Below are positions 1 to 64,000 of a DNA stretch of 64,000 nt, in pieces. The stretch comes from an uncultured Actinomycetota bacterium (GTDB taxonomy: Bacteria; Actinomycetota; Acidimicrobiia; Acidimicrobiales; SZUA-35): assembly GCA_963732695.1 (NCBI GenBank), contig CAVTAP010000026.1, positions 268,388-332,387 of the forward strand, in the 5' to 3' direction. The notes beneath the pieces are model-generated. The model did not search any database. It saw only the letters and a program-made list of their open reading frames with translations, and was not told the origin of the DNA. The position numbers were made by a program, and so were the translations under genes. Numbering within the stretch: position 1 is the first letter of the stretch; each line of letters starts with the position of its first letter.

Positions 1-347
1 CCCCGGTGGACGAAGTAGGCGGCGTTCAGGTTGGGGGTGCGTATCTCGCCGGCGATCTCCGAGGCGTACGACGTGCCCCCGCCCAGGTGGAGGTAGCCGC
101 CGCTGCGCTTCTCCATGGCGAAGCCGGCCTTGGTGTCGTCGTCGAGGGCGTGGAGCCGGCGGGCCTCCCCGTAGAGGGCCCGCACGAGATCCCAGTCGAT
201 CCCGTGGTTGGTGAGGAAGAAGAAACCGACGTCCTCCAGAGCCCGGCGCAGCTCGCCGCCGAGCCGGGTGATCGTGTCGGGGTCGCCGGAACGTAGGCCC
301 GTGAGGTCGAGCACCGGGATGAGATCAGCGTCGATGGCAACGGTCAT
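1..347 (-). CDS. 2OG-Fe(II) oxygenase family protein, N-terminal part (continues past the left edge)
   Basis: Absent from the ORF track because no stop lies in the window. My reverse-strand translation from ATG (cat 345-347) reads MTVAIDADLIPVLDLTGLRSGDPDTITRLGGELRRALEDVGFFFLTNHGIDWDLVRALYGEARRLHALDDDTKAGFAMEK. This is the DIOX_N-type pattern (IPVxDL ... GFFxLxNHGI). Confidence 0.7.
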   Translation of the reverse strand, partial: MTVAIDADLIPVLDLTGLRSGDPDTITRLGGELRRALEDVGFFFLTNHGIDWDLVRALYGEARRLHALDDDTKAGFAMEKRSGGYLHLGGGTSYASEIAGEIRTPNLNAAYFVHR

Positions 348-425
348 CGCCCGAGTCTGCTCGCCGGCCCCGAACCTTGTCGAGCTATGCCGCCAGAGGC
401 GGCACAAGGTGACAAGGTTCGGTGA

Positions 426-1130
426 TCAGGGGTGGAGGAACGACCGCAGCGCGGCGGCCACCGCGTCGGGCTGGTCCCACTCCAGCAGGTGGCCGGCGCC
501 GTCGATCACCCGGTGCTCGCCCCAGGCGGCGGCCGTGCCGACGGGGACGATCTGGTCGGCGGCGCCCCACAGCACGAGGCAGGGGCAGGTGATGCGGTGG
601 ATCCGGTGGGCCAGGCCCCGGTCGCCCACGGGCCAGATCAGACTGGCCGCGGCGATGTCGGTGAGGTAGCGGGACACCGGCGCCTCGGTCTCGCCCTTGT
701 CGGCGAACCGGGTGCGGAACACCTCCGGCACGCCCCGCTCGAACAGTGGCTCCAGCCGTTTGGCCGTGGGCACGGCGTAGGGGTCGAGCCCGGGATGGTC
801 GGCGTCGAAGATGCCGAACGGGGCCAGGAGCACCAGGCGGGTGACGGCCTCGGGCCGGAACACGGCCAGATCGGCGGCCAGCATCCCGCCCACCGACGCC
901 CCGACCACCGGGCACGGACCAACGCCGGTGGCGTCGACGGCGTCCCACAGGGCGGTGAGCCACCCCAGGTAGTCGTCGGGGCAGCGGAAGCCCGATTCCC
1001 CGTCGAACCCGGGGAGCTGGGGCCGGGCCACGGTCCAGCCGTCGGCCTCCAGGGCGGCCAGGGCCGGGGACGAGCCGGGGTCGCCGGCGAGGCCCGGCAG
1101 GTAGATCAGGGTGCGGGGCTCAGCGGGCAT
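426..1130 (-). CDS. alpha/beta hydrolase fold protein
   Basis: 234-aa ORF with LIYLPGLAGDP near the N-terminus and GASVGGMLA (GxSxG nucleophile elbow). Its start overlaps the upstream LLM stop by 11 nt. Confidence 0.8.
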   Translation of the reverse strand: MPAEPRTLIYLPGLAGDPGSSPALAALEADGWTVARPQLPGFDGESGFRCPDDYLGWLTALWDAVDATGVGPCPVVGASVGGMLAADLAVFRPEAVTRLVLLAPFGIFDADHPGLDPYAVPTAKRLEPLFERGVPEVFRTRFADKGETEAPVSRYLTDIAAASLIWPVGDRGLAHRIHRITCPCLVLWGAADQIVPVGTAAAWGEHRVIDGAGHLLEWDQPDAVAAALRSFLHP

Positions 1131-2331
1131 TGGCGGGCCACCAGTGGTCGGTGTGCTCGGACCAGATGTCCTTGAGGCCGGGCAGCACCTTCGTGCCGAA
1201 CAGCTCGGTGTTCTGCCGGGCCAGCTCGTCGCTCATGTTGCCGAAGTGGAGCAGGGTCATCAGGTGGCCCACGTGGAGCGTGCGGGCCACGTGCTCCAGC
1301 TTCTCCCGCACCGTGTCGGGGCTGCCGATGACCACGTAGCCCCGTTCCAGCATCTCGTCCCAGGTGGGGCCGCCGCTGGCCTGGGTGGTCATGGCCGCCG
1401 CTCGCACCGAGCTCTGCAGCTTGCGCCGCACCGACACCTCCGACGAATAACCCGGCGGGTCGACGAAGCCGGGATAGAAGTGGAGCGAACGCTGGAAGAA
1501 GTACTCGGCCGGCTCCTTGTACAGCCGGTAGGCCTCGGCGTCGGTGTCGGCCACCCCCACGAACTGGAGGAACCCGGCCCGGTAGGGGTTGTCGTCGCGT
1601 CCGGCCCGCTCCACCGCCTCCCAGAAGCCGTCCATCGACTCCTTGCCCACCAGATGGCCGTAGTAGGAGAGGGCGGCGTAGACGAAGTCGCGCTCGGCGC
1701 ACAGGTCCCACGTCTCCACCGAGCCGCCGCCGGGGATCCACACCGGCGGGTGGGGCTGCTGCATGGGACGGGGCCAGATGTTGACCCACCGCTGCTTGGT
1801 GAACCGGCCGTTGAAGGCGAACGGCTCGGGGCGGGTCCAGGCCTGGAGGACGAGGTCGATGCCCTCGTAGTATTTGGCCCGCAGGGTGCCGGGGTTGGCC
1901 CCGTAGGCGTAGGCCGTGTCCATGGCCGTGCCCACCGGGAAGCCCGACACCAGCCGGCCCCGGGACAGGAGGTCGAGCATCGACATCTCCTCGGCCACCC
2001 GGGTCGGTGGGTCGTACAGGGCCACCGAGTTGCCCAGCACCACCACGGCCGCCCGGGAGGTGCGGTTGGCCACGATGGACGCCATCAGGTTGGGGCTGGG
2101 CATGAGCCCGTAGCCGTTGGAGTGGTGCTCGTTGACGCACAGGCCGTCGAACCCGCAGGCCTCGGCGAACACCAGCTGGTCGAGGTAGGTCTCGTAGGAC
2201 GACGCCACCACCTCGGGATCGAGGAGGGAGGCGTCGAGGTCGACCCACACCGACCGGTACCGCTCCCGGAAGTTCTCGGGGAGCTGGGGGTAGGGCATCA
2301 GATGGAACCACAACACCTTCACCCCGACCAC
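1120..2331 (-). CDS. LLM-class flavin-dependent oxidoreductase (luciferase-like monooxygenase)
   Basis: 403-aa ORF with GTG start. The segment FAEACGFDGLCVNEHHSNGYGLMPSPNLMASIVANRTSRAAVVVLGNSVALYDPPTRVAEEMSMLDLLSRGRLVSGF is typical LLM family sequence. Confidence 0.85.
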   Translation of the reverse strand: MVGVKVLWFHLMPYPQLPENFRERYRSVWVDLDASLLDPEVVASSYETYLDQLVFAEACGFDGLCVNEHHSNGYGLMPSPNLMASIVANRTSRAAVVVLGNSVALYDPPTRVAEEMSMLDLLSRGRLVSGFPVGTAMDTAYAYGANPGTLRAKYYEGIDLVLQAWTRPEPFAFNGRFTKQRWVNIWPRPMQQPHPPVWIPGGGSVETWDLCAERDFVYAALSYYGHLVGKESMDGFWEAVERAGRDDNPYRAGFLQFVGVADTDAEAYRLYKEPAEYFFQRSLHFYPGFVDPPGYSSEVSVRRKLQSSVRAAAMTTQASGGPTWDEMLERGYVVIGSPDTVREKLEHVARTLHVGHLMTLLHFGNMSDELARQNTELFGTKVLPGLKDIWSEHTDHWWPANAR

Positions 2332-2344
2332 GCTAGATCGAGCC

Positions 2345-2398
2345 GTTCTTGCACGAGAAAACCGCGCTCAGCGCGAGTTACCCGTGCAATTTCGGGGG
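2345..2398. repeat. intergenic palindromic element, family II copy A (core GCGCTCAGCGC)
   Basis: gttct-TGCACGAGAAAAC-cGCGCTCAGCGCg-AGTTACCCGTGCA-atttcggggg. The 5+13+13+13+10 layout and the flanks match copy C at 31916, but the arms are different and self-complementary. Confidence 0.75.
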
Positions 2399-2408
2399 TG
2401 GAGCTCCG

Positions 2409-3452
2409 TCAGCCGGCCTGCAGGCCCAGCGCGTCCACCACCTGCTGCTGGAAGTAGGCCACCCCCTGCTCGTGGCGGGGCGACAGGGGGCCGGTGCGGT
2501 ACAGGCCGGTGGCGTAGTTGTGGTGGGTGGCGGCACAGATGCCGAGGTCCTCGCGCACGATGGCCAGGTTCCCCTCGATCGCCCGCGTCCGGGCGGGGGC
2601 GGCGGCCTCCGACGTGTCGGCGAACCAGAAGTGGTAGTGCTGCTCGGTCCGATCGACGGCCAGGGGGTTGATGCGGGAGGTGTTCATGCCCCCGTCGAAC
2701 AGCGACAACGTCCAGTTGGGCCACATCCACAGCCACAACCCGCGGTAGAAGAGACCATCGCGGGGCGGGGCCGACATCCGCACATAGCCCCGGTGGGCGG
2801 TGGTGGTGAACCGGCTGAAGTCTACGGCGGCGTGGAAGGCGGGATGGACGCCGGGCAGGTGGTACCCCTCCACGAAGTTGTCGGTGTAGATCTTCCAGTT
2901 GGCGTCGAACGCGACGGTGGCCGAGCCCATCGCCGTGTATGTCTCGATCGGCTCGTCGGCCAGCTCGGCCGGTAGCTCGCCCAGCTGGTCGAGGAGGCTG
3001 ATGGGCGGGTCGACGGCGGCGAACAGCAGGCCCCGCCACTGGTCGACGGCGATGGACTGGAGGGGCCAGTCGGCCGGGTCGAAGCCGGGATCGTCGCCGA
3101 ACCAGGGGGTGGCCACCAGGGCTCCGGTGTCGTCGTAGACCCACTGGTGATAGGGGCAGCGGATCGCCCGGCACAGCCCTTCCCCGTCGGCCAGGAGCTG
3201 GGCCCCCCGATGCCGGCAGACGTTGGTGAAGGCCCGCAGCACGCCGTCGCCGCCCCGAACCACCACCAGCTTCAGCCCGGCCACGTCGGCCGCCAGGTAC
3301 CGGCCCGGCTCGGCCACGGTCGCCGCCGGACCGAGGTACTGCCACGTCCGGGTAAAGATCCGATCGCGCTCGGCCGCCAACGATGACGGGTCGACGTAGT
3401 GGCTCGACGCCAGGTTCCGCTGCACCATGGTGCCGATGATGGCACACGACAC
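2409..3452 (-). CDS. Rieske [2Fe-2S] non-heme iron oxygenase, alpha-subunit type
   Basis: 347-aa ORF with the Rieske motif CRHRGAQLL...CPYHQWVY, followed by a catalytic domain containing NFVEGYHLPGVHP (iron-ligand region). Confidence 0.85.
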   Translation of the reverse strand: MSCAIIGTMVQRNLASSHYVDPSSLAAERDRIFTRTWQYLGPAATVAEPGRYLAADVAGLKLVVVRGGDGVLRAFTNVCRHRGAQLLADGEGLCRAIRCPYHQWVYDDTGALVATPWFGDDPGFDPADWPLQSIAVDQWRGLLFAAVDPPISLLDQLGELPAELADEPIETYTAMGSATVAFDANWKIYTDNFVEGYHLPGVHPAFHAAVDFSRFTTTAHRGYVRMSAPPRDGLFYRGLWLWMWPNWTLSLFDGGMNTSRINPLAVDRTEQHYHFWFADTSEAAAPARTRAIEGNLAIVREDLGICAATHHNYATGLYRTGPLSPRHEQGVAYFQQQVVDALGLQAG

Positions 3453-3453
3453 C

Positions 3454-3544
3454 GGGGGCGCCTGCCCCCGAAGGAGCCGGCCCGAAGGGCCGGGCGACGG
3501 GGTTGGGGCCCCGGCGCAGTTGGGGTCCGGGGGCGCCAGCCCCC
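3454..3544. repeat. solo diverged copy of the GC-hairpin repeat that is tandemly amplified at 63781-64000
   Basis: GGGGGCGCCTGCCCCC (3454-3469) ... CGGCCCGAAGGGCCG ... GGGGTTGGGGCCCC (3499-3512) ... GGGGGCGCCAGCCCCC (3529-3544). The module order is the same as in the right-edge repeat unit. Confidence 0.6.
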
Positions 3545-3551
3545 GAAAAAC

Positions 3552-6017
3552 TCAGCTCAGGACGTCGTCGACCAGGAGCTGGATGTAGCGCTCCTCGGGC
3601 CAGCCCAGCACGTCGCGGATCACGTGCTCGTTGTGCTCGCCCAGGGCGGGGGAGCGGACGATGCGGTGGTCGAAGCCCCGCCACTGGGCCGCCTCCCGGT
3701 CGATGGGGATGTCGATCTCCGGGGCCGACGGCTGGTGCACGATCTGGTAGTGGTGGCGGAGCTGGGGGTCGCGCTCGAACGTGTCGGCCAGGTGCTCCAC
3801 CGGGGCGGCGGCGATGCCGGCGGCCTGGCACCGGTCGGCGGCTTCCCACTTGTCGAGGGTGGCGGTCCAGGCGGCGACGACGGTGTCGAGGGCGTCCTCG
3901 TTGGCCTTGCGCCGGGTGTGGGTGGCGAACCGGGGGTCGGCGGCCAGGAACGGCAGGTTCATGATCCGGCACAGGTGACGCCACTCGTCGTCGCTGGCCA
4001 CGGCCAGGGCCACCCACTCGTCCTCCGAGTGTTCGGAGGGCAGGGCGGGGTAGACGCCGTGGGGGGCGAAGTCGGGGTCCCGGTTGGCCCGGCGGGGCGG
4101 CTGCACCCCGGTGGCCCGGTACTGCATCCACTCCACCCCGAGCAGCGACACGAACCCCGACAGCTGGGTGAGGTGCAGCTCCTGGCCCTCGCCGGTGCGG
4201 TCGCGGTGGCGCAGGGCCGACAGCAGGGTGGCCGCCAGCAGGTGGGGCGAGGTGAAGTCGGGGTAGGGGATGCCGATGCCCCGGGGCGGGTCGCCCTCGA
4301 ACCCGGTGAGCAGGTTGAACCCGGCCGCCGCCATCAGGATGTTGCCCATGGAGGAGCGCACGGCCCACGGCCCCTTGCGGTGGGCGCCGGGCAGGTTGAG
4401 CAGCACGATGTCGGGCTTGATCGAGCGCAGCACGTCGTAGCCCAGGCCCATGCGGTCCATGGCCCCGGGGCGGAAGTTGTTGACCACGGCGTCGGCCGAG
4501 GCGACGAGGGCCCTGATCACCTCCATGCCGCCGTCGGACGTGAGGTCGACGGTGAGCGACAGCTTCCCGGCGTTCACCGAGTTGAACAGGCCGCCCAGGT
4601 CGGGATCCAGGGCGCCGGTCGGCCCGGGCTGGGCCCGCATCGAGTCGGGCTTGCGGCCCGACTCCACCCGGATCACCTCGGCCCCGAAGCTGGCCAGCAG
4701 CCGGGTGCCGATCGGGCCGGCCAGCACCCAGGAGAGGTCGACGATCCGGATCCCGGCCAGGGCGTCGGCCGGTCCGCCCGAACTCCTCACCAGGGCCGTC
4801 GCCGGCGGAGTTGTCAAGGAGAAGTCGCCGGGGGAGGTGGGGGAGGGGGCGAGGTCGTCGAGGAGCGACTGGTGCTGGCCCAGCGTGGGAGCGGGCAGGA
4901 TCTCCACCCCGTCGGCCATGGCGTCGGCCGGGGAGCGGACGAACCCCAGGCTCCGCCCCAGGGCCGGCTGGGGGACGTCGAAGAACTGCTCGTTGACCAC
5001 GTACTGCTCGTGGGTGGCCAGATCGTCGAAGCCGAGCACGGGGAGGCACACCAGGTCGGCCTCCAGGGCCCCGGCGGCGAACTCGTCGCGGGTCAGCTTG
5101 GTGGCCAGGGCCCGGGTGGCCGCCGCCACCGGGTTGTCCTTGCGTGGCGCGCTGAGCAGCGACCACTCCCAGTCGGCACTGGTCATCCCGTGGTCGACAC
5201 CTACGGCGTCGCACCAGGCGAGGAAGGCGTCGAACCGGTCGGGTCGCACCAGCAGGCCCACGTGCCCCCCGTCGGCGCAGCGCAGCGCGGCCGACATGCC
5301 GGGTCGGCGGGGCACCCGCTGGTGCCACAGCCACTGGCCCGGGGTCGCGCTCTGCATGGCCGCCATCACCGTGGCCTCCTGCAGCGTGACCTCGATGTGG
5401 GCCCCCGGCCGGGCGGGGTGGCGCCAGCGCCCCGTGAGCGCGATGGTGACGGCCGACGCCGCCGCCAGGCCGGCCATCGTGTACGACGGGTTGGCCGCAC
5501 CCTGCACCGGCGTGCCCCGGGGCTCGCCCGAGATCCACACCAGGCCGCCGGCCGCCCCCGCCACCAGGTCGTTGGCCTTGCGGTCGGCCCACGGCGAGTC
5601 CAGCCCGAACGGCGTGATCGACAGCTGGATCAGCCCCGGGTTGACCGACCGCAGGGCGTCGTGGCCGAGACGGAGCCCGTCGAGTCGGCCCGGCTGCTCG
5701 GTGTCGATCACCACCTGGGCGGTGGCCACCAGCCGGCGGAAGGTCTCGGCCCCGTCGGCGGTGGCGAGGTCGACCACCACCGACCGCTTGTTGGCGTTGA
5801 GGTACTGATGGGCCAGCGACCGCTCGGCGCCGGGTTGGTCGTCGAGGAACGGCGAGCTGCGCCGGATCGGATTGCCGGCCGGCGGTTCCACCAGGATCAC
5901 CTCGGCCCCCAGGTCGGCCAGGATGCGGCCGGCCAGAGCACCCGACCGGTCGGCCAGGTCGAGCACCCGGACCCCGTCCAGAGCTCGGCTCATCGGGACA
6001 GGGCGGGGGAGAGGCAC
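3552..6017 (-). CDS. tandem-fused family III (CaiB/BaiF) CoA-transferase, two complete modules in one chain
   Basis: 821-aa ORF. Module 1 starts LDGVRVLDLADRSGALAGRILADLGAEVILVEPP. Module 2 starts LAGIRIVDLSWVLAGPIGTRLLASFGAEVIRVES at about aa 425. Both are canonical CaiB N-terminal signatures. Confidence 0.85.
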   Translation of the reverse strand: MPLPRPVPMSRALDGVRVLDLADRSGALAGRILADLGAEVILVEPPAGNPIRRSSPFLDDQPGAERSLAHQYLNANKRSVVVDLATADGAETFRRLVATAQVVIDTEQPGRLDGLRLGHDALRSVNPGLIQLSITPFGLDSPWADRKANDLVAGAAGGLVWISGEPRGTPVQGAANPSYTMAGLAAASAVTIALTGRWRHPARPGAHIEVTLQEATVMAAMQSATPGQWLWHQRVPRRPGMSAALRCADGGHVGLLVRPDRFDAFLAWCDAVGVDHGMTSADWEWSLLSAPRKDNPVAAATRALATKLTRDEFAAGALEADLVCLPVLGFDDLATHEQYVVNEQFFDVPQPALGRSLGFVRSPADAMADGVEILPAPTLGQHQSLLDDLAPSPTSPGDFSLTTPPATALVRSSGGPADALAGIRIVDLSWVLAGPIGTRLLASFGAEVIRVESGRKPDSMRAQPGPTGALDPDLGGLFNSVNAGKLSLTVDLTSDGGMEVIRALVASADAVVNNFRPGAMDRMGLGYDVLRSIKPDIVLLNLPGAHRKGPWAVRSSMGNILMAAAGFNLLTGFEGDPPRGIGIPYPDFTSPHLLAATLLSALRHRDRTGEGQELHLTQLSGFVSLLGVEWMQYRATGVQPPRRANRDPDFAPHGVYPALPSEHSEDEWVALAVASDDEWRHLCRIMNLPFLAADPRFATHTRRKANEDALDTVVAAWTATLDKWEAADRCQAAGIAAAPVEHLADTFERDPQLRHHYQIVHQPSAPEIDIPIDREAAQWRGFDHRIVRSPALGEHNEHVIRDVLGWPEERYIQLLVDDVLS

Positions 6018-6084
6018 GGGCGCATGCGGCGATGATGGCGCCCGCCGGGCCCCCGGGGCAATCGGGGGAGACCGGCTGGTGCGG

Positions 6085-6846
6085 TCAGCCGCCGCTGGCG
6101 GTGCCGGCCGGCAACGTCATGGCGTAGAAGACGGCGGCGATGGAACGGGCCGACAGGCTCCACCCATCGTCGCCGTCCGGATCGGCGTCGATGCCCGGGT
6201 TGCCGTACCACAGGGCCAACGAGCCGATGAACTGCGACGACACCGCGATGGCGAGGTGCCGGCTGGTGTACCGGGGACGAAGGTTCAGGTCGTAGGCATC
6301 CAGCAGGCTCTGCCAGGCCCGTTCGGCGCCGTCCAGGAAGGCGTCCTGGCGGTGGCGCAGCGCCCGTTGCACCCGCGGATCGGCGGAGCTGGCCAGGAAC
6401 CCGAACTCCACGGCGAAGAGGGCATTCTCCCGGTACTGCTGGCCAACCCGCTCCACCAGGATCCTGAGCACCTCGGCCAGGGGCACGCCGGCTGCCGCCG
6501 CCCGCTTGAACCCGGTCTCCGCTCGGCCGACGTCGACCGTCAGCGTCGCCTGGATGTCGGCGATGTGGAGCAGAAGGTCGGCCTGGTAGTCGATCTGGGA
6601 CGGCCACAGGTTGTAGATGGCGCCGGTGGTGACGGCCGGCGCGTGGGGGTCGTCGGCCCGCCGCAGCTCGGTGGCCCGGATGGCGACGTGCGTGAGACGG
6701 ACATGGGCCAGGGCGGCGGCAACGACCTCGTCGCCGGCCTGGGTGACGCGAGCCTGGACGAGATCGACGCCGGCCTGCAGCAGCAGCTTTCGGGTCTCCT
6801 CCCGGCGTTGCCGGCGGCCCGGCTCGGCCCGATCGTCCACAGCCAC
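6085..6846 (-). CDS. TetR-like transcriptional regulator (divergent HTH region)
   Basis: 253-aa ORF at the head of the minus-strand operon. The N-terminus RREETRKLLLQAGVDLV ... TTGAIYNLWPSQIDYQADLL resembles the TetR HTH plus the GxxYxHFxSKxxL segment, with an insertion. Confidence 0.55.
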   Translation of the reverse strand: MAVDDRAEPGRRQRREETRKLLLQAGVDLVQARVTQAGDEVVAAALAHVRLTHVAIRATELRRADDPHAPAVTTGAIYNLWPSQIDYQADLLLHIADIQATLTVDVGRAETGFKRAAAAGVPLAEVLRILVERVGQQYRENALFAVEFGFLASSADPRVQRALRHRQDAFLDGAERAWQSLLDAYDLNLRPRYTSRHLAIAVSSQFIGSLALWYGNPGIDADPDGDDGWSLSARSIAAVFYAMTLPAGTASGG

Positions 6847-6902
6847 CTCCTCGTCTGGGGCAAGTCTTGACGCCGGGCGGCTACCTGCCTACGGTCGAAC
6901 TT

Positions 6903-6925
6903 GATTCGTAGATTTTCTACGGATC
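6903..6925. promoter_or_regulatory. candidate operator: 10-bp inverted repeat GATTCGTAGA-ttt-TCTACGGATC
   Basis: 9 of 10 positions are complementary. It sits in a locally AT-richer patch about 57-80 nt upstream of the TetR-like start codon (6846). Confidence 0.4.
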
Positions 6926-7027
6926 CGGAAGGGGCCGTGGCTGGCTCGAGGCGGTCGGCCAGGAGCTTCGGGCCCAGCAGGGGTTGGCGCGAGCGCGTCT
7001 CGGCCGCCCCTTGCCTCTTCCGTCGGT

Positions 7028-7366
7028 TCAGTCCGGGAACGAGACCAGCACGGCGGCGTTGGCCATGATCAGCACGTCGTCGCCCGAGGGGGCGGGAATG
7101 TCGAGCCCGCCCTGCATCGGCGTGACGGTGACGGTGCCGTAGGGAACCTGGGCCTTGATGCGATCGACGTCGATCGCCTCCGGCTTGGCCACCCCGATGC
7201 GGACCTCGATCACCATGTCGTGGTGGGTCTTGCCGGCGGCGGCGAAGAAGTTGAGGCTCGAGTGGCGGAGGGCGTCCGACACCGCCCGCTCGGCCGCCTT
7301 GGTGTAGTCGCCGCCGTGGACGTCGACCCCCATCCCCATCTCGGTTATCCAGCGAACCAGTGCCAT
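7028..7366 (-). CDS. Lin0512-family conserved protein of unknown function
   Basis: 112-aa ORF MALVRWITEMGMGVDVHGGDYTKAAERAVSDALRHSSL...VRIGVAKPEAIDVD, which I recognise as the Lin0512_fam pattern. Confidence 0.65.
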   Translation of the reverse strand: MALVRWITEMGMGVDVHGGDYTKAAERAVSDALRHSSLNFFAAAGKTHHDMVIEVRIGVAKPEAIDVDRIKAQVPYGTVTVTPMQGGLDIPAPSGDDVLIMANAAVLVSFPD

Positions 7367-7446
7367 GGCCGCAACCTAGCGGGCCACCCCCCCGTGCCCA
7401 CGGGCTCGGGCCGGCGGGGTGGGTGGGTGTGGGTGGCCCTCGGCCG

Positions 7447-9165
7447 TTACCGGGCGGCCAGCGGGCCCCGCAGGAGCTGGCCGGCGCGGGCACCGGTGGG
7501 CCGGCCCCGATCCAGCAGCACCTCGCCGTTCACGATCGTGGCCAGGAAGCCGCTGGCCGTCTGGCGCAGCCGCCGGGCCCCGCCGGGCAGGTCGTAGACC
7601 AGCTCGGGCAGGTCGGGCGTGATCGTGGCCAGGTCGAAGATGTTGAGGTCGGCCGCCTTGCCCTCGGCCACCACCCCCCGGTCGGCGAAGCCCCAGGCGG
7701 TGGCCGGGACCGACGTCATCTTCCGCACCGCCTCCTCCACCGTCATGGCCTCCCGGTCCCGCACCCAGTGGCCCAGCAGGTGGGTCTGGATCGACGAGTC
7801 CATGATCTGGCTGACGTGGGCCCCCGAGTCGCTGAAGGTGGGGATGGAGTAGGGGTGGCGCATCAGCTCCAGCACGATGTCCTGGTCCTGGTTGGCGGCG
7901 GCCTGGATGAAGAAGCCCTCCAGGTTGCGGGCCAGGGCCTCGTCGACGAAGGCCTCCATGGGTGAGCAGCCCCGCTCGGCGGCGATCTCGGCGATCGACC
8001 GGTACGGCGGCAGGCCGGCGGTGAGCGGGTAGATCCAGTGCCACTCCGGCTTGCGGGCCTCGGCCCCGATGGCCCGGCCGTAGTCGCCCTGCTCGGCCGC
8101 GGCCACCAGGGCGGCCCGCTTCTCCGGGTCGCGCAGGGCGGCCCGCTGAGCCTCCAGCGGCTGGGCCCGCAGCTCCCGCCACCCGGGCAGCGCGTCGAAC
8201 GGGAGGCGGGTCAGGAACGACAGCAGCACCCCGAACTGGCGGGAGTGGACCTGGGCCCACGACGTGCCGCCCCCGGCGTTGATCCGCTCCAGCAGCTCCA
8301 CCACGGGCTTCCACTGGTGGTCTTCGGAGCCGAACGACAGCATCCCGTAGGTGACCGGCACTCCGGTGGCCACGCCCAGCTCCACCAGCTTGGCGATGTA
8401 GGCCTCCCGCTTCTCCGGGTCACGGGATCGGAGGTCCTTGCCCTGGGCCAGCTCGAAGATGCCGGCCCCCAGGTCGCCCATCACGCCCACCAGGGCCTGG
8501 ATCTCGGTCCAGTCGGCCAGGCGGGAGGCGACGGGACGATCGTCGGCCGTCTCGTGGTTCATCGACACCGAGGTGGTGAAGCCGATGGCGCCGGCCTGGA
8601 TGGCGTCCCGCACCTGGCCCATCATCAGGGCCAGGTCGGCCTCCGAGGCCTTCTCGCTGAAGGCCCGCTCGCCCATGGCCCAGGTGCGCAGGGCGGAGTG
8701 GCCCACGTAGCCGGCGTAGTTGATGCCCTTGGGGGTGCGGTCGACGAAGTCGAGGTACTGGGGGAACGTCTCCCAGCTCCAGTCGATGCCGGCCGCCATG
8801 GCCTCGGCCGCGATGTCTTCGGCCCGCTCCAGGTTGCGCACCACCAGGTGGCGGGCGTCGGAGCGCACGGGGGCCAGAGTGAAGCCGCAGTTGCCCATCA
8901 CGGCGGTGGTCACGCCGTGGAAGCAGGAGCACTCGCCCAGCGGGTCCCAGGCGATCTGGGCGTCCATGTGGGTGTGGACGTCGACGAAGCCGGGGCTGAC
9001 GATGTGGCCCTCGGCGTCGATCGTGCGCTGGGCCGCCTCGCCCGCCAGCTGGCCCACGGCGGTGATGACGCCGTCGGTGATGGCCACGTCGGCCCGCCGC
9101 CCGGCGCTCCCGGTCCCGTCCACCACCGTCCCGTTGGTGATCAGCAGATCATGCATCTCGGTCAA
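7447..9165 (-). CDS. N-acyl-D-amino-acid deacylase family amidohydrolase
   Basis: 572-aa ORF. The N-terminus LLITNGTVVDGTGSAGRRADVAITDGVITAVG...GHIVSPGFVDVHTHMDAQ...GVTTAVMGNCG is the typical D-aminoacylase metal-binding signature. Confidence 0.85.
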   Translation of the reverse strand: MTEMHDLLITNGTVVDGTGSAGRRADVAITDGVITAVGQLAGEAAQRTIDAEGHIVSPGFVDVHTHMDAQIAWDPLGECSCFHGVTTAVMGNCGFTLAPVRSDARHLVVRNLERAEDIAAEAMAAGIDWSWETFPQYLDFVDRTPKGINYAGYVGHSALRTWAMGERAFSEKASEADLALMMGQVRDAIQAGAIGFTTSVSMNHETADDRPVASRLADWTEIQALVGVMGDLGAGIFELAQGKDLRSRDPEKREAYIAKLVELGVATGVPVTYGMLSFGSEDHQWKPVVELLERINAGGGTSWAQVHSRQFGVLLSFLTRLPFDALPGWRELRAQPLEAQRAALRDPEKRAALVAAAEQGDYGRAIGAEARKPEWHWIYPLTAGLPPYRSIAEIAAERGCSPMEAFVDEALARNLEGFFIQAAANQDQDIVLELMRHPYSIPTFSDSGAHVSQIMDSSIQTHLLGHWVRDREAMTVEEAVRKMTSVPATAWGFADRGVVAEGKAADLNIFDLATITPDLPELVYDLPGGARRLRQTASGFLATIVNGEVLLDRGRPTGARAGQLLRGPLAAR

Positions 9166-9298
9166 CCCCCTGGCTCAGACCTCGTGGGCTCAACGCTAAC
9201 CCTCACGCCTCGCCGGGGGCGAGGCCGCAGCGGCGATAGGTTCTATGACATCTCGCAGTGGCCCGAGGTGGGGGAGTGGGCGAGATACCGTGTCACCG

Positions 9299-10393
9299 AT
9301 GCGTGTTCTCGTCACCGGAGGTCTCGGGTTCATCGGCTCGGCCCTGGTCCGCCGCCTGATCGCCGCCACCGACCACGAGGTCCTGAACCTCGATCGGGTC
9401 TCGTACTCCTCGTCGTTCGAGTCGGTGGCGGCCGCCGCCGAGAGCCCCCGCTACCGCTTCGCCCAGGTCGACCTGGCCGACGCCGCCACCGTCGACGACG
9501 TGGTGGCCGGCTTCGACCCCCACCGGATCATGCACCTGGCCGCCGAGTCCCACGTCGACCGCTCGATCGACGGGCCCCGGGCCTTCGTGGAGTCGAACAT
9601 CGTGGGTACGGCCAACCTGTTGGAAGCGGCCCGCCGGGCCACCAGCCTCCAGCGGTTCCTCCACATCTCCACCGACGAGGTGTTCGGCTCCCTCCCCCTC
9701 GACGGCGGCCACTTCACCGAGGACACCCCCTACGATCCCCGCTCGCCCTACTCCGCCTCCAAGGCCTCGGCCGACCATCTGGTGCGGGCCTGGGGGGAAA
9801 CCTTCGGCCTGCCGGTGGTGATCACCAACTGCTCCAACAACTACGGCCCCTACCAGTTCCCCGAGAAGCTGATCCCGCTGCTCACGATCAAGGCGGCCCA
9901 GGGTGAGCCGCTGCCGGTGTACGGGGCCGGGGTGAACGTGCGCGACTGGCTCCACGTCGACGACCACGTGACCGCCCTGCTGGCGGCGGTGGAGCGGGGC
10001 GAGGTGGGCCGCAGCTACAACGTGGGCGGGGGCGGCGAACGGTCGAACCTGGCCATGGTGCACGGGATCTGCGACGCCGTGGACCGCCGCCTGGGCCCCC
10101 TGCCCGGGGGCGGCTCCCGGCGGGCGCTGGTGACCTACGTGACCGACCGCCCCGGCCACGACCTCCGCTACGCCATCGACTCGTCCCGCATCCGGGCCGA
10201 GCTGGGTTGGGCCCCGGCCCACAACATCGACGACGGACTGGCCGACACCGTGGGGTGGTATCTCGACAACGAGGTTTGGTGGGGCCCCCTGCTCAGCCGC
10301 ACCGGCGGCGGGGCCCGGGTGGGCCTGGGCGCGGCGGCCGCCGACCCCGTTCCGGGCGGAGCCGCCGGCGACGGTGGGGGAGCCGGCCGGTGA
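9299..10393 (+). CDS. rfbB: dTDP-glucose 4,6-dehydratase
   Basis: ATG at 9299 gives [20 protein letters not shown] (Rossmann GxxGxxG), then [12 protein letters not shown] and [12 protein letters not shown] (YxxxK). A Gly/Ala-rich C-terminal tail of about 35 aa overlaps the rfbA start. Confidence 0.9.
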
Positions 10394-11310
10394 CGGCCAA
10401 GGGCATCGTGCTGGCCGGCGGCACCGGCAGCCGCCTGCACCCGATCACGCTCGGCGTGTCGAAACAGCTCCTGCCGGTCTACGACAAACCCATGGTCTAC
10501 TATCCGCTGTCGGTCCTCATGCTGGCCGGCATCCGGGACATCCTGGTCATCACCACCCCCGACGACGAGACCGCCTTCCGTCGGGTGCTGGGCACCGGCC
10601 GGCAGTGGGGCATCGACATCAGCTACGCCACCCAGCCCCGGCCCGAGGGCATCACCCAGGCCTTCCTCATCGGCGAGGAGTTCGTGGCCGGCCGCAGCTG
10701 CGCCCTGGTGCTGGGCGACAACATCTTCTACGGCCACGGCTTCGGCGGCCTGGTGCGGGAGGCGGCGGCCGAGCCGGCCGGGGCCACCGTGTTCGCCCAG
10801 CACGTGACCGACCCCGCCCGCTACGCCGTGGCCGAGCTCGACGACAGCGGCCGACCCCGCTCGATCGTGGAGAAGCCCGAGCGTCCCCGCTCGTCGTGGG
10901 CCGTCACCGGCCTCTACTTCTACGACGACCAGGTGACCCGCCTGGCCCACGAGGTCAAGCCGTCGGCCCGGGGCGAGCTGGAGATCACAGCCCTCAACCA
11001 GCTCTACCTCGACCTCGGCCAGCTCCGGGTGGTGCGCCTGTGGCGGGGCCACACCTGGTTCGACACCGGCACGATCGACTCGATGGTGGAGGCGGCCGAG
11101 TTCGTCCGCATCATCGACAAGCGCCAGGGCCAGAAGATCGCCGCCCTGGAGGAGATCGCCTTCCGCAAGGGCTGGATCACGGCCGACGAGCTGGCCGAGC
11201 TGGCCCGCCCCCTGGAGAGCTCGGGCTACGGCGCCTACCTCCGCCGGGTGCTGGAGCTGGCCGAGGAGACCGCAGCCGAGACCGCCGCCATGCAGGAGCC
11301 CCGCACATGA
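10390..11310 (+). CDS. rfbA: glucose-1-phosphate thymidylyltransferase
   Basis: GTG at 10390 overlaps the rfbB stop (GTGA). The product begins [57 protein letters not shown], the canonical RmlA signature. Confidence 0.9.
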
Positions 11311-12482
11311 CCGCGCCCGCCGCAGCCCAACCCGCCGACGTACCGGCGGCGGGCCCCATCCCCTTCAACCGGGCCACGGTGGCCCCCCGCCAGCTCGCCT
11401 ACCTGGAGCAGAGCTCCCGGTCGGGGCAGCTGGCGGGCGACGGGCCCTTCGGGGCGGCGGCCACCAAGGAGCTGTCGGGCCTCCACAACGGGGCTCCGGT
11501 GCTGCTCACCCCGTCGTGCACGGCGGCCCTGGAGCTGAGCGCCCTCCTGCTCGACCTCCAGCCGGGCGACGAGGTGATCGTCCCCAGCTTCACGTTCTCC
11601 TCCACCGCCGGGGCCTTCGCCCTGATGGGGGCGCGGATCGTGTTCGCCGACATCGACCCCGTCACCCTCGGCATCGACGCCGCCCAGGTGGCCCAGCTCA
11701 TCACCGACCGGACCCGGGCCATCGTGCCCGTCCACTACGGCGGCGTGCCCACCCCGCCCGGGCTGCGGGCCCTGGCCGACCGCCACGGCCTGCTCCTGAT
11801 CGAGGACAACGCCCACGGCCTCTACGGCTCGCTCGACGGTCAGGCCCTCGGCACCTTCGGCCACCTGTCCACCCTCAGCTTCCACAACACGAAGAACATC
11901 ACCTGCGGCGAGGGCGGGGCCCTGGTGGTCAACGACCCGGCCCTGCACGAGCGGGCCGAGGTCCTGCGGGAGAAGGGCACCGACCGGGCCCGCTTCTTCC
12001 GGGGCATGGTGGACAAGTACTCCTGGGTCGACGTGGGCTCCAGCTACCTGCTGAGCGACCTCAACGCCGCCATGCTGCTGGCCCAGCTCGAGTTCGGGGC
12101 CGAGATCCAGGCCCGGCGCCAGGCGGCGTGGGAGCACTACCGGGCCGTGGTGGGCCCGGCGGCCGAGGCCCGGGGGGCCACGGTGTTCGAGCCCGGCCCC
12201 GGCGTGGTCAACGCCTATCACCTGTTCGTGCTGCTCCTGCCCAGCCTGGAGGCCCGTACCGCCCTGCTGGGGGCGGCCCAGGAGCAGGGGGTCGGCTGCA
12301 CCTTCCACTACGTGCCCCTGCACTCGTCGGCTGCCGGGCGCAAGGCCGGCACCGCCCCGCTGGGCTGTCCCGTCACCGACTCGGTCAGCGACCGCCTGAT
12401 CCGCCTGCCCCTGTTCTCCGACATCGGCCCGGCCGACTACGAGCGGGTGGCCGAGGTGATGGTCCGCCTGCTGGCCGGCTGA
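11307..12482 (+). CDS. DegT/DnrJ/EryC1/StrS (WecE-type) dTDP-4-keto-6-deoxyhexose 4-aminotransferase
   Basis: ATG at 11307 overlaps the rfbA stop (ATGA). Motifs: [57 protein letters not shown] (PLP lysine region). Confidence 0.9.
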
Positions 12483-14324
12483 TCAGCCAGTTTCGAGCTC
12501 GATCTTGTCGACGGTGATCGGCTGCACGCCGCCGGTGGCGGTGCGCAGCTCCCACACCTGGCCTCCCGTGGTCACCTCGAAGTGGATCACGGCTTCGGCC
12601 GGCGCCTCGGCCGTGGCCACCAGGTCCACCTCCGCCACCTCGCCGGGGGCGGCGCTGAAGGCGTCGAACCGGCCGACGACACCCTGGGCGCCGTCGGCGC
12701 GGTAGCTGACCGTGGCGGTGTAGGAGCCCGGCCCAAGCTGGACGTAGGGCCCGAAGGTCACGAAGCCGGAGCCGGAGTCGGGCAAGGTGACCATGTCGTC
12801 GCCCTCCGGCTCACCCACCTGGGTGGGCAGCTCGGACGCCTCGAAGGTGAGCGGCAGCCGGGGCGAGGGGCGGAGCGGGATCACCACCAGCCGGTAGCCG
12901 AGGCCACCGTCGTGGGTCTCGTCGAGCACCGGCGGCTCGAGGCCGAGGCCGGCCAGGGGACCGTCGAGCTGGCGTTCCACGTCGTCCGGGATTCCGAGCA
13001 TGACCAGCCAGGACCGGGAGTTGGCCAGTAGCGCGTAGCGGTCGAAGGTGCGGAGTTGCCGGGTGTCGGGGGCCACGCTGAGCAGCCGGGCCCCGAGATG
13101 GGCGTCGTAGATGCCGGTGATGGTGGAGGCCCAGCCGCTGACGGGGAAGAACAGGGCGTTGCTGCCGTCGGCCACCCCGTCGACCTCGCGTTCGAGCCAC
13201 CGGGCCTCGTCGTACACCGCCTCCGACTCGTGGCCGTCGCCCCAGAACAGGTGGTCGTAGCGGGGGCTCAGGTTGTAAGGGTGGTAGGCCGACGGGTCGT
13301 AGTTGGGGGCGCCGATCTGCAACCACAGCGTGTAGGTGGCCAGCATTGCCAACGCCCCCAGGGGGTGGTGGCGGATGACGAAGGCCAGCACCGCCACCAC
13401 GACGATCGACACCAGGCCGAACTCGATCCCCGACGGCAGGCGCAGCCCGTCGGGCACGCCGACCAGCAGGGCGGCCACCCACAGCCCCACCCCGATCGCC
13501 GCCCGGCGGAGGCTGATACCGGTGGCCAGCCGGCCGGTCACCAGGGCGAAGGCGATGCCCAAGGTGCAGAACGACATCGACCAGTAGTAGGAGATCTCCA
13601 GCCCGCTGCCGTTGCGCCCGAACTGGTCGAGCCAGTGGAGCCCGTAGTGGGCGCCGGCCATCCCCACCGCGAGCCACTCGGTCCGGTCGAGCTTCAGCGG
13701 CGACAGCAGCGAGGTGAGGGCGGCGGCGGCGATTACCAACGGGGGCAGGAACAACCAGGTGAAATGGGTGAGCCACTCGATGTTGGGCGACTTGAGGGGA
13801 TCTGGCCCGGGCGGGTTGCGGATGAAGGTGATGGTGGGCTCGTAGATGTTGTCGATGCCGTAGGCCCAGCGGAAATACAGGTAACCGGCGACCACGGTGC
13901 ATGCCGCCGCTAGCACCACGATTGTGGTGAAGACGGCCCGACGCCACAGGCCCCGGGGCGAGAAAAGCCGTCCGTCCACTCCGACCAGGGCCATGACCGC
14001 CAGCGGGGGGAGGGTGGCAGAGACGGCGAACGGGTTCGCCACGGCCATCAGGGCGGCCAGCACCCCGGCCCCCACCGCCGTGCGCCAGTCGTGGCGACGG
14101 GGCCGCAGGGCCAGCAGGGTCAGTGCCATCCCCAGCACCAGGACCGTCCACTCCACGTAGTCGGTCATCAACGGGCGGATGAACATGGGCAGCGTGATCA
14201 GGAGCGTCGAGGCGATCAGGCGCTGGCCCCACGACCAGGCGGGGCGGATCCGCCACAGACCGAGGAGCAGCGCCGCCACCACCACCAGCCGGAGCAGGAG
14301 GCGGCCAACGAACGGCCCGGCCAC
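12483..14324 (-). CDS. polytopic GT-C-like membrane protein with an extracytoplasmic C-terminal beta-rich domain
   Basis: 613-aa ORF (GTG start) with many hydrophobic spans over the first ~400 aa and a soluble C-terminal ~200 aa (GFVTFGPYVQLGPGSYTATVSYRADG). It lies in the sugar locus next to a GtrB-type GT2. The family assignment is inferred from architecture only. Confidence 0.6.
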   Translation of the reverse strand: MAGPFVGRLLLRLVVVAALLLGLWRIRPAWSWGQRLIASTLLITLPMFIRPLMTDYVEWTVLVLGMALTLLALRPRRHDWRTAVGAGVLAALMAVANPFAVSATLPPLAVMALVGVDGRLFSPRGLWRRAVFTTIVVLAAACTVVAGYLYFRWAYGIDNIYEPTITFIRNPPGPDPLKSPNIEWLTHFTWLFLPPLVIAAAALTSLLSPLKLDRTEWLAVGMAGAHYGLHWLDQFGRNGSGLEISYYWSMSFCTLGIAFALVTGRLATGISLRRAAIGVGLWVAALLVGVPDGLRLPSGIEFGLVSIVVVAVLAFVIRHHPLGALAMLATYTLWLQIGAPNYDPSAYHPYNLSPRYDHLFWGDGHESEAVYDEARWLEREVDGVADGSNALFFPVSGWASTITGIYDAHLGARLLSVAPDTRQLRTFDRYALLANSRSWLVMLGIPDDVERQLDGPLAGLGLEPPVLDETHDGGLGYRLVVIPLRPSPRLPLTFEASELPTQVGEPEGDDMVTLPDSGSGFVTFGPYVQLGPGSYTATVSYRADGAQGVVGRFDAFSAAPGEVAEVDLVATAEAPAEAVIHFEVTTGGQVWELRTATGGVQPITVDKIELETG

Positions 14325-14635
14325 CGCGTTCGCCAGGAACAGGGGATACCAGGCTCGACCACCGGCTGATCGAGTAGTGGTGGGCCCCGACCACCGAGGC
14401 GTCGTCGAAGTTCACGCCCGAGCGCGCTGTAGAAGATCGGATCGAGGCCGTTGGGGGCGAGGCCGTAGGTCTCGGGCTGGGTCACGAGGAACAGTGCCAG
14501 CGGCAGCCCCAGAGCTACCGCCACCCGCTGGAGCCACCCGTCGCGCCCGGGATGCCCGGGGCTCCGGGTTCCGACACCGGAGCCGGCGCCGGGACCAGAA
14601 CGTCGGTCATAATCCGCCTGCCGGGGGCCGGCCAT
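14325..14635 (-). pseudogene. possible frameshifted 5-prime extension of the GT-C-like gene
   Basis: Coding-looking pieces occur in two other frames. One is ...VAVALGLPLALFLVTQPETYGLAPNGLDPIFYSA (ORF 14216..14635). The next is VNFDDASVVGAHHYSISRWSSL (ORF 12811..14415). The main frame then resumes as WYPLFLANAVAGPFVG. Together they read as one membrane-protein N-terminus broken near 14413-14430 and 14344-14356. Confidence 0.45.
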
Positions 14636-15281
14636 CGGCGGCCCCCACCGAGGCCGCCGGGCGGGCCTCGATGAGGAGGTGGGAGTAGGGGACCCGCAGG
14701 AGGTCGCCGTACACCTCGCTCGACACGTGGGGCAGGGCGGTGCCCAGCAGGGCGGCGTAGCCGGCGGCGTCGCGCACGTAGCGGCCCCGGTCGGATGCGA
14801 TCAGGAGGCGGGCGGTGAGCCGCTGGTCGGGGTCGAACACCGGCTCCAGGGCAACGAACCGGCCCTTCTCGGTGAGCAGCGGCGCCACCTGGGCGGCCAG
14901 GGTGCGGACCTGGCCGTCGTCGAGGTGGTGGAGCACACCACCCAGGAAGATGAGGTCGTACGGGCCCCGTTCGGCCACCACCGGGTCGCTCACGTCGGCG
15001 CAGATGAACTCGGGGGCCAGCTCGCCGTGGCCCAGGTGGGCGTTGCGGCGGCGGGCCGTCTCCAGGTAGCCGGGATTGTGGTCGATCCCCAGGTAGCGGC
15101 AGCGGCCGGCGAACCAGGGGGCGTAGTCGCCGTAGCCGCAGCCCAGGTCGAGCACGCTGGCCCCGTCCTCGGCGGCGAACATCTCCTCGGTGATCCGCCG
15201 CAGCGACGCCGGCGGCAGCAGCAGGTTCTTGAACGCCTTGTACACCAGGGTCTGCGACAGCAGCCGTTCCCGGATCGTCAT
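14607..15281 (-). CDS. class I SAM-dependent methyltransferase
   Basis: ATG at 15281 overlaps the GT2 stop (ATGA). The product begins MTIRERLL and has SAM motif I VLDLGCGYGDY and LIFLGGVLHHLDD. Confidence 0.85.
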   Translation of the reverse strand: MTIRERLLSQTLVYKAFKNLLLPPASLRRITEEMFAAEDGASVLDLGCGYGDYAPWFAGRCRYLGIDHNPGYLETARRRNAHLGHGELAPEFICADVSDPVVAERGPYDLIFLGGVLHHLDDGQVRTLAAQVAPLLTEKGRFVALEPVFDPDQRLTARLLIASDRGRYVRDAAGYAALLGTALPHVSSEVYGDLLRVPYSHLLIEARPAASVGAADGRPPAGGL

Positions 15282-16342
15282 CGATTCGCTCCCACGCTCT
15301 GGCCCGGGTCGGCGGCGGCCTGCGCCGGGCCGCCCGGATCGGGTCCGGCCCCGGGGCCGGTGGTCGGCTTGGTCATGGCCCGCACCACGTAGGGGGGCTT
15401 CCCCATGGTGCGGAAGTGCATGCGCCCGATGTACTCGCCCACCACGCCCAGGCTGAGCAGCTGCACGCCGGAGAACAGGCTGAGGGCGGCGGCCAGGAAG
15501 GTGAACCCGGCAACGTGTCGCCCGTTCAAGAGGTACGACAGCATCACGAAGGCCAGCAGGGCGAAGCCGAGCACCGCGATCAGCAGACCGAAGGCGCTGA
15601 CCCAACGCAGGGGCCGGGTGCTGTAGCCGGTGATCATGTTGAGGGCGTGGCGCACCAGCTTCTTCAGCGTGTAGCCGCTCTGGCCGGCTTCCCGCTCCCG
15701 GAACCGCACCGGCACGTCGGTGACTCGGCTGGTGGCCCAGCTCAACAGCACATCGATCGAGATGTAGGGGTCGCTCACGGTGTCGGCGGCGCTCACCAGC
15801 TCCCGGCGGAACAGCCGGAAGGCGCTGGGCCGGGGGTAGACGTCGGGCCCCAGGGCGGTGGCCATGGTGCGCTTGGTGGCGGTGGAGGCCAGGTTGCGCC
15901 ACCAGCTCTGGCGCTCCTCGGTGGGGGTGCCGTACACCAGGTCGACGTCGTCGGTGAGAGCGGCCAGCAGGGTGGGCACCTGGTCGGGCGGGTTCTGCAG
16001 GTCGTCGTCGATCGTGAGGATCAGGGGCAGGCGGGCCTGGCGGAGCCCGGCCAGCAGCGCGTTGTGCTGGCCGTAGTTGCGCAGCAGCGTGAGACCACGC
16101 ACCCAGGGGTGGCGGGCCGCCAGCTCCTGGATCGAGGCCCACGTGCCGTCGCCGCTGCCGTCGTCGACGAAGATGACTTCCAGCTCGGCCACCAGTGGGG
16201 CCACGTGGAGCTGGAGCTCGTCGCACACGCGGCCCAGGGTGCCGGGCGACCGGTAGGCCGGGATGACGACCGACAGGCCGGGACGGATGGAAGGGCCGGG
16301 CTGGCTCACGCCGGAGGTACCCCCAGAACGGGTTCGAGGCAC
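15278..16342 (-). CDS. GT2 polyprenyl-phosphate glycosyltransferase (GtrB/ArnC/DPM1-like)
   Basis: 354-aa ORF with LSVVIPAYRSPGTL, EVIFVDDGSGDGT, LILTIDDDLQNPP (DxD), and two C-terminal TM helices (LRWVSAFGLLIAVLGFALLAFV; FTFLAAALSLFSGVQLLSLGVV). Confidence 0.85.
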   Translation of the reverse strand: MPRTRSGGTSGVSQPGPSIRPGLSVVIPAYRSPGTLGRVCDELQLHVAPLVAELEVIFVDDGSGDGTWASIQELAARHPWVRGLTLLRNYGQHNALLAGLRQARLPLILTIDDDLQNPPDQVPTLLAALTDDVDLVYGTPTEERQSWWRNLASTATKRTMATALGPDVYPRPSAFRLFRRELVSAADTVSDPYISIDVLLSWATSRVTDVPVRFREREAGQSGYTLKKLVRHALNMITGYSTRPLRWVSAFGLLIAVLGFALLAFVMLSYLLNGRHVAGFTFLAAALSLFSGVQLLSLGVVGEYIGRMHFRTMGKPPYVVRAMTKPTTGPGAGPDPGGPAQAAADPGQSVGANR

Positions 16343-16429
16343 AGGGTTCGGACCGCCCCAAGACTAGTGGCTGGTCTGCCCACTGACGCGGCGCCAGTCG
16401 CGCGGGGGTGGGCCGTTACGATCTATCCG

Positions 16430-16873
16430 ATGTCCCCCGCCCCGCCCGACGCTTCTGCCCCCTCCGGCGCGCCCGCGCCCGGCGCAGCTGTGCTGGGTCC
16501 GGTCCACCACGTCGGTGTGGCCTGCCGGGATCTGGAGGCGGCCCGGCGCTGGGTGCACGCCACCCACACCGTGCTGGAAGACTCCGGCGTGATCTACGAC
16601 CCCCACCAGAAGGCCGACCTGTGCCTGCTCACGGTGGAGGGTGGGGCCAACATCGAGCTGGTGGCCGGGGAGGCCGTGGCCAGCCTGGTGAAGAAGGGCC
16701 ACACCTACTATCACCTGTGCTACGAGGTCCCGTCGGTGGCCGACGCCATCACCGGCCTCCAGGCCCACCAGTGCCTCGTGGTGTCACCCCCCGCCCCGGC
16801 CGTGCTGTTCGGGGGGCGCACCGTGGCCTTCCTCTACGGCCCCACCGGGCTGGTCGAGCTGCTGGAGACGTGA
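16430..16873 (+). CDS. VOC (glyoxalase / methylmalonyl-CoA-epimerase-like) family protein
   Basis: ATG at 16430. The 147-aa product has LGPVHHVGVACRDLEAARRW ... IELVAGE ... YHLCYEV, a paired beta-alpha-beta-beta-beta module pattern. Confidence 0.7.
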   Translation: MSPAPPDASAPSGAPAPGAAVLGPVHHVGVACRDLEAARRWVHATHTVLEDSGVIYDPHQKADLCLLTVEGGANIELVAGEAVASLVKKGHTYYHLCYEVPSVADAITGLQAHQCLVVSPPAPAVLFGGRTVAFLYGPTGLVELLET

Positions 16874-18546
16874 TGCGCATCGTCGTCGTGTCGAACACCA
16901 CGATGGACCCCCTGGCCCGCAACCTGGAGGGCGACGAGGTGGTGGTGAGCGGGGTCGGAGACCTGATTCCGTGGTTGATCGATCCGTCGTCGCCGGCGGC
17001 CGATCCGGCCACCGGGCTCGTGCTCGTCTGCCCCGACGGCGATTCGCTGGTGCCGCCCCTGGCCGACGACTCCTCGCTGCTGGACGAGGGCTCCTCGTCG
17101 TTCCTCGAGGAGCTTCTCGGCCACGTCGACGGGTTCGCCGGTCGCCACCCCGGCACCCCGGTGGCGGTCACCACCCTCCTGCTCGACTCCCGGGGCCCGC
17201 TGGCCCACGCCGACGCCACCAACCCCGGCGGCCGGTTCGCCGCCCGGGCCCGATGGGAGGCGGGGCTGGCCGAGATCGCGGCCGACCGCCCCAACGTGAA
17301 CGTGGTCGACCTGCGGGGCCTGGCCGAGCGCCACGGGGCGGCCGCCCTGGTGAACGACAGCTACTGGTACCTGGGCCGCATCCGGTTCTCCGCCCTCGGA
17401 TTCAGCGCCTTGGCCGAGGAGTTGGACGTGCTGCGCCGGGGTCTGGCCAACCAGGCCCGCAAGGTGCTCGTGCTCGATCTCGACAACACCCTGTGGGGTG
17501 GCGTGGTGGGCGAAGACGGCCTGGGCGGGATCCGCCTGGGCGAAGACGGCCCGGCCAAGTGCTACCGGGACTTCCAGCGTCACGTGAAGGCCCTGCGGGA
17601 GGCCGGCACCCTGCTCGCCGTGGTGTCGAAGAACGACCCCGAGATCGTCGACGAGGTGTTCGACACCCACCCGATGATGGTGCTCGAGCGAGACGACATC
17701 GTGGCCATCAGCGCCGACTGGACCGACAAGGCCACCCGCATCGCCACCCTGGCCGACACCCTCGACCTCGGGCTCGACGCCTTCGTGTTCATCGACGACA
17801 ACCCGGTGGAGCGGGAGCTGGTGCGCACCGCCCTGCCGGCGGTGGCCGTGCCCGAGTTCCCCGACCGGGTGGAGCGCCTGCCCCGGTGGTTCGCCGAGGA
17901 GGTGGTGCCGGCCTTCTTCCCCCGGGCCCGGGTGCTCGACGAGGACCGCAACAAGACCAGGCAGTACCAGGCCCGCCAGGCCCGGCGGCAGGTGGAGACG
18001 GCCGACCTGGCCACCTTCCTGGCCACCCTCGACATCCGGCTCACCTTCCGGGCCGACGACGACACGCTGGTGCCCCGGGTCAGCCAGCTCACCCAGAAGA
18101 CCAACCAGTTCAACCTCACCACCGAGCGGCTGTCGACCACCGAGGTGCAGGCCCTGATGGCCTCGGCCGACCACGCCGTGGTGGCCTGCGACTACGCCGA
18201 CCGCTTCGGCGACGAGGGCACGATCGGGGTGGCCTTCGTCGACGTGGCCCGGGGCGAGCTGAGCAACCTGATGCTGAGCTGCCGGGTGCTGGGGCGGGGG
18301 GTGGAGGACGCCCTGCTGGGCGAGGTGGCCCGACGGGCGGCCGAGCGGGGCCACGACCGGCTCCGGGCCCGGTTCCTGCCCACCGCCCGCAACGGGGTGG
18401 CGGCCGGGTTCCTGGAGCGCAACGGCTTCGCCATGGAGCCGGCCGGCGACGGGCTGGCGGGAGAGAAGGCCCTGGCCGGAGAGATACAGCTCAGCGGCGC
18501 CGCTGCCGCCGAGGATGCAAAGGAGCACAGTGACCGTGTCCGTTGA
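16873..18546 (+). CDS. FkbH-like HAD-IIIC phosphatase/loader with a C-terminal GNAT-like domain
   Basis: ATG at 16873 overlaps the VOC stop (TGATG). The HAD-IIIC core is KVLVLDLDNTLWGGVVGEDGLGGIRLGE ... LLAVVSKNDPEIV ... FIDDNPVERE. The C-terminal part reads VACDYADRFGDEGTIGVAFV. Confidence 0.85.
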   Translation: MRIVVVSNTTMDPLARNLEGDEVVVSGVGDLIPWLIDPSSPAADPATGLVLVCPDGDSLVPPLADDSSLLDEGSSSFLEELLGHVDGFAGRHPGTPVAVTTLLLDSRGPLAHADATNPGGRFAARARWEAGLAEIAADRPNVNVVDLRGLAERHGAAALVNDSYWYLGRIRFSALGFSALAEELDVLRRGLANQARKVLVLDLDNTLWGGVVGEDGLGGIRLGEDGPAKCYRDFQRHVKALREAGTLLAVVSKNDPEIVDEVFDTHPMMVLERDDIVAISADWTDKATRIATLADTLDLGLDAFVFIDDNPVERELVRTALPAVAVPEFPDRVERLPRWFAEEVVPAFFPRARVLDEDRNKTRQYQARQARRQVETADLATFLATLDIRLTFRADDDTLVPRVSQLTQKTNQFNLTTERLSTTEVQALMASADHAVVACDYADRFGDEGTIGVAFVDVARGELSNLMLSCRVLGRGVEDALLGEVARRAAERGHDRLRARFLPTARNGVAAGFLERNGFAMEPAGDGLAGEKALAGEIQLSGAAAAEDAKEHSDRVR

Positions 18547-18769
18547 TGTGGCCGACGTACTGGCCGTGATCACCACCGAGCTCGATCTGGACGAGGGCGA
18601 GGTGACGGCCGACAGCACGATCGACGACGTGGAGAACTGGGACTCGCTGGGCCACCTGCGGGTGTGCATGGCGCTGGAGCAGCGTTTCGGGGTGAAGATC
18701 CCGATGGAGGACATCGCCGACCTCCGTTCGGTGCCGGCCATCGTGGCCAAGCTGTCAGCCTCCGCCTAG
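18515..18769 (+). CDS. acyl carrier protein
   Basis: 79-84 aa with ENWDSLGHLRVCMALEQRFG (DSL phosphopantetheine site). An AAGGAG at 18520-18525 favours the in-frame GTG at 18530 as the real start. Confidence 0.8.
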   Translation: MQRSTVTVSVDVADVLAVITTELDLDEGEVTADSTIDDVENWDSLGHLRVCMALEQRFGVKIPMEDIADLRSVPAIVAKLSASA

Positions 18770-19467
18770 TGGCTGCCGCTTCCGTCTCCGCCCCCGCCGG
18801 CGGAACCGGTGGGTCCGGCGCGCCCGGCACCGTCTACAGCGAGGCCGAGCTGGCCGACCTGGGCTTCGCCTCGCTCGGGCACGACGTGCGCATCGACCGG
18901 CGGGCCGCCCTGTTCGGCGTCCCGTCGATCCACGTGGGGTCCCATGTGCGGATCGACTGCTTCGCCGTGATCACGGCCGGGCCGGCCGAGGTGCACATCG
19001 GGTCCTACACCCACGTCGCCCCCCACACCTACCTGTCGGGGTCGCAGGGCGGGATCAACCTCGGATACGGGGCCGGTCTGGCCCCGTTCGCCGCCCTGTA
19101 CTCGGCGGTGGAGGACTACACGGCCGGGCACCTGACCAACCCCAGCGTGCCGCCCGACCTGCGGGGCCAGACGGTGGGCCTGATCGACATCGCCCCCCAC
19201 GCCGCCGTCGGGTCGTCCAGCGTGGTGCTGGCCGGGATGAGGGTGGGGTTCGCCGCGGCCGTGGGCGCGCTGAGCCTCGTCACCCGCCGGGTCCGGCCGT
19301 TCGAGATCGTGCACGGCAACCCGATCCGGCGCACCGGGATGCGGGTGCAGGACAAGCTGTTGGAGCTCGACGCCGAGCTGCGGGCCCGGGCCGAAGCCGA
19401 GGGCATCGTGCTGCCGGCCCACGATCAGAGGCCCGGGGCCGGGCCGGCCGACGGGAGTGGGGTATGA
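18769..19467 (+). CDS. left-handed beta-helix (hexapeptide-repeat) acyltransferase
   Basis: GTG at 18769 overlaps the ACP stop (TAGTG). Imperfect hexapeptide periodicity runs through HDVRIDRRAALFG...IHVGSHVRIDCFAVI...VHIGSYTHVAPHTYL...IDIAPHAAVGSSSVVLAGMRVG. Confidence 0.7.
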   Translation: MAAASVSAPAGGTGGSGAPGTVYSEAELADLGFASLGHDVRIDRRAALFGVPSIHVGSHVRIDCFAVITAGPAEVHIGSYTHVAPHTYLSGSQGGINLGYGAGLAPFAALYSAVEDYTAGHLTNPSVPPDLRGQTVGLIDIAPHAAVGSSSVVLAGMRVGFAAAVGALSLVTRRVRPFEIVHGNPIRRTGMRVQDKLLELDAELRARAEAEGIVLPAHDQRPGAGPADGSGV

Positions 19468-20357
19468 GGGTCGCCGCCTTTCACGCCAGCCGTTGCCTGC
19501 CCGACGGCGATCTCGGCCCGGTGCGGACCGGGTGCCTGTGGTGCGGGAGCACCGACGTGCGCCGGGTGGCCGTGGTCCAGGTCGAGCCCGAGGTGGAGCT
19601 GCGCCGGTGCCGGGGCTGTGCCGCCTCCTCGGTGTCGCGCCTGCCCACCCCCGAGGCCCTCGACCACTACTACGGCTCCTACTACGAGGGCGACGCCGAT
19701 CACGCCGTCACCATGGACGACCCCACCCGGCTGGCCGCCCGCATCGCCGGCTACGCCCCGGGCGGGCGGCACCTGCGGGTGCTCGACCTGGGTGGGGGTG
19801 ACGGCACGATTTCGGCCGAGGTGCTTCGGGTCCGCCGCGCCGCCGGCGAGGTGACGGTGGTCGACTACGACCATCGGCGTACGGCCCAGCTGCCGGTCGG
19901 GGTGACGATCGGACACGTGACCGAGCTGGCCGACGTGCCGGCCGATGCCTCGTTCGACCTGGTGTTGGCGAGCGCCGTGCTGGAGCACCTGCCGGAGCCG
20001 GCACCGGTGCTGAAGGGTCTGCTGACCCGGGTGGCGCCGGGCGGCACGTTCTACGCTCGGGCCCCGTTCGTCGAACCGTTCCTGGCCGTCGGCCGCCGGT
20101 TGGGCATGACGATCGACTTCACCTTTCCCGCTCATCTGTCCGACCTGGGCCCGGCCTTCTGGGACGGCCTGGGGGCGTGGGAGCCCGAGGTGAAGCGGTT
20201 CGACGTGCTGGCGTCGCGCCCCTCCCCGGTGGAGACGAGCCTGCGTCAGCGTCCGGCCCGCACTCTGGTGGCGACGGCGGCCAAGGCCCCGTGGCACGTG
20301 GTGAAGGGGTGGCCATTCGTCGGCGGCTGGGAGTGGGCCGCCCGGGCCACCCGCTGA
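19464..20357 (+). CDS. class I SAM-dependent methyltransferase with an N-terminal Cys4 zinc-ribbon
   Basis: 297-aa ORF with CLWCGS...CRGC, then VLDLGGGDGTIS (motif I) and LVLASAVLEHLPEP. Confidence 0.8.
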   Translation: MRVAAFHASRCLPDGDLGPVRTGCLWCGSTDVRRVAVVQVEPEVELRRCRGCAASSVSRLPTPEALDHYYGSYYEGDADHAVTMDDPTRLAARIAGYAPGGRHLRVLDLGGGDGTISAEVLRVRRAAGEVTVVDYDHRRTAQLPVGVTIGHVTELADVPADASFDLVLASAVLEHLPEPAPVLKGLLTRVAPGGTFYARAPFVEPFLAVGRRLGMTIDFTFPAHLSDLGPAFWDGLGAWEPEVKRFDVLASRPSPVETSLRQRPARTLVATAAKAPWHVVKGWPFVGGWEWAARATR

Positions 20358-20369
20358 CCCCCGTTTCAG

Positions 20370-20417
20370 AATCTCCTCATGGGCGGTCTCACCGGTGAGA
20401 CTCCTCATGAGGAGATT
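20370..20417. repeat. intergenic palindromic element, family I copy D (core GTCTCACCGGTGAGAC)
   Basis: AATCTCCTCATGGGCGGTCTCACC|GGTGAGACTCCTCATGAGGAGATT. The 24-nt arms pair 21/24 Watson-Crick plus 2 G-T. It sits between convergent gene ends, and the flippase-like ORF stop (20389) lies inside it. Confidence 0.85.
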
Positions 20418-21705
20418 TCGAAAGCGGCTGCTTGGAGGAACCGCCGGCATACGAGCGGTCCGGGGGCGACTGGCCGGTGAGGGCCACCAGCATCACGGCG
20501 TGGAGGGCGAGGAGGCCGGCGGCGGTGGCCCGCAGGTCGGTGAGGCCGGTGGCCAGGCCGGCGCCGACGGCCACTATGAGCAGGGCCAGCCACCGGGTCA
20601 CGAGGAAGCGGTTGGCCCCCCGGGCCACCAGCAGCACGGTGGCGAAGGAGTCGCCCACCGAGCACACGCCGGCCGCGGCGAACAGGCCGTAGGTGACGGG
20701 GTCGACCCGGCCCCTGATGTCGAACAGGGTGCCGATGAACAGATCGCCGAGCAGGGCGCCGGCCCCGAAGGCGACGGCGGCCACCGACGCCGTGCCGGCC
20801 AGGATGGCCAGGCGGGCCCGGTCGAGCAGATCCTGGCGGCCGGTTTCGACCCACCCGTGGAAGGCGACCCCGGCCCGGGGGGCGCCGGCCTGCAGCACCA
20901 GGTGGGGCAGGCGGATGGCGGTGAGCACCACGAACAGGGTGGACACGGTGCGGGCCGAGCCCCCGTTCACCGCCACGAGGAGGGGCGGGCCGGCCAGGGC
21001 AACGTGGGACAGGAACCCGGCCACCGCCGCCGTGCCCAGCGTCGCCGTCCCGGGGTCGGCGGTGTCTTCGCCCGCTCCGTGGGCCACGGCGGGTGTCGGA
21101 TCGGGGGCCGCGGCCGGGTGGCGAGCGGGGAGCCAGCCGACGGCCAGCACCAGGTAGCTGGCCAGGTGGGCCACGGCGTACCAGCCGACGGTGGCCCCGG
21201 CCGCCACCAGCACGATGGCCAGCACCATGCGGACCACGTTGTCGCCCGCGATCACCAGGGCCAGGAGGCTGTGGCGCCCGGTGGCGGCCAGTTGGCCCCG
21301 CACCACGCCCCCCGCCACCGTGCCCAGCACCACCACCGCCGCCGCCACCGGCCAGAACAGGCTGGCGGTGTGGAACAGGCTCGATCGCACGGCCAGCGTG
21401 ACCAGGCCGGTGCCCACGGTGGAGGCCGCCAGCAGCCCGGCCGGGGCACCCCGCAGGGCGCTCACCAGCCCGATCCGGCGGCCGACGCCGATGCGGATGG
21501 CCCACTGCTGGTAGGCGAAGAGCAGGGTGGCGGCGCTGATCGACCAGATCGTCCACAGCTGGGCCATGGGGGCGAAGGCGTCGAGCCCGACCGCCCGCTC
21601 GCTGATCAGGATGAACGAGGCCCCGGCGACCCCGGTGAGCCCGGAGGCGATCAACAGCTGGAGGTCGGCGGCGAGGCGCCCTCGTCGGCCCATCCGGTCG
21701 ATCAT
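20389..21705 (-). CDS. polytopic membrane protein, oligosaccharide flippase-like (MOP/Wzx-type) candidate
   Basis: I prefer ATG at 21705 (MIDRMGRRG) over the ORF-track start at 21837. About 12-14 hydrophobic spans, positioned at the end of the glycan locus. The family call rests on architecture and context only. Confidence 0.55.
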   Translation of the reverse strand: MIDRMGRRGRLAADLQLLIASGLTGVAGASFILISERAVGLDAFAPMAQLWTIWSISAATLLFAYQQWAIRIGVGRRIGLVSALRGAPAGLLAASTVGTGLVTLAVRSSLFHTASLFWPVAAAVVVLGTVAGGVVRGQLAATGRHSLLALVIAGDNVVRMVLAIVLVAAGATVGWYAVAHLASYLVLAVGWLPARHPAAAPDPTPAVAHGAGEDTADPGTATLGTAAVAGFLSHVALAGPPLLVAVNGGSARTVSTLFVVLTAIRLPHLVLQAGAPRAGVAFHGWVETGRQDLLDRARLAILAGTASVAAVAFGAGALLGDLFIGTLFDIRGRVDPVTYGLFAAAGVCSVGDSFATVLLVARGANRFLVTRWLALLIVAVGAGLATGLTDLRATAAGLLALHAVMLVALTGQSPPDRSYAGGSSKQPLSKSPHEESHR

Positions 21706-21746
21706 ACGGGCTCCGTCACCCCACCCCCGGCCCCAGCGGGCCCCGG

Positions 21747-23270
21747 TTGGCGGCGCCCGGCCGGAAGGGCCAAGCTGGCCGCCGGCAAACGGGGCGGGGA
21801 CAGGGGGGCACGGACGTGACCGAGGCGGAGCACGCACCGGGCGGGACGGCCGCCGCCGGCACCCGGCCCCCGGCCGACGACCAGGTGTCCCGCCTGGCCT
21901 GGTTCACCCTGGCCATCGCCTCGGCCGCCGCCTTCATGGTGGCCCTCGAGGTGACCGTGATCTCGCTCGCCCTGCCCCGGATCGCCGCCGCCTTCCCCTC
22001 GGCCTCGCCCTCCACGCTGTCGTGGGTGTTCAGCGCCTACTCGATCGGGGTGGCGTCGCTGCTGCTGGTGGGCGGCTGGGCCGCCGACCTCTACGGCCGC
22101 AAACGCCTGTTCCTCACCGGCATGACGCTGTTCGCCCTCGGCTCGCTGCTGTCGGGAACGGCCCGCACCATGGAATGGCTGATCGGGGCCCGGGCCCTGC
22201 AATCGGTGGGCGGGGCCATGCTGTTCCCCTCGGGCCTGGCTCTGGTGCTGGCCATCTTCCCGCCGGCCCGGCGCCAGCTGGCCATCGGGATCTGGGCCGC
22301 CACCGGCGGGCTGGCCGGGGCGGTGGGGCCGTCGGCCGGGGCGCTGCTGATCGAGTGGCTGGGGTGGCGGGCCGTGTTCCTGTTCAACGTGCCGGTGGCG
22401 GCCCTGGCCGTGCCGATCGGGTGGCGGGTGCTGGTGGAGAGCCGGGCCGAGGGCGTGGCCCGCAAGGTCGACGTGATCGGGGTGCCGCTGGCTTCGCTCG
22501 GCGTGGGGGCCCTGGTGCTGGCGATCGTGGAAGGCCGGGAGTGGGGGTGGGGATCGCCCCGCATCGTCGGGCTGCTCGTGCTGGCCGTGGCGCTGGTGGC
22601 CGGCTTCGTGGTGCGGTCGAGCCGGCATCCGGCGCCCCTGTTCGACCTCAACCTGTTCCGCATCCGCTCCTACCGGGTGGCCCTGGTGGGGAGCCTGCTG
22701 TTCTCGGCCGGTTTCTTCGGCAGCTGGGTGCTGCTGCCCACCTTCATCCAGGCCTGGTGGCACTGGGGGGTGGTGAAGACGGGGCTGGCCTTCATGCCGG
22801 CGTCGCTGATCTCGGCCGTGCTGTCGGGCCCGATCGGGTCCCGGGTCGACCGGTTCGGCCACCGCCGGGTGGTGGCGGCGGGGGCGGTGTTGGCGGCGGC
22901 CGGAATGGCGTCGTTCGCCCTGTTCATGGACACCGAGCCCCGAGTCCTGCTGGCCGTCGTGCTGCCCAGCGTCCTGCTGGGGCTGGGCATGGCCGTGCTG
23001 TTCGCCATGCTGGTGGGGGCGGCCATGCGAGACGTCCCCATGACCCGCTACGGCACGGCCGGCGCCGCCCGCACCACCGTGTTCCAACTGGGCCAGGCCC
23101 TGGGGGTGGCGATCGGGGTGGCCGTGATCGGCAGCCCGGCCAACGCCACCGCCGCCCTGTCGAGCTACCGCACCAACTGGGTGATCTCCGCCGCCCTGCT
23201 GGCCGCCATCACGCTGGTGTTCCTGGCCCTGTACCCCTCCCACCGCGACGACCGCCCCGCCTCGTCGTAG
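21747..23270 (+). CDS. MFS transporter, DHA2 (EmrB/QacA, 14-TMS) type
   Basis: 507-aa ORF with FMVALEVTVISLALPRIA, GGWAADLYGRKRLFLTGMTLFALGSLL (motif A region) and 14 predicted spans. The start is uncertain (TTG 21747 or in-frame GTG 21816). Confidence 0.85.
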   Translation: MAAPGRKGQAGRRQTGRGQGGTDVTEAEHAPGGTAAAGTRPPADDQVSRLAWFTLAIASAAAFMVALEVTVISLALPRIAAAFPSASPSTLSWVFSAYSIGVASLLLVGGWAADLYGRKRLFLTGMTLFALGSLLSGTARTMEWLIGARALQSVGGAMLFPSGLALVLAIFPPARRQLAIGIWAATGGLAGAVGPSAGALLIEWLGWRAVFLFNVPVAALAVPIGWRVLVESRAEGVARKVDVIGVPLASLGVGALVLAIVEGREWGWGSPRIVGLLVLAVALVAGFVVRSSRHPAPLFDLNLFRIRSYRVALVGSLLFSAGFFGSWVLLPTFIQAWWHWGVVKTGLAFMPASLISAVLSGPIGSRVDRFGHRRVVAAGAVLAAAGMASFALFMDTEPRVLLAVVLPSVLLGLGMAVLFAMLVGAAMRDVPMTRYGTAGAARTTVFQLGQALGVAIGVAVIGSPANATAALSSYRTNWVISAALLAAITLVFLALYPSHRDDRPASS

Positions 23271-23356
23271 CCCTTCGCCCTCGCCCCGACCCTGAACTTC
23301 GGACCGGGGGCGTCGCCCGTGACGGCCGGGGTGAGAAGGTGACCGGGCGGCGGGGG

Positions 23357-24718
23357 TCAGCCCGGGGTGGGGGCGAGGTGGAGGGTGAGGCGGGCGCCGC
23401 CCAGGGGGCTGTCGCCGATGGCGAGGCTCCCGCCGTGGGCCACCGCCACCTGGCGGGCGATGGCCAGGCCGAGGCCCGAGCCGGGGGCCCGCGACCCCCG
23501 CTGGAACCGCTCCACCACCCGGGCCCGGTCGGCGGCCGGTATCCCGGGGCCGTTGTCGTCGACGGTCACCGTCGGCACCCCGGCGGGGTCGGTGTCCAGT
23601 GTGACCGCCAGCCGGGCCGGTTCCCCGGGTTCGGTCGGGCGTCCGTGGACCACGGCGTTGCGGACGAGGTTGGCCACCGCCAGCTGCACCCCGGCGGCCC
23701 ACAGCACGGGCGGGGCGCCCCCTTCTGGATCGGTGGCCCGGATCTCCACCGCCACGTCGGCCCGGCGGGTCTCGGCCGCCACCGCCGCCTCCACCAGGTC
23801 GGCCAGGTCCACCGGGGCGAACCAGCCGGCGTCGGCGAACTCGGCCTCGGCCAGGCTCCGCACCGCGGCCAGGGCGGCGGCCGTCTGCTCCACCGCCGCC
23901 GTGGCCCGCTCGGCCGCCGCCTCCCGCTCGCTCGGAGCCAGCTGGCCCGACGTCACCAGGTTCAGGTTGGTCAGCGCGCTCTGCAGCGGGGCCCGCAGCT
24001 CGTGGGAGGCCGACGAGGCGAAGGCCCGGGCCGACTCCAGCGCCGCCCCCCGCCGATCGGTCTCGTCGGCCAGGCGGCCCAGGCTGTGGTTGAGGGCCGC
24101 CGCCACCTCGTCGACCTCCACCGACCCGTAGGCGCGCCCCACCCGCCACCGGGCCGGGTCGCCGTCGTCGAGGCGGGCGGCGTCGCGCCGCAGGCTGGTG
24201 AGGGGCCTGGCTGCCCGGGCGCCCAGCAGGTAGCCGGCCAGGCCGGCCCCGAGCGCGGTGGTGAGGCCCACCACCAGGGCCCGGCGGCGCAGCCGGCGGG
24301 TGGCGGCCTCGGTGTCGCCCAGGGGGGCGGCCAGCTGGACCAGGGCCTCGTCGCCCACCCGGGGCACGTCCCGAACCTCGATCGTGAGCAGCCGCCAGCG
24401 CTGGCCGTCGGCCACGGCGGTGGTGAGGCCGGGGGCGGTCGGCCCCGGCAGGGGCTCGTCGGGCAGCAGACCCACCTCGGTCAGTTGCCCGTCGGCCAGC
24501 ACCTGCGCCCCCTCCACCGTGCCGTTCAGCTCCGAGGCGGCCAGCCGGTTGGCGATGGCGGCCAGGATGGGCGCCGTCTCGGCCCTCGCCTCCAGCTGAT
24601 CGTCCACCCGGTCGAGCAGGATCCGGCTCGACACCCCCTGGAACACGGCACCGATGGCCAGCAGCGACCCGAAGGCGGCGGCGAAGGCGGCCAGCCCGGT
24701 GCGGGTGGCGAGCCGCAC
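23357..24718 (-). CDS. sensor histidine kinase (TM-sensor-TM, HAMP, HisKA, HATPase_c)
   Basis: 453-aa ORF with H-box SASHELRAPLQSAL, N-box LVRNAVVHG, and G-boxes VDDNGPGIP and GSGLGLAIA. Confidence 0.9.
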   Translation of the reverse strand: MRLATRTGLAAFAAAFGSLLAIGAVFQGVSSRILLDRVDDQLEARAETAPILAAIANRLAASELNGTVEGAQVLADGQLTEVGLLPDEPLPGPTAPGLTTAVADGQRWRLLTIEVRDVPRVGDEALVQLAAPLGDTEAATRRLRRRALVVGLTTALGAGLAGYLLGARAARPLTSLRRDAARLDDGDPARWRVGRAYGSVEVDEVAAALNHSLGRLADETDRRGAALESARAFASSASHELRAPLQSALTNLNLVTSGQLAPSEREAAAERATAAVEQTAAALAAVRSLAEAEFADAGWFAPVDLADLVEAAVAAETRRADVAVEIRATDPEGGAPPVLWAAGVQLAVANLVRNAVVHGRPTEPGEPARLAVTLDTDPAGVPTVTVDDNGPGIPAADRARVVERFQRGSRAPGSGLGLAIARQVAVAHGGSLAIGDSPLGGARLTLHLAPTPG

Positions 24719-24719
24719 C

Positions 24720-25499
24720 TCAGGGCTCCCGCAGCACGAAGCCGACGCCCCGGACGGTCTCGATCAGCCGGGGGGCGGCGCCGGCCGCCTCCAGCTTGCG
24801 CCGCAGATAGCCGACGAACACGTCGACCACGTTGGTGTCGGTGTCGAAGTCGTAGCCCCACACCAGCTCGAGCAGGCGGATACGGCTGAGCACGATGCCG
24901 GCGTTGGTGGCGAACGCCGCCAGCAGGTCGAACTCCCGGCGGGACAGGTCGAGCGGCTGGCCGTCGAACGTGGCCCGGCGCCGGTCGAGGTCGACCCAGA
25001 GGCGGGCCCCCACCGTCACCCGCCCCTGCGGGCGGTCGGGGGCGGGGGCCGGGGCCGCCGTGGCCGCCGCCCGGCGCAGCAGGGCCCGGAGCCGTAGCGA
25101 CAGCTCCTCCAGGTCGAATGGCTTGACCAGGTAGTCGTCGGCTCCGGCCTGGAGCCCGGCCACCCGGTCGCCCACCTGGTCGAGCGCCGACAGGATCAGG
25201 ATCGGCACGTCGACCGACTCGGCCCGGAGCCGCCGGCACAGCTCGATGCCGGAGATGCCGGGCAGGCCGACGTCGGCCACCAGCACCTCGGGCGTGCCGC
25301 CGGGCCCCGAGCCGGCCGAGGTGGTCGCCGCCCGACCGATCAGGGCCAGAGCGGCCTCGGCGTCGCCGACCGACCGGGCCTCGAAGCCGAGCAGGTTGAG
25401 GCCCTGCTCCACCGCCCGGCGCACCTCGTCGTCGTCTTCCACGATCAGCACGCGCCCCTGCCCGCCAGGTGGGCCGGCAGGGGTGGGGACGGACATCAC
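24720..25499 (-). CDS. OmpR/PhoB-family response regulator
   Basis: 259-aa ORF with RVLIVEDDDEVR, VLVADVGLPGISG, ADDYLVKPFDLEEL, and a winged-helix C-terminus (REFDLL...VWGYDFDTDTNVVDVFVGYLRRKL). Confidence 0.9.
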   Translation of the reverse strand: MMSVPTPAGPPGGQGRVLIVEDDDEVRRAVEQGLNLLGFEARSVGDAEAALALIGRAATTSAGSGPGGTPEVLVADVGLPGISGIELCRRLRAESVDVPILILSALDQVGDRVAGLQAGADDYLVKPFDLEELSLRLRALLRRAAATAAPAPAPDRPQGRVTVGARLWVDLDRRRATFDGQPLDLSRREFDLLAAFATNAGIVLSRIRLLELVWGYDFDTDTNVVDVFVGYLRRKLEAAGAAPRLIETVRGVGFVLREP

Positions 25500-25519
25500 G
25501 ACGCGACGGTAGCGACCTG

Positions 25520-25933
25520 CTACTGGTCCTGGTTGAAGTCGGTGTCGAGGTCGTTCAGCACCTGGTCGATTTCGTCGAGCGTGCGTTCCATCTCGGCCAC
25601 CTCGGCCTCGGGCACGGTGTCGAAGGTGGCCCCGGCGGCGGTGGTCGCCGTGGCGCCGGCCGCCGGGGTCGTGGTGGCCGACCCACCCGACGCCGGGGCG
25701 CTGGTCGACGACGCCGACGGGCCCCCGGCGGAGGCCGGGGCGGCCGTGCTGGCCGGAGCGGACGAGCTGCCGCCGGTGTCAGTGGCGCTGTCGTCCTTGC
25801 CGCCGCAGGCGGCGAGGCCGGTGGCCAGCACGAGGGTCAGGGCCAGGCCGCCGACGGTACGGCGGACGGCCGCGGTGGCAGTGCCGGTGGTGGTGCCGGG
25901 AGCCGACGATGCGGGAACCATCGACGCGGCCAT
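25520..25933 (-). CDS. small lipoprotein of unknown function
   Basis: ATG at 25933 overlaps the upstream stop (TGATG). It has a signal peptide with lipobox LATGLAAC, an Ala/Ser/Thr-rich linker, and an acidic helical C-terminus EAEVAEMERTLDEIDQVLNDLDTDFNQDQ. Confidence 0.55.
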   Translation of the reverse strand: MAASMVPASSAPGTTTGTATAAVRRTVGGLALTLVLATGLAACGGKDDSATDTGGSSSAPASTAAPASAGGPSASSTSAPASGGSATTTPAAGATATTAAGATFDTVPEAEVAEMERTLDEIDQVLNDLDTDFNQDQ

Positions 25934-26364
25934 CAGATCTCGACTCCCCAGCTCTCGCACCGGGAGCGGAGGTCGGCCACCAGTGCGGTGCGGTCGTCGA
26001 GGATCTCCCGGGTCTTGGTCCGCACCGTGAGGCGGTTCTCCAGCACCGTGGTCAGCTGGTCGCGGTCGGCGGCCTTGGCCGCGTCGATCTTGGACTGGAG
26101 CCAGGCCAGCGAGCCCCGGACGGTGGCGTCGCCGTCGAGCCGGGTCTTGCGCTCGGTGATGCGGGTCTCGATGTTGGGGATGCGCAGGCAGGCCCGCTCC
26201 ACCCGGGGCCCGACGCCGTCGCCGGGGGTGGCGGCGACTCCGGGGGTGGCGGCGGCTCCAGGGGTGGCAGGGGCGGCCCCGGCCACGGAGGGGACGATGA
26301 GGCTGAGGCCGGCCAGGCTCAGGGCGGCCAGGCCGAGGCGGAGGGTTCGGGTGGGGGATCGCAT
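25933..26364 (-). CDS. small secreted protein of unknown function
   Basis: ATG at 26364 gives MRSPTRTLRLGLAALSLAGLSLIVPSVAGA (signal peptide). This is followed by an ATPG(A/V)A x3 repeat (18-bp DNA repeat at about 26222-26275) and a helical domain with 2 Cys. Confidence 0.5.
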   Translation of the reverse strand: MRSPTRTLRLGLAALSLAGLSLIVPSVAGAAPATPGAAATPGVAATPGDGVGPRVERACLRIPNIETRITERKTRLDGDATVRGSLAWLQSKIDAAKAADRDQLTTVLENRLTVRTKTREILDDRTALVADLRSRCESWGVEI

Positions 26365-26473
26365 CGTGGTCTTGCTCCTGGGCTCGAAAGGTGGGCACCG
26401 GACGCCGGGCGACGGGCGTCCGGTACGTGATTCACCATCGACCCCGCCTCTAAGAAGACTCTGAGGAACTGGC

Positions 26474-26487
26474 GTGACAGTTGTCAC
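26474..26487. promoter_or_regulatory. candidate operator palindrome GTGACA-gt-TGTCAC
   Basis: Perfect 6+6 inverted repeat in the divergent intergenic region, 61 nt upstream of the DUF35 gene ATG (26548). Confidence 0.35.
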
Positions 26488-26547
26488 ACTCGCCCTGTGG
26501 GGTGCTACGGCTGGCGATGCGGCCCCTCCGGTGCGAGAATCGCCCTG

Positions 26548-26949
26548 ATGAGCGACGTCGCACAGCAACTACCCCTGGTGAACTATCTCGTGCTGGGGGA
26601 GACCCCGCACCTCGTCGCCCAGGAGTGCACCTCCTGCGGCGCCCGGTTCTTCGACCGGCGCAACGCCTGTGCCTCGTGCTTCAAGACCGAGTTCCGCACG
26701 GTCGACATCCCCAACGAGGGTGAGCTGCGGGCCTTCACGATCGTGTCCCAGGCCGGACCGGGCATCAAGGTGCCGTTCGTGGCCGCCGTGGTGGACTGCG
26801 GGGGTACCAGCGTGCGGGGCAACATCATCAACACCGAGCCCGACCCCGAGCACGTGACGCTCGGCATGGCCGTGCGGCTCGCCACCTACTCGATGGGCAC
26901 CGACGACAACGGCACCGAAGCCGTCGGCTTCGGCTACGAACCGGCCTGA
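26548..26949 (+). CDS. Zn-ribbon/OB-fold protein (DUF35 family), thiolase partner
   Basis: ATG at 26548. The product has CTSCGARFFDRRNACASC (rubredoxin-like zinc ribbon) followed by an OB fold, and sits immediately upstream of an SCP-x-type thiolase as is usual for DUF35. Confidence 0.85.
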   Translation: MSDVAQQLPLVNYLVLGETPHLVAQECTSCGARFFDRRNACASCFKTEFRTVDIPNEGELRAFTIVSQAGPGIKVPFVAAVVDCGGTSVRGNIINTEPDPEHVTLGMAVRLATYSMGTDDNGTEAVGFGYEPA

Positions 26950-26972
26950 ACAATCGCCAGAAGGAGAATGCC

Positions 26973-28181
26973 ATGAGCGCCAGCGACGAGATCTGGATCC
27001 TCGGGATCAACATGACCAAGTTCGGCAAGCACCCCGACCTCGACACGGTCGACCTCGGGGCGCAGGCCATCATGGCCGCCCTGGCCGACGCCGGGGTCAC
27101 GATGGCCGACATCGGCGTGTTCGCCGCCGGCAACCTGCTGGGCGGGGGTGGGATCGGCCAGCAGCTGCAGAAACAGGTGGGCCAGACCGGCATTCCCGTC
27201 TACAACGTGTCCAACGCCTGCGCCACCGGGGCTACCGCCCTGCGCACGGCGATCATGGCGGTCAAGGCCGGCGAATGCGACATGGGCCTGGCCTGCGGCG
27301 TGGAGAAGCTGGCCGGGGCCGGCCTGCTCGGCGCCGGCGGCGTGCCCCGGTCCGACGCCAAGGTCTACAACCCGTCGGGCCGCTACGGGGCCGTGGCCGG
27401 CATCGACGGCCGCATCGGCACCAACACCATGCCTGGCGTGTTCGCCCAGGTCGGCATGGAGTACGGCCACAAGTACGGAGGCGCCACCTTCGAGCTGTTC
27501 GCCAAGATCAGCGAGAAGAACCACTCGCACTCCACGCTGAACCCGCTGGCCACGTACACCAAGGCCATGTCGGCCGAGCAGATCATGAACGACGTGATGA
27601 TCGCCTACCCCAACACCCGGTCGATGTGCTCGGCCAACTGCGACGGGGCGGCCGCCGCCGTGGTGGTGAGCGGAGAGAAGCTGAAGACGCTGTCGCTGGA
27701 GCAGCAGCGGCGGGCGGTGAAGGTGTCGGCCTCGATCCTCACCTCCGACCCGTGGCAGGAGGCGTGCCAGATCCTGCCCGACGTCAACACGCTCACCAAG
27801 AACGCGGCCAAGCAGGCCTACGAGCAGGCCGGCGTCGGCCCGGAAGACCTCGACCTGGTGGAGCTGCACGACTGCTTCGCCACCGCCGAGCTGGTCCACT
27901 ACGACAACCTCGGTCTGTGCGAGGAGGGTGGCGCGGTCGACTTCTTCGAGTCGGGTGCGCCGTGGCGTGACGGGCGGCTCCCGGTGAACGTGTCGGGCGG
28001 CCTGGAGTCGAAGGGCCACCCGATCTCGGCCACCGGCATCGCCAACATCTGGGAGGTGTGCCAGCACCTGCGCAACGAGTGTGGCGACCGTCAGATCGAG
28101 GGGGCCAAGGTGGGCCTGGCCCATGTGATCGGGCTCGGCTCGGCCTGCGGCATCCACATCCTCGAGAAGTCGGCGGCCTGA
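26973..28181 (+). CDS. thiolase-like protein (SCP-x / lipid-transfer type)
   Basis: 402-aa ORF with NVSNACATGATAL (active-site Cys), VELHDCFA and GLGSACGIHIL near the C-terminus. Confidence 0.9.
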   Translation: MSASDEIWILGINMTKFGKHPDLDTVDLGAQAIMAALADAGVTMADIGVFAAGNLLGGGGIGQQLQKQVGQTGIPVYNVSNACATGATALRTAIMAVKAGECDMGLACGVEKLAGAGLLGAGGVPRSDAKVYNPSGRYGAVAGIDGRIGTNTMPGVFAQVGMEYGHKYGGATFELFAKISEKNHSHSTLNPLATYTKAMSAEQIMNDVMIAYPNTRSMCSANCDGAAAAVVVSGEKLKTLSLEQQRRAVKVSASILTSDPWQEACQILPDVNTLTKNAAKQAYEQAGVGPEDLDLVELHDCFATAELVHYDNLGLCEEGGAVDFFESGAPWRDGRLPVNVSGGLESKGHPISATGIANIWEVCQHLRNECGDRQIEGAKVGLAHVIGLGSACGIHILEKSAA

Positions 28182-28197
28182 TCTCCGCCACCCAACG

Positions 28198-28259
28198 ATT
28201 CTGAGGAGCCTGACGTGCGCAAGCGCCTGCGCTCAGCGCGCCTCAGGCTCCTGATTTCG
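28198..28259. repeat. intergenic palindromic element, family II copy B
   Basis: gATTCTGAGGAGCCTGA-cgtgcgcaagcgc-CTGCGCTCAGCGC-g-CCTCAGGCTCCTGATTTCG. There is a 10-bp perfect outer stem (28204-28213 with 28243-28252) and the same core as copies A and C. Confidence 0.8.
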
Positions 28260-28293
28260 CGACTGTGACCACACAACCCGAGGGGGACGTGAC

Positions 28294-29190
28294 ATGAAGC
28301 TGGGATTCGTCGGCGTGGGCAACATGGGGAATCCCATGGCCGCCAACATGATCAAGGCCGGTCACCAGCTGACCGTGCACGATCTGAGCAAGGACTCGGC
28401 GGCCAACCTGCTCGAGGCCGGTGCTGCCTGGGCCGACACCCCGGCCGCCGCCGCCACCGGCCAGGACGCCTGCTTCCTGTCGCTGCCCGCCCCACCCGAC
28501 GTGAAAGACGTGGTGCTGGGCGCCGGCGGCGTGCTCGACGCCACCGCCTCCGGCGGCGCCATCATCGATCTGTCCACCAATTCGCCCATCCTGGTGCGCG
28601 AGCTGTGCGCCACGGCGGCCGAGAAGGGGGTCGGGTTCCTCGACGCCCCGGTGTCGGGCGGCGTGCGGGGGGCGCGGGACGGCACCCTGGCCGTGATGGT
28701 GGGGGGCGACGCCGAGCTGTTCGAGCGGTTCAAGCCGGCGTTCGACGCCATCGGGGGCAACGTGTTCCACGTGGGCCCGATCGGGGCCGGCAACGTGGCC
28801 AAGCTGGTCAACAACCAGTGCGCGTTCATCCACATGATGGGGCTCACCGAGGCCCTGGTGCTGGGGGCCAAGGCCGGGATCGACCCGGTGGTGCTGCGGG
28901 ACGTGGTGCGGGCCTCCAGCGGCGGCGCCTTCGTGTGGGACGGCGGCGCCCGGGCCATCCTCAAGGACCGCCTGGCCCCGTCGTTCAACCTGAACCTGGC
29001 GACCAAGGACATCGGCCTGGCCCAGGACCTGGCCGATGCCATCGGCGCCCCCGCCCCCATGGGCAAGCGGGCCCAGGAGCTGCTGATCAGCTACCGGGAG
29101 AACGGCTACGCCCTGGAAGACGTGCTGGCCACGGTCAAGGCCATCGAAGAGCAGGCCGGCTACCAGGTCCGCGGCACCTGGCACGACTAA
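28294..29190 (+). CDS. NAD(P)-dependent beta-hydroxyacid dehydrogenase (3-hydroxyisobutyrate dehydrogenase family)
   Basis: 298-aa ORF starting MKLGFVGVGNMGNPMAANM, with DAPVSGGVRGARDGTLAVMVGG and GAGNVAKLVNNQ. Confidence 0.9.
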   Translation: MKLGFVGVGNMGNPMAANMIKAGHQLTVHDLSKDSAANLLEAGAAWADTPAAAATGQDACFLSLPAPPDVKDVVLGAGGVLDATASGGAIIDLSTNSPILVRELCATAAEKGVGFLDAPVSGGVRGARDGTLAVMVGGDAELFERFKPAFDAIGGNVFHVGPIGAGNVAKLVNNQCAFIHMMGLTEALVLGAKAGIDPVVLRDVVRASSGGAFVWDGGARAILKDRLAPSFNLNLATKDIGLAQDLADAIGAPAPMGKRAQELLISYRENGYALEDVLATVKAIEEQAGYQVRGTWHD

Positions 29191-29261
29191 ACCCGAGCCC
29201 GACCTGCTCTAGCCAGCTCCCGGCCACCCCGAGCGAAGCGTGCCCGGGGCCGGGGCGGAAC

Positions 29262-30056
29262 TCAGTCCTCGGCGGCCTTGCGCGCCTGGCGGGCGGAGAA
29301 CGTGGGGAACTGGCCGGTGGTGGCGGTGACGCCGCCGTCCACCGGGAGGGCCACGCCGGTGATGAACGACGAGTCGGGCGACAGCAGGAACGACACGGCG
29401 GCGGCAAGTTCCGACGCCTCGCCCCAGCGGGCCATGGGCACCACGTTACGCATGGTCTCGTCGACGTCGGGGCGGCTCTGCATGCCGGCCGTCATGCCCG
29501 TCTTTGTGGGGCCGGGGCACACGGCGTTGACCCGGATGCCCTCGTGGGCCAGGTCCAGCGCCACCGACTTGGCCAGGTTGATCACGGCCGCCTTGGAGGC
29601 GTTGTAGGTCCAGCCGCCGGGGTCGGCGGCCAGGCCCGAGGTGGATCCGGTGACCACGATGGCGCCGTGGTCGACCTTGCGCAGGGCGGGGAGGGCGGCC
29701 CGAATGCCGAGCACCACGGCCCGCACGTTCACGTCCATCACCTTGTCGTAGACCGACATCGGGAGGCGGTCGACCAGGCCGAAGCCGGGGATGCCGGCGT
29801 TGAGGAAGATGCCGTGGAGGGCGCCGAAGTGCTCCTCGGCGGCGGCCACGATGGCGTCGTTGGCCTCCTCGGTGGTCACGTCGCCGACCACGGCCACCAC
29901 CCCGTCCACGCTCTTCGTCCAGGCCAGGGCCTCGGCGTTGAGATCGGCGGCGATCACCGACGCCCCGTCGGCCACCAGCCGCTCCACCGTGGCCCGGCCA
30001 ATGCCGGAGGCCCCTCCGGTCACGGCGTACACCCGTCCTGCGTTGCTGCTCGTCAT
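29262..30056 (-). CDS. SDR-family oxidoreductase
   Basis: ATG at 30056. The product has YAVTGGASGIGRAT, NAGI, and YNASKAAVINL (YxxxK). Confidence 0.9.
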   Translation of the reverse strand: MTSSNAGRVYAVTGGASGIGRATVERLVADGASVIAADLNAEALAWTKSVDGVVAVVGDVTTEEANDAIVAAAEEHFGALHGIFLNAGIPGFGLVDRLPMSVYDKVMDVNVRAVVLGIRAALPALRKVDHGAIVVTGSTSGLAADPGGWTYNASKAAVINLAKSVALDLAHEGIRVNAVCPGPTKTGMTAGMQSRPDVDETMRNVVPMARWGEASELAAAVSFLLSPDSSFITGVALPVDGGVTATTGQFPTFSARQARKAAED

Positions 30057-30078
30057 GGTGGCCGATCCTAGGCAGACG

Positions 30079-30216
30079 GGCCGCCCAGGTTCGAATGGGC
30101 GGCCGCTCTCGTTCTCGGTGCTCACCACGCCACCGGCGGCGCCTCGTGCACCGAGATCAGGCCGCCAGGAATCTCGGTGCGCAGGCCACCACCGACGGTT
30201 CGCTCCGCACCGAGAA
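30079..30216. repeat. cluster of three hairpins in a 200-nt intergenic gap (one 9-bp hairpin plus two tandem hairpins with identical stems)
   Basis: GGCCGCCCA-ggttcgaa-TGGGCGGCC (30079-30104). TCTCGGTGC (30113-30121) pairs with GCACCGAGA (30148-30156). TCTCGGTGC (30172-30180) pairs with GCACCGAGA (30208-30216). Both loops are 26 nt and the period is 59 nt. Confidence 0.8.
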
Positions 30217-30256
30217 ACCGCCGGGGCCGGCGGAGCCAGCCGACGTTGACGGGCGC

Positions 30257-30994
30257 CTACTTGCCCCGGCGGGCCATGCGTTCGGCCCGGTCGCGGGGTT
30301 GGCCGTGGGCGCCGGAGCGTTCGTGGGCCAGGGCATCGGCCCGGCTGAGGCCCCGGTGGTCGGCCAGGTAGGCCTTGTCGATGCGGCTGGTGTCCCACGA
30401 GGCGGCCACGATCTCGGCCGTGAGGGCATCGACCGCGGCGTCCAGCTCGTCGTCGGGCACGGCCCGGTTGACCAGGGCGATCGCCGCCGCGTCGGCCCCG
30501 GTGATCCGCCGGGCGGTGAACATCAGCTCCTTGGCCCGGGCCACGCCCACCCGCTCGGGGAGGCGCACGGTCATGCCCCATGTGGCCGCCAGCCCCCACT
30601 GGCCGTGGGTGTCGCCGAACTGGGCCGACTCGGTGGCGTAGATCAGATCGCACCCCAACGCCAGCTCCAACCCACCGGTGAAGCAGTGGCCCCGGACCTT
30701 GGCGATCGTCGGCTTGGGCAACTGCTCCAGCAGATCGATCGTCTCGGCCTGGTAGTGGCGCGACGGCGCCTTCACCCCGTCGGCGATCCCGCCCAGGTCG
30801 TTGCCGGCGCAGAACGAGCGCCCGGCCCCGGTGAGCACCACCGCCCCCACGGTCGCGTCGGCCGCCAGGGCCTCGAGGTGGGCCCGCAGCTCCATGAACA
30901 CCGACGGGTTGAGGGCGTTGAGCTTCTCCGGTCGGTTGAGGGTGAGGGTGGACACGCCGCCCTCGTCGTGGCGCAGCACCAGCTGATCGGTCAT
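30257..30994 (-). CDS. enoyl-CoA hydratase/isomerase (crotonase) family protein
   Basis: 245-aa ORF with TLTLNRPEKLNALN, VVLTGAGRSFCAGNDL and GHCFTGGLELALGCDL. Confidence 0.9.
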   Translation of the reverse strand: MTDQLVLRHDEGGVSTLTLNRPEKLNALNPSVFMELRAHLEALAADATVGAVVLTGAGRSFCAGNDLGGIADGVKAPSRHYQAETIDLLEQLPKPTIAKVRGHCFTGGLELALGCDLIYATESAQFGDTHGQWGLAATWGMTVRLPERVGVARAKELMFTARRITGADAAAIALVNRAVPDDELDAAVDALTAEIVAASWDTSRIDKAYLADHRGLSRADALAHERSGAHGQPRDRAERMARRGK

Positions 30995-31025
30995 GGCATC
31001 GGTCCTTCGTCTCGAGCGTCCGGTC

Positions 31026-31895
31026 TTATATGTCGGCGTAGCGTTCGACGACCTCGCCCCACGTGGTGGCGTCGTCGGGGCTCTGGATCACGGTGGCCAG
31101 CCCGGCGATGGGCGACACCGGCACCAGGAGGCGGGACACACCCCGGGCGGCCAGAGCCGGGATGTCGTCGAGGTCGTCGGGCACGCTGGTGGTGATCTCC
31201 AGCGCGTCGGGGTCGCGCCCGTGCTCCTCGGCCGTGCGGCGGGCCAGGTCGATCAGCTCCTGGGGGGCGTTGCGGGCCGGGAAGTAGCCGTCGCCCAGCC
31301 GCCCCGCCCGCTTGGCCGCCGGCACCGTGTCGCCGCCCACGATGATCGGCACCGACCCCTGGGCCGGCTGGGGCCGGCAGTACGTCTCGTCGAAGTTGAC
31401 CCACCGGCCGTGGAACGTGGGCTTGTCGGCCGTCCACAGCTCCCGCATCACGGCCACGTACTCGTCGGTGCGGGCCCCCCGGTCCTCGAACGGGGCCCCG
31501 ATGGCGTCGAACTCCTCTTTCATCCAGCCCACGCCGATGCCGAGCAGCACCCGCCCGCCCGACATCTGGTCGAGCGTGGCCACCTGCTTGGCCGTGATCA
31601 CCGGGTTGTGCTGGGGCACGATCAGGATGCCGGTGGCCAGCTTGATGGTGGAGGTGACGGCGGCCATGTAGGCCATCCAGATCAGCGGGTCGGGGAGGGG
31701 GATGTCGTCGTGCCCGCCGGCCATCTTGCCGTCGCCCGAGTAGGGGTAGGTCGAGGTGTAGTTGGCCGGTACCACGGTGTGCTCCACGGTCCAGGCGCTC
31801 TCGAAGCCGGCGGCCTCTCCGGCCTGCACCAGCTCCTGGCCCAGCGCCGGATCGACGTAGCGCCCGGTGTTGCAGTAGCGAAGCCCGAACTTCAT
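31026..31895 (-). CDS. LLM-class (F420-dependent type) oxidoreductase
   Basis: ATG at 31895 with AGGAGAG 7 nt upstream. The product begins MKFGLRYCNTG and contains FESAWTVEH and GRVLLGIGVGWMKEEF. The longer ORF-track start at 31952 would read through palindrome C. Confidence 0.85.
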   Translation of the reverse strand: MKFGLRYCNTGRYVDPALGQELVQAGEAAGFESAWTVEHTVVPANYTSTYPYSGDGKMAGGHDDIPLPDPLIWMAYMAAVTSTIKLATGILIVPQHNPVITAKQVATLDQMSGGRVLLGIGVGWMKEEFDAIGAPFEDRGARTDEYVAVMRELWTADKPTFHGRWVNFDETYCRPQPAQGSVPIIVGGDTVPAAKRAGRLGDGYFPARNAPQELIDLARRTAEEHGRDPDALEITTSVPDDLDDIPALAARGVSRLLVPVSPIAGLATVIQSPDDATTWGEVVERYADI

Positions 31896-31915
31896 GTCGT
31901 CTCTCCTGATGTCTC

Positions 31916-31970
31916 GTTCTGAGGAGCCTGAGCTGCGCTCAGCGCCACTCACGCTCCTAATTTCGGGGGG
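31916..31970. repeat. intergenic palindromic element, family II copy C
   Basis: gttct-GAGGAGCCTGAGC-tGCGCTCAGCGCc-ACTCACGCTCCTA-atttcgggggg. The arms are 10/13 complementary. Flanks and core are nearly identical to copy A. Confidence 0.8.
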
Positions 31971-31979
31971 TGGGAACGT

Positions 31980-32777
31980 CTAGCGCAGGTGGGCGGGGCG
32001 GGGGTCGGCCAGCCGGCCGAGGGGGGACTGGGACCGGAGGCCGCCGTCGACCACCAGGTGCTCGCCGGTGACGAACGAGCTCTCGTCCGACGCCAACCAC
32101 ACGGCGGCCGCCGCGATCTCCTCGGGGAAGCCGAGGCGGCCCAGGCTGTGGGCGTTGACGTTGCGCTCCAGCGCCCCCGGCTCCTCCATCATCCGCAGCA
32201 CCGGCGGGGTCTGGATCGTGCCGGGGCAGATGGCGTTGACCCGGATCCCGGAAGGGGAGTGGTCGGTGGCCAGGGCCCGGGTCAGGTTGATCACGGCCGC
32301 CTTGGAGGCGGCGTAGCAGATGGCCCCGCCATCGCCGTGCAGGCCCGAGATCGACGCCGTGTTGATGATCGACCCGCCACCGGCCGCCTCCATGATCGGC
32401 ACCGCGTACTTGGCCCCCAGGAACACGGAGCGGACGTTGACCGCCATCACCAGGTCCCAGTCCTCCACGCTCAGCTCCACCGCCGTGCCCGGCCGCAGCG
32501 TGCCGGCGTTGTTGAACAGCACGTGGAGGCCACCGAGCTGCTCCACCGTGGTGGCCACCATCCGGGCCACGTCGGCCTCCTGGGCCACGTCGGCCTCGAT
32601 GGCGATGGCGTGCCCGCCGGCCTCGTTGATGGCCGCCGCGGTGGCCTCGGCCTTCTTGAGCCGCATGTCGACCACGGCCACCGCCGCCCCCTCGGCGGCG
32701 AACCGCTTGGCCGAGGCGGCTCCGATGCCCGAGCCGCCGCCGGTCACGATGGCCACCTTGTTCTCCAGCAGGCCCAT
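31980..32777 (-). CDS. SDR-family oxidoreductase
   Basis: ATG at 32777. The product has VAIVTGGGSGIGAAS, NNAG, and YAASKAAVINL. Confidence 0.9.
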   Translation of the reverse strand: MGLLENKVAIVTGGGSGIGAASAKRFAAEGAAVAVVDMRLKKAEATAAAINEAGGHAIAIEADVAQEADVARMVATTVEQLGGLHVLFNNAGTLRPGTAVELSVEDWDLVMAVNVRSVFLGAKYAVPIMEAAGGGSIINTASISGLHGDGGAICYAASKAAVINLTRALATDHSPSGIRVNAICPGTIQTPPVLRMMEEPGALERNVNAHSLGRLGFPEEIAAAAVWLASDESSFVTGEHLVVDGGLRSQSPLGRLADPRPAHLR

Positions 32778-32921
32778 GCCCTGCGTCCCCTTCCCGGCCG
32801 AGCGCGGCCTGTGAGCTGCCCCAAATCTGCCCACCCGGGCCGGCGGTGGCAAGCCCACCGGCCACGCCGGGGCGAGAACGCACCCCTGGGCCGGCATCCC
32901 ACCGCCCGCTACCGTTTGTCC

Positions 32922-33830
32922 ATGAGCAACCCGGCCGACGGCATCGCCTACACCAACGGAACCTACGTCCCCCTCGGCGAGGCGGCGATCCCGCTGCTCG
33001 ACCCCGGCTTCACCCGGGGCGACGCCGTGTACGACACCACCTCGGTGTGGAAGGGCAACTTCTTCCGCCTCGACGACCACGTGGAGCGCTTCTTCCGCTC
33101 CTGCCAGCGGGCCCGCCTGTCGCCCCCGGTCGACGCCGAGGGCCTCAGGCGGGTGCTGGCGTCGTGCGTGAACCAGGCCGGGCTGGAGTCGTCGTTCGTC
33201 CAGATGATCTCCACCCGGGGCCGGTACAAGGACCCGACGATCCGCGACCCCCGCCAGTGCGAGAACACGCTCTACGCCTTCGCCATGCCCTACATCTGGA
33301 TCGTGCAGCCCGACCGTCAGCTGGAGGGGATCGACCTGGCCGTGGCCACCGGCAACCGCCGCACCCCGCCCGAGGCCATCGACCCCCGGATGAAGAACTT
33401 CAACTGGCTCGACCTGCAGAAAGGCCTGTTCGAGGCGCTCGACCGCCACGCCGACACCGCCGTGCTGTGCACCCCGGACGGTCGGCTGTCGGAGGGTCCC
33501 GGGTTCAACCTGTTCGTGGTGCGCCACGGCGTGGTGCGCACCCCGGTGGGCAACGTGCTGGAGGGCATCACCCGCCGGACCGTGTTCGAGCTGGCCGCCG
33601 ACCTCGAACTGAAGGCCGAGGAGGCCGACCTGGTGGCCGACGACCTCACCTCGGCCGACGAGGCCTTCCTGTCGTCCACCGCCGGCGGGATCATGCCGGT
33701 GGCCACCGTCAACGGTCAGCCCCTGGGCCACGGCCCCGGTGCCGGCCCGCTGTCGCTCCAGCTCCGCGCCGAGTACTGGGCCCGGCGGGAAGCGGGCTGG
33801 CACGCCACCCCGGTGTCGTCGCTCATCTGA
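32922..33830 (+). CDS. class IV (fold type IV) aminotransferase, BCAT / D-amino-acid / (R)-amine transaminase family
   Basis: ATG at 32922. The product has DPGFTRGDAVYDTTSVWKGNFFRLDDHVERF, EGPGFNLFVV and LEGITRRTV. Confidence 0.85.
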   Translation: MSNPADGIAYTNGTYVPLGEAAIPLLDPGFTRGDAVYDTTSVWKGNFFRLDDHVERFFRSCQRARLSPPVDAEGLRRVLASCVNQAGLESSFVQMISTRGRYKDPTIRDPRQCENTLYAFAMPYIWIVQPDRQLEGIDLAVATGNRRTPPEAIDPRMKNFNWLDLQKGLFEALDRHADTAVLCTPDGRLSEGPGFNLFVVRHGVVRTPVGNVLEGITRRTVFELAADLELKAEEADLVADDLTSADEAFLSSTAGGIMPVATVNGQPLGHGPGAGPLSLQLRAEYWARREAGWHATPVSSLI

Positions 33831-33875
33831 TCTCCTCATGGAGCGTCTCACCGGTGAGACCCTCCGTAAGGAGAT
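33830..33875. repeat. intergenic palindromic element, family I copy E
   Basis: ATCTCCTCATGGAGCGTCTCACC|GGTGAGACCCTCCGTAAGGAGAT. It has the same core as copies D and F, lies between convergent gene ends, and begins at the aminotransferase stop codon. Confidence 0.8.
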
Positions 33876-33893
33876 TCCGACGATGGTGCCGGA

Positions 33894-34892
33894 TCAGCCG
33901 GCGGGGAGGGTGATGCCGGCGGCGGCGGCCATGGCGTCGACCTCGGCCAGGGCCATGGTGCCGGGGGCCCGGCGCTCCCGGGCCATCGTGTTGGCCAGCT
34001 GGCGCAGCACCTCGTTGGCCGGGGTCGGCACCCCGTGGAGCCGGCCCAGCAGCACCACCTCGCCGTTGAGGTAGTCGACCTCGATCGAACCCGCCCCCCG
34101 GGCCAGGCTCTGCCACGACGAGCTGCCGGTGCGGCGCCGGGCCTCCGAGTCGACGATCACGAAGTCGCCCCGCCGCTCGGCCTCCTCCTCCTTGGTGGCC
34201 ACACCGATGCCGGCCGCCGTGAACACGGCCAGGGCCTCGGCCGCCGCCATGGCGTTGAGGGGAGACTTGCGCCCGGCCCGGCCGCAGGCGGCGTCGAGGG
34301 CGTTGCCCGTGTTCTGCCTGAGCTTGGCGTACTTGTAGCGCATGATGTCGGGGTCGGCCTGGGACCGCAGGTTCGACGTCGAGAAGGCGGCGGCGATCAT
34401 CTCGGCCGTGGCGTCGCGGCCCGACGGGAACCGGCCCACGTCGAGCACGCCGCCCACCGGCGCCCCCGCCCCCTCCACGATCCCCGGCTCCAGATGCGAC
34501 CCCGGCAGGACCACGCACATCCCGTACACGTCGGGGAACCGACGCAGCGCCATCCGCTCGTTCTCCACCCCGTTCTGGCAGCACACGACGGCGATGTCGG
34601 GCGGGGCGCAGGCGGCCAGCTCGTCGAGCGCCGCCTCGGTGTGCTGGGTCTTCATGGCCAGGATGACCACGTCGTCGGAGGTCAGCTCCAGCTCGCTGGG
34701 GTGGCCGACGGCGGGCACGGTGACGAGGTGGGTCTCCTCCGGCATCCGCAGCTCGAGGCCCCGCCGTTGGAGAGCGGCCAGGTGGGCGCCCCGGGCGATG
34801 AGGGCGACGTCGTGGCCGCCCACGGCGGCCAGCAGACCCCCGATGACACCCCCCACGGCGCCGGCTCCGTAGATCACAAACCGAGCAGACAT
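33894..34892 (-). CDS. ketopantoate reductase (PanE/ApbA) family oxidoreductase
   Basis: ATG at 34892 gives MSARFVIYGAGAVGGVIGGLLA (Rossmann). The remainder is PanE-like (KTQHTEAAL, NGVENE). The 440-aa ORF-track product is a read-through artefact from the frameshifted DUF167 gene. Confidence 0.85.
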   Translation of the reverse strand: MSARFVIYGAGAVGGVIGGLLAAVGGHDVALIARGAHLAALQRRGLELRMPEETHLVTVPAVGHPSELELTSDDVVILAMKTQHTEAALDELAACAPPDIAVVCCQNGVENERMALRRFPDVYGMCVVLPGSHLEPGIVEGAGAPVGGVLDVGRFPSGRDATAEMIAAAFSTSNLRSQADPDIMRYKYAKLRQNTGNALDAACGRAGRKSPLNAMAAAEALAVFTAAGIGVATKEEEAERRGDFVIVDSEARRRTGSSSWQSLARGAGSIEVDYLNGEVVLLGRLHGVPTPANEVLRQLANTMARERRAPGTMALAEVDAMAAAAGITLPAG

Positions 34893-34924
34893 GGCGACAG
34901 TCTGTCCGGCCCCGGGCCGGTGCG

Positions 34925-35216
34925 CTAGCCGCTCCCGGCCAGCAGCTCGGCCAGGCGCCCGGCGATCGTCGCGGCGTCGCCCTCCACGGCCACCAGCTTG
35001 GTGCGGGCCCGGGCGCCGGTCACGATCGTGACGCGCCGAGCGGCCCACGCCGAACGCCTCGGCCAGGGCCGCCACCACGGCGGCGTTGGCCTTGCCGTCG
35101 GCCGCCGCCGCCCGTACCTCCACCAGCAGCGACCCGTCGGCCCAGGCGCCGCCCACCCGATCAGCCCGGGCCTTCGGCTTCACCCGCACCCCGAACCGCA
35201 CCTCGTCGGGCGGCAT
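34925..35216 (-). pseudogene. DUF167 (YggU-like) protein, interrupted by a 1-nt frame change
   Basis: The N-terminal part is FGVRVKPKARADRVGG...LLVEVRAAAADGKANAAVVAALAEAFGVGRSA. The expected continuation VTIVTGARARTKLVAVEGDAATIAGRLAELLAGSG-stop is present in another frame (stop 34925-34927). The shift lies near 35031-35040. Confidence 0.65.
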
Positions 35217-35217
35217 G

Positions 35218-36612
35218 TCAGCGCCCGGCAGCGAGTGGGTCGCCGGCCCCGGCCGGCCGGGAAGCGATGGCCGCCCGGTCGGGGCCGGCGACGAGCAGCG
35301 CCGCCAGTGCGGTGGTCACGGGCACGGCGGCCACCAGGCCCACCGAGCCGCACAGGGTGCGCACGATCTCCACCGCCACCAGCTCCGAGTTGGCCACCGA
35401 GGCCAGGCTCTGGTGGGAGACGGCGAACAGCAGGAGCAGCGGCATGCTGGCTCCGGCGTAGGCCAACAGCAGGGTGTTGACGGTGGAGGCGATGTGGTCG
35501 CGGCCCACCCGGATCCCCGACGACACCAGCTCGGCCACTCCCAGATCGGGGTTGCGATGCTTGAGCTCGGCCACGGTGGCCACCTGGGTGACGGTCACAT
35601 CGTCGAGGGCCCCCAGCGCCCCCAACAGGGCGCCTCCCAGAAGCAGAGGCACGAGGTCGATGTCGGCGATCAGGGGCAGGGTCAGCCCCTCCTCGGTGGC
35701 CAGCCCGGTGAAGCGCGAGGCCCGGAAGAAGATCCACGACAGGCCGAGGGTGAGCACCAGCGAGACCAGCGTGCCCACCAGGGCCACAGCAGCGTGGGGG
35801 TTGTAGCCGTGGGTGAGGAACAGGCTCACGAAGGCGATGGCCGACGCCGCCACCACCGCCACAGTCAGGGGATCGTGCCCGTCGAGCACGGAGCGGGCCA
35901 CGAAGCCCACGAGCACGGCGAGGGTCACGGCCATGCCGAGCAGGGCCCGCACCCCCTGGCGCCGGCCGAGGGCGACCACCACCGCGGCGAAGATCACCGC
36001 CAGCCACACCAGCACCTGGCCCCGGTCCCGGTCGGCGTAGAAGTAGAAGTTGGTGGACGGCTCGTAGCCCAGAACCACCTGCTCGCCCACGGCCAGGTCG
36101 GGCGTCTGCGACGGGGTGCCGAGGGGCAGATCGGACAGGGTGACGACGGCCCCCGCCTCCGGTCCCTCCTTCAGGTCGAACGTGAGGTTCCGGCAGGTCT
36201 GGGGGTCGGCCGGGTCGGCGTAGGAGCAGGGCTGGTCGCTGGTGGCGGTGACGACGGCGTCGAGCCGCTCCGTGCCCAGGCCCAGCTCGGCCGCCTGTTG
36301 CACCGCCGCTTCCTGGCCCCGCCCGTCGGGCCACAGCAGCACCAGGCCCATGATGGTGGCGGCGAAGGCCACGGCCAGCAGCACCGCCGTGGCCAGCAGC
36401 GGCGGGCTGGACAGGAGGTCCTCCCACCGGGCCTGGGGCCCGCCGCCCTCGGAGCCGTGCTGATAACCGTGGGTCTGGCCGTGCGAATGGCCATGGGTAG
36501 GACCGTGGGTGTGGCCGTGCGAGTTGCCGGGGCCGTTGGGCTGCACCCGGGCAGTGTGCCGGGGCGATCCCGCCGTGCAAACCCACCCCAATGGCCTGTC
36601 CCGGTTGGGCAA
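35218..36612 (-). CDS. YibE/F-family membrane protein with a His-rich N-terminal tail
   Basis: 464-aa ORF. YibE/F-type C-terminal half: LGALGALDDVTVTQVATVAELK ... GRDHIASTVNTLLLAYAGASMPLLLLF. The N-terminal SHGHTHGPTHGHSHGQTHGYQHG is His-rich. The start is uncertain (TTG 36612 or in-frame GTG 36546). Confidence 0.8.
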   Translation of the reverse strand: MPNRDRPLGWVCTAGSPRHTARVQPNGPGNSHGHTHGPTHGHSHGQTHGYQHGSEGGGPQARWEDLLSSPPLLATAVLLAVAFAATIMGLVLLWPDGRGQEAAVQQAAELGLGTERLDAVVTATSDQPCSYADPADPQTCRNLTFDLKEGPEAGAVVTLSDLPLGTPSQTPDLAVGEQVVLGYEPSTNFYFYADRDRGQVLVWLAVIFAAVVVALGRRQGVRALLGMAVTLAVLVGFVARSVLDGHDPLTVAVVAASAIAFVSLFLTHGYNPHAAVALVGTLVSLVLTLGLSWIFFRASRFTGLATEEGLTLPLIADIDLVPLLLGGALLGALGALDDVTVTQVATVAELKHRNPDLGVAELVSSGIRVGRDHIASTVNTLLLAYAGASMPLLLLFAVSHQSLASVANSELVAVEIVRTLCGSVGLVAAVPVTTALAALLVAGPDRAAIASRPAGAGDPLAAGR

Positions 36613-36662
36613 AGCGGCGGGGCACCGGAGCGGGTCGGGCCCGATGGTCTACCTTCTGTCCC

Positions 36663-37433
36663 GTGCATGGGTTGATCACCGGCAGCGGCTTCTACGACAT
36701 CCCCGAGCTGGAGGACCGCACGGTCGCCACCATCGAGACCCCCTATGGTCCGGTGCGGCTCACCACGGGCCGGTGGCGGGGCCAGCCGGTGGCGTTCCTG
36801 CCCCGCCACGGCGCCGACCACTCGGTGCCGCCCCACGCCATCAACTACCGGGCCAACGTCTGGGCCCTGGCCCGGGCCGGTGTCACCGGGATCATCGCCA
36901 CCGCCGTCTCGGGCGGGATCAACCCGGCCCTCACCCCGGGCCGGCTCGTGCTGATCAGCGATTTCCTCAACTTCACCTCGGGCCGGGCCGAGACGTTCTT
37001 CGACGGCGTCACCGACCCTGGCTTCGCCCACAGCCGTGGCCCGGTCACCCATACCGACATGACCACGCCCTACGATCCGGATGTGCGTGCTGCTATCCGC
37101 CGGGCGGCCGAGCTGGAATCGATCGATCTCGTGGACGGGGCCGTCTACTGCACCGCCAACGGCCCCCGGTTCGAGACCCCGGCCGAGATCCGGATGATGG
37201 GCATCCTGGGGGGCGACCTGGTGGGCATGACCGGGTTTCCGGAGGTGGCACTGGCCCGGGAGGCCCGGGTGCCCTACGCCGCGATCGGCGTCATCTCCAA
37301 CCCCGCCGCCGGCCTCGGGGCCGCCGAGCTGTCGGCCGACGACATCTTCGCCGTGATCGACGGAGCAAGTGATCCGCTCTATCGTTTGATCGGCCGGACC
37401 ATTGAGCTGGCCGGCGCAGGGAACCCTTCATGA
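36663..37433 (+). CDS. mtnP: S-methyl-5'-thioadenosine phosphorylase (PNP family 2)
   Basis: GTG at 36663. The product has LITGSGFYD, FLPRHGADHSVPPHAINYRANVWAL and GMTGFPEVALAREA. Confidence 0.85.
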   Translation: MHGLITGSGFYDIPELEDRTVATIETPYGPVRLTTGRWRGQPVAFLPRHGADHSVPPHAINYRANVWALARAGVTGIIATAVSGGINPALTPGRLVLISDFLNFTSGRAETFFDGVTDPGFAHSRGPVTHTDMTTPYDPDVRAAIRRAAELESIDLVDGAVYCTANGPRFETPAEIRMMGILGGDLVGMTGFPEVALAREARVPYAAIGVISNPAAGLGAAELSADDIFAVIDGASDPLYRLIGRTIELAGAGNPS

Positions 37434-38128
37434 AACTGGCCATCGACATCATCGCCACGGCCCAGGCCATGAACGCGCGCGGCCTGTCCACCGGTACGGC
37501 CGGCAACGTCTCGGGCCGCACCCAGTCGGGGATGCTGATCACCCCGTCGGGCATGGACTACAACCAGCTCACGCCGGACGACATCGTGGCCATGGACTTC
37601 GACACCAGCTGGTTCGCCACCAACGGGCTGCGGCCGTCGTCGGAGTGGCGCTTCCATCTCGACATCCTCCGCACCCGGCCCGACGTCAGCGCCATCGTGC
37701 ACACCCACTCGCCCTACGCCAGCGCGCTGTCGGCCCACGGGCGGGGGATCGGGCCGTTCCACTACATGGTGGCGGTGGCCGGCGGCCACGACATCCGCTG
37801 CGCCCCCTACGCCACGTTCGGCTCCCAGGAGCTGTCCAACCACGCCCTCACCGCCCTGGAGGGCCGTTCGGCCTGCCTCCTGGCCCACCACGGGGTGATC
37901 GCCACCGGGCCCGATCTGGGCTCGGCCCTGGCCCTGGCGGTGGAGGTGGAGGAGCTGGCCCGCCAGTACCTGGCGGCCCGGGTGCTGGGCGAGGTGCCCG
38001 AGCTGAGCCGGGAGCAGATGGACGAGGTCATCGACAAGATGAGCAAGGTGGGCTACGGCTCCTCGCCCGAGATGAACCCGCTCCCGCCTCTGCCCCCTCA
38101 CGCCAACCTGCTCCACCTCGACAGCTGA
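37430..38128 (+). CDS. class II aldolase/adducin-family protein (FucA/Ald2-like; MtnB-like dehydratase is the alternative)
   Basis: ATG at 37430 overlaps the mtnP stop (ATGA). The product has GTAGNVSGR, LITPSGMDY, RPSSEWRFH, AIVHTHSPYA and LLAHHGVIATG. Confidence 0.85.
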   Translation: MKLAIDIIATAQAMNARGLSTGTAGNVSGRTQSGMLITPSGMDYNQLTPDDIVAMDFDTSWFATNGLRPSSEWRFHLDILRTRPDVSAIVHTHSPYASALSAHGRGIGPFHYMVAVAGGHDIRCAPYATFGSQELSNHALTALEGRSACLLAHHGVIATGPDLGSALALAVEVEELARQYLAARVLGEVPELSREQMDEVIDKMSKVGYGSSPEMNPLPPLPPHANLLHLDS

Positions 38129-38181
38129 AGCGGAGCGCCCCGCCGGGTCGGGATCGCCGATCCAGCCGGCACGATGGTGGG

Positions 38182-39244
38182 GTGACCACCGAGCCCACCA
38201 TCGCCTGGCGTGACGGCGCCCTCGAGCTGATCGACCAGACCCGCCTCCCGGCCGAGCTGGTGTCGCTCCGCCTCACCGCCGTGCCCGACGTGATCGACGC
38301 CATCAAGCGCCTGGCCGTGCGGGGCGCCCCCGCCATCGGTGTGGCCGGCGCCTACGGGGTGGCCCTGGCCGCCGCCACCAGCGACCCCCGCACCGATCCC
38401 ACCGCCTTCGCCGCCGCCGTGGCCGCCCTGCGCTCGGCCCGACCCACGGCGGTGAACCTGGCCCGCATGGTCGACCGGGTGGCCGCCGCGGCCCTGGCCG
38501 CCTCCGGTGCCGGTCGCCGCCCCGGCTGGTTCTCCGTCGGCCGGTGCCGCCCCGGCCGAGGCGGCGCTGGCCGAAGCCCACCGGGTGCGGGACGAGGAGC
38601 GGGAGGCGTCGCGGGCCATGGGGGAGCGGGGGGCCGATCTGGTGCTCGAACTGGTGGGACGCACCCCGGTGCGGGCCATGACCATCTGCAACACGGGGGG
38701 CCTGGCCACGGTGGAGCGGGGCACGGCCCTGGCCGTGATCCAGACGCTGCACGAGCGGGGAGTGCTGGCCGAGGCCATCGCCATGGAGACCCGGCCCCTG
38801 CTCCAGGGGGCCCGCCTCACCGCCTGGGAGCTGGGCCGGATGGGGGCGCCCCACCGCCTGGCGGTCGACGGGGCCGGCCCGTTCCTGCTGGCCCGGGGGG
38901 CGGCCGATGTGGTGCTCATCGGGGCCGATCGGGTGGCCGCCAACGGCGACACGGCCAACAAGATCGGCAGCTACAGCCTGGCCCTGGGGGCGGCCCGGGC
39001 CGGGGTGCCGTTCCTGGTGGTGGCGCCCGAGTCCACCGTCGACATGGCCACCCCGGGCGGTGGCCACATCGAGATCGAGGACCGGGGAGCGGCCGAGGTG
39101 GTGACCTGGGGCGGGGTGGCCACCGCCCCGCCGGGCACGGCCGCTGTCAACCCGGCGTTCGACGTCACCCCGGTCGACCTGATCACGGCCCTCGTCACCG
39201 ACCGCCGCATCGTCCGCTTCGATCAGGGCCAGACCTTGACCTGA
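38182..39244 (+). pseudogene. mtnA: S-methyl-5-thioribose-1-phosphate isomerase, split by a frame change near 38505-38545
   Basis: The N-terminal frame reads TIAWRDGALELIDQTRLP...VRGAPAIGVAGAYGVALAA...RPTAVNLARMVDRV. The C-terminal frame (ORF 38507..39244) reads ICNTGGLATVERGTAL...ETRPLLQGARLTAWEL...GADRVAANGDTANKIGSY...NPAFDVTP. The two halves are contiguous only after a 1-nt correction. Confidence 0.8.
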
Positions 39245-39249
39245 CGCAC

Positions 39250-39296
39250 GAACTCTGACGTCCCGGCCCCCAAAGCGGGATGTCACGTCAGAGTTC
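39250..39296. repeat. hairpin/palindromic element between mtnA and the deaminase gene
   Basis: GAACTCTGACGT (39250-39261) pairs perfectly with ACGTCAGAGTTC (39285-39296), with an inner CCCG/CGGG helix. It has the outer clamp cGAACTCT...AGAGTTCCG seen in the other elements. Confidence 0.75.
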
Positions 39297-39339
39297 CGTG
39301 CCAGTGGCCGATGAAGGCCGCCCCGGCAGACTGTCCCCC

Positions 39340-40707
39340 ATGAGCGTGACCGGGATCGAGAGGGTGGACGTGCCGGTGCAGGCCGGCCGGCTGGTGGCCG
39401 ACTACGTGGTGCCGTGCCGCCCCGACACACCGGCCAACGTGATCGTTGGCGGAGCGGTGGACATCGGGCCCGACGGCCGCATCGCCGCCGTGGGCCGGCC
39501 CGACGAGCTGGGCCCCGCCCCCGGGCCCGTCCGATCCGTCGGCGGGCTGCTCCTGCCCGGCCTGGTCAACGTCCACGCCCACACCCCCATGAGCCTGATC
39601 CGCTCGGTGGGCGACGGCCTGCCCCTCATGCGCTGGCTCAAGGAGGCGGTATGGCCGCTGGAGGGGCGGATGACCCCCGACGACGCCCACGTCGGCATGC
39701 TCCTCGGGTCGGCCGAGATGCTCCTGGCCGGGGTCACCACCAGCTGCGAGATGTACCTGTTCGAGGCGGAGGTGGTGGCCGCCGCCGCCAGCACCGGGGC
39801 CCGGTTGGTGATCACCCCCGGCGTGATCTCCGCCCTCACGCCGAACGGCAACGTCGAGCCCCGGATCGACGAGATCACCCAGTTCCACCGCACCCACCAC
39901 CGGCCCGAGGAACGGATCACGGTGGGCTTCGCCCCCCACTCGATCTACGACCTCACCCCGGCCCAGTGCGGCGAGATCGCGGCCCGGGCCCAGGCCGTGG
40001 GGGCCCTGTTCCACATCCACCTGGAGGAGACCCGCGCCGAGCGGGAGCAGGTGCTGGCCGCCCACGGGGCCACCGCCACCCAGCTCCTGGCCGACCACGG
40101 GGCCCTGGAGGGACCGATGCTGGGGGCGCACGGGGTGTGGCTCGACGCCACCGACCGCCGGCTTTTGGGCGAGGCCGGCGCCGCCGTGGCCCACTGCCCC
40201 CAGTCGAACCTGAAGCTGGGCTCGGGTATCGCCCCCGTGGCCGAGCTCCTGGCGGCGGGGGTGACGGTGGGGGTGGGAACCGACGGCCCGGCATCCAACG
40301 ACGACCTCGACCTGTGGGAGGAGCTCCGCCTGGCCCCCCTGCTGGCCCGGGGGGCCGGCCACGACCCGGAGGCCATGGCCGCCCCGGAGGCCCTGGCGCT
40401 GGCCACCAGCGGGGCGGCCCGGGCCCTGGCCCTGCCCGACGTCGGGCACCTCACCCCCGGGACCTGGGCCGATGTGGTCCGGGTCGACCTCGATGTGCCC
40501 TCCTTCGCCCCCCTCCGGCTCGACACCCTGCTCACGCAGCTCGTGTTCGCCGGGTCGTCCCGCTTCGTCACCGACGTGTGGGTGGCCGGCCGGCCGCGTG
40601 GTGGCCGGGCGCCGCCTGGCCACGGTGGATCTGGGCGCCGTCATGGCCGAGGGCCAGCGCCGGGCCGACCGCCTGGCCGGGGCCTGAACGCCCGATCGTC
40701 GGCTTGA
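39340..40707 (+). CDS. mtaD: amidohydrolase, 5-methylthioadenosine/S-adenosylhomocysteine (5'-deoxyadenosine) deaminase-like; C-terminal tail frameshifted
   Basis: ATG at 39340. The product has PGLVNVHAHTPMSL, FHIHLEET, HGVWL and GVGTDGPASNDDLD. After VWVAGR the expected ending VVAGRRLATVDLGAVMAEGQRRADRLAGA-stop lies in another frame (ORF 40472..40687). The shift is near 40585-40600, so the true end is probably 40687. Confidence 0.8.
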   Translation: MSVTGIERVDVPVQAGRLVADYVVPCRPDTPANVIVGGAVDIGPDGRIAAVGRPDELGPAPGPVRSVGGLLLPGLVNVHAHTPMSLIRSVGDGLPLMRWLKEAVWPLEGRMTPDDAHVGMLLGSAEMLLAGVTTSCEMYLFEAEVVAAAASTGARLVITPGVISALTPNGNVEPRIDEITQFHRTHHRPEERITVGFAPHSIYDLTPAQCGEIAARAQAVGALFHIHLEETRAEREQVLAAHGATATQLLADHGALEGPMLGAHGVWLDATDRRLLGEAGAAVAHCPQSNLKLGSGIAPVAELLAAGVTVGVGTDGPASNDDLDLWEELRLAPLLARGAGHDPEAMAAPEALALATSGAARALALPDVGHLTPGTWADVVRVDLDVPSFAPLRLDTLLTQLVFAGSSRFVTDVWVAGRPRGGRAPPGHGGSGRRHGRGPAPGRPPGRGLNARSSA

Positions 40708-40875
40708 CGAGGGCCTGCTATCCACTCTGATCAGGGCTTTCCCTACCGTGACGGAGGGCACACCCCCAGTGACAGCCCGATGAACCTATGTTTCGGTCCG
40801 TTGGCAACCCGTGGACCCGGATGGTGCCAGGGTTAGGCTCCGCCGGATTGAGACGGCGCACGTGGAGGATCCCGA

Positions 40876-42096
40876 ATGCGTAAGAGACTGATGATGCTGC
40901 TCGGCCTGCTGGCCGTGTTCAGCCTGGTGGCGGCGGCCTGTGGTTCGTCGACCGACGAGGGCACGGACACCACCGGCGACAGCACGGCCACCACCGAGGG
41001 CGGCAGCTCGGCCACCACTGAGGGCACCGACACCTCGGAGGCGACGGAGGACACGACGGGTGGCGACGCAGCCAGCTCATTCGTGACGCTCGACCAGCGC
41101 TGCACCGAGGTGGGCAAGGTCGAGCTTCCGGCCGACTTCAACGTCGTGCTCGTCACCGATGTGGGCAAGGTGACCGACGGGACCTTCAACCAGTACGCCT
41201 ACGAGGGGATGCAGGCGGCCGAGAAGTGCTTCGGCTTCAAGAGCAGCTTCATCGAGACGGCGTCCGAGGCCGACTACGCCAACAACATCGCTACCGCCCT
41301 CAGCAGCAGCCCCGAGGTGATCATCACCGTCGGCTTCCTGCTGGCCAGCGACACCATGACGGCGGCCCAGGCCAACCCCGAGGTCAACTTCATCGGGGTC
41401 GACCAGTTCCAGCCCGAGTATCCGGCCAACTACGCCGGCGTGCAGTTCAACGAGCAGGAGGGCGGCTACATGGCCGGCGCCTTCGCCGCCGCCTTGTCCG
41501 AGAGCGGTGTGATCGGCGTCGTCGCCGGCCGGGAGGACGTGCCGCCGGTGGTCAAGTTCGTCAACGGCTACACCAAGGGCGCCCAGTCGGTGAACCCCGA
41601 CATCCAGGTGCTGTCGATCTACAACGAGAGCTTCACCGACTCGGCCAAGGGTGCCTCCGACGCCCAGCAGTTCATCGGCGAGGGTGCCGACGTGATCTTC
41701 GGCGCCGGCGGCCAGACCGGCTCCGGCGGTGTGAAGGCGGCGGCCGAGGGTGGACTGTGGGCCATCGGCGTCGACCAGGACGAGTACAACACCACCTTCG
41801 GCAAGGGCTCGGTGCCCGGGGCCGACAAGCTGGCCACCTCCGCCGTCAAGCGGGTGGACCTGTCGGTGTTCGACAATCTCGCCGCCGAGCTGCAGGGCTC
41901 GTTCAAGGGTGGGCTGTACGTGCTGACGGCCGAGAACAACGGCATCACCTACGCCCCCGCCCACGATGCCAAGATCCCGGCCGAGGCGGCCAAGGTGCTG
42001 GAAGACACCCGGGCCGGGCTGGCCGACGGCTCGATCGACACCGGCGTGTGCGGCATCGACGGCCTGTTCATCGGCGAGAAGAGCGCCTGCGACTAG
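40876..42096 (+). CDS. BMP-family (Med/PnrA-like) ABC transporter substrate-binding lipoprotein
   Basis: 406-aa ORF with GGAGGA 6 nt upstream and a signal peptide with lipobox LVAAAC. It also has DVGKVTDGTFNQYAYEG and GVVAGREDVPPVVKFVNGY. Confidence 0.9.
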   Translation: MRKRLMMLLGLLAVFSLVAAACGSSTDEGTDTTGDSTATTEGGSSATTEGTDTSEATEDTTGGDAASSFVTLDQRCTEVGKVELPADFNVVLVTDVGKVTDGTFNQYAYEGMQAAEKCFGFKSSFIETASEADYANNIATALSSSPEVIITVGFLLASDTMTAAQANPEVNFIGVDQFQPEYPANYAGVQFNEQEGGYMAGAFAAALSESGVIGVVAGREDVPPVVKFVNGYTKGAQSVNPDIQVLSIYNESFTDSAKGASDAQQFIGEGADVIFGAGGQTGSGGVKAAAEGGLWAIGVDQDEYNTTFGKGSVPGADKLATSAVKRVDLSVFDNLAAELQGSFKGGLYVLTAENNGITYAPAHDAKIPAEAAKVLEDTRAGLADGSIDTGVCGIDGLFIGEKSACD

Positions 42097-42276
42097 GAAC
42101 CCGCAGGGTCCCGTGTGCCCTTCGGGCATCTGGGGTTCGCCTGCGGCGAACACCGAATCGACCGGGGGTCGGCCAGTCGGGCCGGCCCCCGGGTCGCGTC
42201 CCACAGGGGGAAACGTTGATAGGGACGGGCGCAACCTCTAGGGTCATCGCACCCTTCCGACGCGAGGAGTTGCAGC

Positions 42277-43852
42277 ATGGCTGACGGCGAGCGCACCCCG
42301 GTTCTCGAGGTTCGCGGCGTCACCAAGACCTTCCCCGGCGTCATCGCCAACGAGGACATCGATCTCACGCTCAACGAAGGCGAGATCCACTGCCTCCTGG
42401 GGGAAAACGGGGCCGGCAAGTCCACCCTCGTCAACACGATCTTCGGGCTCTACCAGCCCGACAAGGGCGAGGTGCTGCTGCGGGGCGAGCCGATCACGTT
42501 CTCCGGCAGCGCCGAGGCCATCGCCCAGGGCATCGGGATGGTCCACCAGCACTTCCAGCTGATCCCGGTGTTCACCGTGGCCGAGAACGTGGTGTCTGGG
42601 CAACGAGGTGGCGAATGGTCCGTTCCTCGACATGGCCACCGCCCGGAAGCGAATCGTCGAGCTGGGCGAGCGCTACGGTCTGCGGATCGACCCCGATGCC
42701 CGCATCGGCGACCTGTCGGTGGGCGAGCAGCAGCGGGTCGAGCTGATCAAGGCCCTGTACCGGGAGGCCGACATCCTGATCCTCGACGAGCCAACGGCGG
42801 TGCTCACCCCGGGCGAGGTCGACGACTTCTTCGAGGTGGTCCGCACCCTGGTGGCCCAGGGCAAGTCGATCATCTTCATCACCCACAAGTTGCGGGAGGT
42901 GCTGGCGGTGGCCGACCGGATCACCGTCCTGCGCAACGGCCGGGTGGTTGGCACCGCCGATCCGGCCACCGCCACCCAGCAGTCGCTGGCCAACCTGATG
43001 GTGGGCCGGGACGTGGTGTTCCAGGTCGAGAAGTCGGCGGCCGAGCCGGGCGAGGTGGCGATCCGGGTGACGAACCTGACCATCGACGACGGGCGCGGCG
43101 TGCGGGCCGTCGACGATCTCAGCCTGGAGATCCGGGCCGGCGAGATCTTCGGGATCGCCGGGGTTCAGGGCAACGGCCAGCGGGAGCTGGTGGAGGCCAT
43201 GGCCGGCATGGTGCACCCGGCCCGAGGCCGCATCGAGTACCTGGGCGTCGACGCCACCCACCGCAGCCCCCGCCAGATCACCGAGCTGGGCGTGGCCCAC
43301 GTGCCCGAGGACCGAAACAAGCACGGCCTGGTCGGCCCGTTCTCCATCGCCGACAACCTGGTGCTCAACCGGTACCGCCAGGCCCCCTTCGCCCGCCGCT
43401 GGTTGCGCAACACCGCCGCCATCGACGCCGAGGCCACCCGGCTGGTGAAGGAGTTCGACGTGCGCACCCCGGGCATACACGCCCCGGTCGAGAACCTGTC
43501 GGGCGGCAACCAGCAGAAGGTGATCATCGCCCGGGAGCTGACGGGCCACGTGCCCGTGCTGCTGGTGGCCCAGCCCACCCGGGGTCTCGACGTGGGATCG
43601 ATCGAGTTCATCCACCGCCAGATCATCGCCCAGCGAGACCAGGGAACGGCCGTGCTGCTGGTCAGCGCCGAGCTCGACGAGATCCTGTCGCTGTCCGACC
43701 GGATCGGCGTCCTCTACCGGGGCCGGCTGGTGGGCACATTCGACGCAGACCATGTGACCAGGGAGGAGCTGGGCTACCTGATGGCCACCGGCGCATCACC
43801 CGACGACCACGAGGCGGCCGCTGCCGCCTCGGCGGCTGGAGCAGGCTCGTGA
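42277..43852 (+). pseudogene. ABC transporter ATP-binding protein (two NBDs), split by a 1-nt insertion near 42593-42595
   Basis: Frame 1 reads GENGAGKST (Walker A) ...FTVAENVV. The continuation LGNEVANGPFLDMATARKRI...LSVGEQQRVELIKAL...ILILDEPT lies in the frame of ORF 42608..43852, which also carries the second NBD (LSGGNQQKV). Confidence 0.85.
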
Positions 43853-45025
43853 GCCCGCCAGCTGCCGCCGCCCCCGCTCCCGACCCCACCCCCGCCGGCG
43901 GGGCCTCCGCCCGGGCCAAGATCCTGCAGGCGTTCGACCTCCAGCCGGTGCTCGTCCCGTTCTACGCCATCGTGCTGGCGGTCGTGGTGGGCGGCGTGCT
44001 GATGACGCTGACCGGGGCCAACCCCTTCGAGGCCTACTGGGCGCTGCTTCGGGGGATGTTCGGCTCGCCCGACCGGGTGGCCGGGTCCATCGCCCGCTCC
44101 GTGCCCTTCATCGGCTCGGCCCTGGCCGTGGCCTTCGCCTTCCGGGCCGGGCTGTTCAACATCGGCGGAGAGGGCCAGCTGCTGATCGGCGGGGTCACCG
44201 CGGCCTGGGTCGGGAACCTGGGACGTCGTCCACCGCCTCCCCGGGATCGCCGCCATTCCCGTGGTGGTGCTGGCCGGCATGGTCGGCGGGGCGCTGTGGG
44301 GCGGCATCCCCGGCGTGCTGCGGGCCAAGACCGGCGCCCACGAGGTGATCAGCACGATCATGCTCAACAACGTGGGCCTGTTCCTGGTCCGGTGGATGGT
44401 CAACTCCCAGAAGCCGGTGGTGCTGCGAGACCCCACGGCCAGCGTTCCCCGCACGGCGGAGGTGGCCGGCTCGGCCCGCCTGCCGGAGCTGTGGAGCAGC
44501 CAGCCCCGGCTCCACCTCGGTCTCTTCCTGCTCATCGCGGCGGCGATTGTCATCTGGTTCGTCCTCAACCGCACCACGTTCGGCTTCGCCGTCACCACCA
44601 CCGGCACCAACCCCGACGCCGCCCACTACGCCGGCATCAGCGTGGGGGCGGTGATCATCGCTTCGATGGTGGTATCGGGGTCGCTGGCCGGCCTGGCCGC
44701 CGCCTCCGAGGTGTCGGGCACCAACGGCTTCTACCAGCCCGGCACGTTCGCCTCCATGGGCTTCGACGGGATCGCCATCGCCCTGCTGGCCCGGGCCAAC
44801 CCGATCGGGATCCTGCCGGCCGCGCTGCTGTGGGGCTCGATGCTGTCGGGGGCCGGGCTCATGCAGCAGGAGGCCAACGTGTCCATCGACGTGGTCCGGG
44901 TGGTCCAGGCCATGGTGCTGCTGTTCGTGGCGGCCGACGCCATCGTCCGCTACCTGTTCCGGATCCGGCGTGACAGTGGGCCCCACCTGGTGACGACGGC
45001 CAGCGCCGGGCTGGCGGGCCGATGA
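43849..45025 (+). pseudogene. ABC transporter permease 1, split by a frame change near 44219-44222
   Basis: GTG at 43849 overlaps the ATPase stop (GTGA). Frame 1 reads VPFYAIVLAVVVGGVLMTL...FNIGGEGQLLIGGVTAAWVGNL. The continuation DVVHRLPGIAAIPVVVLAGMVGGALWGGIPGVLRAKTGAHEVISTIMLNN lies in the frame of ORF 44261..45025. Confidence 0.8.
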
Positions 45026-46332
45026 CCACCGCCACCGGCATCGAGCCGGTATCCACCGCCACCCGCTCCTTCCGGATGGGGCGGGTTCAGGGCATCGGCG
45101 TCGCCTTCGGCATCGTGGGCCTGCTGCTGGTGACCCTGCTGGCGCCGGGATTGTCGTCGAAACGCAAGGCGTTCGCCTTCGAGCCGCCGCCCGACCCTTT
45201 GACGTGGTCGTTCAGCCCGCCCACCGTGGTCCGGGTCATCGGCCTGGTGCTGATCGTCACCGCCGTGCTCAGCCTGGTCCCGGCGGTGCCGGCCCGGCTG
45301 GCCGGTGCCGCCCGGATGGTGTCGGCCATCCTGTTCGTGCCCCTGGTGCTGGCCGTCGGCCTGGCGCTGTCGGGGGCGCCCAGCACCAACGTGATCAACC
45401 TGCTGGGTGAGTCGCTGGTGCTGGCCACGCCGCTGGCCCTGGGGTCGATGACGGGCCTGTGGTGCGAGCGGTCGGGGATCGTCAACATCGGCATCGAGGG
45501 CATGATGCTGTCGGGGGCCGGGGTCGGCTTCATGTCCTACGCCCTGCTCGGCGGGGCCAACAGCACGCCGTGGCTGTGGTTCTCGATCCTGGTGGCGGTC
45601 CTCGTGGGCGGCCTGCTGGCGGCCCTGCACGCCGTGCTCAGCATCCGCTACAACGTCAACCAGATCATCTCCGGTGTGGTGATCAACCTGTTCGCCCTGG
45701 GCTTCACCGGCTTCATCCGCTCCGAGGTGATCGTGCCCTCCGGTGTGGCCACCGGCACCGGCACCTCGGAGATCGGCATTCCCCTCCTGAGCAGGCTCCC
45801 GATCGTGGGTGGTGACCTGTTCCGGGGCAAGCCGATCTACTTCATGATGTTCCTGGTGGTGTTTCTCACCTGGTTGGTGATGTTCCGCACCCGCTGGGGC
45901 CTGCGGGTGCGGTCCTGCGGCGAGAACCCGCACGCCGCCGAGACCCTCGGCATCGATGTCATCCGGGTCCGCTATCAGGCGGTGATCCTGGGCGGCCTGA
46001 TCGCCGGTCTGGCCGGGGCCTGGTTCTCGCTGGAGGCCCAGGCCCGGTTCGAGGACGGCATGACCAACGCCGCCGGCTTCATCGCCCTGGCCGCCCTCAT
46101 CTTCGGCAAATGGACGCCGTGGGGCGCCTTCTCCGGCGCCCTGCTGTTCGGGTTCGCCCGGGCGCTGGGATCGCGCCTGCAGTTTCTCAAGGTATCGGTA
46201 GGCGACTTCGCCGTGCCCAGCGAGTTCTTCCAGAGCCTGCCCTTCCTGGTGACGCTGGTGGTGGTGGCCGGCGCCCTGGGCCGGGCCATCCCGCCGGCGG
46301 CCGAGGGCCAGCCCTACAACCGCTCCGCGTGA
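45022..46332 (+). CDS. ABC transporter permease 2
   Basis: 436-aa ORF with ATGA overlap to permease 1. It has SGIVNIGIEGMMLSGAG and is multi-span. Confidence 0.85.
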   Translation: MTTATGIEPVSTATRSFRMGRVQGIGVAFGIVGLLLVTLLAPGLSSKRKAFAFEPPPDPLTWSFSPPTVVRVIGLVLIVTAVLSLVPAVPARLAGAARMVSAILFVPLVLAVGLALSGAPSTNVINLLGESLVLATPLALGSMTGLWCERSGIVNIGIEGMMLSGAGVGFMSYALLGGANSTPWLWFSILVAVLVGGLLAALHAVLSIRYNVNQIISGVVINLFALGFTGFIRSEVIVPSGVATGTGTSEIGIPLLSRLPIVGGDLFRGKPIYFMMFLVVFLTWLVMFRTRWGLRVRSCGENPHAAETLGIDVIRVRYQAVILGGLIAGLAGAWFSLEAQARFEDGMTNAAGFIALAALIFGKWTPWGAFSGALLFGFARALGSRLQFLKVSVGDFAVPSEFFQSLPFLVTLVVVAGALGRAIPPAAEGQPYNRSA

Positions 46333-46781
46333 CCGCCGACGAGATCATCGCCACCCTGGGCCTGGAGCCCCTCCCCTGCGAGGGCGGCCACTGGACCCAG
46401 ATCTGGATCGACCACAACGTCACCGCCATCTACTTCCTGCTCCGGCCCGACGACTTCTCGGCCTTCCACCGGCCGGGCGGGATCGAGCAGTACCACCACT
46501 ACGCCGGCGCCCCGGCCGAGCTGTGGCAGCTCCGGCCCGACGGCACCTCGGGGCTCGATGTGCTCGGTTCCGAACTGGCCGCCGGCCAGCGGCCGACGGT
46601 GGTGGTGCCCGACGGGGTGTGGCAGGCGTCGCGCACCCTGGGCGACTGGAGCCTGCTGGGGTGCACGATGGCGCCGCCGTTCCGCTGGGAGGCGATGGAG
46701 CTGGCCGACCGGGATGTACTGCTGGGCTCCCACCCCGACCGGGCGGTCCTGATCCGCTCGCTCACCCGGGCCCAGCCGTGA
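46329..46781 (+). CDS. cupin-fold protein (DUF985-like)
   Basis: GTG at 46329 overlaps the permease stop (GTGA). The product reads LGLEPLPCEGGHWTQIW...IYFLL...FHR....EQYHHYAG. Confidence 0.65.
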   Translation: MTADEIIATLGLEPLPCEGGHWTQIWIDHNVTAIYFLLRPDDFSAFHRPGGIEQYHHYAGAPAELWQLRPDGTSGLDVLGSELAAGQRPTVVVPDGVWQASRTLGDWSLLGCTMAPPFRWEAMELADRDVLLGSHPDRAVLIRSLTRAQP

Positions 46782-47524
46782 TCGACCTCACCGGCCGGGT
46801 GGCCCTGGTCACCGGGGCCGCCGGGGGAATCGGGGCCGGGATCACGGCCGCCTTTCTGGAGGCTGGGGCCACGGTGGTGGCGGCGTGGCACACCCGACCG
46901 CCGGCCGAGCCGCCCGGTGGAGCGGCCGGTGACGGCCGCTGGCTGGCGGTGGCGGCCGACCTCACCGCCCCCGACGGGCCCGACCGCCTCGTGAGCGCCG
47001 CCGTCGGCCGCTTCGGCCGGCTCGACGCCCTCGTCAACAACGCCGCCCGTCAGGACCTGGAGCCGCTGGCCACCATGACCGACGACCAGTTCCGGGCCAT
47101 GCTCGACACCAATCTGGTGGCCGTCCACCGCCTCACCCAGCGGGCCGTGCCCGAGCTGGCCCGCACCGGGGGCGCGGTGGTGACGATCGCCTCCATCGAG
47201 GCCGCCACCCCGGCCCCGGCCCACGCCCACTACGCCGTGTCGAAGGCGGCGGTGGTCATGCAGGCCAAGGCGGCGGCCCTGGAGCACGGCCCGCTCGGGG
47301 TACGGGTCAACACCGTGTCACCGGGCCTGGTCGACCGCCCGGGCCTGGCCACCGACTGGCCCGAAGGGGTGGAGCGGTGGGAGCGGGCCGCCCCCTTGGG
47401 CCGCCTGGGCACCCCGGCCGACGTCGGCGCCGCCTGCGTGTTCCTGTGCTCGCCCCTGGCCGCCTGGATCACCGGCACCGACCTCACCGTCGACGGCGGT
47501 GTCAGCGTCAACCCCCACTGGTAA
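46778..47524 (+). CDS. SDR-family oxidoreductase
   Basis: GTG at 46778 overlaps the cupin stop (GTGA). The product has VALVTGAAGGIGAGI, NNAA and YAVSKAAVVMQ. Confidence 0.85.
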   Translation: MIDLTGRVALVTGAAGGIGAGITAAFLEAGATVVAAWHTRPPAEPPGGAAGDGRWLAVAADLTAPDGPDRLVSAAVGRFGRLDALVNNAARQDLEPLATMTDDQFRAMLDTNLVAVHRLTQRAVPELARTGGAVVTIASIEAATPAPAHAHYAVSKAAVVMQAKAAALEHGPLGVRVNTVSPGLVDRPGLATDWPEGVERWERAAPLGRLGTPADVGAACVFLCSPLAAWITGTDLTVDGGVSVNPHW

Positions 47525-47528
47525 GCGA

Positions 47529-47576
47529 ATTCTCCTCATGGGGCGTCTCGCCGGTGAGACGCTCCATGAGGAGAAT
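47529..47576. repeat. intergenic palindromic element, family I copy F
   Basis: ATTCTCCTCATGGGGCGTCTCGCC|GGTGAGACGCTCCATGAGGAGAAT. All 24 arm positions pair (22 Watson-Crick plus 2 G-T). It lies between convergent gene ends (SDR stop 47524, putA stop 47584). Confidence 0.85.
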
Positions 47577-47583
47577 CCGGTGG

Positions 47584-50500
47584 TCAGGTGACGACGGTGC
47601 CGAAGCGGTGGGTGGTGCGGCTGATGGCCTGCTCCCGCAGGTAGTGGCGCAGCTCCAGGTAGCCGTCGGCCGTCACCGGGTCGTCGGCCAGGTGCACTCC
47701 CCGCTCGGCCGCCCCCCGGCGCAGCGTGTCCGATACCTCACCCACGGCCCGCACCCGGGCCACCCCCTGGGGCCCGAGCCGGGCCAGGAACGCTTCGTCG
47801 GTCTCGGTCTCGATCCTCGACACCAGCGTGGGCACCCCGCACACCTCGGCCGCCAGCAGCACCCGGGTGACGGCCAGGGGCGACGAGCCCGGCCCCACCC
47901 GGATCGCCACCACCGGCAGGGGCCGGTAGCGGAACACGTTCGCCTCGCACCACAGGCCGCTCGGGTCCCGGGCCACCGAGTACTCCGTGTCCCACCAGTG
48001 GCGGTCGCTGGCGGCGGCGTCGGCCAGGAACCGCTCGGCCGTGTCGTCGCCCGGCCGGTCGAGGTGCCAGCGCCCGAGTTGGGCCACGTAGTTCGGGCCG
48101 CCGGCCTTGGCTCCCGGCCCCACGCACGACCGCTTCCACCCGCCGAACGGCTGGCGGGCCACGATGGCCCCGGTGATCGACCGGTTCACGTACGCGTTGC
48201 CCACCTCCACCCGCTCGGCCCAGTGGGCCACCTCGGTGGGGTCGAGCGTGTGGATACCGCCGGTGAGCCCGAACGGCACCCCGTTCTGGAGGGCGATGGC
48301 GTCGTCGAGGTCGCGGGCCGCCATCAGGCCCAGCACCGGCCCGAAACACTCGTTCTGGTGGAACCAGGAGCCGGGCCGCACGCCCAGGCGCACCCCGGGC
48401 CGCCACAGCCGCTGGTCAGCGTCGAGCGGTCGGGGCTCCACCAACCACGTCTCGCCGGCGTCGAGGGTGGTCAGCCCCCGGGCCAGCTTCTCGCCGGGCG
48501 GGGCGATCAGGGGCCCCATCACGCTGGATGGGCTGGTGGCCGGGCCCACGGCCAGGCTCTCCACCGCGTCGGCCAACTGGCGGCGGAACCGGGGCGAGTC
48601 GTACACCTCACCCACGCAGATGGCCAGCGAGGCGGCCGAGCACTTCTGGCCGGCGTGCCCGAAGGCCGAGCGGACCAGGTCGGCCACGGCCAGATCGAGG
48701 TCGGCGTTGGGCGTGATCACGATGGCGTTCTTGCCCGACGTCTCGGCGAACAGGGCCAGCTCCGGCTTCCAACTCTGGAACAGCCGGGCCGTCTCGATCG
48801 AGCCGGTGAGGATCACCCCGTCGACCGCGGTGACGAGCCGGCGACCCACCTCGTCGTCGGGGGTGCGGACGAACTGGAGCACGTCGGGCGACACCCCCGC
48901 CTCCCAGCAGCACCGGGCCACCAGCTCGGCGCAGCGGGGGGTCTCGGGGGCCGGCTTGAGGATGGCGGTATTGCCGGCCGCCAGGGCGGCCAGCAGACCC
49001 CCGGCCGGGATGGCCACCGGGAAGTTCCAGGGCGGCACCACCGCCACCACCCCCAGGGGGGCGAAGCGGACGCCGGGCCGGTCCTCCAGCTCGGGGGCCC
49101 GGTCTCCATACCAGCGGGCGAAGTCGACGGCCTCCGACACCTCGGCGTCGGCCTCGGCCGCCGTCTTGCCCGCCTCGTGGACCATGGCCGAGATCAGGGG
49201 TCCCCGCTGGCGGGCCAGCTGGTCGGCCACGGCGTGGAGCACCTTGCGACGAGCGGTGGCGGCGGTGGCGGCCCAGGCCGGGCCGGCGGTGCGGGCCCGG
49301 GTGATCACGGCATCGATCTTGGCCGCCGAGGTGGTCACCGGGGTTTCCACCGGACCCGGCGCGTCGGCCACGGCGGCCGCCATCCAGGTCCGGTTGGCCG
49401 CCAGCACCGGGTCGGTGTCGGGCTCGTTGACGAAGGGGCGGGCCCGCCCGGTGGCGCCGGCTGTTTCCTCGAGGCTGTCGTCGGCCTCGGCGGCGACGGC
49501 GGCCAGCGCGGGGCGGAGCTGCACACGTCGGGGGCGGGCCGCCACCTCCCACCGGTCGGTCACGGCCCGGGCGAACCGCTCGGCCTCCTCGGCGAAGGCG
49601 GGATTGCCGGGCCGGAGGTGGCCCAGCGAGCGCAGGAAGTTGCCGGGGGCGGCGGTCTCGTCGAGCCGGCGGAACAGGTAGCTGATGGCGACGTCGAAGT
49701 CGGCGTCGGCCACGATCGGGGTGTACAGCAGCACCGGCCGGTCCCCGTCAGTCCCGGCCTGCACGGTGCTGTTCTGCCGTGCCGTCCCGGCCTGCACGGT
49801 GCTGTTCTGCCGTGCCGTCCCGGCCTGCACGGTGCTGTTCTGCCGTGCCGTCCCGGCCTGCACGGTGCGGGCCAGGGCCGGGGCCATGCCCTGGAGCATC
49901 TCCAGCTCCACCCGGTCGGCCACGCCCCGGTGGTGGGCCAGCAGGTGGGCCCAGGCCACGTCGAACAGGTTGTGGCTGGCCACGCCGAGGCGCACGCCCC
50001 GGGTGCGGGCCGGGCGGAGCACCCAGTCGAGGCAGCGCTTGAAGTTCGCGTCCACCTCGGCCTTGGTGGCGTAGGGGGCGGGCTGCCAGCCGTGCAGGGT
50101 GGCGTCCACCCGCTCCATGGCCAGGTTGGCCCCCTTCACCAGCCGGACCTTGATCTCGCCCCCGCCGGCCTCCTGGCGGGCGGCGGCCCACGTCACCAGG
50201 TCCCGCAGGGCGGCGAAGCTGTCGGGCAGGTAGGCCTGGAGCACGATCCCAGCCCGCTGGTGGGCCGCCTCGGGCTCGCTCAGCACTCGCTTGAAGGCGG
50301 CCACCGTGAGCTCCAGGTCCCGGTATTCCTCCATGTCGAGGTTGACGAAGGTGGGCGGCGAGCTGGCGGCGGCCCGGCGGAGCAGGAGCCGGAGCCGGTC
50401 GCCCACCCGGTCCAGGCTGCCGTCCCAGTCCCAGTGGTTGAGCTGGGAGGCCACCGACGAGATCTTGACCGATACGTAGTCGACGTCGGGCCGGTCTATC

Positions 50501-51058
50501 AGCGTCGGCCACCGCCGCCAGCCGCCGGGCCGCCTCCCGCTCGCCCAGCACGGCCTCGCCCAACAGGTTGAGGTTCTGGGAGAAGCCCTGGCTGCGCCGC
50601 TCGGCCAGATGGGCGGCCAGGGCGGCCGGCTCGGCGTCGACCACGAGGTGGCCCACCAGCTGGCGGAGCCGGTGGCGGGCCATGGGGATGACCACGCCGG
50701 GCAGCCGGGGCCCGAGCAGGGCGCCCGCCTTCAGTTGGACCTTGTCCCAGCCGGAAAGGAACCGGGGGAGGCGGTGGGCGTTGACGAGTACGGCGAGTTG
50801 GTGGGCGGCCACCGCCGGATTGTCGGGGCGGATCACGCGGTCCACGAAGCCCATGGTGAACGGGACGGCGGCCGGGTCGTCGATCAGTTCCTGCAGGGTG
50901 CGGCTGGGCCCGTCCTCCGGGCGGGGGAGGGCGGCCACGGCCTGGGCCAGCCACTGCCCGGCCAGTTCCACCGCCTCGTCGACCAGGAGGCGGTCCCGTC
51001 CCGGCGGGGTGTCCGACGCTCCGCCGATCCGGCCGGCGGGACCTCCGCTCTCAGCCAC
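47584..51058 (-). pseudogene. putA: bifunctional proline dehydrogenase / L-glutamate-gamma-semialdehyde dehydrogenase, split by a frame change near 50503-50506
   Basis: N-terminal ORF 49748..51058 reads ...SQNLNLLGEAVLGEREAARRLAAVAD. The continuation LIDRPDVDYVSVKISSVASQLNHWDW... lies in ORF 47584..50454, which carries the PRODH barrel end (LEMLQGM) and a complete ALDH domain (FGHAGQKCSAAS, VNRSITGAIVARQPFGGWKRS). Confidence 0.85.
49751..49867. repeat. perfect 33-bp tandem repeat, 3 full copies plus an 18-nt partial copy, in frame inside putA
   Basis: The unit GTCCCGGCCTGCACGGTGCTGTTCTGCCGTGCC occurs at 49751, 49784 and 49817 with no mismatch, and a partial copy runs 49850-49867. It encodes (TVQAGTARQNS)x3 on the minus strand. 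Confidence 0.95.
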
Positions 51059-51066
51059 GGCCGCCC

Positions 51067-51783
51067 GTGCCGCGGTCCGGCCCGGGCCCCGGTTGGGTAC
51101 CGTCAGTGCTCGTGATCGCGGTCTTCGACATCGTCAACTCGCTGCTCGACTGGCTGCAGACGTTCACGTCCAGCCCCTGGTTCTATGCGGTCATCTTCGC
51201 CGTCGCCTTCTTCGACTCGGTGATACCGGTGGTGCCGAGCGAGACGACGGTGATCCTCGGCGGCATCGCCGCCGGCCAGGGCGAGCTGCTGATCGTGCTG
51301 GTCCTCCTCCTGGGGGCCCTGGGGGCCTTCCTCGGCGATTCTACGGCCTACCTGATCGGGAGCCGGTCAGGGGGGTGGATGTCGCGCCTGCTGTTCCGGG
51401 GGGAGAAGGGGGAGCGCCGCCTCGAACAGGCCCGGGAGCAGATCCGCGCCCGTGGTGGGCTGCTGTTGATCACGGCCCGGTTCATACCCGGAGGGCGCAC
51501 GGCCCTCACCTTCTCCTGCGGGCTCACCCACCAGCGGTACTCGTGGTTCGTGCGGTGGGACGCCCTGGCCTGCGTGATCTGGGCCAGCTACGCCGGCCTC
51601 CTCGGCTACTTCTTCGGCGACCGCTTCAAGGACAACCACACCGCCGCCTTCTGGTGGGCCTTCGGCACCGCCCTCGGCGTCACCGTGCTGATCGAAGCCG
51701 TCCGCTGGATCCGTCACCGCCTCACCGGCGAAGAGGAACCCGCCCCCGGCTTCGAGCCCGAACCGTCCGCCTCAGAACAGTGA
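51067..51783 (+). CDS. DedA-family (SNARE-associated) membrane protein
   Basis: The product has FAVAFFDSVIPVVPSETTVILGG, LGDSTAYLIGSR and ITARFIPGGRTALTF. The start is uncertain (GTG 51067, 51106 or 51112). A start at 51067 would be only 8 nt from the putA start. Confidence 0.8.
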   Translation: MPRSGPGPGWVPSVLVIAVFDIVNSLLDWLQTFTSSPWFYAVIFAVAFFDSVIPVVPSETTVILGGIAAGQGELLIVLVLLLGALGAFLGDSTAYLIGSRSGGWMSRLLFRGEKGERRLEQAREQIRARGGLLLITARFIPGGRTALTFSCGLTHQRYSWFVRWDALACVIWASYAGLLGYFFGDRFKDNHTAAFWWAFGTALGVTVLIEAVRWIRHRLTGEEEPAPGFEPEPSASEQ

Positions 51784-52557
51784 CCTGACCGCCCACAGGT
51801 CGGGGAAGGCGGGGTGGAAGAGGGTGGAGCGGAGGTAGGTGACGCCGTCCGACCCGCCGGTGCCGGGCTTGGTCCCGATCGTGCGGTGCACCATCATCAC
51901 GTGGCGGTAGCGCCACTCCTGGAACCCCTCGTCGAGGTCGGTGAACGACTCGCACAGCCGGGCCAGCTCGGCGTCTTCCCGGTAGATGGCGAGCAGCACC
52001 TGCTGCACCCCGTCGGAGGGGGCCACCGGGGCCGTCACGTCCCGCTCCAGCACCTCGGCCGGCACGGCATAGCCCAGGCGGGCCAGGTAGGCCAGGAAGG
52101 CGTCCCATAGGCCGGGGGCGTGGTACCGGCGGGTCAGGTTGGCCCGCTCCCGGGGGTTGTCGACGAAGCGGGCCAGATGGGCCGGGTCCTTCAGGCCGAG
52201 CAGGAACTCGAGCTCGCGGAACTGGGCCGACTGGAACCCGCTGGAGCGGGCCAGGAACGCCCGGAACGACACGAACTCGAGAGGCGTCATCGTCTCCAGC
52301 ACGTCGAGCTGGGCCACCAGCGTCTTGAGGATCTTCAGCACCCGCTTGAGCTGATGGCCGCTGAGGGCGGGGCGGTCTTCGTCGAGGTACTCCACCAGCT
52401 CGTCGAGCTCGTGCAGCACCTCTTTGAACCACAGCTCGTAGATCTGGTGGATGATGATGAACAGCAGCTCGTCGTGCTCCACCGGATCCGACTGGGGCTG
52501 CTGCAGGCTGAGCAGCTCGTCGATCTTCAGGTAGCTCCCGTAGGTGAGCTCGGCCAT
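51772..52557 (-). CDS. kynA: tryptophan 2,3-dioxygenase
   Basis: ATG at 52557. The product has YGSYLKIDELLSLQQP, HDELLFIIIHQIYELWFK, SGFQSAQFRELEF and GTGGSDGVTYL. Confidence 0.9.
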   Translation of the reverse strand: MAELTYGSYLKIDELLSLQQPQSDPVEHDELLFIIIHQIYELWFKEVLHELDELVEYLDEDRPALSGHQLKRVLKILKTLVAQLDVLETMTPLEFVSFRAFLARSSGFQSAQFRELEFLLGLKDPAHLARFVDNPRERANLTRRYHAPGLWDAFLAYLARLGYAVPAEVLERDVTAPVAPSDGVQQVLLAIYREDAELARLCESFTDLDEGFQEWRYRHVMMVHRTIGTKPGTGGSDGVTYLRSTLFHPAFPDLWAVRSLF

Positions 52558-52592
52558 CGGCGGTGCCTCCTCGTCGTCTCGCTCGGGCGGTG

Positions 52593-54022
52593 TCACTCCC
52601 ACGCTGGTAGGGGGCCCAGCGCGTCCACCAGCTCGGCCGCCCGGGTGAAGTCGACCTGGTCGAGGCGGCTGATGCCCACGGTGAGGGCGTCCAACACCTG
52701 CTGCTGGCGCTCGCTGCGCTCTTTGGCCGCGGCGTAGGGCATGGTGGTGAACATCACCATGCCGTAGCGGTCGGCCATCCGGTCGGGGTGGCGCCGTTCC
52801 AGCTCCAGGGCCAGCTCCCGCTGGAGCAGGTAGCGGGGGTCCACCACCCCGGCCCGCATCTCCACGTAGTTGGCCAGGGCCTCCTCGGCGATGGCGTCGG
52901 CGTTGGGCTTGCGGTTGGCCTCGAAGGCCCGGAACGTGGCGGCCACATCGTCGGGCTGTTCCCGCAGGAGCCGGTCGAGGATCCGGCAGCTCTCGAAGGC
53001 CAGGTTCATGCCCTGGCCGTGGAACGGGACGATGGCGTGGGCGGCGTCGCCCACCAGCACGGCGGCGTCGCCGGCGCTCCAGCCGGTGGTGCGGATCGTG
53101 GCCAGCCGGCCCGTGGGGTGGGCCAGGAACTGGTCGACCAGGTCGGGCACGAGCGCCATCACCTCGGGGAACTGCTGGTCGAAGAAGGCGCGCACCGAGG
53201 GCCGGTCGGTCAGGTGCTGGAAGCTGTCGGGCCCGCCGCCGGCCGGCAGGAACAGGGTGACGGTGAAGTTGCCGTCGGGGTTGGGCAGGGCGATCAGCAT
53301 GTGCTCGCCCCGGGGCCAGATGTGCAGGGCGTTGGGTTCCAGGCGGAACGAGCCGCCGGGCCCGGCGGCCAGCGTGAGCTCCTTGTAGCCGTGGCCCAGC
53401 GGCTCGGTGACCACCGTGCCGCCGGCGGCGGCCACCACAGCGTCGCGCACCTCGCTGGCCGAGCCGTCGCAGCCGAACAGGGTGCCGAAGGGGACCTCGA
53501 CGGCATGGCCGGCCCCACCGCCGTCCGGCGTGACGGTGAAGGTGGCCACCCGGCGCGCCAGGTCCACAGCCGTGCACCGGTGGCCGAAGTGCAGTCGCAC
53601 CCGGCCGGTGGCCTCGGCCGCATCGAGCAGGATCCCGTTGAGGGCGGGCCGCGACACCGAGTAGATGACCTCGTCGGGCTGGTTGCTGTAGGCCTGGAAG
53701 TCCACCCGCTCTCGTCCCGCTCGGCGCTTCGCTCGTCTCCGCCGTCGCTGTGCACCATCCGCCCGGCCATGGGCACGGTGATGGCGTGCACCCGCTCCAG
53801 CAGGCCGAGCTGCTGGAGGCAGACGATCCCCCGGGTGGCCAGGGCCAGGTTGATCGATCGCCCGGCCGAGATGTCGACCCGGCGCAGGTCGGGCCGGCTC
53901 TCGTACACGGTGACGTCGTGGCCCTGGCGGGCCAGGTAGAGGGCGAGCATGGCGCCGGCCGGCCCGCCGCCCACCACGGTCACCGCGCCGGTGTCTCCCA
54001 GCGCCCTCCTCGGAGGCGTCAT
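52593..54022 (-). pseudogene. kmo: kynurenine 3-monooxygenase, split by a frame change near 53706-53715
   Basis: The N-terminal frame (ATG 54022) reads VTVVGGGPAGAMLALYLARQGHDVTVYESRPD...SINLALATRG...PMAGRMVH. The rest lies in ORF 52593..53705: DFQAYSNQPDEVIYSVSRPALN...LFGCDGSASEVR...GDAAHAIVPFHGQGMN. Confidence 0.85.
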
Positions 54023-55320
54023 CGGAGGATCGCGTCGAGGATCGTCACGAACCGGTGGATGTCCTCGTAGGACGTGTAGAGGGGCACCGGGGCGATGCGG
54101 ATCACGTCGGGGTGGCGCCAGTCGCAGGCCACCCCGCTGCGCTCCAGCGCCCGCTGCACGCCGTGGCCGTCGTGGCGCTGGTCGGTCACCTGCAGCGACA
54201 CCTGACAGCCCCGCTGGTGGAGGGCCCGGGGGGTGATGGCCCGCACCCGGTCGCCCACCAGCTCGCCGAGCAGGAAGTCGAGGTACGCGAGCTGGCGTTC
54301 GGTCTTGGCCCGGAGCCGGGTCATCGGGCCCCAGGCGTCGAACACGTCGAGCGAGGCCCGCAGGGCGGCCAGGCACAGGATCGGCGGGTTGGACAGGGCC
54401 CACGACTCGACGGTGGGGATGGCCTCGAAGGTGGTGGCCATCTCGAAGCGGGTGTCGGCCCGGGTGCCCCACCAGCCGAGCAGCTTGGGGAGGGCGGGGT
54501 CGGCCACGTGGCGCTGGTGGACGAAGGCCCCGCCCACCCCGCCGGGGCCGCCGTTGAGGTACTTGTAGGTGCACCAGGCGGCGAAGTCGACGTCCCAGTC
54601 GTGCAGGGCGAGAGGGATGTTGCCCACGGCGTGGGCCAGGTCGAAGCCCACCAGGGCGCCCTGAGCGTGGGCCACCCGGGTGATGTCGGCCATCGGCAGC
54701 ACCTGGCCGGTGTAGTACTGCACGCCGGGCAGCAGCACCAGGGCCAGCTCGGGCCCGTGTTGCTCGATGGCGGCCAGGAGGTCGTCGGTGTGGAGCGTGA
54801 GTTCGCCCGGGTGGGGGCCGACCACCACCAGGCTCTGCGCCGGGTCGAAGCCCCGCTGGCGGATCTGGGACTCCACGGCGAAGTGGTCGGACGGGAAGGC
54901 GCCGGCCTCGATCAGGATCTTGTGGCGGGCCGGGGTGGGCCGGTAGAAGCTGATCATCTGCAGATGGAGGTTGGCGGTGAGCGAGTTCATCGTCACCACC
55001 TCCTGGGGGAAGCCGCCCACCAGGGCAGCCATGGAGCCGGTGAGCAGCTGGTGGTAGCTGACCCAGGCCAGGTCGCCCGTCGTGTGGCCGGCCACGCCGA
55101 GGGCGGCCCACCGGTCGAGCTCGATCTCCACCCTGTCCTTGGCGCCCACGGTGGGCAGGCCGAGGGAGTTGCCCACGAGGTAGACCTGCTTGCCGCCGTC
55201 GGGCCCGATGGGGATGTGGAACTGGTCCCGGGCGGCCGCCAGCGGGTCGTGCTCGTCGAGCGAGCGGGCCCACGACACGTCGGTGGAGCTGTCGACGGCC
55301 TCCTCGGCCGGCATGGTCAT
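54019..55320 (-). CDS. kynU: kynureninase
   Basis: 433-aa ORF whose stop overlaps the kmo start (ATGA). It has YLVGNSLGLP, FDLAHAVGNIPL, CTYKYLNGGPGGVGGAFV and IRIAPVPLYTSYEDI. Confidence 0.9.
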   Translation of the reverse strand: MTMPAEEAVDSSTDVSWARSLDEHDPLAAARDQFHIPIGPDGGKQVYLVGNSLGLPTVGAKDRVEIELDRWAALGVAGHTTGDLAWVSYHQLLTGSMAALVGGFPQEVVTMNSLTANLHLQMISFYRPTPARHKILIEAGAFPSDHFAVESQIRQRGFDPAQSLVVVGPHPGELTLHTDDLLAAIEQHGPELALVLLPGVQYYTGQVLPMADITRVAHAQGALVGFDLAHAVGNIPLALHDWDVDFAAWCTYKYLNGGPGGVGGAFVHQRHVADPALPKLLGWWGTRADTRFEMATTFEAIPTVESWALSNPPILCLAALRASLDVFDAWGPMTRLRAKTERQLAYLDFLLGELVGDRVRAITPRALHQRGCQVSLQVTDQRHDGHGVQRALERSGVACDWRHPDVIRIAPVPLYTSYEDIHRFVTILDAILR

Positions 55321-55333
55321 CGTCGCCGCTCCC

Positions 55334-56166
<833 letters not shown>

Positions 56167-56210
56167 GAGGCCTCGGGCCGCCCGGCCGGGCCGGTGGCCC
56201 ACCCGATCTG

Positions 56211-57734
56211 ATGTCCCCTGGTGCCACCGGCGACGGTGCCGGACACCTGATCACGGGAGCCGACGTCGTCGTGGTCGGCGGCGGTACCGCCGGCGCCGTG
56301 GTGGCCGGCCGCCTGTCCGCCGCCGGGGCCCGGGTGGTGCTGGTGGAGGCCGGCCCAGGCCGTTCCGACGACCCGGTGCTGTCGTCGCTCGACGCCACCG
56401 GCGCCCTGGCCCGGCCCGACCGGTTCGACCACTCGATCGACGCCGTCACCGGTACCGGCCGCCGGCTGGCCTACCGTTCCGGGCGGGGGCTGGGCGGCGG
56501 CTCCGCCATCAACGCCATGGTGGTGACCGCCGGTGACCGGGCCGACTACGACGGCTGGGCCGCCGGCCGGGGCTGCCCGGGCTGGGACGGGGCGGCCATG
56601 GAGCCCTGGCTCACCCGAGCCGCCGCCACCGTGGGGATCACCGAGGTGGAGCCGGGCCCCGTGGCCTCGGCTCTGGCCGCGGCGGCGCTCGTCGCCGGGC
56701 ACCGGCCGGGCGGGCCCAGCGTGGCCCTCGACGCCACCGGGGTGCTCACCGCCTCGCTCACCGCCCGCCACGGCCGGCGACGCTCGGCCGCCGATGCCTA
56801 TCTCGACCTGGCGGCACTGGGGTCTCCGACGCCCGGAGCGTCGGATCGGCACGGCGTGCCGGCGATCGAGGTGGTGACCGACACCACCGTGGCCCGCCTG
56901 GCCCATGACCGGGCCCGGGTGACCGGGGTGGTCCTGGCCGACGGCTCCCTGATCGGTGCCGACCGGGTGGTGGTGTGCGGCGGCGCGCTCCGCACCCCGC
57001 ATTTGCTGGCCGCCTCCGGCATCGGGCCGCCCGGCCCATGGCCCGTCACCGACCACCCGTCGTTCGTGCTCACCGTTGCCCGCCGGCCGACCGGCACACC
57101 GGCCAACGACGAGCCCCGGCCCGCCATCTCCGGCCTGGTCCGCTGGTCGAGCGGCATCGAGCCGGGAGGGGGAGCGGGTGGGGGAGTGGCGCTGCCGGCC
57201 GACCTCATGGCGCTGGGCATGGACCACGTCGGCCCGGGCCCGGAGGGTGCCCGATACGGCGCCCTGATTCTGGTGCTGACCGACGTGGCCGCCGTGGGCC
57301 GCCTCGACGTGGCGAGGCCCGAAGTGGGCGGCGGCGTCACCGTCGATCCCGGCTGGCTGGGCCACCCCCTCGATCGGGCCCGGTTCCGGGCCGGTGTCCG
57401 TCACCTGGTCTCGCTGGCCGCCGACGGCGCCTTCGGCCCCGTGGCCAGCGGGGTCTTCGCCGACGATGCCGGTACCCCGGCCTCCCACCTGGCCGAGCTC
57501 GACGACGACGCCCTCGACCGGTGGTTGGCCGACCATCCCGGGCCCGTGCGCCACCCGGCGTCCAGCCTGCCGCTGGGCGTGGCCGTCGACCTGGCCGGCG
57601 CCGTGGCCGGTGTCGACGGCCTCACCGTGGCCGACGCCTCGGTGCTGCCCCGGGTCCCCAACGCCAACCCCATGCTGGTGGTGCTGGCCGTGGCCGAGCG
57701 GCTGGCCGCCGGGCTGGCCGCCGGCCCCGGTTGA
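56211..57734 (+). CDS. GMC-family FAD oxidoreductase
   Basis: ATG at 56211. The product has VVVVGGGTAGAVVAGRLS, GRGLGGGSAINAMV, and a C-terminal ADASVLPRVPNANPMLVVLAVAER. Confidence 0.85.
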   Translation: MSPGATGDGAGHLITGADVVVVGGGTAGAVVAGRLSAAGARVVLVEAGPGRSDDPVLSSLDATGALARPDRFDHSIDAVTGTGRRLAYRSGRGLGGGSAINAMVVTAGDRADYDGWAAGRGCPGWDGAAMEPWLTRAAATVGITEVEPGPVASALAAAALVAGHRPGGPSVALDATGVLTASLTARHGRRRSAADAYLDLAALGSPTPGASDRHGVPAIEVVTDTTVARLAHDRARVTGVVLADGSLIGADRVVVCGGALRTPHLLAASGIGPPGPWPVTDHPSFVLTVARRPTGTPANDEPRPAISGLVRWSSGIEPGGGAGGGVALPADLMALGMDHVGPGPEGARYGALILVLTDVAAVGRLDVARPEVGGGVTVDPGWLGHPLDRARFRAGVRHLVSLAADGAFGPVASGVFADDAGTPASHLAELDDDALDRWLADHPGPVRHPASSLPLGVAVDLAGAVAGVDGLTVADASVLPRVPNANPMLVVLAVAERLAAGLAAGPG

Positions 57735-57866
57735 CGGAGACCTGCCTGGCCGGGAATCTCTGATCATCGCGGTTGGTTCCCCTGATGCAGACGGACGACC
57801 GTCCATCTGTGCGACAATCGGCGCACACAACCGATCATGGTTCCACCAGGAGGTAGAACCCCCACT

Positions 57867-58568
57867 ATGGCCTACGCCTCGACCACTCCGGTCATCCATG
57901 CCGACGAGCAGACCAGGGCCGCGTTCCTGGTCCGGGTGTACCAGCACCTGGGGCTCGCCGTCGCCGCCTTCATCGCCTTCGAGACGCTGTTGTTCGTCAG
58001 CGGCATCGCCGAGGCCCTCTTCAACTTCCTGAGTGGCGGCCGCGGCTTCGCCTGGCTGCTGATCCTCGGCGCGTTCATGATCGTGGGCAACATCGCCACC
58101 CGGTCGGCCCACAACCTCGAAAGCGTCGGCACCCAGTACGCCGGCCTCTTCGGCATGGCGGCCATCGAGTCGCTGATCTTCGCCCCGTTCCTCTACTACA
58201 TGTTCACCTACGACTCCGGTGGCTCGCTCGCCGTCGGGTCGGCCGCCGCGGTCACCGCCGTCGGCTTCGGCGGGCTCACCGCCATCGGCCTGCTCACCCG
58301 GAAGGACCTGTCGTTCCTCCGGCCGATGATCATGTGGGCCAGCTTCGTGGCCCTGGGCCTGATCCTGGCCGCTGTGCTGTTCAGCTTCCAGCTGGGCGTG
58401 GTGTTCACCATCGCCATGATCGGCCTGGCCGGTGCCTCGATCCTGTACCAGACGCAGGCGATCATGCGGACCTACCCCGAGTGGGCCTACGTGGGGGCGG
58501 CCGTGAGCCTGTTCGCCTCCTTGATGATGCTGTTCTGGTACGTGCTGCGGCTGTTCAGCCGCCGTTGA
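57867..58568 (+). CDS. Bax inhibitor-1/YccA family membrane protein
   Basis: ATG at 57867 with AGGAGG 13 nt upstream. There are 7 hydrophobic spans, plus FLVRVYQHLGLAV and ILYQTQAIM. Confidence 0.85.
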   Translation: MAYASTTPVIHADEQTRAAFLVRVYQHLGLAVAAFIAFETLLFVSGIAEALFNFLSGGRGFAWLLILGAFMIVGNIATRSAHNLESVGTQYAGLFGMAAIESLIFAPFLYYMFTYDSGGSLAVGSAAAVTAVGFGGLTAIGLLTRKDLSFLRPMIMWASFVALGLILAAVLFSFQLGVVFTIAMIGLAGASILYQTQAIMRTYPEWAYVGAAVSLFASLMMLFWYVLRLFSRR

Positions 58569-58795
58569 GCCTGCGGGGCTGATCCGCCCTCTTCCTGTCG
58601 ATCCCCGCTACCAGGTGGTGGCACCTGCCCGGCGCCGAGCCGCCCGATGCGGGGCCGGCGGCAACCGGGGCCGCTGGCACCGGGTGCAGTGGGCTCGAAG
58701 GGCGCTACCTTCGAGGGCGGCTACATTCGTGTCACCACGTTGTAGCGGAGAGCGGCCCGCTGGCCCGGCCCGGCCCGGCGGAAAGGAACCTACGA

Positions 58796-59380
58796 GTGCA
58801 CCCCCCCACGAACAGGACCGCCCGGTCATGGCTTCCGGCATTTCTCGCCGGCCTCTCGCTGGGGTTGGCCATGTGGCAGTGGCGGCAGCGCAAGGACCGG
58901 GCTGAGATCAGCCGGCAACGGCTGGAAGGTGAGGCCGAGTCGGATCGGCTGCGGCTCCGGCTCACGTCGATCCAGGAGCCCGAGCCGGTGATCGACCTGA
59001 CCGACGCGGCGCCCGTCAGCGCCCCCGCCGTGGCTACTCCCTCGCCGGCCCTGGCCGAGGGATCGCCGGTGCTGTCGATCGTGGTCGACCCGCCGGTGCC
59101 ACCGCCGGCATCGGTCGTCACCAGCGGCAACGGCAGCGGCAACGGCAGTCACGACGATCTCAAGCGGATCAAGGGCATCGGCCCGGTGATGGAGCGCTCG
59201 CTGAACGAGCAGGGCATCCACTCCTTCGAGCAACTGGCCAACCTCACCAAGGCCGAGATCGACCAGCTCACCGCAGCCATCGCCGCCTTTCCCGGCCGTA
59301 TCGAGCGCGACGACTGGGTGGGCAGCGCTCGCCGCCTGATCGACGCCCAACAGCCCACCCCCCACTCCCCCCTCTTCTGA
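58796..59380 (+). CDS. membrane-anchored protein with a C-terminal helix-hairpin-helix-type domain, unknown function
   Basis: GTG start, one N-terminal TM (SWLPAFLAGLSLGLAMW), a Pro/Ala-rich linker, and the C-terminus DDLKRIKGIGPVMERSLNEQGIHSFEQLANLTKAEIDQL...FPGRIERDDWVGSARRL. Confidence 0.5.
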   Translation: MHPPTNRTARSWLPAFLAGLSLGLAMWQWRQRKDRAEISRQRLEGEAESDRLRLRLTSIQEPEPVIDLTDAAPVSAPAVATPSPALAEGSPVLSIVVDPPVPPPASVVTSGNGSGNGSHDDLKRIKGIGPVMERSLNEQGIHSFEQLANLTKAEIDQLTAAIAAFPGRIERDDWVGSARRLIDAQQPTPHSPLF

Positions 59381-59383
59381 CGC

Positions 59384-60325
59384 TCACCCCGCCTCGCCGA
59401 GCCGGGTGGTCAGCAGGTGACGGATCTCGTCGACGACGACCGAGGGTCGTTCCACGACCTCCTGCCAGCCGAATCGCACTGTCAGCCAGCCGTTGCTCGC
59501 CGCCAGCCGGTCTCGGCGCCTGTCCTCGGCCTGCGCCTGGTTCGTAGCGTGCCAACGGCGGCCGTCGAGCTCCACCAGCAAACGAGCCTCGGGCCAGGCC
59601 AGATCGGCTGCGCCCCGTAGGCCGTCGTACCAGGACGGCCGGTACTGGGCGGTCCACGGTGGCAGCCCGGCTTGGCGCAGCAACCTGAACGCTCGGCGCT
59701 CCAGCTCCGAAGCCGGTACCGGCTCGCCGTCGAGGAGGAGTTGGCCGACTCGGCGGAGGGTGGCAGTGCCGGATCGGCCGCGGCGGCACCAGCCGAGCAT
59801 GGAAGCCTGCAGTTCCGTCACCGTGGTCAGCCGCTCCAGCAGTGCGTGCTCAACGAGATGCTGTAGCCGCCGGGCGGGATAGCGGGTGGACAGGTCGCAC
59901 AGCGTACGGGCGACCGTGGTAACCGGGATCCCACCCACCGAGGTCACGTCGGCCGGGGGTAGCCATCGGGTGAAGCAGATGTCGACCCCGTCGATGCGGC
60001 GCCGGCTCCTGTAGCCGGTCACGAGCACTGTCGCCTCGTCGACCACGGGCAACGGTAGGTGCTGGCGCACCCCAGCCGATCCGAATGCCACCACGGCCCG
60101 GGGCAACGCCAACAATGCACCCCGCAACTTCATGTTCGCGGTGAGCGGGCCCAGCCCGTAGACACCATCGGTCAGCGGCGTCAGCAGCAGGCCGACCCGC
60201 CTGTTGATCTGGGTACGGTTCAAACCTGCGGCCTGCATCTGGCGAGAGGTCACGACCCCGCCCGACCGGTTGGCCAGCGCCAGGATCAAGGCGTCGATGT
60301 CGGTCGGGCCCACGGCTGCCCCCAC
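59384..60325 (-). CDS. AbiEi-like N-terminal domain plus DUF559 (Vsr-like endonuclease fold) protein
   Basis: 313-aa ORF with GTG start. The N-terminus is GGVVTSRQMQAAGLNRTQINRRV. The C-terminus is LAWPEARLLVELDGRRWHATNQAQAEDRRRDRLAASNGWLTVRFGWQEV. Confidence 0.75.
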   Translation of the reverse strand: MGAAVGPTDIDALILALANRSGGVVTSRQMQAAGLNRTQINRRVGLLLTPLTDGVYGLGPLTANMKLRGALLALPRAVVAFGSAGVRQHLPLPVVDEATVLVTGYRSRRRIDGVDICFTRWLPPADVTSVGGIPVTTVARTLCDLSTRYPARRLQHLVEHALLERLTTVTELQASMLGWCRRGRSGTATLRRVGQLLLDGEPVPASELERRAFRLLRQAGLPPWTAQYRPSWYDGLRGAADLAWPEARLLVELDGRRWHATNQAQAEDRRRDRLAASNGWLTVRFGWQEVVERPSVVVDEIRHLLTTRLGEAG

Positions 60326-60421
60326 GATGCTCGATTGCTGTCGGCGCCCGGAGGTGCGAGGACTGCCGGCCTACGTCACGGCATCGACGCGAACGCTACC
60401 GCCTGCTGGCGCCCGCTCGGC

Positions 60422-60514
60422 GCGACATCGGGACCCCAGTTGCAACCGTGTAGCGGTATGTACCTCTCAGAGGAACATAGGGGTACACGGTTCGAACTGA
60501 GGTCCCGATGTCGC
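60422..60514. repeat. 93-nt imperfect palindrome (long hairpin), lower GC than its surroundings
   Basis: It is centred on C60468 and 39 of 46 arm positions are complementary. The outer 14 bp are perfect: GCGACATCGGGACC (60422-60435) with GGTCCCGATGTCGC (60501-60514). I counted 54 G+C in 93 nt. Confidence 0.9.
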
Positions 60515-60556
60515 AGCGTCAGCCCGGCGAGCGGGGCCCAGGGGGGTGGGGTGGGG

Positions 60557-61432
60557 TCAGTGGCTGTAGTCGTAGAAGCCGCGGCCGGTTTTGCGGCCGA
60601 GGAGGCCGGCTTCGACCATGCGGGCCAGCAGGGGCGGCGGGGCGTAGAGCTGCTCGCGGAACTCGTCGTACAGGCTCTCGGCCACGGCCATGGTGGTGTC
60701 GAGCCCGATCAGGTCGGCCAGGGCCAGCGGGCCCATGGGGTGGGCGCACCCGGTGACCATGCCCTGGTCGATGTCCTCTTTGGAGGCGAAGCCCGACTCG
60801 AACATGCGGATGGCCGACAGGATGTAGGGGATCAGCAGGGCGTTGACGATGAAGCCGGCCCGATCCTTGGAGTGGATGGCCCGCTTGCCCAGCTGGCGGG
60901 TGGCGAAGGCCTCGGCCCGCTCGATCGTGCTCGGCTGGGTGTGGAGCGAGATCACGAGCTCCACCAGCTGCAGCACCGGCACCGGGTTGAAGAAGTGGAT
61001 GCCGATCACGTTGCCCGGCCGGCCCGTCACCATGGCCAGCTTCATGATCGGGATCGACGAGGTGTTCGAGGCCAGCACGGCGTCGGGGTCTTCCAGCACC
61101 TTGTCGACCGACTGGAACAGCGAGGACTTGGCTGCCTCGTCCTCGATGATGGCCTCGATCACCAGCTGACGGTTGGCCAGGTCGGCCAGGTCGGTGCTGA
61201 AGGTCAGCCGCTGGAGGGCCGACTCGGCTTCGCCCAACGGGAGCTTGCCGGCGTCGGCCGCCCGCATCAGCGACTTCTCGATGCGGGCGCGGCCCGCCTC
61301 GGCCGCCACGGGGTTCTCCTCCACGACGATGACGTCGGCCCCGGCCCGGGCCGAGACCTCGGCGATGCCCGATCCCATGAGACCGGCGCCCACCACGCCG
61401 ACCCGTTCGAACCCTTCGGTGTTGCTACTCAT
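60557..61432 (-). CDS. 3-hydroxyacyl-CoA (3-hydroxybutyryl-CoA) dehydrogenase
   Basis: ATG at 61432. The product has VGVVGAGLMGSGIAEV, NTSSIPI, HFFNPVPVLQLVE, GFIVNALL and GRKTGRGFYDY. Confidence 0.9.
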   Translation of the reverse strand: MSSNTEGFERVGVVGAGLMGSGIAEVSARAGADVIVVEENPVAAEAGRARIEKSLMRAADAGKLPLGEAESALQRLTFSTDLADLANRQLVIEAIIEDEAAKSSLFQSVDKVLEDPDAVLASNTSSIPIMKLAMVTGRPGNVIGIHFFNPVPVLQLVELVISLHTQPSTIERAEAFATRQLGKRAIHSKDRAGFIVNALLIPYILSAIRMFESGFASKEDIDQGMVTGCAHPMGPLALADLIGLDTTMAVAESLYDEFREQLYAPPPLLARMVEAGLLGRKTGRGFYDYSH

Positions 61433-61489
61433 GTTCCACACCCTGCCCCGCGGGCCGGGCAGATACAACTTCGGCCTAGCCTTCGCTCG

Positions 61490-62929
61490 ATGACCCCCGA
61501 CGAGTTCCGCCAGGCCGGCCACCAGCTGATCGACTGGATCGCCGACTATCGCGGCCAGATCGAGTCCCGCCCGGTGAAGGCCCAGGTCACGCCGGGTGAC
61601 GTGGCCTCCGCCCTCCCCGCCGAGCCCCCCACCGGCCTGGCCACCATCGACGATCTCCTGGCCGACCTCGACCGTGTGGTGGTGCCCGGCGCCTTCCTGG
61701 CCCAGCACCCCATGCACTACGGCTGGTTCCCGTCGAACGCCTCGCTGGCCTCGGTGCTGGGCGACATCGCGTCGTCGGGCCTGGGCACGTTCGGCATCTC
61801 GTGGGAGAGCTGCCCCGCCCTCACCGAGGTGGAGGAGGTGGTGGTGGACTGGCTGCGCCAGCTCACCGGGCTGTCCGACGCCTGGCACGGCACGATCCAC
61901 GACACCGCCTCCACCGCCTGCCTGGTGGCCCTGCTGGCGGCCCGGGAACGGGCCACCGACCACTCCCAGGCCCGGGGTGGGCTGTCCACCCACGGCTCGG
62001 CCCCGGTGGTCTACGCCACCGCCCAGTCCCACTCGTCGGTGCGCAAGGCCGCCCTGCTGGCCGGCTACGGCAGCGATCACCTGCGGATCGTGGCCGACCT
62101 CCCCGTCACCCGGGCCATGGACGTGGCCGACCTGCGCCGGGCCATGGCGGCCGACGTGGCCGCCGGCCGCACCCCGGCCGCGGTGGTGGCCACCGTCGGC
62201 ACCACCGGCACCACCGCCGTCGATCCCATCGCCGAGGTGGTGGCGGCCGCCGCCGAGCACGGGGCCTGGGTCCACGTGGACGCCGCCATGGCCGGCTCGG
62301 CCATGCTGCTGGAGGAGTACCGTCCGCTGTGGGCGGGGGTGGAGGGGGCCGACTCGCTGTCCTGGAACCCCCACAAGTGGATGGGCACCATCCTCGACAC
62401 CTCTCTGTTCTTCGTGCGCGACGTCCAGCACCTGGTGCGGGTGATGTCGACCAACCCCAGCTACCTCCAGTCCAACGCCGACGGCGAGGTGGTCCAGTAC
62501 CGGGACTGGGGCATCCCGCTCGGTCGCCGGTTCCGGGCCCTCAAGCTGTGGTTCCACCTCCGCCTCGACGGGGTGGACGCCATCCGCGACCGTATCCGGC
62601 GCGACCTGGCCAACGCCCACTGGCTGGAGGAGCAGGTGGCGGCCACCCCGAACTGGGAGCTGGTGGCCCCGGTGACCCTGCAGACCGTCTGTGTGCGCCA
62701 CCTCCCGCCCGGCGTGGCCGGCGACGCCCTGGAGGCCCACACCACCGCTTGGTGCGACGCCGTGAACGACTCGGGCCGGGCCTACGTGACCCGGTCGCAG
62801 CTCGACGGGAGCTGGATGGTGCGGGTGTCGATCGGGGTGGAGCAGACCGAGCGCCACCATGTGGAGGCGCTGTGGGGGCTGATGCAGCAGGCGGCGGCGA
62901 TATCGGCTGAGGGGCGGGCCGTCCGGTGA
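61490..62929 (+). CDS. PLP-dependent group II (aromatic L-amino-acid type) decarboxylase
   Basis: ATG at 61490. The product has FRQAGHQLIDWIADY, HPMHYGWFPS, GTTGTTAVDPI and SLSWNPHKWMGT (PLP lysine). Confidence 0.9.
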   Translation: MTPDEFRQAGHQLIDWIADYRGQIESRPVKAQVTPGDVASALPAEPPTGLATIDDLLADLDRVVVPGAFLAQHPMHYGWFPSNASLASVLGDIASSGLGTFGISWESCPALTEVEEVVVDWLRQLTGLSDAWHGTIHDTASTACLVALLAARERATDHSQARGGLSTHGSAPVVYATAQSHSSVRKAALLAGYGSDHLRIVADLPVTRAMDVADLRRAMAADVAAGRTPAAVVATVGTTGTTAVDPIAEVVAAAAEHGAWVHVDAAMAGSAMLLEEYRPLWAGVEGADSLSWNPHKWMGTILDTSLFFVRDVQHLVRVMSTNPSYLQSNADGEVVQYRDWGIPLGRRFRALKLWFHLRLDGVDAIRDRIRRDLANAHWLEEQVAATPNWELVAPVTLQTVCVRHLPPGVAGDALEAHTTAWCDAVNDSGRAYVTRSQLDGSWMVRVSIGVEQTERHHVEALWGLMQQAAAISAEGRAVR

Positions 62930-63777
62930 GCGAGGCACAGCGCCCGCCCTCGATCCTGCCGGCCCCCGAGCCACCGGCTCCGCCTGCGCCGGTGCGCATG
63001 ATCGCCACCGATCTCGACGGGACCCTGCTGCGTTCCGACGGCTCGCTCGCCCCCCGGGTGCGGGCGGTGCTGCTGGCTGCCCAGGAGGCCGGCATCGAGG
63101 TGGTCCCGGCCACCGGCCGCCCCCGGATGGTGACCGGCGACGTGATCGCCGAGCTGCCCTTCGTCCACCACTGGGTGTTCGCCAACGGCTCGGTCACCTG
63201 GCACGCCGGGCGGGCCGAGCTGATCCGGGGCTTCTGGCTCGACCCGGCCGAGGTCCGCCACCTCATCGGCGCCGTGCGCCGCGTGCTGCCCGACGCCGGC
63301 TTCGCCGTCGAGTTCGAGGACGACGTGGCCTACGAGCCCGGTTTCGAGCGGGTGGTGCCCCAGATGCCGGCGGGCGCTCCCACCAGTTCGCTGGTGGACG
63401 CCGTGGACCGCCGGGTCCAGAAGCTGCTCGTGTTCAGCCCCGAGCGGACGGTGGACGAGCTGTACCAGGCCGTGGCGTCCGTGGTCGACGGTGAGGCCGT
63501 GCCCACGTACTCGGGCCTCTCGTTCATCGAGCTGTCGGCCGGCCTCGTCACCAAAGCCACCGCCCTCGGGCACCTGGCCGACGACCTCGGTATCGCTCCG
63601 GCCGAGGTGGTCGCCTTCGGCGACAACCACAACGACGTGGCCATGCTGGCCTGGGCCGGCCGCTCCTACGCCATGGCCCACGCCACCGACGATGCCCGGG
63701 CCGCCGCCACCGAGGTCATCGGCTCCAACGACGACGACGCCGTGGCCGGGGTGATCGAGCGGTTCCTCGGCCTGTGA
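62926..63777 (+). CDS. Cof-type HAD-IIB hydrolase
   Basis: GTG at 62926 overlaps the decarboxylase stop (GTGA). The product has MIATDLDGTLL, VPATGRP and AFGDNHNDVAML. Confidence 0.85.
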   Translation: MSEAQRPPSILPAPEPPAPPAPVRMIATDLDGTLLRSDGSLAPRVRAVLLAAQEAGIEVVPATGRPRMVTGDVIAELPFVHHWVFANGSVTWHAGRAELIRGFWLDPAEVRHLIGAVRRVLPDAGFAVEFEDDVAYEPGFERVVPQMPAGAPTSSLVDAVDRRVQKLLVFSPERTVDELYQAVASVVDGEAVPTYSGLSFIELSAGLVTKATALGHLADDLGIAPAEVVAFGDNHNDVAMLAWAGRSYAMAHATDDARAAATEVIGSNDDDAVAGVIERFLGL

Positions 63778-63780
63778 TCC

Positions 63781-64000
63781 GGCCGTAGGCCGGGGCCGAT
63801 GGGGTTGGGGCCCCGACGGCGATGGGGAGCTCCGCCGCAGGCGGGGCGGGGGCGGCAGCCCCCTGTGTTACGGCCGTAGGCCGGGGCCGGTGGGGTTGGG
63901 GCCCCCGACGGCGATGGGGAGCTCCGCCGCAGGCGGGGCGGGGGCGGCAGCCCCCTGTGTTACGGCCGTAGGCCGGGGCCGGTGGGGTTGGGGCCCCGAC
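63781..64000. repeat. tandem repeat, unit 91-92 bp, 2.4 copies visible, truncated by the window edge
   Basis: Copies run 63781-63871, 63872-63963 and 63964-64000. Copies 1 and 2 differ by one substitution and one extra C. Each unit is a chain of GC hairpins (CGGCC-gta-GGCCG, GGGGCCCC, CCGCC-gca-GGCGG, GGGGGC-ggca-GCCCCC). Confidence 0.9.

Follow-up and report, generated by a model that had tools for sequence, protein, structure and literature searches.

An FkbH-like loader and a dedicated acyl carrier protein in a plausible N-acylation cassette for a 4-amino sugar

What does a loader of the type known from antibiotic synthesis do in a sugar locus? The glyceryl-ACP loaders of the FkbH, OzmB, ZmaN and Tmn16 type serve polyketide, tetronate and zwittermicin pathways (PMC7489565). 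In the window (the whole 64,000-nucleotide stretch of actinomycetotal DNA that was analysed), five genes at 16430-20357 encode a VOC protein, a 557-residue FkbH-domain protein, an acyl carrier protein (ACP), a left-handed β-helix (LbH) acyltransferase and a CxxC...CxxC methyltransferase. The original prediction read them as an ACP-dependent route to an N-acylated aminosugar and held that the chemistry of FkbH/ACP cassettes in glycan loci is not established, which is still the case within the searchable literature. The sequence-based checks it proposed all favour its reading. We give somewhat better than even credence to the view that these genes form the half that supplies and transfers the acyl group in a self-contained cassette, whose product, an N-acylated 4-amino-4,6-dideoxyhexose, becomes linked to a polymer of the cell envelope. 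FkbH and its carrier protein would here apparently supply a glycolysis-derived C3 acyl group for the N-acylation of a rare aminosugar, and the cassette may explain the origin of "glyceroyl" decorations on bacterial surface sugars.

Organization of the cassette

All five open reading frames occupy the frame of highest third-position GC (GC3 0.89-0.95) and are translationally coupled. The VOC stop and FkbH start share TGATG at 16871-16875, the ACP gene already begins ahead of the FkbH stop at 18546, the end of the ACP gene and the beginning of the LbH gene overlap in TAGTG at 18767-18771, and the LbH and methyltransferase genes meet in ATGA at 19464-19467; the tight coupling and the junctions originally predicted are thus borne out. 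These five genes sit within a larger 12-gene ArnC-like/GT-C decoration cassette (9290-21705), whose other members encode RmlA, RmlB, a WecE-type aminotransferase, an ArnC-like GT2, a GT-C enzyme, a further methyltransferase and a membrane protein. Unlike FkbH-type PKS systems, and as anticipated, the cassette holds no ketosynthase, PKS or FkbI/FkbK-type dehydrogenase, nor a FabH-like enzyme. The nearest thiolase (26973-28181) lies past an MFS transporter and a two-component system, in an unrelated catabolic block.

Supply of the sugar acceptor

The neighbouring genes first recognized as rfbB, rfbA and a transaminase have clear profile matches, all on the forward strand. RmlB, a dTDP-glucose 4,6-dehydratase (9290..10393, +), matches TIGR01181 at 447.5 bits (cut-off 365) and PF16363; an alternative start lies at ATG 9245. 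RmlA, a glucose-1-phosphate thymidylyltransferase (10390..11310, +), matches TIGR01207 at 436 bits (cut-off 361). The WecE-type aminotransferase (11307..12482, +) matches NF008687 at 451 bits (cut-off 375), with WecE itself (4piw) as its best PDB match at E 1e-105. From these equivalog-level assignments, RmlA and RmlB would generate dTDP-4-keto-6-deoxyglucose, and the aminotransferase is predicted to convert it into dTDP-4-amino-4,6-dideoxy-D-galactose (dTDP-Fuc4N). With WecE called at equivalog level, this galacto isomer is the probable acceptor.

The FkbH-like loader and its carrier protein

The FkbH-like protein (16873..18546, +) comprises an N-domain, an HAD-IIIC phosphatase domain and a GNAT-fold acyl-transfer domain bearing Cys470. 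It scores 278.5 bits against TIGR01686 (cut-off 146.65) and 69.5 bits against the HAD-IIIC profile TIGR01681. In its AlphaFold model (pLDDT 84), the N-domain and HAD domain match 3slr (Foldseek E 4.7e-23), and the C-terminal part has a GNAT fold, with many GNATs among the matches; the GNAT-like tail predicted earlier is therefore well founded. Cys470 ends a β strand and immediately precedes the RxxGRG loop.

An alignment with a tetronate-type FkbH and with ZmaN, the FkbH homologue of the zwittermicin cluster, shows no variation at D202/D204/T206, K286, D308/D309 and C470. The catalytic Cys and Asp residues, whose presence the original prediction depended on, are thus retained, and C470 is the sole conserved cysteine in the alignment with ZmaN. 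HAD motifs I-IV, the TNQFNLT motif and the S-C470-R motif remain invariant when glycan-type homologues are compared as well. The TIGR01686 domain, HAD motifs, conserved cysteine, TNQFNLT motif and adjacent stand-alone ACP gene are common to the FkbH/OzmB/ZmaN/Tmn16-type loaders, and an N-terminal extension is shared with the tetronate-type enzymes.

The dedicated ACP (18530..18769, +; PF00550, E 2e-9) carries the DSL serine in a WDSLGH motif. An alternative start exists at ATG 18515, but the AAGGAG Shine-Dalgarno sequence at 18520-18525 points to initiation at GTG 18530 or 18536, giving a protein of 77-79 residues in line with homologues of 76-78 residues. Of 80 diverse genomes over which FkbH neighbourhoods were counted, 71 have an ACP gene at most 1 kb from the FkbH-like gene.

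From the characterised FkbH enzymes and the conserved residues we infer glyceryl loading, and with it the identity of the acyl group. The FkbH-like protein would take 1,3-bisphosphoglycerate from glycolysis, and its HAD domain would strip the 3-phosphate. The glyceryl group would then be held on Cys470 of the GNAT-fold domain before its transfer to the phosphopantetheine arm of the ACP.

Identity to ZmaN and the tetronate-type glyceryl loaders is just 26-33%, so the enzyme may accept another phospho-acid. The pathway might then run as proposed with a non-glycerate loaded by FkbH, or with glyceryl-ACP altered by the VOC protein (for instance by dehydration to pyruvoyl), and the N-acyl group would be neither glyceroyl nor methylglyceroyl. 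The breadth of the FkbH family (16,877 clusters at 50% identity) makes substrate diversity likely, the VOC role is a prediction, and related loci hold extra tailoring genes for radical SAM enzymes, a sulfotransferase and a CmcI-type methyltransferase. Nevertheless, 35 columns do not vary among PKS-type and glycan-type members, both acyl-transfer-domain motifs being covered, and natural aminosugars fit the predicted product. A different acyl group thus strikes us as distinctly improbable.

N-glyceroyl and di-O-methylglyceroyl aminosugars occur in Tannerella forsythia and Campylobacter jejuni, and according to a 2018 paper the gene behind the N-glyceroyl aminosugar "remains elusive". In the C. 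jejuni flagellin glycosylation locus, the fkbH-domain gene cj1302 adjoins the 'epimerase' gene cj1301. Both di-O-methylglyceroyl pseudaminic acid of C. jejuni and Pse5Am7Gra of T. forsythia bear a glyceroyl-type N-acyl group, as predicted here, although their sugar is a nonulosonic acid rather than a 6-deoxyhexose and the nucleotide carrier differs too. The cj1298-cj1304 region also carries ACP, methyltransferase and acetyltransferase genes.

N-acyl transfer and the acyl donor

The LbH enzyme (18769..19467, +) matches Hexapep weakly; its best solved relative is AntD (3vbi-3vbp; E 8e-29, 31% identity over 182 residues), with the next family at 4.5e-7. AntD is an N-acyltransferase of a dTDP-4-amino-4,6-dideoxyhexose, which places the protein away from the ordinary O-acetyltransferases that the original prediction had named as an alternative. 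Homologues carry the JGI name dTDP-4-amino-4,6-dideoxy-D-glucose acyltransferase, and all five of the more distant AntD-like homologues examined adjoin a DegT aminotransferase. The N-acyltransferase role is well supported.

As in the anthrose pathway of Bacillus cereus/anthracis (AntA-D), a protein with full-length similarity to AntD follows RmlA/RmlB and a DegT enzyme. AntD N-acylates dTDP-4-amino-4,6-dideoxyglucose with a short hydroxyacyl group, and the anthrose sugar is also methylated. Its donor is 3-hydroxy-3-methylbutyryl-CoA, whereas here ACP and FkbH would replace the CoA supply. The gluco configuration of the AntD substrate, set against the galacto configuration of the WecE product, counts against the proposal.

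AntD reportedly works with a CoA thioester, and AntD-like homologues of 38-48% identity (L087-L090) adjoin DegT with neither FkbH nor ACP, which suggests CoA as the default donor of the family. The LbH enzyme could accordingly be an ordinary acyl-CoA N-acyltransferase, probably using acetyl-CoA to form dTDP-Fuc4NAc, while FkbH, ACP, VOC and methyltransferase make a separate O-acyl or small-molecule product delivered by an enzyme elsewhere. In S. meliloti the FkbH/ACP pair accompanies an MBOAT rather than an N-acyltransferase, so such a pair can serve other acceptors. We consider this reading unlikely: the LbH start overlaps the ACP stop, and the cassette holds no other acyltransferase able to unload the ACP. 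LbH homologues of at least 56% identity are consistently co-located with FkbH homologues (apparently on the same contig in ten cases), the two genes being directly adjacent in L001 and L091, and 49/80 genomes have a gene for an LbH or GNAT protein no more than 5 kb from the FkbH-like gene. From this gene coupling we infer that the ACP is the acyl donor, from which the LbH enzyme would move the acyl group onto the 4-amino group of the dTDP-sugar; in contrast to FkbH-type PKS systems, the acyl-ACP here apparently feeds a sugar N-acyltransferase.

RfbK-O of Vibrio cholerae O1 (tetronate on perosamine) and the flagellin viosamine genes of Pseudomonas are genetic precedents for ACP-dependent N-acylation of 4-amino sugars. 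There, too, the N-acyl group on a 4-amino-4,6-dideoxyhexose comes from a dedicated ACP encoded among glycan genes, but the loaders are of the acyl-AMP ligase, LuxE/LuxC or FabH/FabG type, all absent here. Given these precedents, the new element is the FkbH loader and not the use of an ACP. Related ACP cassettes have been described (PMC4875605, PMC7874193).

The VOC protein and the methyltransferases

The VOC/epimerase-like assignment agrees with matches to PF13669 (E 2e-12) and to the glyoxalase I structures 3hdp/2qh0 (E 2e-12). The protein (16430..16873, +) is a metal-dependent member resembling glyoxalase I and methylmalonyl-CoA epimerase, and its metal tetrad H27/E76/H95/E143, together with C97, is kept in at least 98% of 43 FkbH-linked homologues. 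It is predicted to be a C2 epimerase of the ACP-bound 2-hydroxyacyl group, acting on glyceryl-S-ACP via a metal-bound enediolate.

A single uninterrupted reading frame in L091 fuses an RmlB-like dehydratase to this VOC domain, hinting that the substrate may instead be a keto-sugar. The VOC protein would then be an epimerase or 3,4-ketoisomerase of dTDP-4-keto-6-deoxyglucose, again via an enediolate, with the rest of the pathway unchanged. VOC genes, which 39 of the 80 genomes have no farther than 5 kb from the FkbH-like gene, also track DegT (22/25 vs 17/55 across 80 loci; Fisher p 2e-6, uncorrected for phylogeny). Against this, VOC directly adjoins FkbH across differing sugar scaffolds, including the Pse pathway of L063, and occurs in the MBOAT locus, which has no aminosugar genes. 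Moreover, 9-10 of 23 well-flanked VOC-containing loci have it beside FkbH/ACP with neither DegT nor dehydratase, and an equivalog-level WecE accepts the unmodified 4-keto sugar. Action on the nucleotide sugar is therefore doubtful in our view, and we favour the acyl-ACP as the likelier substrate.

The last of the five genes (19464..20357, +; PF13489, E 3.5e-12) encodes a SAM methyltransferase whose predicted N-terminal zinc ribbon is confirmed by two CxxC motifs, CLWC...CRGC, read from the sequence at residues 24-27 and 49-52. It is kept in L001 (366 bits) and L033 (203 bits). A class I SAM methyltransferase of 224 residues (14607..15281, -; PF13649, E 2e-15) is kept in the syntenic L001. For the zinc-ribbon enzyme the prediction is O-methylation of either the acyl group or the sugar; one or both methyltransferases would carry this out. 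Epimerisation by VOC and O-methylation form the weakest step of the proposed pathway.

Export and attachment

An ArnC/GtrB-like GT2 (15278..16309, -; PF00535), a predicted polyprenyl-phosphate glycosyltransferase, has two C-terminal TM helices; its best NCBIfam matches, ArnC (174 bits) and PgfS (157 bits), are both under cut-off. Close to it lies a GT-C-fold membrane glycosyltransferase gene (12483..14635, -), whose product has about 10 predicted TM helices and a soluble C-terminal domain with a CBM6/35-like module, and falls in no Pfam family. The model of a 60% identical homologue, P0135 (pLDDT 85, pTM 0.82), matches AftD at E 1.9e-6, as well as ALG9, AftA and CBM6/35. Near 14416 and 14352 the 5' part of the gene is interrupted by what look like two 1-nt frameshifts; these may be indel errors of the assembly, or else the export arm may be defective here. 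A multi-pass membrane protein of 438 residues (20389..21705, -; about 11 predicted TM helices; kept in L001 at 344 bits) has no Pfam, NCBIfam or PDB match and is a candidate flippase by position and topology.

Judging by fold and family, the GT2 would place the acylated sugar on polyprenyl phosphate, the sugar would then be flipped to the other side of the membrane, with the 438-residue protein as a possible flippase, and the GT-C enzyme would add it to an extracytoplasmic glycan. This resembles the Arn pathway (ArnC/ArnT) and Gtr-type three-component glycosylation, with a GT2 nearest ArnC beside a GT-C. As in Arn, the substrate would be an N-acylated 4-amino sugar, but a dTDP-6-deoxyhexose instead of UDP-Ara4FN; the CBM-like tail of the GT-C, its place outside Pfam families and a flippase that is a candidate also set the cassette apart.

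Distribution

L001, a relative whose FkbH protein is 68% identical, preserves synteny across the entire cassette. The FkbH-ACP-acyltransferase-DegT combination, for which the original prediction had proposed a neighbourhood survey, is present in other phyla. A Lachnospiraceae locus (L056) reads FkbH-VOC-AntD-like LbH-DegT-GT2-Wzx and a gammaproteobacterial one (L022) DegT-LbH-VOC-FkbH-ACP-MT-MT-GT2, while L033 (Acidobacteriota) has a related arrangement. It is plausible that the cassette is a widespread N-acylation route for 4-amino sugars. In L063, FkbH-ACP-VOC is embedded in a Pse-type locus.

Gene organization of the core cassette

Five genes at 16430-20357, part of a 12-gene block at 9290-21705, encode a VOC protein, an FkbH-like protein of 557 aa, an acyl carrier protein (ACP), a left-handed beta-helix (LbH) acyltransferase and a 297-aa methyltransferase. 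Given the G+C content of ~72% in the window, reading frames were picked by third-position GC (GC3), and all five ORFs appear real, each lying in the GC3-maximal frame (GC3 0.89-0.95). The tight coupling proposed for these genes is borne out at every junction, with TGATG at 16871-16875, overlapping FkbH and ACP reading frames up to 18546, TAGTG at 18767-18771 and ATGA at 19464-19467. Profile searches, GC3 frames and the reading of the junctions together confirm the five-gene arrangement of the original prediction. The partner ACP is thus encoded next to FkbH, and its gene overlaps the FkbH stop codon. A strong Shine-Dalgarno motif, AAGGAG, is found at 18520-18525, inside the FkbH gene at its 3′ end, with in-frame GTG codons 4 and 10 nt downstream, so the ACP probably starts at GTG 18530 or 18536 rather than at ATG 18515. 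Its product matches the PP-binding profile (E 2e-9) and carries the serine motif WDSL. A scan for promoters and terminators returned nothing exceeding background.

The probable sugar acceptor and the LbH acyltransferase

The adjacent genes had been read as a dTDP-aminosugar pathway, and RmlB, RmlA and the WecE-type aminotransferase all score above NCBIfam cut-offs. The aminotransferase reaches 451 bits against NF008687, the dTDP-4-amino-4,6-dideoxygalactose transaminase equivalog (cut-off 375), and 399 against TIGR02379, under its cut-off of 435; it also matches WecE structures (PDB 4piw) at E 1e-105. The cassette contains no 3,4-ketoisomerase gene. Because WecE is assigned at equivalog level, RmlA and RmlB are present and a ketoisomerase is absent, the acceptor is most likely dTDP-Fuc4N, as judged from sequence.

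The LbH protein gives a weak hexapeptide-repeat profile match. Among solved structures it is closest to AntD of B. cereus (entries 3vbi-3vbp), aligned over residues 19-204 at 31% identity (E 8e-29). AntD N-acylates dTDP-4-amino-4,6-dideoxyglucose with a hydroxyacyl-CoA as donor. The next structural family is CatB (CatB8), at E 4.5e-7. Several LbH homologues are named 'dTDP-4-amino-4,6-dideoxy-D-glucose acyltransferase' by JGI, and entries 3vbi-3vbp are identified as AntD in the literature (PMC6031040). An ordinary O-acetyltransferase, the alternative raised at the outset, was rejected, as the LbH protein resembles AntD far more than it does CatB (CatB8), Vat or WbbJ.

Genomic context couples LbH to a DegT aminotransferase and a 4,6-dehydratase. 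They share one cassette in the window and in L001, the locus of a relative whose FkbH is 68% identical, and they adjoin AntD-like LbH genes in six further loci (L056 and L087-L091). LbH homologues of at least 56% identity come, in ten cases, from contigs equal in length to those of FkbH homologues, and the two genes lie side by side in L001 and L091. Four homologues of 38-48% identity all adjoin DegT, none with FkbH or ACP. These more distant relatives indicate that the family as a whole consists of aminosugar N-acyltransferases, probably with a CoA thioester as default donor, just a subset of which is wired to FkbH/ACP. For the window LbH, gene context suggests acyl-ACP, not acyl-CoA, as the donor.

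The FkbH-like protein

No Pfam model matches the FkbH-like protein, even at E≤10, and with Pfam silent it was assigned via NCBIfam, PDB and structure prediction. It scores 278.5 bits against TIGR01686 (cut-off 146.65) over residues 195-522 and also matches HAD-IIIC. A characterised reference was found by tblastn against plasmids: on pBMB422 of B. thuringiensis, a 359-aa HAD-IIIC gene is flanked by an ABC exporter gene and by NRPS genes, with NRPS/PKS and flavin-dependent oxidoreductase (LLM class) genes further upstream. Since this neighbourhood matches the gene order of the zwittermicin cluster, we take the gene to be ZmaN. A tetronate-type FkbH on a Streptomyces plasmid (L006), adjoining a FabH-like gene and an ACP, provided a second reference.

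An alignment of seven sequences that includes both references has 35 invariant columns. These contain the HAD motifs (DxDxT, S/T, K, DD) at D202, D204, T206, S252-K253-N254, K286 and D308-D309, together with N411-Q412-x-N414-x-T416 and S469-C470-R471, and the same residues are unchanged across 25 glycan-type homologues. The catalytic Cys and Asp residues of FkbH, on which the original prediction had hinged, are therefore all invariant on alignment. The AlphaFold model (mean pLDDT 84) matches 3slr, a crystal structure covering the N-terminal part of BF1531 from B. fragilis, at E 4.7e-23. Over its C-terminal 150 residues, it resembles dozens of GNAT acetyltransferases (target-normalised TM-score 0.6-0.76), so the predicted GNAT-like tail is real. 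In the model, a beta-strand of this GNAT-fold domain ends in C470, directly ahead of the RxxGRG loop, which in GNAT proteins binds the pantetheine pyrophosphate. In OzmB, a conserved Cys of the C-terminal acyl-transfer domain reportedly carries the S-glyceryl intermediate, and C470 is presumably its counterpart. Conservation and the OzmB work thus support a putative catalytic role for C470. Identity to characterised loaders is only 26-33%; glycerate is the presumed substrate, and the acyl group could differ from it.

Neighbourhoods of FkbH-like genes

The FkbH-like family comprises 16,877 clusters at 50% identity (E≤1e-3), and 8,471 at E≤1e-30. Eighty loci were surveyed in species-representative genomes from many bacterial phyla and some archaea; among the matches listed, a scan of genome contigs gave relatives of at most 43% identity. 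Neighbours were counted with iterated profiles built on the window proteins. An ACP lies within 1 kb of the FkbH-like gene in 71 of the 80 loci, an LbH or GNAT acyltransferase within 5 kb in 49, and a VOC homologue within 5 kb in 39, while a DegT aminotransferase is found anywhere in the fetched locus (~10 kb) in 25. The neighbourhood survey suggested at the outset thus finds FkbH, ACP and acyltransferase together with DegT in other phyla, and on other sugar scaffolds too.

Individual loci vary the theme. A gammaproteobacterium (L022) has the order DegT-LbH-VOC-FkbH-ACP-methyltransferase-CmcI methyltransferase-GT2, and an acidobacterial locus (L033; Acidobacteriota) contains a WecE-like DegT, a GNAT, FkbH, a homologue of the 297-aa methyltransferase and an ArnC-like GT2. 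In an Acetivibrio MAG (L063:870-8248), the series NeuB-GNAT-ACP-FkbH-VOC-PseG-like-DegT-dehydratase represents a pseudaminic acid (Pse) pathway, and its layout is the one to be expected for N-glyceroyl-Pse. A Lachnospiraceae MAG (L056) carries FkbH-VOC-AntD-like LbH-DegT-GT2-Wzx. Two radical SAM/SPASM genes (L056:6955-9755) stand immediately upstream of its FkbH-VOC-LbH-DegT block and hint that the acyl group or the sugar is tailored further.

On pSymB of S. meliloti (L005; CP140934.1 1032067-1037948), the order is VOC, MBOAT, 'TonB-dependent receptor', ACP and a 628-aa FkbH-like protein, a few kb from the rkp capsule export genes. This resembles a system of the Dlt style, with FkbH in place of the D-alanine ligase as the supplier of the MBOAT. 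By this resemblance, the FkbH/ACP pair could also serve extracytoplasmic O-acylation. Full-length FkbH-like homologues of 30-37% identity also occur in archaeal MAGs (L066, L067, L072, L076 and L083) of Thorarchaeota, Promethearchaeota, Nitrosotenuis and Nitrosopumilales, some of them with ACP and VOC neighbours.

The VOC protein and the methyltransferases

The VOC protein matches the Glyoxalase_4 profile (E 2e-12), and its closest solved relatives are glyoxalase I structures from Clostridium acetobutylicum (E 2e-12); its best NCBIfam match, under cut-off, is methylmalonyl-CoA epimerase. The metal tetrad H27/E76/H95/E143 and Cys97 are kept in at least 98% of 43 FkbH-linked VOC homologues. Both glyoxalase I and methylmalonyl-CoA epimerase shift a proton at the carbon beside a thioester or hemithioacetal through a metal-bound enediolate. 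Given this shared chemistry, epimerisation at C2 of a 2-hydroxyacyl-S-ACP would be chemically natural for the VOC protein.

The VOC protein may instead act on a keto-sugar. In locus L091, a single uninterrupted ORF (L091:1108-2472) fuses an RmlB-like 4,6-dehydratase to an FkbH-associated VOC domain, directly upstream of FkbH-ACP-AntD-like LbH-GT2-DegT-LytR_cpsA_psr. The presence of VOC also tracks that of DegT across the 80 loci (Fisher p 2e-6, not corrected for phylogeny). However, VOC stands beside FkbH/ACP in the Pse locus and in the S. meliloti MBOAT locus, which is devoid of aminosugar genes, and DegT and dehydratase are both absent from 9-10 of the 23 well-flanked loci that contain VOC. 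Action on the acyl-ACP is on this evidence the likelier role, though only slightly so at best.

The core methyltransferase belongs to class I and has an N-terminus with CLWC...CRGC. A second methyltransferase is encoded on the opposite strand, beside the ArnC/PgfS-like GT2 and a large membrane protein lacking a Pfam match. An O-methylation step catalysed by either gene product is conceivable.

The proposed export arm

The GT2 scores 174 bits against ArnC and 157 against PgfS, both under the equivalog cut-offs, and has two C-terminal TM helices at 239-290, like the GtrB/ArnC-type GT2 of three-component glycosylation systems (polyprenyl-P GT2, flippase and GT-C). At E≤10, Pfam yields no match for the large membrane protein or for the 438-aa membrane protein. 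The family of the former has 36 detectable members only, all from Acidimicrobiales-like sources. The model of a 60%-identical homologue (P0135; pLDDT 85, pTM 0.82) matches AftD (E 1.9e-6), ALG9 (1.7e-4) and AftA (6e-4) with TM-scores of just 0.34-0.47, and ends in a CBM6/35-like beta sandwich. On the basis of this homologue, the large membrane protein is predicted to be a GT-C fold transferase. The 5′ part of its gene in the window is split over three frames (14327-14434, minus strand). FYSALG (frame a), VNFDDASVVGAHHYSISRWSS (frame b) and WYPLFLANAVAGPF (frame c) line up jointly with a single unbroken segment of homologues, P0135 for example, so that 1-nt insertions must lie at two places, near 14416 (in a run of GGG) and 14352 (CC). 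Either the assembly has indel errors here or the gene is a pseudogene; in the public annotation, the called gene (613 aa) begins past both frameshifts.

The 438-aa protein, last of the block, has 11 predicted TM helices and is by position and topology a candidate for the flippase of such a system (GtrA, Wzx or ArnE/F type). It has no family match in Pfam, NCBIfam or PDB and no similarity to the Wzx of the Lachnospiraceae locus, leaving a Wzx flippase assignment without sequence support.

Relation to known systems and proposed pathway

FkbH enzymes are known to load glyceryl onto an ACP on the way to methoxymalonyl extender units and to tetronates (PMC7489565). The methoxymalonyl-ACP pathway (FkbG/H/I/J/K) includes acyl-ACP and 3-hydroxyacyl dehydrogenases of the FkbI and FkbK types (PMC7489565), whereas no dehydrogenase is encoded in 9290-21705. 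Similarly, the tetronate 'glycerate utilisation operon' places a FabH-like enzyme by FkbH/ACP, as on the Streptomyces plasmid, in contrast to the cassette, where it is absent. With both kinds of enzyme missing, the window FkbH is a family member outside both known pathways. A polyketide or tetronate reading was rejected, given the lack of a KS or FabH-like gene and the synteny with sugar genes; the predicted absence of PKS, ketosynthase and FkbI/K-type dehydrogenase holds throughout 9290-21705.

Glycan loci containing an ACP are already known, with precedents in RfbK-O of V. cholerae O1 and the viosamine genes of Pseudomonas. Those loci use ligase, LuxE or FabH-type loaders, in contrast to the FkbH of the window. 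Natural glyceroyl aminosugars include Pse5Am7Gra of T. forsythia and di-O-methylglyceroyl-Pse of C. jejuni, whose locus is reported to have the fkbH-domain gene cj1302 beside the 'epimerase' gene cj1301. The accessible literature states that the genes making N-glyceroyl or methylglyceroyl groups are unknown. A search of this mostly open-access literature found no paper tying FkbH to glycan acylation, and the published account of M. kansasii LOS leaves FkbH and ACP unmentioned. In the literature searched, the chemistry of FkbH/ACP in glycan loci is thus not established, as had been supposed.

In the proposed pathway, dTDP-Fuc4N would be made by cassette enzymes with equivalog-level family assignments. 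FkbH would charge the ACP with a C3 acyl group derived from glycerate, as its catalytic residues and ACP partner suggest, and this group might then be epimerised by VOC and O-methylated. The AntD-like LbH would N-acylate the 4-amino group, a well-supported step; translational coupling, the lack of another acyltransferase and clade-level co-occurrence point to the ACP as its donor. From fold and family, the ArnC-like GT2 would transfer the sugar to polyprenyl phosphate and, after flipping, the GT-C/CBM protein would add it to an envelope glycan. Every in-silico test available supports the originally predicted N-acylation scheme as a whole, as far as computation on sequences and models can.

The system is a new combination of known enzyme kinds, is widespread, and makes the origin of N-glyceroyl sugars testable. 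The cassette offers a concrete five-protein hypothesis in which every part is soluble and small. In pathogens, immunodominant sugars of the surface carry N-glyceroyl and methylated glyceroyl groups, as on C. jejuni flagellin and in the S-layer glycan of T. forsythia. If the scheme is right, glyceryl-ACP has a third fate besides methoxymalonyl extender units and tetronates, and the cassette holds an acyl-ACP-dependent sugar N-acyltransferase and possibly a new VOC epimerase. It could then become possible to re-annotate thousands of genes that are called 'HAD-IIIC family phosphatase' in polysaccharide loci (at E≤1e-30 there are 8,471 clusters), and glycoengineering would gain tools for N-acyl variants of rare aminosugars.

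A broader and more tentative reading, to which we give a little less than an even chance, is that FkbH/ACP pairs mainly divert glycolytic 1,3-bisphosphoglycerate to surface glycans, very widely and across phyla, archaea included, rather than to polyketides. VOC would here be a dedicated glyceryl-ACP 2-epimerase, and AntD-like LbH, other LbH, GNAT and MBOAT acyltransferases would have been recruited independently as users of the acyl-ACP. If true, this would fill a long-standing gap in the genetics of N-glyceroyl and O-methylglyceroyl aminosugars, Pse5Am7Gra and the C. jejuni flagellin glycan among them, and define a clade of sugar N-acyltransferases whose donor has switched from CoA to ACP.

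Genomic setting of the cassette

The 12-gene block enclosing the five core genes has an amidohydrolase gene at one border and, at the opposite one, an MFS transporter with a two-component system. Membership of protein clusters points to an Acidimicrobiales MAG as its source. L001, from a MAG, contains all 12 genes in the same order between other flanks, and the block is on this account a mobile, self-contained unit. The flanks in the window (426-6017 and 26548-31895) are catabolic and unrelated to the glycan cassette. They encode a ChsH2-like OB-fold/zinc-ribbon protein with a thiolase-like protein, 3-hydroxyisobutyrate dehydrogenase, an SDR, enoyl-CoA hydratase, luciferase-like monooxygenases, a Rieske oxygenase and an 821-aa double family III CoA-transferase. 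The cassette looks like an insertion between these catabolic flanks.
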